Positions 1-64,000 of a DNA stretch of 64,000 nucleotides are shown here, in pieces (position 1 is the stretch's first letter; the number at the start of each line of letters is the position of its first letter). Source of the stretch: Tubiluchus corallicola. Taxonomy: Eukaryota > Animalia > Priapulida. The DNA lies in contig JAQGDQ010000500.1 in NCBI GenBank assembly GCA_030141605.1, positions 98,300 through 162,299 on the forward strand, in the 5' to 3' direction. The notes below the pieces were generated by a model. It made no database searches. It was not told the DNA's origin and saw only the letters and a list, made by a program, of their open reading frames with translations. Both the position numbers and the translations under genes were made by a program.

Positions 1-420
1 CTCGACACTAGGCGGAGGAGCTGCACAAGCAGCCAGCGGCTAGAGGGCGGAGGAGGTCAAGTGACCCAATGGTCATGTGTAGAGGAGTAAACCTTCCAAA
101 TCAGGAGTGGAGCTCCGAAGGCGGATCAGTGCAGCATGCTCACTGAATCTGGCAGCTCCTGCAGCCAACCTGGTGCCAAACGTATCGCTCCGCTTTCCTT
201 TGGACTACACCAGGGAGGAAGAGAGGGGGTTCCTGTTATCTGGGCAACTCAGGATCTTCGTACACCTTGCCCAGGTGTGCGCCCTGGAGAGGCCACTCCA
301 GTGGTTCAAGGATCGAACTGCTCAGCCACAGTCGACGCTGCAGCTCCATCAATGTGATAAATAACTGACTCTCTTGGCGCACACTCCATTGTCTTCGGAG
401 ACAGAAGGATGCCGACAACA
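1..420 (+). mobile_element. SINE body, second copy of the 5S-headed SINE at 62601-63145 (head lies upstream of the window)
   Basis: Colinear high similarity to 62741-63140 (ctcgacactaggcgga...gcagctcctgcagccaacc...gagacagaag(g/c)atgcc). The short overlapping ORFs differ by an indel between copies. Confidence 0.85.
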
Positions 421-1559
421 ACTTCATTACATTAACGTTTTCATAGCTGCAAAAACGTAAGGATCAAATCGTGAAAAACAAAAATATTAGCAATTCTGGA
501 ACGTGTCAACATAAATCATGGCAGTCTGACTACTACTGCTCAAGCCAATGCACCTACCGAACCAGATGAGATAGGTGGCAGCACTTAAACAAGAACATCA
601 GTCTTCTGCTGGATATTAAAGCAAGTGAAACAAATTTTCGCCTAATGCAGATAGGCTGTCACATCCCTTGTAAAAAGAAAGGATACTGACAGAGCTTAAA
701 ACACTTGTAAAAATTTACTATGACCATTTTAAAGTTATCTGAATAATTACTTTTGTCATTACTGTTACAGACAAGATAATAATAATCTTTTTTTATTTAT
801 CTTGTAACACATGCACAGTTATAATACAATTTATTTGGTAACAAAAATGTGAAGAAAGGGCAGCGAAAGACCAATTGGTCATCTAGTCAGCTGCCCTTTG
901 GTTAGTGATGAACATTTTTTATAGGTGCTACGCTTCAGTGTATTAGTGTTTGTACCGCTTATAATAAAAACTAAATTGCTACGAATGACATTAAATTGAT
1001 ATGCTTATAACGTGTTAGTACAATTCATAAACAGTAATAATAAGTGCATAATAAAAAAATCAAACTGAAAATAACTGAAATAAGAACTGAAACAAGAACT
1101 GAAATAAAAATCTGACAACAGAAACATAATAACAATGGCAACTGAAATTTACTTTATAACACAAGCATAATTCTTAGACAAGCAAGCGAATGTACAATGG
1201 AGTCATAATATATCATAATAATGTAAAAAAATACAGAGCGATTTTTGATGATCTGAGGTAAAATAAATACACAGATAGTTAAAGCACAAAAAATGACCTG
1301 TATGACTGCATGAGGAGATTAACAATTGGAGTCCAGACTTTGAAAATGATCTACAGAAGTTAGACAATAAACAATTAAATATTGAACCTGCTATAACAGT
1401 AACTGCTCTTGCACGCAGTTAGACAATTTATTAGTGGGCAAAAGGAATAAAAGTTGTAAAAGTTGTTAGAAAATACTGTATGCTTATATGTAGTTAATCT
1501 CAGTAATAAGTTTGCAAGAGTTGACATTTATATAATATACAAGAGGTGTGAGACATGAA

Positions 1560-1910
1560 CAATACAACGTAGAAACGTATTTATGAAAGTATTTGGGAAG
1601 AGGATTTTCACTTTTAGTGTGCTGTTTAGAATAAAGTACTGCAAATTAATTTTCAAACGGATACTTTCTGGCAAATCTAATGTAATAGAAAAGTTGAAAA
1701 TGGGCACTGGGGACATTGGAAAAACTTTCACAGGAACTGATTTCAACTTCAGGAGAGATTTCTGAAATACTTTTCCGGGAACAAATACAACCGGAATAAG
1801 TTTCTTTCTTTGGTGTCTATCAGTCATGAGACAGTATCGCACCAGAAACTTTGTTATTTAAAAAAATTTATCCTGGGACAAAAATTGTACGTTCTGTGGA
1901 GTATGACCCG
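1560..1910 (+). mobile_element. Possible degraded L1/Tx1-like LINE C-terminal (zf-RVT-like) remnant
   Basis: One frame reads ISFFLWCL...RTRNF..*KNLSWDKNCTFCG, resembling the FLW...TR..L...CxxC pattern at the C-terminus of non-LTR ORF2. The frame is interrupted by a stop. Confidence 0.3.
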
Positions 1911-1967
1911 TATACGTTAGTGAAATTATGAAGCTTATAAAATTAGTAGCATAAGTAACAACAACAA

Positions 1968-2424
1968 ATGTTGTTGTTGTGGTTGTTGTTAGGCTTGCTG
2001 TTGCTATGGTTGTGGCTGTTGTTGTTATTGTTGCTGCTGCTGTTGCTGTTGCTGGGGCTGTTGCTGTGGTTGTGGCTGTTGTTATTGCTGTGGTTGTGGC
2101 TGTTGTTGTTGGTGTTGTTGTTGTTCCTGTGCCTGTGGTTGTTGTTGTTGCTTTTGTTGTTGTGGCTGTGGCTGTGGTTGTTGTTGTTGTTATTGTTATT
2201 GCTGTGGTTGTGGTTGTTGTTGTTGTCATTGCTGTGGTTGTGGTTGTTGTTGTTGTTGTTATTGCTGTGGTTGTGGTTGTTGTTATTGTTATTACTGTGG
2301 TTGTTGTTGTTGTTATTGTTATTACTGTGGTTGTGGTTGTTGTTGTTGTTATTGCTGTGGTTGTGGTTGTTGTTGTTGTTGTTATTACTGTGGCTGTGGT
2401 TGTTGTTGTTGTTGTTGTTGTTGT
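1968..2424. repeat. Compound trinucleotide microsatellite (TTG/GTG/CTG/TTA)n
   Basis: Directly visible. It produces the spurious poly-T, poly-V and poly-L ORFs. Confidence 0.95.
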
Positions 2425-2618
2425 CATTTTCAGTATTGTGATTACAGGTAAATGTGCCTTTCTGTAATCATCTTTTTATTATATATTTATTTTATAAAAA
2501 TTATTGGTACCATAATCAAAATTCGTTGTTAATACCATTCATTACAAATACAAAAAAATCACCGCTGCAGCATTTCTGTTTATTATCAGTACTGTCATTT
2601 TCAAGTATGTACATTTTT

Positions 2619-3198
2619 ATAATGTGTGCTTGCATAGCAAAATCATCCATAAGTCCTCATTCAAGCTTTTCTAGTTATTCACATATCCTGAAGCTCCATT
2701 TCATGAGGAACATTTTGATACCAAGTTCATCACTCTATGTTATTTCTAAGCTGAGATAATCCACGTTGAAGTTGAGGTGTGGGCTTTTTCAAACTCCGAT
2801 AGTAGCTCGTGGAAGCAGCAATCATTTTTTCAGGTTTTTCTGTTGTCAAGCCCAGATCTTCATCAGAAAGAGCCATCTACTGGACTTAAACATAACTTCA
2901 TCATGTTCTTGCAATGTCCGTAGCAACCAACATCGCTGTGGTTGCTTGATATGTGTTTTGTAGAAACAAGACAAAAACAATGGCTGACTTTAACAGTGAT
3001 TTTCTAAAGATTATGTTTTTCAGCGCGCAGCCTGCATCTCAACTTCAACGTGGATTATCTCAGCTTAGAAATAACATAGAGTGATGAACTTGGTATCAAA
3101 ATGATCCTCATGAAATGGAGATTTAGGATATCAGAATGATTAGAGAAGCTTAATTGCTGACTTATGGATGATTTTGTTATGCAAGCAACACACATTAT
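2619..3198. mobile_element. MITE/foldback element with ~165-bp imperfect inverted arms
   Basis: 2619-2785 is the approximate reverse complement of 3030-3198 (e.g. gataccaagttcatcactctatgttatttctaagctgagataatccacgttgaagttgag versus ctcaacttcaacgtggattatctcagcttagaaataacatagagtgatgaacttggtatc). Confidence 0.8.
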
Positions 3199-3278
3199 GA
3201 TTCCAGCTCTTTCTAATGTCACGTTATATTTTCAATAAATTAAGATGATTTTAATCCTTGTTTTCTTTTCCTTCACAG

Positions 3279-4406
3279 AAGAACAACGTGTTTCTGTTGA
3301 AGTCAGAACGTGAGACAGCTGACAATGCTGTACGATTTCCAGGACCACCAATTCTCGCCTCAAACGATCATAAATATTGCAAAAAAGAGGAGACAGTTTC
3401 AGTAATAAGCAACGTGAAACAAGAGCTAGACAAAGGCGATGCATTGTTTATAAGCCATGTGCCGGAAGATGAACTACACCATGACACAGATGACAATGAA
3501 GAACTAGACAAAGGCGATGCATTGTTTATAAGCCGTGTGCCGAAAGATGAACTACTCCATGACACAGATGACAATGAAGAACTAGACAAAGGTGATGCGT
3601 TGTTTATAAGCCGTTTGCCGAAAGATGAACTACGCCATGACAGTGATGACAATGAAGAACTAGACAAAAGCGATGCATTGTTTATAAGCCGTGTGCCGAA
3701 AGATGAACTACTCCATGACACAGATGACAATGAAGAACTAGACAAAGGCGATGCATTGTTTATAAGCCGTATGCCGAAAGATGAACTACGCCATAACACA
3801 GATGACAATGAAGAGCTAGACAAAGGCGATGCATTGTTTATAAGCCATGTGCCGAAAGATGAACTACTCCATGACACAGATGACAATGAAGAACTAGACA
3901 AAGGAGATGCGTTGTTTATAAGCCATGTGCCGGAAGATGAACTCCATCATGACACAGATGATGATGAAACGCTGCCTCATTCCAATTGCGACTCTGACGG
4001 TTTAAGCAATGCAGATGCTAACAGCAGGTTGTCGCAACACTCTGAAGGCTTATTAAGTGATGAAGTTTTTAACAACAAGTTTACACAAGAGTCTAAAAGC
4101 TCGAACCGTGTAACTAACCTGTCAGATCACGGCAACGGTTGTACTGACAAACTTGTACGGCAAAATAAGCATGTTGTGTTTGATAGTTGCTTGGATCAGC
4201 TATTGTGGCGACTGCGTTGTGACCAGTGTGAGAGCCCTGTTGATAGGGTTACTAAACAATGCTTCGGTTCCGCATTGACTGTCAAGATATTTTGCGTAAA
4301 CAACCACGAATTCTATTGGCAAAGCTTGCCGTTTTTGCAGCAACAGCCAGCTGGAGATCTGTTGTTGGCTGCGGCAACTTTGTACGCTGGATTCACTCGG
4401 TGGTAG
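3279..4406 (+). pseudogene. Truncated DNA-transposon transposase exon, probably Kolobok-type
   Basis: Good acceptor (tcttttccttcacag|3279). The motif KHVVFDSCLDQLL..CxxC...C..NH...WQSLP.....GDLLLAAATLYAG matches the VFESCL/WxSQP/GNxLLxAAILFxG pattern I recognise from Kolobok-type transposases. No catalytic DDE region is seen, and the frame ends in a tandem array. Confidence 0.5.
3423..3968 (+). repeat. In-frame 78-bp (26-aa) tandem repeat, 7 copies
   Basis: ELDKGDALFIS(R/H)VP(K/E)DELxHDTDDNE units start at 3423, 3501, 3579, 3657, 3735, 3813 and 3891. Confidence 0.95.
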
Positions 4407-5122
4407 CGTGAAGTATTTTTCAAGCCTTGTACATTTAAAATACAGGGTGTTCGGAAAGTCACTGTGCATTTTTGTATTCTGGATTCACACAGTGGTGGCG
4501 TGAAGTATTTTTCAAGCCTTGTACATTTAAAGTACAGGGTGTTCAGAAAGTCACTGTGCATTTTTGTATTCTGGATTCACTCAGTGGTAGCGTGAAGGAT
4601 TTTTTAAACATCCTGTACATTTAAAATACAGGGCGTTCCAAAAGTCATTGTGCATTTTTGTATTCTGGATTCACTCAGTGGTAGCGTGAAGGATTTTTTA
4701 AACACCCTGTACATTTAAAATACAGGGTGTTTGGAAAATCACTGTATATTTTTTGTATTCTGGATTCAGTCAGTGGTAGTGTGAAGTATTTTTCAAGCAT
4801 TGTACATTTAAAATACAGGGAGTTCGGAAAGTCACTGTGCATTTTTGGATTCTATATTCACTCTGTTGTAGTTTGAAGTATTTTTCAAATCTTGTACATT
4901 TAAAATACAGGGTGTTCGGAAAGTCATTGTGCATTTTTGTATTCTGGATTCACTCAGTGGTAGCGTGAAGGATTTTTTTAAACACCCTGTACATTTAAAA
5001 TACAGTGTGTTCGGAAAATCATTGTGCATTTTTGTATTCTGGATTCACTCAGTGGTAGTGTGAAGTATTTTTCAAATCTTGTACATTTAAAATACAGGGT
5101 GTTCGGAAAGGCATTGTGCATT
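4387..5122. repeat. Minisatellite, 92-95-bp unit, ~8 copies
   Basis: Unit ctggattcactcagtggtagcgtgaagtatttttcaagccttgtacatttaaaatacagggtgttcggaaagtcactgtgcatttttgtatt; the core recurs at 4389, 4481, 4573 and onward. Confidence 0.95.
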
Positions 5123-5614
5123 TATATATTCATTAATAACCATGTTTCAATATTAAATACAAGAGGTAAATATGAATGACAATTATAAGCATTGTTGAAA
5201 CTGACCCCCCCCTTCAGTGGTGGCTAGTAGCTAAAATTAGTAGGGTGCTGCAAAATTAAACATTTTTAGCCATTGTTTTAATACTGTGTAAAACTAAACA
5301 AACACATGTAATTAAATTTAGCAAACAGATTTATACATAACCTTGATAAACTCCTAATATTGTTTTCTTACGATTAGCCGAAATTGTCGCAGTTCAAGAA
5401 TATGCCGACAGACAGCTTTTAAGGAGAGAAATTGACAGTGAGGTTCTTTTCCTCAACCGTTGAATGACGTCATTGGTGGAAGAATCTGCGTTCAAAATCC
5501 AGTTCAAGCGTGAAACGGATTTTAAATTGACTTTACTTACTTATACGAGGCGTTTATTGCACTTTTATTACTAAATCCTTCTAACATCTTTCGTGAACAT
5601 TGAAATAAATCCAA

Positions 5615-5643
5615 CTTTCCAGAAAGTTTGACGTTTCCTTTAA
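5615..5643. mobile_element. Candidate Kolobok-type right terminus followed by a TTAA target site
   Basis: ...gtttgacgtttCCT|TTAA (TTAA at 5640-5643) lies downstream of the transposase exon. No matching left terminus was found. Confidence 0.35.
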
Positions 5644-6167
5644 CAAAACTATCAGAATTGCGTCAGTATGTGGCAAAAGAGAATCGGTTTTCATCCGATT
5701 TCATTCTGTTGCTGCTGCAGTTTCCTTCCCTTGTTATTTTGGTGTAAGGCAGCTAGATGGCAGCACCTGCCAGCGTCTAAGCAGCGCTTTTATCATAATT
5801 CCAAGCAAATTTGTTTGCAGTACTATTGAAACATTTCTCAGTCATAGATTGCATAATAATGCATGTTTATCATGATCCCTATAAAACTTTGCTTTACTTT
5901 ATATCTTCCATCTGTAAAAAGTTGGTTTCCTCTACACTAAGAAGACAAAATTACGCCAGTTATCAAATACATTCAAATAAGCATAAATGAATAAATATGC
6001 TTTCGGCATGGGATTTGACAGCGAAAGCGAAACAATATTTTGTACTAATTATTTAACTAATTATAAATTAAGATATACAAATAAATACAAATTTGCTTGC
6101 TACAGACTTCCAAATACTTCGTTCCTGCGTTGACAGAGAAATTAGACAAGAAGAAAGGGAAATAATT

Positions 6168-6215
6168 GGAGAGAGAGAGAAAGAAAGAAGGGAAAAAGAT
6201 GGCAGACAGAAAGTG

Positions 6216-6252
<37 letters not shown>

Positions 6253-6395
6253 GAGAGAGAGAGAGGCAGGGGGAGGAAGAGAGAGAGAAAGAGCCAGAGA
6301 GAGAGAGAGAGAGATTGAGATAAAGATAGATAGAGAGAGATAGAGAGTGAGACAGAGAGATATAATAACAATAATAATAATAATAATAATAATAA
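6168..6395. repeat. Compound (AG)n/(AT)n/(AAT)n microsatellite
   Basis: Directly visible. Confidence 0.9.
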
Positions 6396-6633
6396 ATCTT
6401 TATTAAAGAAATGAACATATATACAAAAAGGTGCCTCTTTTTGCAGGCTCAGATCAACAATTTACATTTTCATATAACAAATATTTTAAATATTTCCAGT
6501 TTCACACTATGTACAACGAATAACATATTATACTTAAATTAGATTTAATTTCAAATGATTCACAAGTATTATACACATCAATTAACTTTCCACACCTACA
6601 TAATTTATTTTTGTATACTGGAGCGGGTCTAAA

Positions 6634-6975
6634 TTAATTATTACTTAGTATAAAATTATCTCTGATCAGGTTAGTAAAAGCCATTATTAAATTTTTATCA
6701 GATTGAAGCATAATATTTCGTGTATAATTGGCATCAGCTATTTCTATGAAACGCATTCTTTTTGTATTATCTACTTTATTGCATCTGAATAAAATGTGCT
6801 GAGGAGTTTGCTCTTCTTCTCCACATGGACATAAACTAGTATCACAAATATTAAGTCTATACAAAAAGCTGTTAAAATTCCCCTGGCCAGTTAAAAAAGA
6901 CATGGCAATGGATTCTATTTTCCTTTCATTATTTCCAAGCGGCAAATTCAAGGGTTTACATTTTATATTCTGCAT
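6634..6975 (-). mobile_element. Non-LTR retrotransposon (R1/I/Jockey-like) ORF2 C-terminal zinc-knuckle remnant
   Basis: FLTGQGNFNSFLYRL...LCPCGEEEQTPQHILFRC matches the LTGHGxFxxYLxR...CxCG...TxxHxLxxC motif of LINE ORF2. Confidence 0.75.
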
Positions 6976-8096
6976 TTCAACATTTTCTCATCGAAATTGC
7001 ATAACATGCCTATATTTATTTGACCAGGTACAAGAAACATAATCCATAATTTGACGTTTAGTTTAATTTCTATTATAGTTTGATATTATAGTGCAGTTTG
7101 CTGTAGATACATTTGGTTAAATTACTATTTTTTTGTACCATCGATTACATGCTTTATTTTTCTTATGTATTTTTTAAATTAGATATTCCATTTGGTTAAA
7201 TTAGTATTTCTTTTTCACCATGAATTCCATTAAGCAATTTGTAAATTTGGTATTGATGTTGTCATACTTGAATTTAAATCATGAATCATTTATTGTCATT
7301 TGTATTATGCTCTTCTGTAGTATACCTATTATGTTTTTAATATCTGCTGTTATAGTGACAATAACAACTTCCTTGTCAGTTCAATTAGCAAAGCGACCAG
7401 GCACAAGATGAAATATTTCGTTAAATCCTTTTTGTAAATAGATCATCATTTTGTCAATAAACTATTGTGATATATTTGAACAAAATCAGCGGTTTGCAAT
7501 AATTTCAATTCAAAATTCGAATTTCTTAAATCCATTTTTGAAATGTTTAAAATTGCCTACGTATGCAAAATATCAAATTTATTTAACGTAATGTCAATTT
7601 AGAATGAAACGCGAAGAGTACATACATCTGTCAGTGTTAGGCAAATAAAAAAAAATAAAAAAAAAATTTGAATCATGATTATAAGAATTGGGTGCAAATA
7701 TCATCAATTTAATGATGGCTGTTAGAGAATGAACAGAGATGAACTAAAGTAGTGTATTATAGTTGTACAGAAAATTAATATCTGAAAGAAAATTTTTTAC
7801 TGAATATGGTACCCACACGTAGCTAGAACAATAACATATATATCTAAGGTTTTTTTCCCAGAGTAATGAATATTACTTTCGTTACTTTGACAAAGGTTTA
7901 CAACACGCCGTCATGTAGTTCCAAGTGAAGTAAGATCATGTCACACAAAATAGATGAGAATATCCTCTTTGTACACGGTTTTTTGTTTATAAAGTGCACA
8001 TTTGAAGCAAGGTGGCAGTAGTGCTGCACAAAGTTGATCATCTTTACTATGCAATGACCTCTTCAGTCGTCTAACTATTAATTACTTTTTGCAAAT

Positions 8097-8339
8097 TTAC
8101 TGTGAGTTGTTGACACATTTCAGTCGATGATTGCAGAGACCTTTGCGAACAGAGCAAGATCTTCCAAGGTTAGTGCACTGAAATGCTGAAGCATCTTTGG
8201 TACGATTCTTTCTTCTTTGATGCTTCTCTTCCCATAGTAGCTGAAGCCTATCTTCATTGTGTTTCACCCCATCAAACACTGGCATCCGCCAAGTTTCCCT
8301 GTCTGAAGTTGCTGTTTGCAGTTTTTGGCAGTTACGCAC
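8097..8339 (-). mobile_element. RTE-clade LINE ORF2 C-terminal remnant (unit 1)
   Basis: DRETWR...GV...E.R....EEK..RRK...FQC...RSC..R.GL..H...C matches the RTE ORF2 C-terminus. Confidence 0.75.
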
Positions 8340-9866
8340 TTTGAACGACAGAAATTTTTCTTTAGTATGACTTAAGACATCTGATATGGTAGTTCCATTG
8401 ATAGGCTTCCTTGTTTCGGTTTAGTTACTGTTACTTTCTACAATCATTACAGTTTTAATTAGACAAAATCAGACAATTCATAAAATTAGTTCTCATTATC
8501 TATTTAGCTGTTTTTTATTTATTCATTTGTGTCTGACTTACTAGTAACAATTGTTCAAATTTCTGACATGTGTCTGGAAAAGAATCGGAAATGTTTGTCT
8601 ATGCACACATTCAATTTGGCCATAATAATGCGGTTCAATATTCCAACGAAGTGAACAAAAATGTAAACCCAAGCGTCAAAAATAATGGAATTGTAGTTTA
8701 AAAAGTTGAACAAACCTGGAAATATGTCTTTATATACAGTGTGTAGAAATCAGAGCTGATGGTATTGAAACTTTACAAATGCGGTGCTTTATTGAAACTA
8801 TCATAAAATATTTTGAAATCTGGTGAGTAGATTATAATGTAATTTTACATTTTGTTAATATAAGTCACCTTAGAGATAAGTATACATTTATCGCTTAGTT
8901 TAGAATACTATTATTGTAGCATTAAGTTTTATTGAAACTGAAATACTATAAAACATTTTAAAATGTGGAGACTAAATTATAATTATAAATTTGTCATTTT
9001 TTTAAATGTAAACATCCCTAAAGATAGGCATATTGTTTAACTCTCGGTTTAGAATATTGATATTGTGTGAGTCGTCACAATTAAAATGAAACTGAAATAA
9101 CAGAACAGATGGCCCAGTTTATCCTGGTGATTTCCCACATTGCCTGGAGCAAAAAGTGAAAAAATAGCAGATGACAATTCGCCGTGCTTGTAAATTCGGA
9201 TAATACCTCTTGCTTGACAACAGTTACGCGTGAGATACTTTCGAAAAATAATATCTAAGCTTCAGATGCCGACCATAAAATCGATGATCATGACTACGTG
9301 TTCAAAAGTTGTGACAAAATAAAAATTACTTTGTCAAGGTGGTCACTGGATGTGTTGTAGTGGCAATGAATGAAACAAACAGAAAATTTATTCCTGTTCA
9401 TTAACTGAAATCAGGCTGTTTCCGAATTTCGGTGCATCCCTCCTATGTTTAGATTTCTAGTAACCAGAGAGCTCTGGGGTAGTTTTTTTTGTTTTTAATT
9501 TGTGCCAAGACGTGACTGGAAAGAATTTTGTTGATCCAATTCAAAAGTGCTCATATCAGTTGGAAGAATGTAAATTTGATTGTGTTTATTGCAAAAATTT
9601 ACATTTTTTCTGTGTAGATTTAATATTATAAAAACAAGAAAACAGATTAGAATGTCGTGATAATTATTATGACAAAAGGATAGTATAATGTTCACATCTT
9701 GATTAATATGCTTTTAGATCATTCCTGTAATAAAGTCGCATGTTACGTATTGCAAGTATTGCGTGGGCGTGATGGCGGTCTTAGAATTTAATTATAATAT
9801 CATAATCACAAGGTTTTTATTATTTTAGCAACCAAAACTTAGAGAGATATTAGTTGAATATTCAAA

Positions 9867-12800
9867 ATGAGGTCATACCATACACTGCTGCATTTGATTG
9901 TTTTCCTGTTCATTAACTGTAAGTAAAAACAAACAATTATTTCTTAATGCCAGAGATATTTTTAGTCTACAGTAATGCAAGGAAAATTAGTTATATTATT
10001 TACCAGTTTCTCAGAAACATTGTATTTCAGTGCACAATTCTTATTGATAATTTAAACTCTAAACATTTGATTTGTTGCAATTACCATAATACTACATGGT
10101 TCCACATATTTTCCCTCCTCCTTGAAGTATTATGTGTAGTTATAAGATACTTGAGAGGATAATTTAAATGCCAAATACCCGTCTTGGAAAGCTTATTTTG
10201 TGTTAGCACACCACAAACAGTTTCATTAGAAGCAATTAAACTCAAATGTCGTCAACACTACACACAAACAACTGCAAATCATTCATTCTACAACGACACA
10301 CACATACAAAATTAACACCAACAGAAAAAGGTCATCAGGTGAAATTCAGATTTCTGTTCCTACTCACTATCTTCAACCTCTGTTCAACTCAATGGATGAA
10401 ATACAAGAACTATGCAGTTAAAATCAGCACCTAATCAATTATACCATTTTCCTCCTAAGCAAAATTACGTTGTTGGCAGGTTTGTGCTCGACGCTCATGG
10501 CAACAGTTGCTCTTCGTTGATGCAATGCCTGTTAAACTCTCATTCTAATTTATCTTTTTTTCAATTTCTTTTTATTAAATTCCTTATGTATGTAAAGCTT
10601 CTCATATTTTTACCAAAACCTTGTGAAAGTTTTAAAGTTTAATTGTGTTTCATTAACTATGAAAATAAAATTAATTGCTACTAATACTATGCAATTATTA
10701 AGTTTAATTACTATTTTAGACATACATAGTTCACTGCAGATAGTGGTCATATGCTTGCTACTGCAGCAGAGAATGTGAACCGACAAAGTAATGCTGTCAC
10801 ACTGTACACATGTTACTTATATGTACAATTTATATGACATACCTGTTTACATTTATATATATTGTACTGCAGGGCTGTGATGAAATAGTGTAATACTGGC
10901 AGGGGAATACAGCAGACTTCTCAGGTGTGCGTGTGAACGTGGCTTTAACTAGCACCTAGACTCTTATTCTGACCTTGTGTTAGTGGGAGCCACTAGTCAC
11001 GTGCACACCTGAGCTTATAAAAAGGGTAGGTCTGCTGTAGATCCTTGTCAGTGGTCATCTCATCTCAGCTCTGTTCACACTTCAGGCTTTGCTCTATTCG
11101 GTAACCTTTTTGGAATATTTTTTTTGGTAATAAATTGTCATTTTTATTTTATTGTTCATTTTGGTTTTTGGTTTTGGCATCGACCTACTTGAGACATGCC
11201 GCACGGTGTAGGTCGCGGTGCCATCCGTTCTGCCTCCATTAAAAGTGGAGAGCAGTCCATTATATATATATTATGTATGCATAATCATATATCTGTATAT
11301 GCTCACTTGGTTATAATATTCTATTTTTCAATTCAGTTGATTCATTACACATATTAGTCGTAGCAGCAAAATCTAAATTTCTTATATTTAAATTTGTATT
11401 TTTTACAGATGTACGAAGTGAATTACAATATTTTGAACAAGAACCTGAAGATGTTGCTACTCTTCCTGGAGAAAACGTTGTGGTACAGTGTGTAGTAAAA
11501 AGCGAGGTTCCACTAGGATATCAGTTTTTTTGGTTGCTTAACGACCAGATCATTGATGCAAACGTGGATGATAACTATACTTTTATTAACAGTAATCCTT
11601 ATAAGACTAGAAACTGGAGTATAAAGATTAAAGATGTAAACTTAGATCAACGTGATGGTTCCTATCACTGCCGAGTGAATGTTTTTGGTGAAGGAGGAGG
11701 AAATGATGAGTCAAACAAAGGAAATGTAACTGTTGTTGGTGAGTCAGTATTTTTAATTACCACTTTTCAATTTTTTAAATAAATCAGTAATTATACAAGT
11801 TGACATTAATCTGTACAATATGATGTATTGTAATTACATTTACATTTACATATGATATGTTCAGATTTGATTTCCGCATATTAGATAATAAGAGTTTGTA
11901 AGTTTTACAGGAGGAAGTTAAAGTATGAATTGTCACAGTTTTGTAACACAACACCTGCTGTGATGCAGCTGCAGTTGATGATGATATAGAATCAGGTTTT
12001 GCATTCTTGTTTATATTGTTCATTAGTACTATTTTCCAAAAAGTTTTAACTTTTAAAGTAGATGCTTCATTTGTTAGTTTTTGTCTTTATCAATTTTTGT
12101 TGTAAAATTTAAGATGTGAGTAAAGTTTAGAGGTTCATTAACCTGGAAAATAAAATTTATTACTAGTTTAAACAAATGTAATTCACTGCGTTAGTGACCA
12201 CATGCCTACTAGTAGCAAATGCTGACAAGACAATGCTGTCACACTGTATATACGTCACTTATGTGTACAAGTTGTAGAAGTTGAGATAAAGTATGAAATA
12301 TCATAGAGAGTAGTGACACAATAGGTGCCCTGATGCATATTATTTTTTATTTACCATCTATCACACATTATATGATTTGATAATAAAGATTAGTCCAAGG
12401 CCAAGAGTAGAAATGACCAGTTTTTACCCATATAGAGTAAGAGACAGTGACAGCGGCAAACAACTCTGCAATAGTATTGAGTCAATGGAAAGCTGCCATT
12501 ATTATGGAGCAGGTCCTGAGTGCTCTTCATTGGCATTCAGTCCTTATCTATTTAGACAACATCATAGTCTATGGCTGAACTGTTGAGAGTACCTCTTCCG
12601 CTTCCAGGAAGCCCTCGTGCACCTAGAAAAAGCTGAGCTGAAATGAAATGCTAAAAAATGTCTTCTCACACAGAAAGAAGTTACTTACCTTTATTACATT
12701 GTTTCTTCTGATAGTGTCAAGACTGATCTTACTAAAACTGAAGCAGTTTATAATTGGCCCCAACATCAAAACATGAAGCAACTTTCGCAGACTGTGTACT

Positions 12801-15800
12801 TACTATAGGCACTTTTTTGCATCACATCACATCAGATTGCATGACTTCACTTCACATCACTTCACATCACTTTACATCACATCACATCACATTGCATCAT
12901 ATTATATTACATAATATTATTTAGTACCAGCCTAGTATTTTCGCTACTAATTCCACTTCCCTTCTCACTGTCTTTGTGTCTCCTCTAGAAACTCTTTAGC
13001 CATTGCTCATGAGACTAGACCTGAAACAAGATTACACTGTGATTATTCAGCTATTTTGCTTTTCTCTGGACGCTTTTTTCTTTTCCTTTTGTATTTATTT
13101 TCTTTATTTATCCTAATTCATATTTTAGCAAGGGGTATTTGATTTAGTTTTCATTATTTATTCACTTAATTGTAACTTAATTAATTCTTTCATATCTGAC
13201 TTTTGTGTATAATATAGTAACTGTTGTGTAGAAACGTTATCTCTGACGTGTATCTAGGAAATATTTGAAAATGTGTTTGTGAACTAATTTAAAGTCATAA
13301 TTATAATAGTTCCAGCAACTATCAGTATGCTGCTGAATGATGTGCCACATGTGAAACCCTCCATTACAGTTGAAGTAGAAGACATCTCTAATCAGCTCAA
13401 ATGTGAAGCCATAAGCAACTGCAAAGTTCTGCCAACCATAAGTTGGTTTATTGGTAATATCTTTCTAATTATTATTTACTTTAATGATCTATGTAACTTA
13501 ATCTGTTTCGATATAAATTAATCATATAATATCATCATCTTCATCATCACCACCTGACTAAGTTACTGCCTACATCAACACACACACCATGCCAGCTTTT
13601 ATCCAATCCTTGTCACCAGAACCACCACTACTACAGTAGCCTTTACTTAAACTATATTAAAATATTTTTAAATAGATTATTGTTGACATAAAGAAAATAT
13701 TAGGTGTGCGTTCGGTGCATTAAGTCAAAAACCTATTTATACTCCACATATTTTCTTGTTATCATCAGGTTATAATTTATATTACATGCAGGTTCAGCTC
13801 CTGTCAACTCTCATTCAGAAACTATGCTGGATCTAAACACCAATTTTACTAATGTTGTGAGCACAATGGATGATTATTCATTTAAACCTGAAGACAATGG
13901 AAAGCAGCTGACCTGTCAGGTTTTTATACATGACATTTTGTCAAAACAGTTTATTAACAAGACACTAAATGTACAATGTAAGTTGAATTTTTATTTATCT
14001 ATCTTACTGCTAGATGTAAGTAAAATTTTCAGACAGAGTGTCCATGTTACAACAACCACATTAGGAACACGTTTTAAACACTGTGTATTGAAGAAGTGTA
14101 TGTAGCATGCTGCAAATGACCTTGATGGGTCTGGGTCTTTTAGGATGAAAAAGTGAAGTAAAATTGAACAATAAATAAAAGTAACATTAAAATCAAAATT
14201 ATTGTTAATGATGTTGCAAATCCACAATTTTTTAGTTTTGATGCCCAGGCTTTTCTTTTTTCTTTGACTATCTTTCTCTTTACCCTCTTTCCCTGTATCT
14301 CTCCTTCTGTCTTGTCTTGCATCCTGCTATATAAGGAGATACGTTTTTGATACAGATATCAAATCAGTTACCGTGAAATTGCCTAACGGAGATGATACTA
14401 AGATTACAGTTGGCAGTGGCTTTGAGCTGATTTGTGATGCAAGTGGAAACCCAGAACCTTCTTATCAGTGGAGTGGTCCTAATTTGTCAAGTGGAAACAC
14501 CGGCAAAAAAGTTACGAAGAAAAAAGCTGAATTAGTTGATGGAGGGACCTACACTTGTACAGCTAGGAATGTTGTTGGAGAGAGAAAAGGCAGCTTAACT
14601 ATAAAAATTGTAAAAGAGGGTGACAAGGAAGAAAGCGGTGATAAAGAAAATGGTGGTGGGGGATCTGGAGATGGGGATAATGGTAAGTGCATTGATTAAG
14701 AACCTAAGAGAATTAACCTTGCAAAAAAACAAAAATGGTTGTTAGTTATGAAATAGTTTTGTTTCTGTTACCGGAGTGTCGTACATTTTCATTTGCGATT
14801 GATGATTGAAAGTAGTACTACCAATAATTAAACATGTGCTGGCACCTACATTTAAGATTGTTCACTATTGTAGCTTAATTTAAGTTTAATGAAGAGTGAT
14901 AGAGTGAGATTGAATTATTTTATATTAATTAATTAATTAATTATGCACATCATGTGATCAATAAGCTCAACAAATTGTTTAACATTAAGTCCGTGCTTAT
15001 ACAATGTTGTAATATTAAGCACACTTGTTGTAATTAATGGTCAATGACATCAGCTGCCCTTTTTCCTAGAATCAATGTTAACAGCTGCGTCAGGGCAATG
15101 ATTTCCTAGAAAGAGCAATGACCAGCTGCACACAGTTCTTAGAAACTGTTACAGGGCAATGAATCACTGTGCTCATTTCCCTATTTCCTGGAAACAGTAA
15201 TGACCAGATGTGCTCATTTCACTATTTCCTGGAAACAGTAATGACCAGATGTGCTCATTTCCCTATTTCCTGGTAACAGTAATGACCAGATGTGCTCATT
15301 TCCCTATTTCCTGGATACACTTATGACCAGATGTGCTCATTTCCGTATGTCCTGGATACAGTTATGACCAGATGTGCTCATTTCCGTAATTCCTGGAAAC
15401 AGTAATGACCAGATGTGCTCATTTCCCTACTTCCTGGTAACAGTAATGACCAGATGTGCTCATTTCCCTATTTCCTGGATACAGTTATGACCAGATGTGC
15501 TCATTTCCGTAATTCCTGGTAACAGTAATGACCAGATGTGCTCATTTCTCTACTTCCTGAAAACAGCAATAACCAGATGTGCTCATTTCTCTACTTCCTG
15601 AAAACAGCAATAACCAGATGTGCTCATTTCTCTACTTCCTGGATACAGTAATGACCAGATGTGCTATTTCCTTATTTTCTGGATACAGCAATGACCGGTT
15701 GTGCTGACTTCCTTGAAATAGCCATTAACACCTGCATCCAGTTCTTGGAAATAGTCGCATAAGGGCAACGACTCACTTCTAGGAAACACCCTAGCAGCTG

Positions 15801-16335
15801 CATAGTCCTGCCTATACAGCCAATCAGCAACAAAATGCTCTGACCAATAAGACTCAAGCTGACCACTGACCAGAACTTGGTTGACAGTATTCCTTTCAGA
15901 TTATTACAAATTTTTTAAATTTTTTTAATCAAAGAGAGAACGAATGATGTTACGTAAAGTATTTCAAAGAATTTTTTGATAGATCATGACCGTAATAATA
16001 TGTTGATAATGCAAAGAATTTTAACCTTGTAATTAAAATTAGCTTCGATGTATATTGATTATTAATGGTGTACTTGTCCTGGGACTTACATTTTAAGTTT
16101 ATTGATTCTAGCCCTATGCATTTGGGAGTTAAGAAGAATTAAATAGTTGAAAATTGAATGCCTAACATCATGATGAAAAACCAGCATAAGGGCTGCAGCT
16201 CCTACATCTATGACTTTAGTCACAAGCATTAACATTCTTGATTTTGTTTCAGGGCAAAATGGTTGCAATTTTCCGAGAGAGAACTTGTTTGGACACGTTG
16301 TTATTCTCACCGTTATTGTTTATTTTGTTAGATGA
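9867..16335 (+). CDS. Ig-superfamily surface protein copy 1 (signal peptide, V, C2-like, I/C2, stalk, GPI-type tail; 373 aa; nectin/CADM-like domain order)
   Basis: Exons 9867-9918, 11409-11738, 13310-13453, 13792-13977, 14356-14682 and 16253-16335; all introns GT-AG and phase 1, giving 1122 nt open. MRSYHTLLHLIVFLFIN signal; Ig motifs VQC..W..DGSYHC, LKC..ISW..LTCQV.H and LIC.ASGNP.PSYQW..DGGTYTC; tail QNGCNFPRENLFGHVVILTVIVYFVR*. Confidence 0.88.
10876..11257 (+). mobile_element. LTR-like remnant in intron 1 (also ~26895-27277 in copy 3)
   Basis: Starts TGTGATG, contains TATAAAAG and AATAAA, and is followed by gTGGAGAGCAGT resembling a primer-binding site. The canonical CA end is not clear. 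Confidence 0.4.
12590..12800 (+). mobile_element. Gypsy-type reverse transcriptase remnant in intron 2 (copy 1)
   Basis: Same sequence as 28620-28810 but with an in-frame stop. Confidence 0.65.
15165..15720. repeat. 41-bp intronic minisatellite (copy 1, ~13 units)
   Basis: Unit atgaccagatgtgctcatttccctatttcctgg(a/t)aacagta recurs at 15200, 15241 and onward. Confidence 0.95.
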
Positions 16336-17178
16336 GTCAGAATTTATGCTTAAACTAAAATGTATGTGATTTTAAAACTTTTGTGTATTGTGTAAATAAT
16401 GTTATCATTGTATGGAAATAGTTGCCCTGTGTCTGTACAAAATAGGCCTATCTTACCTTAGTCAGTTTAAGTCTGAGGTTAAATTATAATAACATATAGT
16501 TGTGGTTTCTTTCGTCAATGTCCAGCCAAACAAAATTTATTAACTTGTTTGTAGCTGTTGTTGTACTCTCTAAATTTTTGTTTACAGTAAAAAATTTAGT
16601 TTCTGAACTTATGTGCACATTTCAAAGTAGATTAAATTTAATGAGTTTTAGTTTTATTACATGTGTATTTTGATGGAACATTTTAATGTGATTTTATGTT
16701 TTTGAATCATGATTATAAGAATTGGGTGCAAAGATCATCATTTTAATGATGGCTGTTACAGGATGAACAGTGATGAACTAAAGTAGTGTATTATAGTTGT
16801 ACAGAAAATTAATATCTGAAAGAAAAGTTTCTACTGAATATGGTACCCACACGTAGCTATAAAACAATAACATATATATCTAAGGTTTTTTCCCTGAGCA
16901 ACGAATATTACTTTCGTTACTTTGACAAAGGTTTACAACACACCGTCATGCCCTTCTAAACAAAGTAAAATCATGTCACACAAAATAAATGAGAAATTAC
17001 TTAAATTATAGCGGTTTCGGCAGTAAAGCAGCATAACATGTTCATCCTCTTTGTACACGGTTTTTTGTTTATAAAGTGCACATTTGAAGCAAGGTGGCAG
17101 TAGTGCTGCACAAAGTTGATAATCTCTACTATGCGATGGCCTCTTCAGTCGTTTAACTATTAATTACTTTTTGCAAAT

Positions 17179-17420
17179 TTACTGTGAGTTGTTGACACAT
17201 TTCAATCGATGATTGCAGAGACCTATGCAAACAGAGCAAGATCTTCCAAGGTTAGTGCACTGAAATGCTGAAGCATCTTTAGTACAATTCTTCCTTCTTT
17301 GACGCTTCTCTTCCCATAGTAGCTGAAGCCTATCTTCGTTGTGCTTCACCCCATCAAACAGTGGCATCTGCCAAGTTTCCCTGTCTGAAGTTGCTGTTTC
17401 CAGTTTTTGGCAATTACGTA
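17179..17420 (-). mobile_element. RTE-clade LINE C-terminal remnant (unit 2)
   Basis: Paralog of 8097-8339. Confidence 0.75.
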
Positions 17421-18917
17421 CAATGAACGAGAGTAAAGTTTTATTTAGTATGACTTAAGACATCTGATATGGTGGTCTCATTGATAGGCTTCCTTATTTC
17501 GGTTCAATTTCTGTTGCAATCTTTTTTATAACAATTTGAAATAATAATAATTCAAACATGCTAAAATAAACAATCTACAGTTTCTACAATCATCACAATT
17601 TTAATTAAAAAACAAATTTTCTGGAAAACTTTACATGCAGTTTAATTCCATGTAAAGCTTGATGCTGTTTGACTTCCATCACTAAGAACGCACAAGATCT
17701 ATTCAGTATTAAACTGCTTCTGCCCTCTGGATGCTCTGGAAACAATTTCTGTTTTCTGTCCTGTTTTTCGTTTTTTTCCCTCTATTTATCTTGTTTAACC
17801 TGTGCACACTTGTTTATCTGTTTGTTTTAGTTCTCATTTATTTAGCTGTTTTTTTCATTTGTGGCTGACTTATTGGTAACAATTGTGCACATTTCTGACA
17901 TGTATCTGGAAAAGAACCGGAAATGTTTGTCTATGCACACATTCAATTTGGCCATAATAATGCGGTTCAATATTCCAACGAAGTGAACAAAAATGTAAAC
18001 CCAAGCGTCAAAAATAATGGAATTGTAGTTTAAAAAGTTGAACAAACGTGGAAATATGTCTTTATATACAGTGTGTAAAAATTTGATCTGATGCCATTTG
18101 AAACTTTACGAATGCAGTGCTTTGTTGAAACTATCATAAAAGATTTTGAAATTTGGTGAGTAGGTTATAATGTAATTTTACATTTTGTTAATATAAGTCA
18201 CCTTAGAGATAAGTATACATGTAACTCTTGGTTTAGAATATTGTCATTGTAGCATTAAGTTTTGTTGAAACTGAAATACTGTAAAACATTCTAAAATGTG
18301 GAGACTAAAGTATAATTATACATTTCATATTTTTTTAAATGTAAACATCCCTAAAGATGGGCATATTATTTAACTCTCCGTTCAGAATATTGATATTGTG
18401 TGAGTCGTCAGAATTGAGATGAAACTGAAATACAGAAATGATGGCCAGTTTCTCCTGGTGATTTCCCACATTGTCTGGAGAAAAAGTCAAATAGCAGATG
18501 ACAAATCGCCGTGCTTGTAAATTCGGATAATACGTCTAGCTTGTCAACAGTTATGCGTGAGATACTTTCCAAAAAAATAACTAAACTTCAGATGCCGATC
18601 ATAAATTCGATGATCATGATTACGTGTTCAAAAGTTGTGACAAAATAATATTGTAAATAATATAATAGATTTAATATTGTAAATACAAGAACACAGATTA
18701 GAATGTCGTAATAATTATTATGACAAAAGATTAGTATAATGTTCACATCTTGATTAATATGCTTTTAGATCATTCCTGTAATAAAGTCGCATGTTAAGTA
18801 TTGCAAGTATTGCGTGGGCGTGATGGCGGTCTTAGTATTTAATTATAATATTATAATCACAAGGTTTTTATTATTTTAGCAACCAAAACTTAGAGAGATA
18901 TTAGTTGAATATTCAAA

Positions 18918-21900
18918 ATGAGGTCATACTATACACTGCTGCATTTGATTGTTTTCCTGTTCATTAACTGTAAGTAAAAACAAAAAATTATTTCTTAATG
19001 TCAGAGATACTTTTACTCTATAGTAATGCAAAGAACAACTAGTTACATTATTTCCCAGTTTCTCAGAAACATTGTATTTCCACTAGGGGGCAAAAACCAA
19101 AAAATGGGGGTCGGGAACAGAAATGCATCGAGTGTCTACGAATACTACCATGTAGAACATCAAATAAAAGGTCTCGATGAGGCGAATCGAATGGCATCGG
19201 TTACAGTGTGAATCGTTAACCTGTGACCCAGTTAGGGGCAAAATAGGGGTCGAGGAGACAAATGACTCCAGGGTCTACCAAAAGCAGGTTGTTGTATATC
19301 AAATGAAAAACCTCAATGAGACAAACTGAATGATATAAGTTATGGCAAGATTTTTGATCTTTGACCCGTGGGTGGATGGGCTGAACAGTTAAATGCTGAG
19401 GCTTCATTGTGAAATACACTTTCCATGTATTCAAGCAATTCAATAAAAGAATAGAGCATTTTTAAAAAAGGCTGTCATCTCTTCATTTTTAAAGCTGAAT
19501 TTTACAACTATTGTTTGCAAAATGTTCAGTTTCTGACCCGGTCAGAAACATTGTTAGCTGGTTTATTTCCTTTTTATAACGAAAAGTCCTGTTATATAAT
19601 TCATGTTACCACAGAAATGTTCCTAGTAGATTAAATACGGTCATTAGGTGAACCTTGCCTTAGTCCCTTACCTTATCTTAGCTGTGACTGTCTCTAACTT
19701 AATCACGTTTGTCAGCTTGAGACTTGATGTTAACATGAGCTTTAATACATATAAGTTAAAATTTCCAAACCTGTGATTACTTGGTTAAATTCTTGATTTG
19801 CAGGTGTGCAGGATGAAACACAAGCAACATCTTTTTTACAAGAACCCGAGGATGTTGTTGCTCTTCCTGGAGGTGAAGTTCAGCTAGCATGTGTGCTAGA
19901 AAGTGATTCTATCCAACCTGGTTTCAGTGTTACCTGGTTTCTTAATGATGAACAGCAAGTCATAGATCGTGTAAACTTCATGTTTGTTGACAGTGATCCT
20001 GGTGCCAGTGGAGACCTTAGTATAAAAGTTCTGAATATAAATGTAAATCAACGGGATGGGACCTATTACTGCAGGTATAGCGAATATACTGGAAAATTTG
20101 AAAACTCACGTAAAGTAGAAGTTACTGTTGTTGGTAAGTATGTAAGACATTCTTAGTTACTTTTAATACTTTTGCTCAGTATTTTATTCAGGGCTTCTGA
20201 TCTTTTGTGATCATGGAAAATGGACAGAATTCACATGGGCAACTGAAACAGCTGCGAAAAACAGAATTAGTCTAATTTAGTTTTCATTATTTATTCACTT
20301 AATTGTTGCTTAATTAATTCATTCATATCTGACTTAGTGTGTATAATATAGTAACTGTTGTGTAGAAACGTTATCTCTGACGTGTATCTAGGAAATATTT
20401 GAAAATGTGTTTATGAACTAATTTAAAGTCGTAATTATAATAGTTCCAGCAACTATCAGTATGCTGCTGAATGATGTGCCACATGTGAAACACTCGATTA
20501 CAGTTGAAGTAGAAGACATCTGTAATCAGCTCAAATGTGAAGCCATAAGCAACTGCAAAGTTCTGCCAACCATAAGTTGGTTTATTGGTAATATCTTTCT
20601 AATTATTATATACTTTAATGATCTATGTAACTTAATCTGTTTTGATATAAATTAATCATATCATATCATCATCTTCATCATCACCACCTGACTAAGTTAC
20701 TGCTTACATCAACACACATGCCATGCCAGCTTTTATCATATCCTTGTCACCAGCACCACCTTACTACAGTAGCCCTTACTTAAACTATATTAAAATATTT
20801 TTAAATAGATTATCATTGACATAAAGGAAATATTAAGTGTACATTAGGTGCATTAAATCAAAAACCTATTTATACGCCACATATTTTCTTGTTATCATCA
20901 GGTTATAATTTATATTACATGCAGGTTCAGCTCCTGTCAACTCTCGTTCAGAAACTATGCTGGATCTAAACACTAATTTTACTAATGTTGTGAGCACATT
21001 GGATGATTATTCATTTAAACCTGAAGACAATGGAAAACAGCTGACCTGTCAGGTTTTTATACATGACATTTTGTCAAAACAATTTATTTACAGGACACTA
21101 AATGTACAATGTAAGTTAAATTTTTATTAATCTATGTTACTGCTAGATGTAAGTAAAATTTTCAGACCGAGTGTTCATGTTACAACCACCACATAAGGAA
21201 CACGTTTTAAACACTGTGTATTGAAGAAGTGTATGTAGCATGCTGCAAATGACCTTGATGGGTCTGGGTCTTTTAGAGTGAAAAAGTGAAGTAAAATTGA
21301 ACAGTAAATAAAAGTAACATTAAAATCAAAATTATTGTTAATGATGTTACAAATCCACAATTTTTTAGTTTTGATGTCCAGGCTTTTCTTTTTTTCTTTG
21401 ACTCTCTTTCTATTTATCCTCTTTCCCTGTATCTCTCCTTCTGTCTTGTCTTGCATTCCTGCTATATATAAGGAGATACGTTTTTGATACAGATATTACA
21501 TCTGTTACCGTGAAATTGCCCAATGGAGATGATACTAAGATTACAGTTGGCAGTGGCTTTGAGCTGATTTGTGATGCAAATGGGAACCCAGAACCTTCTT
21601 ATCAGTGGAGTGGTCCTAATTTGTCAAGTGGAAACACCGGCAAAAAAGTTACGAAGAAAAATGTGGAATTAGTTGACGGAGGGACATACACTTGTACAGC
21701 TAGGAATGTTGTTGGAGAGAGAAAGGGCAGCTTAACTATAAAAATTGTAAAAGAGGGTGACAAGGAAGAAAGCGGTGATAAAGAAAATGGTGGTGGGGGA
21801 TCTGGAGATGGGGATAATGGTAAGTGCATTGATTAAGAACCTAAGAGAATTAACCTTGCAAAAACACAGAAGTGGTTGTTAGTTATGCAATAGTTTTGTT

Positions 21901-23247
21901 TCTGTTACCGGAGTGTCGTACATTTTCATTTGCGATTGATAACTGAAAGTACTACTACCAATAATTAAACATGTGCTGGCACCTACATTTAAGATTGTTC
22001 ATTTTTGTAGCTTAATTTAAGTTTAATGAAGAGTGATAGAGTGAGATTGAATTATTTTATATTAATTAATTAATTATGCACATCATATAATCAATAAGCT
22101 CAACAAATTGTTTAACATTAAGTCCATTTTTATACAATGTTGTAATATTAAGCTCACTTGTTGTAATTAATGGTCAATGATATCAGCTGCCCTTTTTCCT
22201 AGAATCAATGTTAACAGCTGCGTCAGGGCAACGGCTTTCTAGAAAGAGCAATGACCAGCTGCACACAGTTCTTAGAAACTGTTACAGGGCAATGAATCAC
22301 TGTACTCATTTCCGTATGTCCTGGATACAGCAATGACCAGATGTGCTCATTTCCCTACTTCCTGGTAACAGTAATGACCAGATGTGCTCATTTCCCTATT
22401 TCCTGGATACAGGTATGGCCAGATGTGCTCATTTCCCTACTTCCTGGAAACAGTAATGACCAGATGTGCTCATTTCCCTATTTCCTGGATACAGTTATGA
22501 CCAGATGTGCTCATTTCCGTATGTCCTAGAAACAGCAATGACCAGTTGTGCTCATTTCCCTATTTCCTGGATATAGTTACGACCAGATGTGTTCATTTCC
22601 CTATTTCGTGGTTACAGCAACGACCAGTTGTGCTTACTTCCTAGAAATAGCCATTAACACCTGCATCCAGTTCTTGGAAACCGTCGCATCAGGACAAAGA
22701 CTCACTCCTAGGAAACACCCTAGCAGCTGCATAGTCCTGCCTATACAGCCAATCAGCAACAAAATGCTCTGACCAATAAGACTCAAGCTGACCACTGACC
22801 AGAACTTGGTTGACAGTATTCCTTTCAGGTTATTACAATTTTTTAATTTTTTTAATCAAAGAGAGAACGAATGATGTTACGTAAAGTATTTCTAAGAATT
22901 TTTTGATAAATCATAACCATTATACTATGTTGATAATGCAGAGAATTAATTAGCTTCAATGTATATTGATTATTAATGGTGTACTTGTCCTGGGACCTAC
23001 ATTTTAAGTTTATTGATTCTAGCCCTTTGCATTTGGGAGTTAAGAAGAATTAAATAGTTGAAAATTGAATGCCTAACATCAATGATGAAAAACCAGCATA
23101 AGGCCTGTAGCTCCTACATCTGTGAGTTTAGTTACAAGCATTAATGTTCTTGATTTTGTTCCAGGACAAAATGGTTGCAATTTTCCGAGAAAGACCTTGT
23201 TTGGACACGTTGTTATTCTCACTGTTATTGTTCATTTTATTAGATGA
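18918..23247 (+). CDS. Ig-superfamily surface protein copy 2 (373 aa) with a divergent V domain
   Basis: Exons 18918-18969, 19804-20133, 20444-20587, 20925-21110, 21493-21819 and 23165-23247; GT-AG, phase 1, open. V exon reads QEPEDVVALPGGEVQLAC...W...DLSIKV...QRDGTYYC...VEVTVV. Confidence 0.88.
22300..22650. repeat. 41-bp intronic minisatellite (copy 2, ~8 units)
   Basis: Same unit as 15165-15720, in a shorter array. Confidence 0.9.
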
Positions 23248-24084
23248 GTCAGAATTTATGCTTAAACTAAAATGTATGTGATTTTAAAACTTTTGTGTAT
23301 TGTGTAAATATTTTTATCATTGTATGGAAATAGTTGCCCTGAGTCTGTACAAAATAGGCCTATCTTACCTTAGTCAGTTTAAGTCTGAGGTTAAATTATA
23401 ATAAGATATAGTTGCAGTTTCTTCCATCAATGTCCAGCCAAACAAAATTTATTAACTTGTTTGTAGCTGTTGTTGTACTCTCTAAATTTTTGTTTACAGT
23501 AAATTTAGTTTCTGAACTTATGTGCACATTTCAAAGTAGATTAAATTTAATGAATTTTAGTTTTATTACATGTGTATTTTGATGGAACATTTTAATGTGA
23601 TTTTATGTTTTTGAATCATGATTATGAGAATTCGGTGCAAAGATCATCATTTTAACGATGGCTGTTAGAGGATGAACAGTGATGAACTAAAGTGTTGTTT
23701 TATAGTTGTGCAGAAAATTAATACCTGAAAGAAAATTTTCTACTGCGTATGCTACCTACACGTAGCTAAAACAATAACATATATATCTAAGATTTTTTCA
23801 CTGAGCAACGAATGTTACTTTCATTACTTTGACAAAGGTTTACGACACACCCTCATGTGCTTCTAAACGAACTAAGATCATGTCACACAAAATAAATGAG
23901 AAATTACTTAAATGGTAGCGGTTTCGACAGTAAAGCAGCATAACATGTTCGTCCTCTTTGTACACGGTTTTTTGTTTATAAAGTGACATTTGAAGCAAGG
24001 TGGCAGTAGTGCTGCACAAAGTTGATAATCTTTACTATGCGATGGCCTCTTCAGTTGTTTAACTATTAATTAGTTTTTGCAAAT

Positions 24085-24325
24085 TTACTGTGAGTTGTTG
24101 ACACATTTCAGTCGATGATTGCAGAGACCTACGCGAACAGAACAAGATCTTCCAAGGTTAGTGCACTGAAATGCTGAAGCATCTTTGGTACGATTCTTTC
24201 TTCTTTGACGCTTCTCTTCCCATAGTAGCTGAAGCCTATCTTCATTGTGCTTCACCACATCAAACAATGGCTTCCGCCAAGTTTCCCCGTCTGAAGTTGC
24301 TGCTTCCAGTTTTTGGCAATTACGT
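24085..24325 (-). mobile_element. RTE-clade LINE C-terminal remnant (unit 3)
   Basis: Paralog of 8097-8339. Confidence 0.75.
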
Positions 24326-25863
24326 ACAATGAACGAGAGTAAAGTTTTATTTAGTATGACTTAAGACATCTGATATGGTGGTTCCATTGATAGGCTTCCT
24401 TGTTTCGGTTTAGTTACTGTTACTTTCTACAATCATTACAGTTTTAATTAGACAAAATCAGACAATTAAAAAAATTAGTTCTCATTATCTATTTAGCTGT
24501 TTTTTATTTATTCATTTGTGTCTGACTTACTAGTAACAATTGTTCACATTTCTGACATGTGTCTGGAAAAGAATCGGAAATGTTTGTCTATGCACACATT
24601 CAATTTGGCCATAATAATGCGGTTCAATATTCCAACGAAGTGAACAAAAATGTAAAACCAAGCGTCAAAAATAATGGAATTGTAGTTTAAAAAGTTGAAC
24701 AAACCTGGAAATATGTCTTTATATACAGTGTGTAGAAATCAGAGCTGATGGTATTGAAACTTTACAAATGCGGTGCTTTATTGAAACTATCATAAAATAT
24801 TTTGAAATCTGGTGAGTAGGTTATAATGTAATTTTACATTTTGTTAATATAAGTCACCTTAGAGATAAGTATACATTTATCGCTTAGTTTAGAATACTAT
24901 TATTGTAGCATTAAGTTTTATTGAAACTGAAATACTATAAAACATTTTAAAATGTGGAGACTAAATTATAATTATAAATTTTTTATTTTTTTAAATGTAA
25001 ACATCCCTAAAGATAGGCATATTGTTTAACTCTCGGTTTAGAATATTGATATTGTGTGAGTCGTCACAATTAAAATGAAACTGAAATAACAGAACAGATG
25101 GCCCAGTTTATCCTGGTGATTTCCCACATTGCCTGGAGCAAAAAGTGAAAAAATAGCAGATGACAATTCGCCGTGCTTGTAAATTCGGATAATACGTCTT
25201 GCTTGACAACAGTTACGCGTGAGATACTTTCGAAAAATAATAATTAAGCTTCAGATGCCGACCATAAAATCGATGATCATGACTACGTGTTCAAAAGTTG
25301 TGACAAAATAAAAATTACTTTGTCAAGGTGGTCACTGGATGTGTTGTAGTGGCAATGAATGAAACAAACAGAAAATTTATTCCTGTTCATTAACTGAAAT
25401 CAGGCTGTTTCCGAATTTCGGTGCATCCCTCCTATGTTTAGATTTCTAGTAACCAGAGAGCTCTGGGGTAGTTTTTTTGTTTTTAATTTGTGCCAAGACG
25501 TGACTGGAAATAATTTTGTTGATCCAATTCAAAAGTGCTCATATCAGTTGGAAGAATGTAAATTTGATTGTGTTTATCGCAAAAATTTACATTTTTTCTG
25601 TGTAGATTTAATACTATAAAAACAAGAAAACAGATTAGAATGTCGTGATAATTATTATGACAAAAGGATAGTATAAAAACTATAATGTTCACATCTCGAT
25701 TAATATGCTTTTAGATCATTCCTGTAATAAAGTCGCATGTTACGTATTGCAAGTATTGCGTGGCTGTGATGGCGGTCTTAGTATTTAATTATAATATTGT
25801 AATCACAAGGTTTTTATTATTTTAGCAACCAAAACTTATTGAGATATTAGTTGAATATTCAAA

Positions 25864-28800
25864 ATGAGGTCATACCATACACTGCTGCATTTGATTGTTT
25901 TCCTGTTCATTAACTGTAAGTAAAAACAAAAAATTATTTCTTAATGTCAGAGATACTTTTACTCTATAGTAATGCAAAGAAAATCTAGTTACATTATTTA
26001 CCAGTTTCTCAGAAACATTGTATTTCAGTGCACAATTCCAAGTGATAATTTAAAACTCTAAACATTTGATTTGTTGCAATTATCATAATACTACATGGTT
26101 CCACATATTTTCGCTCCTCCCTGTAGTATTATGTGCAGTTACACATTACTTGAGAGGATAATTTAAATGCCAAATACCCATTTTGGAAAGCTTATTTTGT
26201 GTTAGCACACCACAAACAATTTCAGTAGAAGCAATTAAACTCAAACGTCGTCAACACTACACACAAACAACAAAAGGAGACAAACAACTGCAAATCATTC
26301 ATTCTACAACGGCACACACATACAAAATTACCACCAACAGAAAAAGGTCATCAGGTGAAATTCAGATTACTGTTCCTACTCACTATCTTCAACCTCCATT
26401 CAACTCAATGGATGAAATACAAGAACTATGCAGTTAAAATCAGCACCTAATCAATTATACCATTTTCCTCCTAAGCAAAATTACGTTGTTGGAAAGTTTG
26501 TGTAAAACTCTGCTCATGGTAACAGTTGCTCTTTGTTGATGCAACGCCTGTTAAACTCTCATTCTAATTTATCTTTTTTTCAATTTCTTTTTATTAAATT
26601 CCTTATGTATGTAAAGCTTCTCATATTTTTACCAAAACCTTGTGAAAGTTTTAAAGTTTAATTGTGTTTCATTAACTATGAAAATAAAATTAATTGCTAC
26701 TAATACTATGCAATTATTAAGTTTAATTACTATTTTAGACATACATAGTTCACTGCAGATAGTGGTCATATGCTTGCTACTGCAGCAGAGAATGTGAACC
26801 GACAAAGTAATGCTGTCACACTGTACACATGTTACTTATATGTACAATTTATATGACATACCTGTTTACATTTATATATATTGTACTGCAGGGCTGTGAT
26901 GAAATAGTGTAATGCTGGCAGGGGAATACAGCAGACTTCTCAGGTGTGCGTGTGAACGTGGCTTTAACTAGCACCTAGACTCTTATTCTGACCTTGTGTT
27001 AGTGGGAGCCACTAGTCACGTGCACACCTGAGCTTATAAAAAGGGAAGGTCTGCTGTAGATCCTTGTCAGTGGTCGTCTCATCTCAGCTCTGTTCACACT
27101 TCAGGCTTTGCTCTATTCGGTAACCTTTTTGGAATATTTTTTTTTGGTAATAAATTGTCATTTTTATTTTATTGTTCATTTTGGTTTTTGGTTTTGGCAT
27201 CGACCTACTTGAGACATACCGCACGGTGTAGGTCGCGGTGCCATCCGTTCTGCCTCCATTAAAAGTGGAGAGCAGTCCATTATATATATTATGTATGCAT
27301 AATCATATATCTGTATATGCTCACTTGGTTATAATATTCTATTTTTCAATTCAGTTGATTCATTACACATATTAGTCGTAGCAGCAAAATCTAAATTTCT
27401 TATATTTAAATTTGTATTTTTTACAGATGTACGAAGTGAATTACAATATTTTGAACAAGAACCTGAAGATGTTGCTACTCTTCCTGGAGAAAACGTTGTG
27501 GTACAGTTTGTAGTAAAAAGCGAGGTTCCACTAGGATATCAGTTTTTTTGGTTGCTTAACGACCAGATCATTGATGCAAACGTGGATGATAACTATACTT
27601 TTATTAACAGTAATCCTTATAACACTAGAAACTGGAGTATAAAGATTAAAGATGTAAACTTAGATCAACGTGATGGTTCCTATAACTGCCGAGTGAATGT
27701 TTTTGGTGAAGGAGGAGGAACTGATGAGTCAAACAAAGGAAATGTAACTGTTGTTGGTGAGTCAGTATTTTTAATTACCACTTTTCAATTTTTTAAATAA
27801 ATCAGTAATTATACAAGTTGACATTAATCTGTACAATATGATGTATTGTAATTACATTTACATTTACATATGATATGTTCAGATTTGATTTCCGCATATT
27901 AGATAATAAGAGTTTGTAAGTTTTACAGAAGGAAGTTAAAGTATGAATTGTCACAGTTTTGTAACACAACACCTGCTGTGATGCATCTACAGTTGATGAT
28001 GATATAGAATCAGCTTTTGCATTCTCGTTTGTATTGTTCATTAGTACTATTTTCCAAAAAGTTTTAATTTTTAAAGTAGATGCTTCAATTGTTAGTTTTT
28101 GTCTTTATCAATTTTTGTTGTAAAATTTAAGATGTGAGTAAAGTTTAGAGGTTCATTAACCTGGAAAATGAAATTTATTACTAGTTTAGACAAACGTAAT
28201 TCCACTGCGTTAGCGACAGCATGCCTACTAGTAGTAAATGCTGACAAGACAATGCTGTCACACTGTATATGTGGGTCACTTATGTGTACAAGTTGCAGAA
28301 GTTGAGATAAAGTATGAAATGTCATAGAGAGTAGTGACACAATAGGTGCCCTGATGCATATTATTTTTTATTTACCATCTATCACACATTATATGATTTG
28401 ATAATAAAGATTAGTCCAAGGCCAAGAGTAGAAATGACCAGTTTTTACCCATATAGTGTAAGAAACAGTGACAGCGGTAAACAACTCTGCAGTAGTATTG
28501 AGTCAATGGAAAGCTGCCATTATTATGGAGCAGGTCCTGAGTGCTCTTCATTGGCGTTCAGTCCTTATCTATTTAGACAACATCATAGTCTATGGCTGAA
28601 CTTTTGAGAGTACCTCTCCCTCTTCCAGGAAGCCTTCGTGCACCTAGAAAAAGCTGAGCTTAAATTAAATGTTAAAAAATGTCTTCTCACACAGAAAGAA
28701 GTTACTTACCTTTATTACATTGTTTCTTCTGATAGTGTCAAGACTGATCTTACTAAAACTGAAGCAGTTTATAATTGGCCCCAACATCAAAACTTGCAGC

Positions 28801-31800
28801 AACTTTTGCAGACTGTGTACTTACTAGAGGCGCTTTTTTACATTGCATCACTTCACATCACTTTACATCGCATCACTTCACATCACATCACATCACATTC
28901 CATCACTTCATATCACTTCACATCACTTTACATCACATCACATTACATTGCATCATATTATATTACATAATATTATTTAGTACCAGCCAAGTATTTTCAC
29001 TACTAGTTCTGCTTCCCTTCTCATTGTCTTTGTGTCTACTCTAGAAACTCTTTAGCCATTGCTCATGAGACTAGACCTGAAACAAGATTACACTGTGATT
29101 ATTCAGCTATTTTGCTTTTCTCTGGACGCCTTTTTCTTTTCTTTTTGTATTTTTTTCTTTATTTATCCTAATTCATATTTTAGCAAGGGGTATTTGATTT
29201 AGTTTTCATTATTTATTCACTTAATTGTTGCTTAATTAATTCTTTCATATCTGACTTAGTGTATATAATATAGTAACTGTTGTGTAGAAACGTTATCTCT
29301 GACGTGTATCTAGGAAATATTTGGAAATTTTGTTTATGAACTAATTTAAAGTCGTAATTATAATAGTTCCAGCAAATATTAGAATGCTGCTGAATGATGT
29401 GCCACATGTGAAACCCTCGATTACAGTTGAAGTAGAAGACATCTCTAATCAGCTCAAATGTGAAGCCAAAGGCAACTGCAAAGTTCTGCCTACCATAAGT
29501 TGGTTTATTGGTAATATCTTTCTAATTATTATATACTTTAATGATCTATGTAACGTATTCTGTTTTGATATAAATTAATCATATAATATCATCATCATCA
29601 TCATCATCATCACCACCTGACTAAGTTACTGCTTACATCAACACACACTCCATGCCAGCTTTTGTCATATTCTTGTCACCAGCACCACCACTACTACAGT
29701 AGCCCGTACTTAAACTATATTAAAATATTTTTAAATAGATTATCGTTGACATAAAGGAAATATTGTGTATGTTAGGTGCATTAAATCAAAAACCTATGTA
29801 TACGTCACCTATATATCATCAGGTTATAATTTATATTACATGCAGGTTCAGCTCCTGTCAACTCTCGTTCAGAAACTATGCTGGATCTAAAAACCAATTT
29901 TACTCATGTTGTGAGCACAATGGATGATTATTCATTTAAACCTGAAGATAATGGAAAGCAGCTGACCTGTCAAGTTTTTATACATGACATTTTGTCAAAA
30001 CAGTTTATTAACAGGACACTAAATGTACAATGTAAGTTAAATTTTTATTAATCTATCTTACTGCTAGATGTAAGTAAAATTTTCAGACCGAGTGTCCATG
30101 TTACAACAACCACATTAGGAACACGTTTTAAACACTGTGTATTGAAGAAGTGTATGTAGCATGCTGCAAATGACCTTGATGGGTCTGTGTCTTTTAGAAT
30201 GAAAAAGTGAAGTAAAATTGAACAATAAATAAAAGTAACATTAAAATCAAAATTATTGTTAACGATGTTACAAATCCACAATTTTTTAGTTTTGATGTCC
30301 AGGCTTTTCTTTTCTTCTTTGACTATCTTTCTCTTTACCCTCTCGCCCTGTATCTCTCCTTCTGTCTTGTCTTGCATTCCTGCTATATATTAGGAGATTC
30401 GTTTTTGATACAGATATTACATCAGTTACCGTGAAATTGCCTAATGGAGATGATACTAAGATTACAGTTGGCAGTGGCTTTGAGCTGATTTGTGATGCAA
30501 GTGGAAACCCAGAACCTTCTTATCAGTGGAGTGGTCCTAATTTGTCAAGTGGAAACACCGGCAAAAAAGTTACGAAGAAAAATGCGGAATTAGTTGATGG
30601 AGGGACATACACTTGTACAGCTAGGAATGTTGTTGGAGAGAGAAAAGGCAGCTTAACTATAAAAATTGTAAAGGAAGGTGACAAAGAAGAAAGTGGTGAT
30701 AAAGAAAATGGTGGTGGGGGATCTGGAGATGGGGATAATGGTAAGTGCATTGATTAAGGACCTAAGAGAATTAACCTTGCAAAAACACAAAAATAGTTGT
30801 TAGTTATGTAATAGTTTTGTTTCTGTTACCGGAGTGTCGTACATTTTCATTTGCGATTGATAACTGAAAGTAGTACTACCAATAATTAGACATGTGCTGA
30901 CACCTACATTTAAGATTGTTCATTTTTGTAACTTAATTTAAGTTTAATGAAGAGTGATAGAGTGAGATTGAATTATTTTATATTAATTAATTATGCACAT
31001 CATGTGATTAATAAGCACAACAAATTGTTTAACATTAAGTCCATTCTTATAAAATGTTGTAATATTAAGCACATTTGTTATAATTAATGATCAATGACAT
31101 CAGCTGCCCTTTTTCCTAGAATCAATGTTAACAGCTGCGTCAGGACAATGGCTTCCTAGAAAGAGCAATGACCAGCTGCACACAGTTCTTAGAAACTGTT
31201 ACAGGGCAATGCCTCACTGTGCTCATTTCCCTGTTTCCTGGAAACAGTTATGAACAGATGTGCTCATTTCCCTATTTCCTGGAAACAGTTATGACCAGAT
31301 GTGCTCATTTCCCTACTTCCTGGATACAGTTATAACCAGATGTACTGATTTCCCTACTTCCTGGAAACAGTTATGACCAGATGTACTCATTTCCCTATTT
31401 CCTGGATACAGTTATGACCTAGTTATGACCAGATGTACTGATTTGCCTACTTCCTGGATACAGTTATGACCAGATGTACTGATTTCCCTACTTCCTGGAT
31501 ACAGTTATAACCAGATGTACTGATTTCCCTACTTCCTGGAAACAGTTATGACCAGATGTACTCATTTCCCTATTTCCTGGATACAGTTATGACCTAGTTA
31601 TGACCAGATGTACTGATTTGCCTACTTCCTGGATACAGTTATGACCAGATGTACTGATTTCCCTACTTCCTGGATACAGTTATGACCAGATGTACTCATT
31701 TCCCTATTTCCTGGATACAGTTATGACCAGATATGCTTACTTTCTAGAAATAACCGAAATCACCTGCATCCACTTCTTGGCTTCGTTGACAGCTTTCCTT

Positions 31801-32225
31801 TCAGATTATAATTTTTCAAATTTTTTTAAACAAAGAGTGAACGAATTATGCAAAGTAATTCTAAGAATTTTTTGATAAATCATAAAAAATAAACAAATTA
31901 ATACTATGTTGATAATGCAAAGAATTAATTAGCTTCAATGTATATTGATTACTAATGGTGTACTGATCCTGGGACCTACATTTTAAGTTTATTGATTCTA
32001 GCCCTTTGCATTTGGGAGTTAAGAAGAATTAAATAGTTGAAAATTGAATGCCTAACATCATGATGAAAAACCAGCATAAGGCCTGTAGCTCCTACATCTA
32101 TGACTTTATTCACAAGCACTAATGTTCTTTATTTTGTTTCAGGACAAAATGGTTGCAATTTTCCGAGAGCGTTCTTGATTGGACACGTTGTTATTCTCAC
32201 TGTTATTGTTCATTTTGTCAGATGA
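25864..32225 (+). CDS. Ig-superfamily surface protein copy 3 (373 aa; first V-domain Cys replaced by Phe)
   Basis: Exons 25864-25915, 27427-27756, 29367-29510, 29846-30031, 30414-30740 and 32143-32225; GT-AG, phase 1, open. TGT>TTT at 27507-27509. Confidence 0.85.
28620..28810 (+). mobile_element. Gypsy-type reverse transcriptase remnant in intron 2 (copy 3)
   Basis: LEKAELKLNVKKCLLTQKEVTYLYYIVSSDSVKTDLTKTEAVYNWPQHQN matches the Gypsy RT C-terminus LxxAGLKLxxxKCxFxxxEVxYLGHxVSxxGVxTDPxKxxAVxxWPxPxN. Confidence 0.75.
31218..31750. repeat. 41-bp intronic minisatellite (copy 3, ~13 units)
   Basis: Same family, carrying the copy-specific variant gtactgatt. Confidence 0.9.
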
Positions 32226-33493
32226 GTCAGAATTTATGCTTAAACTAAAATGTCTGTGATTTTAAAACTTTTGTGTATTGTGTAAATATTTTTATCATGG
32301 TGTGGAAATAGTTGACCCATGTCTGTACAAAATAGGCCTATCTTACCTTAGTCAGTTTAAGTCTGAGGTTAAATTATAATAAGAGATATAGTTGTGGTTT
32401 CTTCCATCAATGTCCAGTCAAGCAAAATTTATTAACTTGTATGTAGCTGTTGTTGTGCTCTCTAAATTTTTGTTTACAGTAAATTTGGTTTCTGAACTTA
32501 TGTGCACATTTCAAAGTAAATTAAATTTAATGAATTTTAGTTTTATTACATGTGTATTTTGATGGAACATTTTAATGTGATTTTATGTTTTTGAATCATG
32601 ATTATGAGAATTGGGTGCAAATATCATCATTTTAATGATGGCTGTTACAGGATGAACAGTGATGAACCAAAGTAGTGTGTTACAGTTGTACAAAAAATTA
32701 ATATCTGAAAGAAAAGTTTCTACTGAGTTTGCTACCTACACGTAGCAAAAACAATAACATATATATCTAAGTTTTTTCCCCCCGAGTAACGAATATTACT
32801 TTTCTTACTTTGACAAAGGTTTACAACACGCCGTCATGCACTTCTAAACAAAGTAAAATCATGTCACACAAAATAAATGAGAAATTACTTAAATGGTAGC
32901 ATAACTTGTTCATCCTCTTTGTACACGGTTTTTTGTTTATAAAAAAAAAGAAATTTATATCTTTACGTCTCAAAACCTTTTTAAACAGCCCGGGAGGTGT
33001 CGACATTCGTGTAAGTTCATTTACACTAGCACCCATTCCATTAATTCTTGGCTGCAGCCTGTAAACTTTCTGTAAAATTTTTATGAAGTTTTGCACACAT
33101 TATTAATATGAATTGTTGTCAGCAATTTATTTACAATCAGATCAGTCATGTGATCACACTAACGTGTAATAATCACTTGTTTTTTAATAATATGGATCTT
33201 ATGAAAAGCTGATTCAGTAACTGCTTGTGGTGTGTTATTAAATGCGTTGTTAAAATGTTGTGTTCACGTTTGTCCTGTAATTATACATTTAGTTTAAACA
33301 TCATTTATGGGAGTATACAAACAGAATAAAAGTGTCTGATTTGTTTATATACAAAAATTGTTTATATACAAAAATACACAACGAAAAATATCCAAGCAAT
33401 AAGCAATAAGCAATTATGGTGTGGGGGGCGGGGAATCGTGACCCTACAAGGGTTAAGCAAACATACTAACATTACATGAGTAAACATAAAAAC

Positions 33494-34340
33494 ACTCCAA
33501 TTTACATTTCAAGAACAAGTCAAATCATTTCATCAAACTATTTACAATGGAGAAAAAAGTCAAAAACTCCAATTTACATTTCAAGAACAAGTCAAATCAT
33601 TTCATCAAACTATTTACAATGGAGAAAAAAGTCAAAAACTCCAATTTACATTTCAAGAACAAGTCAAATCATTTCATCAAACTATTTACAATGGAGAAAA
33701 AAGTCAAAAACTCCAATTTACATTTCAAGAACAAGTCAAATCATTTCATCAAACAATTTACAATGGAGAAAAAAGTAAAAAACTCCAATTTACATTTCAA
33801 GAACAAGTCAAATCATTTCATCAAACAATTTACAATGGAGAAAAAAGTAAAAAACTCCAATTTACATTTCAAGAACAAGTCAAATCATTTCATCAAACTA
33901 TTTACAATGGAGAAAAAAGTCAAAAACTCCAATTTACATTTCAAGAACAAGTCAAATAATTTCATCAAACTATTTACAATGGAGAAAAAAGTCAAAAACT
34001 CCAATTTACATTTCAAGAACAAGTCAAATCATTTCATCAAACTATTTACAATGGAGAAAAAAGTAAAAAACTCCAATTTACATTTCAAGAACAAGTCAAA
34101 TCATTTCATCAAACTATTTACAATGGAGAAAAAAGTAAAAAACTCCAATTTACATTTCAAGAACAAGTCATATTATGAACACCAAACAATTTATTTACAA
34201 TGGAGAAAAAAGTAAAAAAACTCCAATTTACATTTCAAGAACAAGTCATATTATGAACACCAAACAATTTATTTACAATGGAGAAAAAAGTAAAAAAACT
34301 CCAATTTGCATTTCAAGAACAAGTCATATCATTTCATCAA
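33494..34340. repeat. 72-bp minisatellite, ~11.5 copies
   Basis: Unit actccaatttacatttcaagaacaagtcaaatcatttcatcaaactatttacaatggagaaaaaagtcaaaa at 33494, 33566 and onward. Confidence 0.95.
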
Positions 34341-34959
34341 CATTTCATCAAACAATATTCAAAAAACTTCTGTATTTACATATTTACATAATTCTGTAGT
34401 TATAGCAGTGGTTATACTAAGAGTTAAGCTGCTATATTATGTACTTATGAAGGCTCGGTAACTGGACCCATGGAGGACTCCGTATTTTTGTTATGATTAC
34501 TATTATGTTCATTAAAATATATGTAGAAAAAATGTTCAAAACGTTCCAAATATGTTCAACTGAACATTTCTTTGATGTTCAAAAATGCTCATTCTGACAT
34601 TGCGAACAAGTTCAAGATTCAACTTCTCCTGTTATGAGCAAAAATATTCATTTTAATGTCAGCAAAAAGCTAACGCAGTTTCTCTTTGGAGGTTATAAGC
34701 AAAAATATTTACATCAATGTTGGCACGTTAAAAGCCAGTGCAAGGTGACCCAAATTTCTCTCCGGAAGCTTGGAGAATTACGTTTCAATTTGAACGTTAA
34801 TTGCTATTAGCAATTTAGAGCTTCAGCATCATCAGCGAATACATTACAGTTTCTCGGATTTTTTAATATAAAATATAAAAGTGCTTACATATTTAACATA
34901 ATATTTAAAGTTGATATTCAACACAAATTTTCTGCAATGCATTGTATTCTAAAGTGCAA

Positions 34960-35380
34960 TATATGCTGGAATATATTCTAGTAATTGTCACATATCCCAT
35001 AAGCTGCAATATTCTATTAACTGCCATATATCGTAGCAACTGTGGTATATTCTATTAATGGTAACATACACTATATGCTGCAATATTCTGTTAACTGCAA
35101 TATATCGTAGCAACTGCAGTATATTCTATTAATGGTAACATACACTATACGCTGCAATATTCTGTTAACTGCAATATATCGTAGCAACTGCAGTATATTT
35201 TATTAATTGTAACACGTCCTATAAGCTGCGATATTTCTAGAAACTGCAACCTTCAACAAACAACAATATATCATACAAACTGCAATATGTTCTATTAATT
35301 TTTACATATCCTTTAAGCTGCAGTATTTCTAAAAACTGCAGTATACTGTATAAGCTACAGTATGTTAAGTTAGTTGCACT
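34960..35380. repeat. Degenerate tandem repeat (ctgcaatattctattaa motif)
   Basis: Recurrent ctgcaatat/ctgcagtat...ttaa...atat motifs. Confidence 0.7.
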
Positions 35381-35451
35381 GTATCGTATACAAGTTGTGC
35401 ATAAAAACTAACTATTTATAAGATAGAGTAACCACGATGCTGATGATGCTG

Positions 35452-36070
35452 GATGTTTGTGAGGCGGCAGTTACCGAGCCGATGAGGAGGAATTTTCTGA
35501 AGAGCAGGGGGAGGGGGATTGAAAACAATCATTAATAATAATTTCTATTTCTGGTGCTTTAATTAAGAAGCGTAATTGTTTAAAGTACGCTCAAAACGCT
35601 TTAATGATTTGAAGCACAAATGTTGTTTTAATTAAGAAGCGTAATTGTTTTAAGTACGCTCAAAACGTTGTAATGAATCGAAGCACAAATGTTGTTTTAA
35701 TTAAGAAGCGTAATTGTTTAAAGTACGCTCATAACGTTTTAATGATTTGAAGCACCAATGGTTCTTTAATTAAGAAGCGTAATTGTTTAAAGTACGCTCA
35801 TAACGTTTTAATGATTTGAAGCACCAATGGTTCTTTAATTAAGAAGCGTAATTGTTTAAAGTACGCTCATAACGTTTTAAGGATTCGAACCGTTAAAAGT
35901 TTTCATAATAGAATTGATCCCCCTCCCATGCCGATAGTGACCAGGCGGTGGGAAGCTAATTTTTAATAACATGGCGACACATATTTCAGCCATATTTAAT
36001 ATTTTAGCCATATTTAATTGATTATATATTCAAACATTATCTATACATGGACAGCCATGGTTACAATATT
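35452..36070 (+). pseudogene. Fragmented relic of the last exon of the zinc-finger gene
   Basis: Five colinear blocks match the sense strand of the 52387-52794 exon: gatgtttgtgaggcggc, gatgaggaggaa, cgatagtgacc, ggcggtgggaagcta and catggacagccatggtt. Confidence 0.6.
35558..35885. repeat. 69-bp minisatellite, ~4.7 copies
   Basis: aattaagaagcgtaattgtttaaagtacgctc... at 35561, 35630 and onward. Confidence 0.95.
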
Positions 36071-37199
36071 AGGCAACATCTTTAAATTATGCAAGGTGGC
36101 AAAACTTGATGCCTATAGTCAAAATAAACGCTTGACTATTTACAAGGTTTAAATTATGCAAGGTGGCAAACTTGATGCCTATAGTCAAAATAACAGCTTG
36201 ACTATATACAAGGTTGTGTGTCATAATAGCAATTATTTTCATAGAAGAAACATTCAGCCATTATTCCTCATATACTGGAAAAGGATGAACAAATCTTTGT
36301 ATGACGAAATGATGGAAATTAACATTACTGGTTCATGTAAAAAATGTAGTGATAGTGGTCAACGTGTCACATAAAATGATGTGATAGTAACGAAAAAACT
36401 GCCATCAAGGCGTCAAATGAAGAGACATGATAACGTGATGGGAGTCACTATTAATGTCTTCATCGAGTAACATGATACATAGCCATGTCACAGTATAGTG
36501 ATGGATGTTATAGAACAGTGATGGAAAGTACCATCGTCAACGTGTGACATAAAATGATGCAATAGTAACGAAAAAACTGCCATCAAGGCGACAAATGAAG
36601 AGACATGGTAACGTGATGCGAGTCACTATTAATGTCACGTGAAAAACTGCCATCAAGGCGACAAATGAAGTGACATGGTAACGTGATGCGACTCACTATT
36701 AATGTCACGTGAAAAACTGCCATCAATGCTACAAATGCATTATAAGAGAGAAACTGAATATTTTAAAGAATTGTCTTGATGGAATTGAACATAATCACTG
36801 ATTATTAATCAGTACTAAAGCAGTAAACAAGTAAAACTGATAACAAAGTGGTGGTAACTACTGCTAATATATCACATAAAATGACATGACAATGACGAAG
36901 GTAAACAGTACCGAAACTAGAATATTTCAAAAAATGCCAAGGCATCAGGGAAAAACTCCTGTCATGACAGATGGAGAAATGCACGTTATGAAAGATTGCA
37001 CAGTTAAAACTGCTTGATAAAGTTGAACGTAACAGTCGGCATTGAAACTGTACCAACAATAACGGTACAGAAAACAGCCGCTATTTAAAGATTGCAAGAT
37101 CAAAATTCCTTTGTTGAAACTGAACATGATCATTGAAAAATACAGTACGAAAAAAGGTTCCTTAAAGATTACACGTTCAAAACTTCATTAAAGATGAAC

Positions 37200-38245
37200 G
37201 ATTGTTGACAAAATTGAAAGTTATTGGCATTGAACTTTTGCCAAAAATTATAGAACATACAAAAACTCCATTAGAGATTGAACGATTGAAATTGCAGTGG
37301 ATAAAATTGAAAGTTATCGGTATTGAACTCGTACTAACAATTATAGAACATACAAAAACTCCATTAGAGATTGAACGATTAAAATTGCAGATGATAAAAT
37401 TGAAAGTTATCGGTATTGAACTCGTACCAACAATTATAGAACATACAAAACTCCATTAAAGATTGAACGATTGAAATTGCAGTGGATAAAATTGGAAGTT
37501 ATCGGTATTGAACTCGTACCAACAATTATAGAACATACAAAACTCCATTAAAGATTGAACGATTGAAATTGCAGTGGATAAAATTGGAAGTTATCGGTAT
37601 TGAACTCGTACCAACAATTATAGAACATACAAAACTCCATTAAAGATTGAACGATTGAAATTGCTGTGGATAAAATTGAAAGTTATCGGTATTGAACTCG
37701 TACCAACAATTATAGAACATACAAAACTCCATTAAAGATTGAACGATTGAAATTGCAGTGGATAAAATTGAAAGTTATCGGTATTGAACTCGTACTAACA
37801 ATTATAGAACATACAAAACTCCATTAAAGATTGAACGATTGAAATTGCTGTGGATAAAATTGAAAGTTATCGGTATTGAACTCGTACCAACAATTATAGA
37901 ACATACAAAACTCCATTAAAGATTGAACGATTGAAATTGCAGTGGATAAAATTGGAAGTTATCGGTATTGAACTCGTACTAACAATTATAGAACATACAA
38001 AACTCCATTAAAGATTGAACGATTGAAATTGCAGTGGATAAAATTGAAAGTTATCGGTATTGAACTCGTACCAACAATTATAGAACATACAAAACTCCAT
38101 TAAAGATTGAACGATTGAAATTGCAGTGGATAAAATTGAAAGTTATCGGTATTGAACTCGTACCAACAATTATAGAACATACAAAACACCATTAAAGATT
38201 GAACGATTGAAATTGCCGTGGATAAAATTGAAAGTTATCAGCACT
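37200..38245. repeat. 92-93-bp minisatellite, ~11 copies
   Basis: Unit actccattaaagattgaacgattgaaattgcagtggataaaattgaaagttatcggtattgaactcgtaccaacaattatagaacatacaaa. Confidence 0.95.
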
Positions 38246-39119
38246 GATCAATTATGGCACATGTAAAAACTCCTTAACGATTGTAGGATCAAAATTAAAT
38301 TGATTAAATTGAAAATAATCAACAATGAAGCCTGACAAGAAATTAACTTCAAATAAATTGAAAATAATCAACAATGAAGCCTGACAAGAAATTAACTTCA
38401 AATGGCTTTGCCAGATTTGTTCTGCTGCTTAAGAGACAGGAGTTTAAGATTAGGGATATTTTTGCATTCAACTGCAAGGTCATGTTGTTGTGGAGGGACT
38501 ACAACTAGACTCTTCATGAAAACTAATCATCTAAGCGTAGACATTGGACCAGGAAGGTGAACTGTGATTTTGATATGGTCACCCATTCATTTACTATCGG
38601 GTCTCTAGCTTCGATTGCTAAACTAAGTCAGCCATGTTTTGGCTAATATGATTTTAGTAGTGACGACTCATCCGTGTGCTATCTAGTCTTTACTCTATAA
38701 AATTTCAATTCCTAAACAAAGTCAGCCATGTTTTAGCGTATGTGATTTTAGTAGTGGTCACTCATCTAATTACTTTCTAGTCTTAGCTCTGGTTAACTTC
38801 ACTTCAATTGTCAAGATTACTAATTTCGCCCTAAAGCTAGTTCGGCAAAAAGCAAACACCAGGCGGCACAACCAGTCAGCTAAAACACTTGCTAGTCACA
38901 GCCTAAAAAGCTTATAAATGAAATGCTTTGCAAAAATACAGATGGATTTTGCAAATATTAGACTAAAGTATTATTAAATAATTTGTGAAAGGCCTGCAAT
39001 TAACAAGGTTAGGCTGGGAGGTGAATCAGGTTTTGAATTATTAGTTAAGGTAATGGACAAAATATAGGAAGTTACTTTTGAACAGGGATCTAAATGATCT
39101 GCATAAAAATTTGAAATCA

Positions 39120-39520
39120 CTGTACAGTTCTTTAAACTGCATAACTTTCTGTACAGTTCTTTAAACCGCAGAACTTTTTGTACAGTTCTTTAAACTGCAT
39201 AACTTTTTGTACAGTTCTTTAAACCGCAGAACTTTTTGTACAGTTCTTTAAACCGCAGAACTTTTTGTACAGTTCTTTAAACCGCAGAACTTTTTGTACA
39301 GTTCTTTAAACCGCATAACTTTTTGTACAGTTCTTTAAACCGCATAACTTTCTGTACAGTTCTTTAAACCGCAGAACTTTTTGTACAGTTCTTTAAACTG
39401 CATAACTTTTTGTACAGTTCTTTAAACCGCAGAACTTTTTGTACAGTTCTTTAAACCGCAGAACTTTTTGTACAGTTCTTTAAACCGCAGAACTTTTTGT
39501 AGTTCTTTAAACCGCATAAT
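39120..39520. repeat. 29-bp minisatellite, ~13.5 copies
   Basis: Unit tgtacagttctttaaaccgcagaactttt. Confidence 0.95.
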
Positions 39521-40094
39521 AATATATGCTTCCCTCAAGTACTTACAGTATGTTAGTGGAAAGAAACTGTCAGTCAGTTAATGCCTAGGCCTTGTCTGTC
39601 TTTACTGAAAGTTTGTTCTGGTGTACAGTAGCGACATACACTGTACATGTACATACTTCTATACACGCGCGCTATGCATAGAAGTATCTACATGTACAGA
39701 ATGCATACCACTAAGGTTCTGTACCATATTAGTTCGTAAATAGAATCAGAGGTTAATAGCTCAATGTCAGAACTCAGTGTACTTTTGGGAAGCATTTTAA
39801 GTTAACAAAATCCTGAATTGTGGTAACAAATTTCTGGTTAGAACTTTTTCAGTACAGCGTGGAGTCTCGTTTAACAAATTCTACAAAATATCAAGGAAAG
39901 GAAAGATGGGCCGGGAAGAGACTGCAGGCTGTCCATCCCACTCCACAACCTACCCAAACTAACCTTGTTCCCTCCTTATTTTACGAACTATTCATATTGA
40001 TTCAACCAGTAAAAAATGTATTTATATACAATAGAAGTTTCACGAAAAATGTAGACTTTCCCTTTAACATATACTTTGTTGGGATACCTGTTTT

Positions 40095-40925
40095 CCCTTT
40101 CACACAGGGGATGGGCGGACATGGCTTTCCAAAGCATGACTGAATTTCATATCACAGAGGGGATGGGAGGACATGGCTTTCTTCTAACTAAAATCATGAC
40201 TGAATTTCATTTCACAGAGGGGATGGGAGGACATGGCTTTCTAAAGCATGACTGAATTTCATTTCACAGAGGGGATGGGAGGACATGGCTTTTTAAAGCA
40301 TGACTGAATTTCATTTCACAGAGGGGATGGGAGGACATGGCTTTTTAAAGCATGACTGAATTTCATTTCACAGAGGGGATGGGAGGACATGGCTCTCTTC
40401 TAAAAGCATGACTGAATTTCATTTCACAGAGGGGATGGGAGGACATGGCTTTCTAAAGCATGACTGAATTTCATTTCACAGAGGGGATGGGAGGACATGG
40501 CTTTCTAAAGCATGACTGAATTTCATTTCACAGAGAGGATGGGAGGACATGGCTTTCTAAAGCATGACTGAATTTCATTTCACAGAGGGGATGGGAGGAC
40601 ATGGCTTTTTAAAGCATGACTGAATTTCATTTCACAGAGGGGATGGGAGGACATGGCTTTTTAAAGCATGACTGAATTTCATTTCACAGAGGGGATGGGT
40701 GGACATGGCTTTTTAAAGCATGACTGAATTTCATTTCACAGAGGGGATGGGAGGACATGGCTTTTTAAAGCATGACTGAATTTCATTTCACAGAGGGGAT
40801 GGGTGGACATGGCTTTTTAAAGCATGACTGAATTTCATTTCACAGAGGGGATGGGAGGACATGGCTCTCTTCTAAAAGCATGACTGAATTTCATTTCACA
40901 GAGGGGATGGGAGGATATGGCTTTG
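40095..40925. repeat. 52-bp minisatellite, ~15 copies
   Basis: Unit ttcacagaggggatgggaggacatggctttttaaagcatgactgaatttcat at 40211, 40263 and onward. Confidence 0.95.
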
Positions 40926-41344
40926 TTTCTAACGTATGAATAACTTTCATTTCACTTACATAGAACGTGGCTATCTCTCGTTTCCTGGGAGACGGCAAAA
41001 TTAGAAAAAACCCTGAAATGATTTTCAAGAAAGTAGCTGTCTCTCATTCCACAGTAAGAATTCTAGAGCACGACTGTCTTTTAGTTTTTGTTAAAGTACT
41101 ACCTCTTCCGGAAGCGGTTGCGGAGGTTAGACATGATTAAAATATTGGCGAATTTACTGTAAAAAAAACTTGTAATAAACTTTAGTTTGATAAGCGAAAG
41201 ATAACTCTATATTTGTACATGGGTTTGACAGAATTAGGCCTACCTAAAAGTAGAAACAGTGAATGGATAAAAATGGATTCCCCTTTTCGAAATCCTAGAA
41301 TAATTATGAAAATGTAAGACATTACCAGAAACGTGACAACGCAG

Positions 41345-42083
41345 TTGCCCGAATTTTGATTGGTGTGGTGGACAGGGCAACGTGATTGAGGGTCGGGGCT
41401 GGCACTACGTAATGGCAAACTGTCCTCTGGAGCAGGAGGAGGTGCCTGTCCCGGCCTTGCGTGTGACCAGGTAAGCGGATTTTTTTATAATTTAAACCTG
41501 ACAAAAAGGAAATCTTAATTTTACTTACACAGTTAGAACTGACTTTCAACCCTTAAATTTCAACTTTTTATTATTATGTAGAAAAGCACAAAACTGGTTA
41601 AGCTTTGTCTCTAAACGTGTTAGAGGCCTAATGCAGGGCTAATATGCAAAAACATGTTGTTAGACATCTTTAAGAAATGAAAAAAATTAGCGGAAGAAAC
41701 TTTAGTTTATTAATAATGACTGGCATTATAGACTAGCAAAGGCATTGCAACTTGTCAGTTTAACAGCTCCCAATGTTCAATAATGCACAAACGTCTTTTG
41801 CTTTTTATGCAGAAACAGTAAATGGACGTATTAACGTATTAACTGATACTTTACGTAGGTTTTATATGACTTAATAACATGCCAAATGTCAGCATAATAA
41901 TCGGCCCACGTGACGACGCAAATAGCCACCAAAGTACTTTTTCATGAGTTATACAGCATCTCCCCGATGACACCCCATCCCCGATTTTAGTGAGCAAATG
42001 CAAGAGGTCATATTAACGACTTTTTAGAGGTTACATGTTGGACGTCCTATGCCGGTTCGTCGGGTGCGGCCTACTAATTTCAG
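41345..42083 (+). pseudogene. Inverted partial paralog of the zinc-finger gene (finger-2 exon, intron, start of the next exon)
   Basis: Reverse-complement homology to ~55115-55865. 41346-41470 reads CPNFDWCGGQGNVIEGRGWHYVMANCPLEQEEVPVPALRVT then ag|gtaagc; 42049-42084 reads MPVRRVRPTNFR. Confidence 0.75.
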
Positions 42084-42139
42084 GTCCGATGACATCTATT
42101 ATCTACTCAAGTTAATGTTACAAGAAAGATTCCAAGTGT

Positions 42140-43445
42140 TGATCATCTGTATGCACAAATTTGTCACGCACCCTATTGCTGTAACTATGAACCAAATGAG
42201 ATTTAGAGAATGGAGGGACTTTTCCATGATCATCAATAGAACAACAAGTTCTTGGGGAAAACAATTAGAATCATCTGTGTGCACAACTTTGTCACGCACC
42301 CTATTGTTGTAACTATGAACCAAATGAGATTCAGAAACAGGAGCGGGAGGGGGGGGTTATTTTCCATGATTATCAATAGCTAATAGCCACTCGACAGAAC
42401 AACAAGTTCTTGGGAAAACAATTAGAATCATCTATGTGCACAACTTTGTCAAACACCCTATAGCAGTAACTATGAACCAAATGAGATTCAGAAACTGGAA
42501 TCATCTGCTTGCACAACTTTGTCAAGTACCCTATGGCAGTAACTATGAACCATATGAGATTCAAAAACTGGAATCATCTGCTTGCACAACTTTGTCAAAT
42601 ACCCTATAGCAGTAACTATGAACCAAATGAGATTCAGAAACTGGAATCATCTGCTTGCACAACTTTGTCAAACACCCTATAGCAGTAACTATGAACCAAA
42701 TGAGATTCAGAAACTGTAATCATCTGCTTGCGCAACTTTGTCAAATACCCTATGGCAGTAACTATGAACCAAATGAGATTCAAAAACTGGAATCATCTGC
42801 TTGCACAACTTTGTCAAACACCCTATAGCAGTAACTATGAACCAAATGAGATTCAAAAACTGGAATCATCTGCTTGCACAACTTTGTCAAATACCCTATA
42901 GCAGTAACTATGAACCAAATGAGATTCAGAAACTGGAATCATCTGCTTGCACAACTTTGTCAAACACCCTATAGCAGTAACTATGAACCAAATGAGATTC
43001 AGAAACTGTAATCATCTGCTTGCGCAACTTTGTCAAATACCCTATAGCAGTAACAATGAAACAAATGAGATTCAGAAACTGGAATCATCTGCTTGCACAA
43101 CTTTGTTAAATACCCTATAGCAGTAACTATGAACCAAATGAGATTGAGAAACTGGAATCATCTGTGTGCACAACTTTGTCAAACACCCTATAGCAGTAAC
43201 TATGAACCAAATGAGATTCAGAAGCTGGAATCATCTGCTTGCACAACTTTGTCAAATACCCTATAGCAGTAACTATGAACCAAATGAGATTCAAAAACTG
43301 GAATCATCTGCTTGCACAACTTTGTCAAATACCCTATAGCAGTAACTATGAACCAAATGAGATTCAGAAACTGGAATCATCTGCTTGCACAACTTTGTCA
43401 AATACCCTATAGCAGTAACTATGAACCAGATGAGATTTAGAGAAT
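42140..43445. repeat. 73-bp minisatellite, ~14 copies plus degenerate flanks
   Basis: Unit gaatcatctgcttgcacaactttgtcaaataccctatagcagtaactatgaaccaaatgagattcagaaactg at 42498, 42571 and onward. Confidence 0.95.
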
Positions 43446-45006
43446 GGGAGCAATTTTCCATAATCATCAATAGCCAAAATTTACAAGTAACTTGATAGAA
43501 CAACAGCACTTAAGACAAAAATTAGAATGATGTCTGCTGGACTGCTTCGCCATGGAACCTATTGCTGTAACTGATTGTTTAAAGACCGAAGGGAAATAAT
43601 AATCAAAAAGAAAACGTACTTTAGCATTCTTAAATGTGTTTACAAAAGGAAATGTTGTTTCTCGAATGAAAAGAAATCTGCAAAAATCAACATAAAAACA
43701 AAAACTGATAAAATAAGACAAATAATGGCGGCGGCAACAACAACGACGACCAAAATAATTACTGGCAGTCTTGTGGTTTCTTTACGAAGAATCTAGTTTT
43801 AGTGGAGATGATGATGATGACGATGATGATGATGATAGCGAAGGCGATCATGACAATACTGAAACAAAATAATACAATGCTTGTTTGTAAAATAGCGCAG
43901 TTCTACATAGAAACGTGAATGGTTCCAGTCGAGGAAGAAAAAACGTTTCTGCATTCAGTGATTACCTGATTCAACTGTGAGAAATCTACAAGAAATCTAC
44001 GGAAGTCTAGAACATGCAAATTCGTTTGTCAACCAAAAAATATTTAAATTTTACAATGTGCATTACAAAAGCTCATAGTGATGTGACATCTATTGATTTT
44101 AATCATTATTTTACCACGAATAGGTTAAACTGGTACTATAAATCAGACTATTAAATTAGTTGTAAAATTTCTTTAATCACAATAATAACGGATTGGGAAT
44201 CGTGAATGCTGGGTATACAAAACACATAATAAAAGCTTGTCCCTACAAAGTACGAGAATGGAAGAGAAAGATACATTATTGCTGGCACAGAGCCAAGATT
44301 ACAGCTGCAAGATCTTCACAGATATTCATAAATATTTGCTCAAAATTTCATGCAAAATAACTATAGAATTTTTGCTGCCAAATTATCGGTGGGGAGGGGT
44401 AATGTCGGTGGAGACTTTATACCACTTACATACTACCTTTTCGTATGCATCGTATGCACCGGACGTAACGCTGTATAAAACGTGTACATTTAAACTCCAG
44501 ATGACCGCTAGGCGAGGCCATTTTAATGGTAGGTCTTGTGAAAAAAGTTTTGATAGCATTAAATAAAGTTTGAAAAAATAATCAGAGCATTCGTACCATA
44601 CATGTTGCTAATTAAGTAAACTTTTAAATTACTGTATCTTGTCACTAAGATTAAAAATACGTTCTTGGCTAGTGAGTGGCGCACCCTGGAGGGTGTGTCA
44701 GTGACATTTTACCAATTGGCACAAACATTTTAAATTATTATTTCTAGTTACATAAGTCTTTCCAGCTGGTAAGTGAAATGCTAAGTAATATACATTTGCA
44801 CGTGTTTTTCAGATCATAATTTAACATTGCCTTTTCTTCCTCTGATTTACGTGGCGTCGGAACAGTTTTGCGGGAGATTTAAAATGAAAACAAACGAAAA
44901 TTCTGTTTGACGTGAATACGACATGTACATAAAATTGCTGTAAAGTAGTATAATTTTTCAAGGTGACTTTTCTGAAACCTACTTCACAAAATTCACACGT
45001 TAAGAA

Positions 45007-45721
45007 CTATACAAGGTGCTTGTTTACTGTTTATACCATGTTCAGAGCAGACTGTACCACTCTATACAAGGTGCTTGTTTACTGTTTATACCATGTTCAG
45101 AGCAGACTGTACCACTCTATACAAGGTGCTTGTTTACTGTTTATACCATGTTCAGAGCAGCCTGTACCACTCTATACAAGGTGCTTGTTTACTGTTTATA
45201 CCATGTTCAGAGCAGACTGTACCACTCTATACAAGGTGCTTGTTTACTGTATATACCATGTTCAGAGCAGACTGTACCACTCTATACAAGGTGCTTGTTT
45301 ACTGTTTACACCATGTTCAGAGCAGACTGTACCACTCTATACAAGGTGCTTGTTTACTGTTTATACCATGTTCAGAGCAGACTGTACCACTCTATACAAG
45401 ATGCTTGTTTACTGTTTATACCATGTTCAGAGCAGACTGTACCACTCTATACAAGGTGCTTGTTTACTGTATATACCATGTTCAGAGCAGACTGTACCAC
45501 TCTATACAAGGTGCTTGTTTACTGTTTATACCATGTTCAGAGCAGACTGTACCACTCTATACAAGGTGCTTGTTTACTGTTTATACCATGTTCAGAGCAG
45601 ACTGTACCACTCTATACAAGGTGCTTGTTTACTGTTTATACCATGTTCAGAGCAGACTGTACCACTCTATACAAGGTGTTTGTTTACTGTTTATACCATG
45701 TTCAGAGCAGACTGTACCACT
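45007..45721. repeat. 55-bp minisatellite, 13 near-perfect copies
   Basis: Unit ctatacaaggtgcttgtttactgtttataccatgttcagagcagactgtaccact. It is stop-free on the plus strand, which explains three overlapping spurious ORFs. Confidence 0.97.
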
Positions 45722-45964
45722 AAACAAGCTAAGCAGTTAGCTGGAGCAACAAATTTTATTGGGGCGCCAAATTTTAGAAGTGTTTAATATTTAAGTTTAG
45801 CATAAGTGATAACAATTATGAACAATTGTGCTTAATAAACCAAGAGGGCTAGAACATGCACCAATTATAAGCTACCATTACACTTTATAATATTGTCACT
45901 ACAAATTCAATTTTGGGGGTATGGTGGAAGCGGCAGCGGGAGAAGGGATTGAGCGTTGGAGGGG

Positions 45965-46378
45965 ACTAAAAATTCTTCGTGGAAAAGAGGGCGGCAAAAA
46001 TTCTTCGTGGAAAAGAGGGCGGCAAAAATTCTACGTGGAAAAGATGGTGCTAAAAATTCTACATGGAAAAGATGGCGCTAAAAACTCTACGTGGAAAAGA
46101 TGGTGCTAAAAACTCTACATGGAAAAGAGGGTGCCAAAAATTCTACGTGCAAAAGAGGGTGCCAAAAACTTTACATGCAAAAGAGGGTGCCAAAAACTTT
46201 ACATGCAAAAGAGGGTGCCAAAAATTCTACATGGAAAAGATGGCGCTAAAAACTCTACGTGGAAAAGATGGTGCTAAAAACTCTACGCGGAAAAGATGGC
46301 GCCATAAATTCTAGGTGGAAGAGAGGGCGTTAAAAAAAATTTGCCTAGAGCACCCCAAACTACCTAAAGCCGCCCCTG
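45965..46378. repeat. 28-bp minisatellite ending near a hAT-like terminus
   Basis: Unit aaaattctacgtggaaaagagggcgcca. The downstream agccgcccctg is the reverse complement of CAGGGGCGGCT, resembling a hAT TIR. Confidence 0.8.
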
Positions 46379-47039
46379 ACCATGTTACATTGTTATGCAG
46401 TCACAAAACCTCAACACTAGATATAAGTAGGACACACTGGAACACTATAGACTATCCTGTTAAGTATAATGGAAGCAGACAAGAGAGATACGTGGAGTAA
46501 ACAAAGCTCGACTACTTCTGGAAGTTGTCCATAATAAACCCAGTGTAAGTGATAGTCTTACAAATCAACAATTGTTAAGAAGCAAAGTGATCAAGTTTTT
46601 GAAGTAATTAGGCGTAATGGTAATATATAACTTGAGAGGGAAGTTTTTTGCGACTTGAGTTACTATAAAAAGTACTAACACTATAAATTATAATAAATTT
46701 ACTATATAGCGCCTTGCGTTATTGTAGTGCTGTAAATGCCAAATTAAGTCAGCGTAAGTTGACAGCGAGGCTGTAATCTCGGACCAACCAGTGGGTTTAA
46801 CCACCCCTAAAAGACCTCAAAAGCAAACCAGCGGAGGTGTAGGTAGACTCAAGATCACGTTATACAAAACTTTGCCATTGTTTCTTCTTCAGACGAAAAC
46901 ATACAAATGCTGCATGTTGTAAATTACGCTAACCACCAGGGACAAATAATGTGCAAACATCTCACCTAGTAGTTTAGAGAGTAAGCAGGCCGGGGACGAA
47001 TACGAAAGTGCCAGCACTGTTTAAAAATAGTAAAACTCA

Positions 47040-50000
47040 TTGAATAGTCAAAACAACTTTCCAACCCAGTAATTATTTATTTATTATTTGGATTACTTAT
47101 GTAACTGTCACTTCAACTGTGTCTTAGAACTCTAGAATTGTTAAGGAGCTAAGTCATCAAACTTAAACAGGTCATAGCAAGAGATGGGAGAGAAATTGTT
47201 GTTGGGTAGGTGGTGACATGGGGGTGGGCAGTTTAAGGTCAAAGTTTACAACAAGTAAGGACTATGAGCGGCTGGACAAACAAAGGTACTCCTCTTACTG
47301 TACCAAGTGAGGAAGTGACATTGGAGAAGTGGTCGGTGACCTTGCGTGGGTGGATTAAAGTCAAAGGAGATGAAAGTTTAAAAACTACTAGAGAAAGGAG
47401 GTTACAAAACTGCAAGGAGCTCTTTGACAAACATTGTGCAACTCATAACAAGAGGTAGATGAGTAACGAAGATGGGGTATTCAGCGACTTTGAGTGGGTG
47501 GTTCACAGGTAAAGGTGACAACAAAAGCACAACGGCAAAGAATTCGAAAAGGAAAGGTAGATAACTTACTGTACCAGGTGGAGAAGGAGATCGATGAAGT
47601 AATCAATGACTTTAGATTAGTGGTGGAAGAGGAAAGGATGCTACGATTCAGAAACAATTATAAGAGACAATTGCATTAAAATGGTAAGCTGGTGTTGTGT
47701 GCCTGAACTGATGCAACTTAACCTCAACTGAACTGTGACAACTCAGACTCTCTATAGGTGAGTTTAGTTTATGGTTTAAATTCAGTGACAACTCAACTCT
47801 CTATAGGTGACTTTAGTTTGTGGTTTAAATTCAGTGACAACTCAGCTCTCTATAGGTGACTTTAGTTTATGGTTTAAATTCAGTGACAACTCAAACTTTC
47901 TATAGGTGACTTTAGTTTATGGTTTAAATTCAGTGACAACTCAGCTCTCTATAGGTGACTTTAGTTTATGGTTTAAATTCAGTGACAACTCGACTCTCTA
48001 TAGGTGAGTTTAGTTTATGGTTTAAATTCGGTGACAACTCAACTCTCTATAGGTGACTTTAGTTTATGATTTAAATTCAGTGACAACTCAGCTCTCTATA
48101 GGTGACTTTAGTTTGTGGTTTAAATTCAGTGACAACTCAGCTCTCTATAGGTGACTTTAGTTTATGGTTTAAATTCAGTGACAACTCAACTCTCTATAGG
48201 TGACTTTAGTTTGTGGTTTAAATTCAGTGACAACTCAACTCTCTATAGGTGACTTTAGTTTGTGGTTTAAATTCAGTGACAACTCAACTCTCTATTAGGT
48301 GACTTTAGTTTATGGTTTAAATTCAGTGACAACTCAACTCTCTATTAGGTGACTTTAGTTTGTGGTTTAAATTCAGTGACAACTCAGCTCTCTATAGTTG
48401 ACTTTAGTTTATGGTTTAAATTCAGTGACAACTCAGCTCTCTATAGGTGACTTTAGTTTATGGTTTAAATTCAGTGACAACTCAAATTCTCTATAAAAGG
48501 ACAGTTAACAGAACTACGTTGAGTGACCAATAATGACGTAGCCAGTGATACAATATGATAAAATGTGCCTGCTTTTTTTTACAAAAAAACACATCACTTG
48601 CAACTTACCATTAAAATTATATCTGCTGCTAAAAGAATTTTTCCCAATCTAATATCACTTTATTGAGAAGTAAGTTTAATTGCTGTAATTTCAGTTAAAT
48701 TACTGCAGTAAAAACAAGTTCTACCTGAGGACTAAAGGCAAGATTACAAGATGGTTTTTAGCCCAAATTTTAATCATAACATCTTCAACACACAACGCAG
48801 CACGTGTTCAAGTTGCTACAGTTACTGCAGCAGCTGCCGGCAGCGCTGCAGTCGCTCTTGATAATTCAGAGCCTATTAATTAACGTAATCCTAATTAGTG
48901 CAGATCTAACTGCAAGATATACAAAGTTTTACAAAGTAAAAGCCGTGTCTCGCTGTTTCTTATTTATGTCGTAAATTTTGGAAGACTTTGTAAGACTTTG
49001 AATAAATTAATCTATTCCTTAATTAATAAATTAATTAACGGCACTATCGTGGCAAGGAGAGTAGGACCTTTTAAATGATTTGCATATTCTATAAACATAA
49101 AAAACCACTTGATAAAAACAAGTTTTATAGTTTTAATTGATGAGACTCTACGCTCCTTACCTACCGCCCTGTTACTAACTAAAACTAAAACTAACTATCA
49201 CTAATTATCACTAATTATCACTAACTATCTCTAACTATTGCTAAAACTGTTGCAGCTTGAACATGTGACATCAAATTTTCCGATGTTGTTTGTGAACATT
49301 TTTCTAACATTTTTGAAATTAAAAAAAACATGGAAGTCTTAAAATTGCTCAAGTAAGCGGATTTTCAACAAATTTTGCTTTCAGAACTGGATAATAGAAA
49401 ATGTCTGCACTACAGTAGCTTAATGATTACGTTTTCAACTCAAACTGTCTTACATAAATTAGTGCAGCAGATATAATAAGTAAACCTTAGCTAGCATAGG
49501 TCAACTGATTAATTGCAAGTGAAACAAGTGTGTGTGGTGGGGGGGGGGGAGGGGGCATTTATTGTAAATGAAAAATCTAAGAAATTAAAAAAACATTTTA
49601 CTTCGTTTAGTGTCGATGTAAAAAGTTGAAAATGGCACACATTTGTAAGGTCTCCTGTTTTACAGTTTGGAAATGGTACACAGTTGTACTGTAAGCACAC
49701 AATCAGTTTGCCAGCATCAAGGGTTCTAGATTGAGAGCCAAAATGAATAATATTAGCCTTGCGCTGGTTGCCTTGCACTTTAGCAGTAATTCAGCACAAC
49801 TGCTTTTTACAGATGTTTTGAGTTGCCACAGTTTATGATAATTAGTCACCCTCCCTTTACGTTGCAAGCCTTTGTTCGCCTAACTACTGGTGGTTTTAGA
49901 AGTTGTTGCAGCCCATGACCTCGTACTGCTCACAGTTTTACAATTGTTCGGCTTCTAACCTTGCACTTCCACCAACAAAGTCATTCGCTAACCTCATTAC

Positions 50001-50690
50001 GTAACATAAGTTGCATCAGTTTGAACACTCAGCTCCTTGAGCTTTTAAAGCTGTTTCTTATAATACTTTTTAAATCTTAACGTTCTTTATCTAGAACAAC
50101 CAATAAAAACTCACTGATTACATAACCAAACTCGTTCTCTACCCGGTATAGCAAGTTCTCCAGCTTTGCTTGCCAAATTCATTGCAATTGTGCAATTATT
50201 GCAACGTTTAACTGTGAACTATCAACTTAAACTCACCAAATAACTCATCTTAGTTACTCGCCCACTTCGTATTATGAGTCGCATAAGGTTGGTCAACAAG
50301 CTCTTGTAGTTTTATGACTTCCCTTCTGTAGTAGTTAATGAACTTCCACTTCCGTTGACCTCAATCCACCCACCCAAGGTCACCGACCATTTCTCCAATG
50401 TCACTTCCTCACTTGGGACAGTAAGAGGAGTACCTTTGCTTGTCCAGCCGCTCATAGTCCTTACTTATTGTAAACTTTGACCTTAAACTGCCCCCCGCCC
50501 ATATCAACACCTACCCAAAAACAATTTTTCTCCCATCTCTTGCTATGACCTGCTCAGGTTTGATGACTTAGCTCCTTAACAATTCTAGAGTTCCAAGACA
50601 CAGTTGAAGTGACAGTTACATAAGTGATCAAAACAGTAAATAAACAATCACAGGGTTGGAAGACATTATTTTGACATTCTGAATGAAAAA
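47040..50690. repeat. Long inverted repeat, arms ~47040-47720 and ~50000-50690
   Basis: For example, cttatgtaactgtcacttcaactgtgtctt...ggactatgagcggctggacaa is the reverse complement of ttgtccagccgctcatagtcc...aagacacagttgaagtgacagttacataag. Confidence 0.9.
47735..48495. repeat. 49-bp minisatellite, ~15 copies
   Basis: Unit gtgacaactcagctctctataggtgactttagtttatggtttaaattca at 47785, 47834 and onward. Confidence 0.95.
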
Positions 50691-52386
50691 GTTTTACTAA
50701 TTTTTAGAGCGAGAATAGTCATTTTTTAGGGATACACTTGACAGAGAATGTTTTCCAGGAAGAAAGTCATGTATTCTTGTAAATATATGGACAACAGGTT
50801 ACGCAAAAAGATAATTCCAGTTCTGAACCGCAGGTTGCACACAAACTAACCTTATAGAACCTTATAAACCATTTCTGAACCTTATAGATTTCTCACAATT
50901 GAAAAACATAGAAACCGTGAATAACTCCAATTCTGAACCGCAGGTTGCACGCAAACTATTTCTGAACCTTATAGATTTCTCACAACTATGAAGTGACAGA
51001 TGTCTGTCATGTCAAGAACTGTCGACTACTGCATGAAAGCGAGCAGTAATAGTGCTCAATGTGCATGCGCTGGTCGAAAAGAACCAATCAAACAATTTAA
51101 ATTGAATGTGCAAAATCCTGCATAACAATCTTCAAACAAACGATATTTAAGACGCCATCCAGGGGGCGCCAAAAAACCTGCAAGTGTTTCTTATTGGCTA
51201 GAAAAAGTCCTTAAGCAAAATTTGGTTTAAATCATTTAATGAAATGACAGCAGAAAAACACAACAGAAACAATGATGCCCCCTCGATTACGTGCAAACCA
51301 ACTTTGCTTGTATAAACATAAAAATATGAAAACAGAAGAGTGACTCATCATCCTCCTGCTATATTATCACCCCGAGAGAAAAATAACTAAAGATTATGAC
51401 AAGCAGTCTGTATGATACCAAGAAATGCAAAGTCGTGCAAAATGCGAAATGAATTTTATAAATTTGATTCCCTGACGACTAATTAGCACAACTAAAGTCA
51501 TACATTGAAAAACAAGTTTTAGCGACCAACTACCAGGTGTCTCCACTTCATTACTTGACTCGTCTTGACAAACAACAAACTTATTTAGACCCATTGACAC
51601 ATTACAGAATCATCAAACTGAAGCTGAATAGAAATGATGATGCAGAATAGGATCAGGGATGCTGAATGTTAGAGCATCAATTTAAGAATATTACAATGTA
51701 TAAGAAACAAGTGTTTCATATAAAGCATACTATGAGGATAATTGTAATGGCTTTTTCTATGACACAACACACAATAAAATATAACAGTAATGTAAAAAAC
51801 CTTGTTGTTGCATTAGGCATCTAAATGTCTCCATTTGTTGTAGAAAACATTGCTTTCGACATCTGATCTTGTGTTAAGCAAGACAATCCAGTGTTGCCAC
51901 TCCTTGCATTCCATATACTGCACAGAATTTCATGATTCCACTCACTATGCTGCACATCTGATGTTCTCAGTAATTGTAGTGAATGTTGCATCTCACTGTG
52001 CTGCACATCTGATGTTCTCAGTAATTGTAGTGAATGTTGCATGAAACATATGATGATGCTGCACCATTAAAATAAACCATTGCACGTTTTCCTATATAAA
52101 AATGAAAAAAGGTCAAAATACTACAATTGTTTGCAGAAAAAAACATGGATACTGCGGCATGCTGACATAGTGAGATGAAAATTACTGTTACACGTTTGGG
52201 TTAATGGGTAACCAAAAAGTTTCTTGTGTGAAACTACTCTTAACTAGTCAGAGAAGGAGGAAGAGGGTGACTTGTCCTCCCCGCCCCCGTTGGGAATCAC
52301 CACTAGAGCACCTATGACATTTCATTGTCTTACTGTAGGAGATTACAATAAGTAATTGTAGAGAAAAAAGACATACCAAAAACATC

Positions 52387-55300
52387 TTAATCAGAAAACC
52401 ATGGCTGTCCATGAATAGCTTCCCACCGCCAACGCTCATAATCGCTAACATCATGTGATGTATCCAGGTCACTATCGACATACGTGTCCGACAAAATCCG
52501 CTCCCGTTCCTCCAGAACACGCCGGACACGCTCCTGCTCTTCTTCCTCCTCATCAGAACGAGACCGCCGCCTGGGACGGCCAGGCGACGGTGGCCAGGGG
52601 CATCCAGGAAGAGCAAATCCATGCTCCTTCCTGAATCCAACACTCTCCCTCCACTCCTCGATACCCCTGGCAACGGAGTCCTCCGAGTCGCTGCTACCCA
52701 CAGAGGAGGTAGACGATCGACGCAGCTCCTCCGGATGGAACGCCTGTGGGTAGCAGGCCGCCTCACAAACATCTCCAACTGGAGCTGGAACGTCCTAAAA
52801 ATAAAAAAGCAATAATTTAGTTTACACAAAAGTACTACGCTGTGTATATAAAATAGAATCTAATATCGGGTGGCACAGAAAAAATGCACCAAAGTTTTGT
52901 TACAATAATATCAAAAGCAAGTTCCCTACAAACAAGGCTGAAGTTTCTCTGTATTAGTCCTTGCATGTAAATTTTACAAGTTTGAAAAGGTTGAAATTAT
53001 GGTTGAAAAGCTTTTCCAGGTTAAAAATTTAATTATCCAAACAATAATTATCCAAAGCTAATAACTAACTGGAAAAAAACAGGCAGGTTGATGTATGAAG
53101 TACTCAACAGATGGCAGCACAACATGGCATTACAATGCGTTAACTTTTCACTATAAAAGCAGATGAAAAAACGTTGAAACAATTTCAGCTAGGCACATAA
53201 GAAAAACAGTTACAGTTAATGTATTAAGCCTTTAACAGAGGGCAGCAAAATATTCATTTACTCATATATACACAGCAGAATTATGCCAGAGTCAACAGAT
53301 CTTAATCATCTTGACATAGAACATTTGAAACAACTTAAACGGGAAATTGCACGGAGCCTTTTTGATGCAGAACAGGAACAAAGAGTAGAAAGTATTGAGC
53401 TCTAGCTGGGGACCAAATAGCCCTTTTTAGAACAGTCTTCAAAGGAACGCCACCCTTTTTGATATACTTGTCGAATGTCCACACACTTGGCATTTGCAAA
53501 AAGATAAAAATATGATATTTATCACAACATTTGTGCGATTTTCCATTTATTTTAACTTATAAGAATAGAGCATGCATCAAAAACCACTTTAACCACATAG
53601 CTGTAAGAATTACAAATAGTTCCAGCAAAAATATTTACATAATTATATATGCATGTACAAGAACAATGCACATATGCACTAGACAAACCTGGCACTAAAA
53701 GTGTTTAATACGTGCAGGCTTACAGTACTGTTGAATATTTATAAAAAATATAAAGAGATTTAAAAATATTAGTTTCGTAACACAAAACACAATCTGTACT
53801 AAATGGTTCAATTAATTTGTTTATAGTATGAACTGTAAATATACAGTTTGCCAACTATACTTTTAAGCAGGCCCAATTCTGCCAAACCCTTGTACAAATA
53901 TACAGTTTGCGAACTATACTTTTAAACTGTACAAATATATAGTTATCTTTCTTATTATGGTGTCATAGTTTTCAATTTCTTAATAAGAACAATGGCATGA
54001 GTTTGATAAATGTCTCACGATATCAGGGAACTTTATATCATTTTTAATAAGAAAAAAATCAACGTTTCCATTGCACATTAGCAGTTGTCAGCAGGAAAAA
54101 AGAAATTAATTAAAAAAATAGGAATAAATTATCTTAATTTTTAAATTTCTTATCACTTACATGCTACCTTATTGTGCACAAAACCTAGATAAGCAGTAAT
54201 GCTGTATAAAACTTGAAACTTCAAAGGCAAGACATTTGAATAAAGTTTAGATAACATTGGGTAAACTTTAAAGAATAGGAACTAAACAAATGTATAAATT
54301 ACTTTGTGTTGTCAATAGGATCAATAATGTGTTTTTGGTGAATCAGTGGTGCACACTGGGAAGGCGCTTGCAATGCCGTCTTAACAGTTGGTGGGAACAT
54401 TTTAAATTATTTAGAATTTCCTTTTCTAGTTAGCACAGTGTTCGTCAATCATGTAAGCTTATATACTAAGTAATATGACTTTGTGTGGAAAGTTTTTTTG
54501 CGATAAACAATAAAATCATCTTTTCCCTTTTTAATAAAAATTATATAAAATTTGTTGTGATTTAGTTGACTGAGACGAAAGTGAGATTCAATTAGTGAGA
54601 TTTAAGGAATCTTTCATTCTTATTACAAGAATTTACAATTTTTACAACAAAATCTGCCATTGTTAATTACTTTTAACAATGTATATTTGATTGGAAAAAC
54701 TTGGACCACAATGCAAATGCATTATATTGATGAGCAAACGCTTTGAACAATAAACATGATACAGGATGGACTAGAAAAAATTACCTGCACAATCTTTAAT
54801 AAAACAGAAGCTCGAGCTTTTAATATTTCTTTACGCAAAACAGCTTATGATATTTTCTATGTACATTTAGATTCATGTACAGTAAATTTTCATTCAAACA
54901 AGAATATGTGTACAAAAGTGTACATATTACATAAATTATTGTAAGCATAAATATTATATATAACTATTGTTATTCTGTTTGCTTTTATGGTTTAGGATTA
55001 GGGTTAGGGTTAGAACTTGCAGTGTTTTTCTGTACAACCATGTAATAATAAAGTAATAAGCTATTCTACCTCAACAGCAGCAACTGCAGTCCGCCGTCGA
55101 GCATAAGGGTGCGGCCTGAAATTAGCAGGCCGCACCCGACGAACTGGCAAAACACGCCCCACTCCAGTTGGATAAGCTCTGAAAAATAAATCCTTGTTTA
55201 GCAAACATGTAAGCCTCTAAAAAGTCGTTAATATGACCTCTTGCATTTGCTCACTAAAATCGGGGGTGGGGTGTCATCGGGGAGATGCTGTATAACTCAT

Positions 55301-56936
55301 AGCAAAATGAAAACTACTTTGGTGGCTATTTGCGTCGTCACATGGGCCGATTATTATGCTGGCATTTGGCGTGTTATTAAGTCATATAAAACCTACGTAA
55401 AGTATCAGTTAATACGTTAATACGTCCATTTACTGTTTCTGCATAAAAAGCAAAAGACGTTTGTGCATTACTGAACATTGGGAGCTTGTGAGTTTCTTCC
55501 GCTAATTTTTTTCATTTCTTAAAGATGTCTAACAGCATGTTTTTGCATATTAGCCCTGCTCGTTAGAGACAAAGTTTAACCAGCTTTGTGGTTTTATTCA
55601 TAATAATAAAAAGTTGAAATTTAAGGGTTGAAAGTCAGTTCTAACTTTGCACTTCTGACAATTGTACATGAAATAAAAATACAGTAAAATTAAGATTTCT
55701 TTTTGTCAGGTTTAAGTTATAAAAAAATCCGCTTACCTGGTCACACGCAAGGCCGGGACAGGCACCGCCTCCAGCTCAAAGGGACAATTACCCATCACGT
55801 AGTGCCTGCCCCGACCCTCCACCACGTTGCCCTGTCCTCCACACCAATGAAAATTCGGGCACCTTCGCCTAAAAGAGACAAAAATCATTTTCATTTTTCT
55901 ACAAAACGTACTGTCATTTTGCCAAACTTCAAAAAAAACAACAAAAAAGACTCAAAAATTACATGATGGGAAGATTCACTTCCGGTTTAATAACTTTATG
56001 GATAAACAAATTTAATAAAACTACATGTGAAATTTGTTGGAACTAATTGACTCCTATTTGCTGGTATAGAATCGGGATTGCGTATCCCAATTCACAACTC
56101 TTTTACAAAAGCAAAAAACGATATTGAATCAAACTATTCTCAAAAAAGTTCAACTCTGGTAGGTTTATTATAAACATTGACTATACAAGCTGACATATTG
56201 GCTATACTGATAAATAAAATATCAATTTTCTAGTGTTGAAAGTACAAATTTGCACATCTAACTGAAAAGAAACAGCAAATATTTTGTTGCTATGCGTTAT
56301 TCAAGAGCAAAAATTTCGGGGGTTAGCTCAATTGTCGTGTGTTCGTTTCCCACCCTGGAGGTCGCGGGTTCAATTCCTGACACGTCAGAGTAAAGATTTA
56401 ATTACCGTTCGTTCTGCCAAGCGGGTTCTATCAAGACTACTTTGAAAATAAGCTGTTATCATTGGACTATTAGTGTCCTAAACGTTATTAAGGACAATTA
56501 TAATTATTATTATTTATATAGCCATAGATTATTCATGTCTAAAACGTTTTAACCAAAATATATTAAGTCATATTGAAGTTACCCATGACTTCTTGGACGA
56601 AAATTGCTCAAAGTTGGTAGGTCAGTTGTTCAGTTACGGTTCACAACTACTCGAGTAAATTTTGTGCTCAATTAAGAAACAGCAGAATTTAGCAAACTGT
56701 CTATTTCAGCAGCTAAATGAACTACTGCAACCAACACAGTGAAATACTTGCTATGTAGAAAACCACAATTATTATGAATGTTGATACACATTAAACTCCC
56801 GAAGACAAGAAAGTAAATAGCTTGAACTCAGCCTGGATTTGAAACAGAGACATTTGAATTACGAAAACAATTTCATAACCACTAGGTCATCATGTTTCCT
56901 GGTGACTACGACATTCGTTTTTGCTTCTTCCTTCCA

Positions 56937-56995
<59 letters not shown>

Positions 56996-58205
56996 CCCAT
57001 CTCTCTCTAAATGATTACCATTACCATCACCAACATCATCACCATCACCACCATCATTATCATTACCACCATCATTGTCACCATCATCATCCTTATTCTA
57101 TTCTTATCATTACCATTATACTACGATACAAAAAACAGTGACGTAACTTTAAATGATTGTTGACGTCATTTGCTATAATCATTTTTCCTTTTGGTACAAT
57201 AATTAACAATCGAAAAATCAGCAATATCTCGGATGGAATGAAATTGTGCAGAGACAACGTTCCAGTTTGTGTCGATTAAGACGATATGAAAACTCCATGA
57301 AATGATTGTAATAAGCTAGCTGTTAATTTATTATGCATTGTTTGCTTCACAAAGACTAAACGGTAAAGTTTTGAGTAAAGTAAACAAAAACGAAACTACA
57401 AAGTAAACAAAAACGAAAACTATAGCCACTAGGTGGCGAAATGAACGGTTCTACTAGTGAAAAAGCTAATTTGTAATTATAATCGTGTCTACTTACACTG
57501 GCTTCGGCTTGCTCTGGCGTTCTTCCAGGGGTGGCCGAGCCACCACCCCTGCCACCAGCTCCCTCTGGCGCTGCCGCTCGTAGCGCCACGCACAGGCAGA
57601 CGTGGCCCTGTGCGTGGCGTACCGGGGATCCACGTTCCCTCGCCCCCCACACTCGGCGAAAAAATGGCATCTGAAAAAAGAAGAAAAACGTCATTTCATT
57701 TTACTAGTTTAACAGAAAAAGTAAACAACAGCGGTTAATACAAGACAGTAATATTATAAGAGAATACATATATATAAAGTCCATGTTAAAATAAATAAGT
57801 TATCAAGTTGTTGTGTAAACTAAGGGTATGTAGTAAATTTGATTTGACTTTTTTATCACTATAATAACACAAACTATTTTATATTGTTTAAAGTTTTGTT
57901 ACAAGAAAAACTATGTTGTGTTTACTGGCAGCAAAGTCTTCAGGTTATTGAGAATTTAGAAATTTTTAATGATTGCAAACACAACAGACGTGGGGCTGGC
58001 TTGTTAACTTAAAATGTTTCAAAAATAAACTGTAAGATGATCCTGTAAAAAGTCATAAATAAAGAATAATCTCACACCACACGAGACTAACAGCAGAAAA
58101 ATATTTCTGTATGTTTGGACAACGGTACATATGCACAAAATAAAAAAGTAAATGGAAAGGTTTTCTGGCTAAAAAGCAAAATTTCTTTACTTACCGCTTA
58201 GGCAT
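52387..58205 (-). CDS. Uncharacterised 277-aa protein with two divergent C2HC (MYT1-like) zinc fingers, an RPHPY motif and an acidic/Arg-rich tail
   Basis: Exons 58205-58195, 57670-57497, 55868-55737, 55178-55070 and 52794-52387; GT-AG introns with compatible phases (2,2,2,0), 834 nt open. The four larger exons are GC-rich islands in AT-rich DNA. Fingers: CHFFAECGGRGNVDPRYATHRATSAC and CPNFHWCGGQGNVVEGRGRHYVMGNCP. Confidence 0.78.
56318..56388 (+). mobile_element. tRNA-derived SINE head or tRNA pseudogene
   Basis: A-box-like TAGCTCAATTG and B-box GGTTCAATTCC at tRNA spacing; no convincing acceptor stem. Confidence 0.55.
56941..57092. repeat. (CT)n and (CAT/CAC)n microsatellites
   Basis: Directly visible. 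Confidence 0.9.
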
Positions 58206-59899
58206 GTTAACTCAAGATCGTTCAATCTGAAATAAGCAAAAAAATAAATTGTTATTTACGGCTCGGTCAGCTAAAACCATTTTAGCAATGTCAAGATTCT
58301 AACTGCACAGGATCTAGAGTTCAAATCACACGAGTTTCATGACGATACGATCATTTGTTACAGAAATACAAGAGAAAACCCTATTGTGGACAGTGGACGA
58401 ACAGACACACGGACAGTAGGGTCATTTAAAATTTAAATATTCAACAAGAAAATAGAGAAACTTACCAATTTGATATCGCTGTTAATACACGGGTATCTGA
58501 AAAACATAACAACTTTTAATTACATGCAATAAATGTTAACTTTCTTATGATTTTATAGCAACTCTGATGTTAATATACAGGGTCAAAATAAGTAATAACG
58601 AATATGAAGTCTTGATGAAGAAAGCTTGATAAACAAATAAACACTAGTAGTTAGCCATCTTAGAATGGAATGCTTAATCTGAAAAAATGTACACCAATAT
58701 AATATCATAGTACTTCTGGTGGTGGCAGTACCAGTAAATGTAGTACAAAATTTACATGTAAAAGTGTGTACTTAATTACCATCTTGGTAATTTAAAATTT
58801 GAAAAAAGACAAAGTTTGGATCTGAAAAAATGACAATTTTTAATTACGTGCATTAAAAGTTAATTTTCTCATGAAATTATAGCAGCTCTAATGTGAATTT
58901 ACAGTCCTCATAATATTATAGCAGCTCCGATGTGAATCTACAGTCCTCATAATATTATAGCAGGTCTGACGTGAATCTACAGTCCTGCATTTAGCAAGCT
59001 GTCTGCCAGTATTCAAAGTCAGTGGATACTTTAATGAACAACCTTGTGGCTGGTCAAAATGCGTACCCCCATGATTCTTCAAAAGGCACACAATTATAGA
59101 TAAGTTCACCACGAGTCATTATTCATTCATCATACAGTAGTCACTATTCATTTATTAACCGGGCTTTATGTTGCTTAACTTCGTTTGCGGAGATCATTAA
59201 TCTTGCTGGCAAATTTTCATTTTTTGGCAGACGTGTCACTGATAACGAAAAATACAAACACATCAAGGGCTACTTAATTTCCTTACAAAAATCAGCACTT
59301 ATCTTAAACAGCCATTTGAGAGTTCAATCATAAACGCGTAATTTAAATTTGAACAGCAACATTTTTAACTGTGCTGTTTTTTCTACAGCATGAAGATTGG
59401 CTTCTTTATGACACTGAAAATTTATTTACCAGACTCAGTATGAAGCCAGCTGATAAAGCCATTTTTGTTTCACAGGGTGGAGGTAAAAATTTTAATAAAA
59501 AATCGTCAATCCGTAGATTTATAACTAGTCTTTCATAAGTGACACGTTGAGCAGTTACTGTGGTAAATATTTATCTCTCGATTTTAACCAAAGACAGTCA
59601 GACAATAGAAATAGAATCATTTTTATTTCGCATACGTGAACAAACACGCTTCCGTGTTATTTGATCAGAGCATTTCAGCTTGTTAGAATATTTCTACTAC
59701 GCCGTTTCTTTTGCGACACCCTGTACAAACGTTTCTGGGTCACTGGCTGTCGAATTTTTATTCATTTTTATTCCTAAGCGACGTACTTTTCATGTAAAGA
59801 AGTTGAAGTGTGGTGAGAAAGGTCAAAGCAAACAGAGTCAAATATACAGAAATACCGAAGTAATTATAAAACACAAAAACTGGCCGAAATGCTACAACA

Positions 59900-60266
59900 G
59901 TCTACTGCTCATGCGCAGGAAAAACAGTTGTTTACATTCGAATATTTTTGAATACTTGAGCTCTAAACGTCTACTGCTCATGCGCAGGAAAAACAGTTGT
60001 TTACATTCGAATATTTTTGAATACTTGAGCTCTAAACGTCTACTGCTCATGCGCAGGAAAAACAGTTATTTACATTTGAATATTTTTGATGACTTGAGCT
60101 CTAAACGTCTACTGCTCATGCGCAGGAAATCTAGTTGTTTACATTTGAACATTTTTGAATACTTGAGCTCTAAACGTCTACTGCTCATGCGCAGGAAAAA
60201 CAGTTGTTTACATTTGAATCTTTAAATACTTGAGCTCTAAACGTCTACTGCTCATGCGCAGGAAAA
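59900..60266. repeat. 69-bp minisatellite, ~5.3 copies
   Basis: Unit gtctactgctcatgcgcaggaaaaacagttgtttacattcgaatatttttgaatacttgagctctaaac. Confidence 0.95.
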
Positions 60267-60561
60267 TTGTTAGCAAATTTTCTTATCTTAAACGTATAAC
60301 AAGGAAATAAATTAATGCCTGTCTTAGCACTGCATTTATTTCTATTGCATACTGAATTAACGCAGATTTGTCTAGTGTTAGTTTAAATTTGTCACAAATG
60401 GAACAAAAGTAAAAAAAACGTCTTTATTATTGACTAAACACACTGATGTTCAGCATAACGGAAATAACAGCATAACTGATAAATAAGTGGGTTAAAATGG
60501 AACAAGTTGTGGGCCTATTTACTTATTTTTTTTCGAAAATCAGTCTTAAATTTTACATGCA

Positions 60562-60990
60562 GTAGAGATGGGCGGATAGCTGATTTGCAGTATACGGATG
60601 CGGTGCCCGCACTGATTGTGTGAAATTGCGGATTAAGGATAGTGCATCATTTGCAGTTATGCGGATTTTTAATGTCAAAAATTGGGATTTTACGCGGAAT
60701 TTCAGCGCGCAAAAACCACGCATGGAAAATTTTCGACGCAAAACATTCCTTACAATTACAAATATTATAGTTTTTTGCTCCAACATTTTATGGTTTATGT
60801 TAGGCAAAATTGCTTTACCTGGTCTGGCCTCTTAATTTATTATTGAATGGTGATTATAACTTCATACAAAAAGCGGTTTTACACATACGGCAAGTTTAGC
60901 TTAAAGTAGTTTTTGCTTATATGTTTACGGATTATGTGACGCGGATTTTCAAATTTCATTCAATCCGCGTTTTGCGGATGCGGACACGTC
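60562..60990. mobile_element. Possible hAT-like non-autonomous element remnant
   Basis: Begins TAGAGATGGGCGGAT, resembling an Ac-type TIR, with dispersed GCGGAT subterminal motifs. No second TIR was found. Confidence 0.35.
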
Positions 60991-61508
60991 AGTTACGGAC
61001 TTCGCAGTTTGAATTTGTAAAATTAGGCTCTATAATATTTGAAATCAAATTAAAATTGAAACTAAAAGCTTCCAGTAGCAATTAGGGAATAATATATTAT
61101 GAACAGCCACATATATATTATTACATATATTATATAATATATATATATCATATATAGATATAGATTATATATATATATATTATAAAATATTTTATAATAT
61201 ATATTATCAAAATTTTATATATATATCAAAATATATATATAAAGATATCTAAATATCCAAGAATTAGCAAAAAAAACTAAAGCCGCATAGGTACATACTC
61301 ACATAGATGCACGTGTCTGCCATGTTGAAAATTTAAAAAAACGTTTTCTTACCTTAGATAATGTAAACTACATTACAGCACTCATTAATAATTATAAAGA
61401 TCACTTAAGATATGCACAATACTCAACAATAAACAATATCAAAACACAACGAGAAAAATAAATGATATTCATTACAAGATATTAAATAAGTTCACACTAT
61501 CTACTTAC

Positions 61509-61620
61509 GTCGCTCAAAAACTAAGGAGACTGTATCTCAGTTGTCCAGTTCTTTTATACTCGAAATGGTTTCGGACGGGTCTATTTTAACAAGAAAGGGT
61601 GAAGTCTTTAGCCAATCAGT
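61509..61620 (-). promoter_or_regulatory. Candidate core promoter and first non-coding exon of the zinc-finger gene
   Basis: Minus strand: TATAAAAG at 61558-61551, Inr-like CAGT with A at 61531 (27 nt downstream), and a donor gac|GTAAGT at 61508. A CCAAT box lies at ~61612. Confidence 0.5.
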
Positions 61621-61838
61621 GTTCTCAGAATTAGAAACGCGTCGTACAGCGTAATACAGTAGCCCAGTTGTAGGTCTCTAGCACAGTTGTAAGTCTAGTA
61701 GAGTAACACAGTAGTTGGTCCAGCTAACATTTCAGTACTTCAGGTATTTGAGTTCTAAACAATCAACAACCATAACTGTATGTCTACGTGACTGTAGTAT
61801 AGTCTATGTTTTGATACGTTGATCATGGCCGCCAAGCA

Positions 61839-61841
<3 letters not shown>

Positions 61842-61912
<71 letters not shown>

Positions 61913-61940
61913 TTCTTTGTCTCTCCCTCCCCCTCTCTCT
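61842..61940. repeat. (CT)n microsatellite
   Basis: Directly visible. Confidence 0.95.
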
Positions 61941-62475
61941 TTTATGCAACAATTTTACAACTGATAATGTAATAAATTCATGATTGTTATAAAATAAACT
62001 TAGTATTGTTAAATTTTGAAACCAAACTCGCCTGAAAGAAAATTGTAGGGGTACAGCTTCCATTTGAACCAGGAACTCTTTGTTTACAAGTCGACGCTAT
62101 GACCACTACCTTATTTCTGTCGCGAACGGTGATCATGAGAGATGTATATTTAATCTGTATAATTCATGAGAGATGTATAATGGACGTTTTCCCAACAAAT
62201 CACAAAGAAATGGCATCTATCTTCATGTGTCAAGACATTTTATTTACGTGGACATTTATTTATGTATGTATGATAGGCAGCACTAGTAATGTAAGCAATG
62301 ATAGTTCAAAAAACAAACGAGAAAATCATTAATCCTTTACATGGGAAGAAACAGCTTAAACTTAGGAGAAACACAGATAATAATTAATAATGCCAGAAAA
62401 ACTAACAACAGTAAGAGCAAAAATTTATAGTTGTAAGTACTGGGTTAGAGTTACATAAGTTGACAAAAGATGGCG

Positions 62476-62476
<1 letters not shown>

Positions 62477-62518
<42 letters not shown>

Positions 62519-62550
62519 CACACACACACACGCACGCACACACACACACG
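62477..62550. repeat. (CA)n microsatellite
   Basis: Directly visible. Confidence 0.95.
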
Positions 62551-62600
62551 TGAACTTGGCATAGGTTCTTCCAGCATCAAATATTCATTTACATAATGTA

Positions 62601-62720
62601 GACTACGGCCAAATGACGTTTAAATGACCGGTTCTCGTCTGACCACCGAAGTTAAGCAACGTAGAGCCTGGTTAGTACTTGGATGGGTGACCGCCTAGGA
62701 ATACCAGGTGCTGTAGGCTT
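62601..62720 (+). rRNA. Full-length 5S rRNA-derived sequence (SINE head or 5S pseudogene)
   Basis: gactacggcc...ccggttctcgtctgaccaccgaagttaagcaacgtagagcctggttagtacttggatgggtgaccgcctaggaataccaggtgctgtaggctt is a 120-nt match to metazoan 5S rRNA with its internal control region. No oligo-T terminator follows. Confidence 0.8.
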
Positions 62721-63145
62721 GCGGGATGCGCACATTGTATCTCGACACTAGGCGGAAAAGCTGCACAAGCAACCAACGGCTAGAAGGCAGAGGAGGTCAA
62801 ATGACCCAACGGCCATGTATAGAGGAGTAAACCTTCCAAATCATGAGTGGAGCCCCAAAGGCGGACCAGTGCAGCATGCTCACTGACTCCGGCAGCTCCT
62901 GCAGCCAACCTGATGCCAAACGTATCGCTCCGCTTTCCTTTGGACTACACCAGGGAGGAAGAGAGGGGGTTCCTGTTGTCTGGGCAACTCAGGATCTCCA
63001 TACACCTTGCCCAGGCGTGCGCCCTGGAGACGTTCAAGGATCGGACTGCTCAGCCACAGTCGACGCTGCAGCTCCATCAATGTGATCAATAACTGACTCT
63101 CTTGGTGCACACTCTATTGTCTTCCGAGACAGAAGCATGCCAACA
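62601..63145 (+). mobile_element. 5S rRNA-headed SINE (SINE3) with RTE-like body and tail
   Basis: The 5S head runs directly into a ~420-bp body that is also present at 1-420. The 3' end attgtcttccgagacagaagcatgcc resembles RTE 3' termini. Confidence 0.8.
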
Positions 63146-63585
63146 CCTTACACATACCTTACACAACGCAAGAATTTATAAGATGTTCACATGAGAAAAT
63201 TCTATACCTGACGGTAATCGTATTATATGTATATATATTTACATACTTTAACGACTGCCAAGTCAAACGATACACAATTTAAAACAAAACAATAGGGTAA
63301 CATGAGGTGCTAGTTACTAAAGAAAAACAATGTAGATTGAGTAATATTTAATAAAAGTATACAGTATGCTCACGATGATGATTTCCGCAAAACATAGTCA
63401 TCATCATCAACATCGCCATCATCATCATCAACCGAGATATATATATATATACATATATATATATATGTTGATTATATGAATTGAAATGAATTTATATATA
63501 TATATACTATATATATATATTATTTAATGACAATTATACGTTATCTATATTATTCAAATTTACTGTTTTAGCTTGATTAAAGCTA

Positions 63586-63912
<327 letters not shown>

Positions 63913-64000
63913 CTCCGGATTACGTCTTGGAAATGAGAAGATGCGCGGCACGCTGGCGCCACCTGTTACGAGCAAAAGAAATGATTGTTTTTTATTTCAA

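What the first reader, a model, noticed from the sequence alone, without database searches (positions are those of the whole stretch)
19081..20273. Swapped V-domain cassette on a near-invariant Ig receptor backbone
Seen: the three tandem genes share near-identical signal, domain 2, domain 3, stalk and tail exons and adjacent introns. Copy 2 loses homology abruptly after cattgtatttc (19080) and regains it at atttagttttcattatt (~20275). A ~1.2-kb block replaces the ~3.1-kb block of copy 1 (~10030-13141). It holds a different V exon of the same length (330 nt) and phase, only roughly 40% identical in amino acids by eye, with Cys, Trp and DGxYxC intact. Established: the distal V domain sets binding specificity in nectin/CADM, Dpr/DIP and Hydractinia Alr proteins. 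Inference: old, diverged V exons sit on a homogenised constant part, either by cassette exchange or by gene conversion that spares the V exon. This could be an undescribed variable/constant recognition family (immune, allorecognition or adhesion code).
Basis: partly seen in the sequence, partly recalled or inferred. Interest (0 to 1): 0.88.

Follow-up and report, generated by a model that had tools for sequence, protein, structure and literature searches.

The report
Swapped binding exon in receptor triplet
One of three neighbouring, about 95% identical genes for a likely lipid-anchored surface protein of an unidentified animal carries a much older, different exon for the outermost domain, which likely entered by a recent cut-and-join event and would give the same stalk a new binding tip, as happens in some known recognition-gene families.

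Summary
Three tandem six-exon genes each encode 373 aa: signal, V, C2, I-type Ig, acidic Gly stalk and a GPI-type tail (inferred). Copy 2's 1,194-nt block (19081-20274) replaces a 3.1-kb block and holds an in-frame 330-nt V exon, 45% identical in protein. Synonymous divergence is about 0.8 in V against 0.1 in the constant exons, so this V is far older than its backbone. Identity stays at background up to both junctions, so the joins look young; the left one cuts a Helitron-like repeat at a 4-nt microhomology. Copies 1 and 3 share two 99% tracts, one over V: conversion also acts here. Public DNA contigs of other individuals hold this V and at least four more V types, but also backbones only 80-88% alike; which V sits on which backbone is not shown, nor is splicing of the copy-2 V. 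Best reading (0.45): recent illegitimate exon swap from an older paralogue. Rivals: loss of alternate exons from a two-V ancestor, or conversion that spares V. The pattern is known from CEACAM, Alr2 and protocadherins; the family has no close database relative.

The parts
9867..16337 (+). Copy 1 gene: exons 9867-9918 (signal), 11409-11738 (V1), 13310-13453 and 13792-13977 (C2-type domain 2), 14356-14682 (I-type domain 3 and stalk), 16253-stop (hydrophobic tail)
   Evidence: in-frame 373 aa, GT-AG introns; Pfam per exon
18918..23249 (+). Copy 2 gene: exons 18918-18969, 19804-20133 (V2), 20444-20587, 20925-21110, 21493-21819, 23165-stop
25864..32227 (+). Copy 3 gene: exons 25864-25915, 27427-27756 (V1 type, first Cys replaced by Phe), 29367-29510, 29846-30031, 30414-30740, 32143-stop
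19081..20274 (+). Copy-2 cassette, 1,194 nt: repeat fragment, 242 nt own intron, V2 exon, 141 nt own intron
   Evidence: no homology of its intron parts to the copy-1 block above shuffles
19804..20133 (+). V2 exon, V-set Ig domain, 109 codons
   Evidence: Pfam V-set 31 bits, cutoff 26; AlphaFold pLDDT 86; best folds Kirre/Neph1/SYG-1/CAR D1; present in runs X1, X3, X2
19081..19561 (+). 3' part of a high-copy, Helitron-like non-autonomous element, cut off at its 5' side by the left junction; hairpin 19529-19549, end CTGG then T
   Evidence: summed depth 35,000-54,000 in X1 against about 200 for single contigs; many contigs with loose ends before 19077 and behind 19554, the latter ending in CTAG then T; hairpin; criteria from PMC4778049 passages
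19077..19080 (+). Left junction: 4-nt microhomology (TTTC) shared by the intron and the repeat
   Evidence: other copies of the repeat lay from 19077 and run on upstream, copies 1 and 3 match to 19080
20272..20276 (+). Right junction: copy 2 reads CTAA then T; shared intron starts at 20275
   Evidence: X1 record 8 lays from 20275 with 0 differences and 2 letters left over
10029..13141 (+). Copy-1 cassette with V1 (copy 3: 26027-29196)
10527..11910 (+). Conversion-like tract over V1: 99.3% identical between copies 1 and 3 (26546-27928)
   Evidence: 8 of 1169 columns differ against 93-96% background, permutation p<=0.001
8560..9460 (+). Second conversion-like tract, upstream region, 99.2% identical between copies 1 and 3
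   Evidence: 7 of 901 columns differ
7667..32943 (+). Whole array: three units, with a fourth copy of a ~350-nt 3' segment, so the segment stands at both ends (7667-7993, 16701-17075, 23610-23982, 32590-32943)

Best explanation
Copy 2 is a hybrid gene in which an old V exon, likely taken from an older paralogue, was likely joined to this backbone by two recent non-homologous (microhomology-type) joins in introns 1 and 2, giving a predicted GPI-anchored three-Ig surface protein whose binding tip would differ from that of copies 1 and 3. Shown: the anatomy, the age gap between V and backbone, the sharp junctions, conversion tracts between copies 1 and 3, more V types in the species. Inferred: the joins arose as one template-switch repair or as two deletions in an A-B-A run of paralogues, each step in frame because all introns are phase 1; unequal crossing over and conversion keep the backbones alike; the V domain binds through its loops as Kirre, CAR, nectin and CEACAM first domains do; a partner or pathogen favours having several tips.
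For: V1/V2 dS 0.82, dN 0.44; constant exons dS 0.09-0.12, dN 0.025-0.033; protein trees: path copy 1 to copy 2 is 2.5 changes per column in V, 0.03 in the constant part. 26 identical bases run into the left junction and 32-46 out of the right, with no decay in 25-column bins: the joins look no older than the backbone split. The left join cuts a repeat at a 4-nt microhomology. No remnant of the other V in any copy. Candidate donors exist: in X1/X3 a V contig 81% alike to V2 and others 80% alike, and backbone contigs 80% and 88% alike (records 6, 7; X2 record 15). In X1 a contig identical to copy 2's intron end stops fitting at exactly 20275 (record 8): the same breakpoint seen from the other side. 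V2 keeps frame, splice sites and fold; V1/V2 dN<dS, p=0.014. Loops differ more than framework, 9 of 38 vs 35 of 64 identical.
Against: No donor gene was seen: no genome is held and the contigs are too short to link V to backbone. Two in-frame non-homologous joins are a rare outcome, and the same two scars are explained by two deletions under both rivals. No listed contig bridges either junction with 31 letters on both sides (tables were cut). Loops diverging faster is expected of any old pair. V differences between copies 1 and 3 (4 nonsynonymous, 0 synonymous) include loss of a core Cys, which fits decay as well as diversification.
Confidence: 0.45

Rival explanations
1. Splice isoform separation: the ancestor carried V1 and V2 in tandem as either-or exons; after duplication copy 2 deleted V1 (scar at 19080, into the repeat) and the ancestor of copies 1 and 3 deleted V2 (scar at 13141).
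For: Needs only two ordinary deletions; gives young sharp junctions, an old V split on a young backbone, equal exon length and phase. Documented: 11 cases in vertebrates (PMC4494069, abstract and section 7).
Against: No two-V gene and no decayed second V in the window. Backbone contigs are at least as plentiful as V types in X1 (depth is no copy number), so single-V genes suffice. Copies 1, 2 and 3 are equidistant in the constant part, which leaves a narrow window for a loss shared by 1 and 3, unless spread by conversion.
Confidence: 0.22
2. Long-term concerted evolution: V1 and V2 genes are old neighbours; conversion and unequal crossing over overwrote everything except the V exon, which selection protected; later deletions in copy 2's introns sharpened the edges.
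For: Conversion tracts are present in this cluster. Precedents: fugu protocadherins with a discrete boundary (PMC1852091 passages), bovine CEACAM32 converted in leader and intron but not the N exon (PMC7042247 passages), TEs and large indels stop conversion (PMC3924837 passages). In X1/X3 the intron piece 19556-19694 is one contig deeper than the V2 contig, and likeness falls towards the exon (93%, 88%, 81%) in other contigs, a hint of homogenised introns round diverging exons. Copy 2's introns are the shorter ones.
Against: No rise in divergence towards either boundary, which old barriers would be expected to show; needs homogenisation for the whole V1/V2 age plus two deletions. Linking of the contigs is by position and depth only.
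Confidence: 0.22
3. Helitron 3' transduction: the element read through its end, carried V2 and 141 nt beyond into intron 2 of a V1 gene at an A/T site, and a later deletion removed V1 and the element's 5' part.
For: The element points into V2; the right junction reads CTAA then T at an AT site (CTRR-then-T occurs at 0.3% of positions in the array); read-through capture is shown for Helraiser (PMC4778049 passages).
Against: The element's own hairpin and CTRR end are intact; the candidate hairpin before the right junction folds no better than shuffles, 81 of 200 as good; post hoc; needs a landing in the matching intron of a paralogue plus a deletion.
Confidence: 0.06
4. Assembly chimera of two loci.
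For: No listed contig bridges a junction; one junction lies in a high-copy repeat.
Against: Two joins that restore frame; copy 2 has its own variants on both sides; V2 and the bases up to 20275 are covered in X1 and X3, and the breakpoint at 20275 recurs in X1.
Confidence: 0.04

Closest known systems
Primate CEACAM1/3/5/6 N-domain shuffling (PMC8860441, abstract and section 8 read) and bovine CEACAM32 (PMC7042247, passages)
   Same: Tandem IgSF surface genes whose N-terminal V-type exon has a history separate from the rest; bonobo CEACAM1 differs about 20% in N and 2% elsewhere; some members GPI-anchored (recalled).
   Different: There the exchange is homologous conversion between N domains about 80% alike; here the two V domains are 45% alike and the joins lie in non-homologous intron. 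No sequence evidence of CEACAM membership; function unknown here.
Hydractinia Alr2 and adjacent pseudogenes (PMC8282982 and PMC9546547, passages)
   Same: Invertebrate cluster; one exon per V domain; exons shuffled by conversion or unequal crossing over; domain 1 sets binding.
   Different: Alr proteins lack the Cys-Trp-Cys pin, have an Fn3-like region, a transmembrane helix and tails with ITAM/ITIM; Alr paralogues are very divergent overall. This family has the pin and no tail.
Clustered protocadherins, regional homogenisation (PMC1852091, PMC3966226, passages)
   Same: Divergent N-terminal part, near-identical C-terminal part, discrete boundary.
   Different: Boundary inside one large exon; variable exons share one spliced constant region; cadherin fold.
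Splice isoform separation after duplication (PMC4494069, abstract and section 7)
   Same: Paralogues that each hold one of two old homologous exons.
   Different: Needs a two-exon ancestor, not seen here.
Nearest proteins: P0015, P0033, P0003, P0013 (unnamed) and Priapulus caudatus XP_014675978.1 'cell adhesion molecule 3-like'
   Same: Colinear V-C2-I triplet, 20-34% identity over 230-345 columns.
   Different: Too distant to name the animal or the family; P0033 has a transmembrane helix and a Tyr-motif tail; P0003 and P0013 repeat the triplet.

Membership tests
V-set Ig domain | Cys-Trp-Cys pin, DxGxYxC motif, V-type fold | tested here: met
   V2: Pfam V-set 31 bits above cutoff 26, model matches Kirre/CAR D1. 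V1 scores 23, below cutoff; copy 3 lacks the first Cys.
Nectin / CADM | Three Ig domains, V first | tested here: met
   (domain 2 only a weak C2-set_2 hit, E=0.034)
Nectin / CADM | Transmembrane helix and cytoplasmic tail (recalled) | tested here: not met
   Hydrophobic 15-mer ends one residue before the stop; no consensus donor in the last exon
IgLON / DIP / Lachesin | Three Ig domains and GPI anchor (recalled) | tested here: inconclusive
   Architecture fits; GPI inferred from hydropathy and small residues only; no GPI predictor on hand
IgLON / DIP / Lachesin | Closest sequence or fold matches are IgLON-type | tested here: not met
   Domain 3 ranks Robo and contactins above OBCAM, neurotrimin, NEGR1; V fold ranks Kirre, CAR, Neph1 first
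Kirre / Neph / SYG-1 | Five Ig domains, transmembrane helix, tail (recalled) | tested here: not met
   Three domains, no tail; only D1 fold likeness at 23-25% identity
Hydractinia Alr | V domain without the Cys pin; Fn3-like region; transmembrane helix and tail | tested here: not met
   Features; V1 and V2 have both Cys and Trp
Hydractinia Alr | Isoform-specific binding in trans | not testable with these tools
   needs cell aggregation assays
CEACAM | Vertebrate; N domain without disulfide (recalled); CEACAM as best match | tested here: not met
   V has two Cys; CEA-like hits only as generic Ig matches
Dscam / protocadherin variable-constant splicing | Several variable exons upstream of one shared constant region | tested here: not met
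   Each gene in the window has one V and its own constant exons; not testable genome-wide
Helitron (element in the cassette) | Hairpin about 10 nt before a CTRR end followed by T; high copy | tested here: met
   criteria
Helitron (element in the cassette) | 5' TC end after A; RepHel gene | not testable with these tools
   5' part is cut off by the junction; no coding part in 481 nt

The most novel reading that the evidence does not exclude
This animal keeps a repertoire of six or more ancient V exons that are moved as whole-exon cassettes onto one homogenised GPI-anchored backbone (or were spliced as alternatives from one gene), with copy number and V content differing between individuals: a germline variable/constant recognition code in an invertebrate IgSF family without a close known relative.
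Probability: 0.25. Interest if true: 0.8.

Novelty: new variant of a known kind. Interest (0 to 1): 0.5.

Why it matters
It is a clean natural experiment: two binding tips 45% alike on stalks 95% alike, so specificity can be assigned to one exon. It suggests that phase-matched Ig exons can be exchanged between paralogues too far apart for ordinary conversion. If the other V types share the backbone, it would add an invertebrate variable/constant recognition family to the short list (Alr, FREPs, VCBPs, Dscam; list recalled). If not, it is one hybrid gene in an ordinary fast-evolving cluster.

Tried and rejected
No genome held, so no genome-wide catalogue. Run search: no RNA holder listed. Homologue searches found no family member from this animal: V alignment, longer proteins, 0 of 861 candidates; mixed alignment, 7 hits, all distant or the query itself; P0015, only itself of 196; full HMMER scan, 71 hits, 0 below 1e-30. 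Metagenome scan: 80 loci kept, only generic Ig matches to domain 3, none to V or domain 2. 77 other ORFs gave no Pfam hit above cutoff, so the animal was not placed. Rfam: 0 matches. GC3 gives no clear conversion signal. A cryptic Helitron terminator at the right junction was not supported. X6 has no cover on the constant exons: a part without cover, not evidence. Paper searches listed no description of this family; with the animal unknown that is a weak negative. No supplements were opened.

Full report
Anatomy. The window holds three tandem units between 7667 and 32943. Each has a six-exon gene that splices in frame with GT-AG introns to 373 aa: signal peptide, V domain, a domain 2 split over two exons, an I-type domain 3 with an acidic Gly-rich stalk, and a 26-residue tail whose hydrophobic 15-mer ends one residue before the stop. 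That tail reads as a GPI signal; this is inference, no predictor was run. Pfam gives V-set for V2 above cutoff, Ig/I-set for domain 3 and a weak C2-set_2 hit for domain 2. The V2 model (pLDDT 86) matches first domains of Kirre, CAR, Neph1 and SYG-1 at 23-25% identity. The animal is not identified; the nearest named protein is a Priapulus caudatus 'CADM3-like' at about 26%, too far to place it.

The observation. Copy 2 matches copies 1 and 3 to 19080 and from 20275. Its 1,194-nt block holds a 330-nt V exon of the same phase, 47 of 104 aligned residues identical to V1. V1 against V2: dS 0.82, dN 0.44; constant exons: dS 0.09-0.12, dN 0.025-0.033; Fisher p=5e-11 on synonymous sites. Fast protein evolution alone cannot give that gap, so V2 has an older ancestry than its backbone. 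The opposite discordance holds for copies 1 and 3: 0 of 67 synonymous sites differ in V against 15 of 159 in the constant part (p=0.007), because two tracts of 99.2-99.3% (8560-9460 and about 10527-11910) stand in a 93-96% background (permutation p<=0.001). Conversion or crossing over therefore moves V-sized tracts between like copies here.

The junctions. The first 481 nt of the block are a high-copy repeat: summed depth 35,000-54,000 in run X1 against about 200 for single contigs. It has internal 139-nt units and a perfect hairpin at 19529-19549, ends CTGG then T, and other copies end CTAG then T: the marks of a Helitron 3' end (PMC4778049 passages). Other copies run on upstream of 19077, so the left junction cuts the element, with four bases shared by intron and element. 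Identity to copies 1 and 3 shows no decay towards either junction, with 26 identical bases on the left and 32-46 on the right. The cassette's own intron parts have no likeness to copy 1's block above shuffles, and no copy holds a remnant of the other V (9 of 9 tests not significant). I read the joins as young and non-homologous.

Other individuals. Six runs were listed, four holding part of the stretch, from two studies; I laid X1, X2, X5, X6 and X1, X2, X3, X5. All are short contigs, tables were cut, and depth is no copy number. V2 is present in X1 (296 nt, 1 difference), X3 (295 nt, 9 differences) and X2 (81 nt, 0 differences; another study). X1 differs from the window at many backbone sites, so it is another individual. 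Further V exons appear: a 269-nt contig with 50 differences, two of 122-130 nt with 24-26, and loose ends that read by eye in frame as different F-G loops (about YCQVQDFREV, in X1 and X2; CRISDYGEGT, in X1 and X3). With V1 (seen in X2) and V2 that is at least six types. X1 record 8 equals copy 2's intron end over 123 nt and stops fitting at 20275, which I take as the same breakpoint with another upstream block. Against the simple picture: backbone contigs only 80% and 88% alike exist too, so the other V types may sit on their own older backbones; no contig links them. No listed contig bridges a junction by 31 letters each side. For splicing, one contig of X6 (RNA is a guess; next to none of the window's words) joins the signal exon directly to a V1-like sequence, 26 of 30 letters alike by eye; there is no such evidence for V2.

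Mechanism. Shown: age gap, sharp joins, cut repeat, conversion tracts, more V types. Inferred: an old V exon was joined in by template switching or by two deletions in a run of paralogues (0.45). Phase-1 introns on both sides make any such join in frame. Splice isoform separation from a two-V ancestor needs only two deletions and is documented (PMC4494069 abstract and section 7), but no two-V gene is seen (0.22). Long conversion that spares V has good precedent and local support, but predicts decay towards the edges unless later deletions removed it (0.22). Helitron read-through rests on one 5-base coincidence and fails its hairpin test (0.06). Artefact 0.04. Function: the V domain likely sets binding, by analogy with its fold neighbours; loops are 9 of 38 identical against 35 of 64 in the framework, expected for any old pair. 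Four of 5 listed differences of the X3 allele (of 9 in all) and 4 of 4 between copies 1 and 3 change residues; that fits relaxed or diversifying selection and does not prove either, and one removes a core Cys. With no tail the protein cannot signal alone; an adhesion code or a pathogen-facing decoy are both open.

Comparison. It works like CEACAM N-domain shuffling (PMC8860441 abstract and section 8), Alr2 exon shuffling (PMC8282982 passages) and protocadherin regional homogenisation (PMC1852091 passages), but fails membership of each, and of nectins, Kirre and IgLONs, on at least one tested feature. What differs is the distance between the exchanged domains (45%) and joins outside homology. 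No close protein was found, and three paper searches listed no description; both negatives are limited.

Verdict. Real, well bounded, a new variant of a known kind. Interest 0.5; a many-V cassette system on one backbone remains possible (0.25) and would deserve 0.8.

Noticed in passing
window 27427-27756: Copy 3's V has Phe in place of the first Cys; the V1-type contig of X2 keeps the Cys. Copy 3 may be decaying or misfold.
   Followed up: partly
window 20444-20587: Copy 2's domain 2 has an extra Cys (Ser in copies 1 and 3); V1 has three N-glycosylation sequons, V2 none.
   Followed up: no
window 10633-10834 and 12121-12276: Direct repeats 73-79% alike flank the V1 exon in copies 1 and 3.
   Followed up: no
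window 15168-15712, 22301-22641, 31218-31732: 41-bp tandem repeat in intron 5 with 13, 8 and 12 copies.
   Followed up: no
   Followed up: no
window 20189-20260: A short stretch after V2 has loose ends in X1 at 20190 and 20233 and may be a piece of a second, low-copy repeat.
   Followed up: no
window 28608-28800 (and about 12600-12800): Reads like a retrotransposon polymerase remnant by eye; no Pfam hit.
   Followed up: partly
window 1861-2475, minus strand: Thr-rich, mucin-like open frame upstream of the array.
   Followed up: no
window 41340-42039 / 55204-55867 and 47023-47720 / 50007-50704: Two nested inverted duplications, 80-94% alike, among many satellite arrays.
   Followed up: no
P0033, P0003, P0013: Distant relatives have a transmembrane helix, one with many Tyr motifs in its tail, and two repeat the V-C2-I triplet: the wider group may include signalling receptors.
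   Followed up: no
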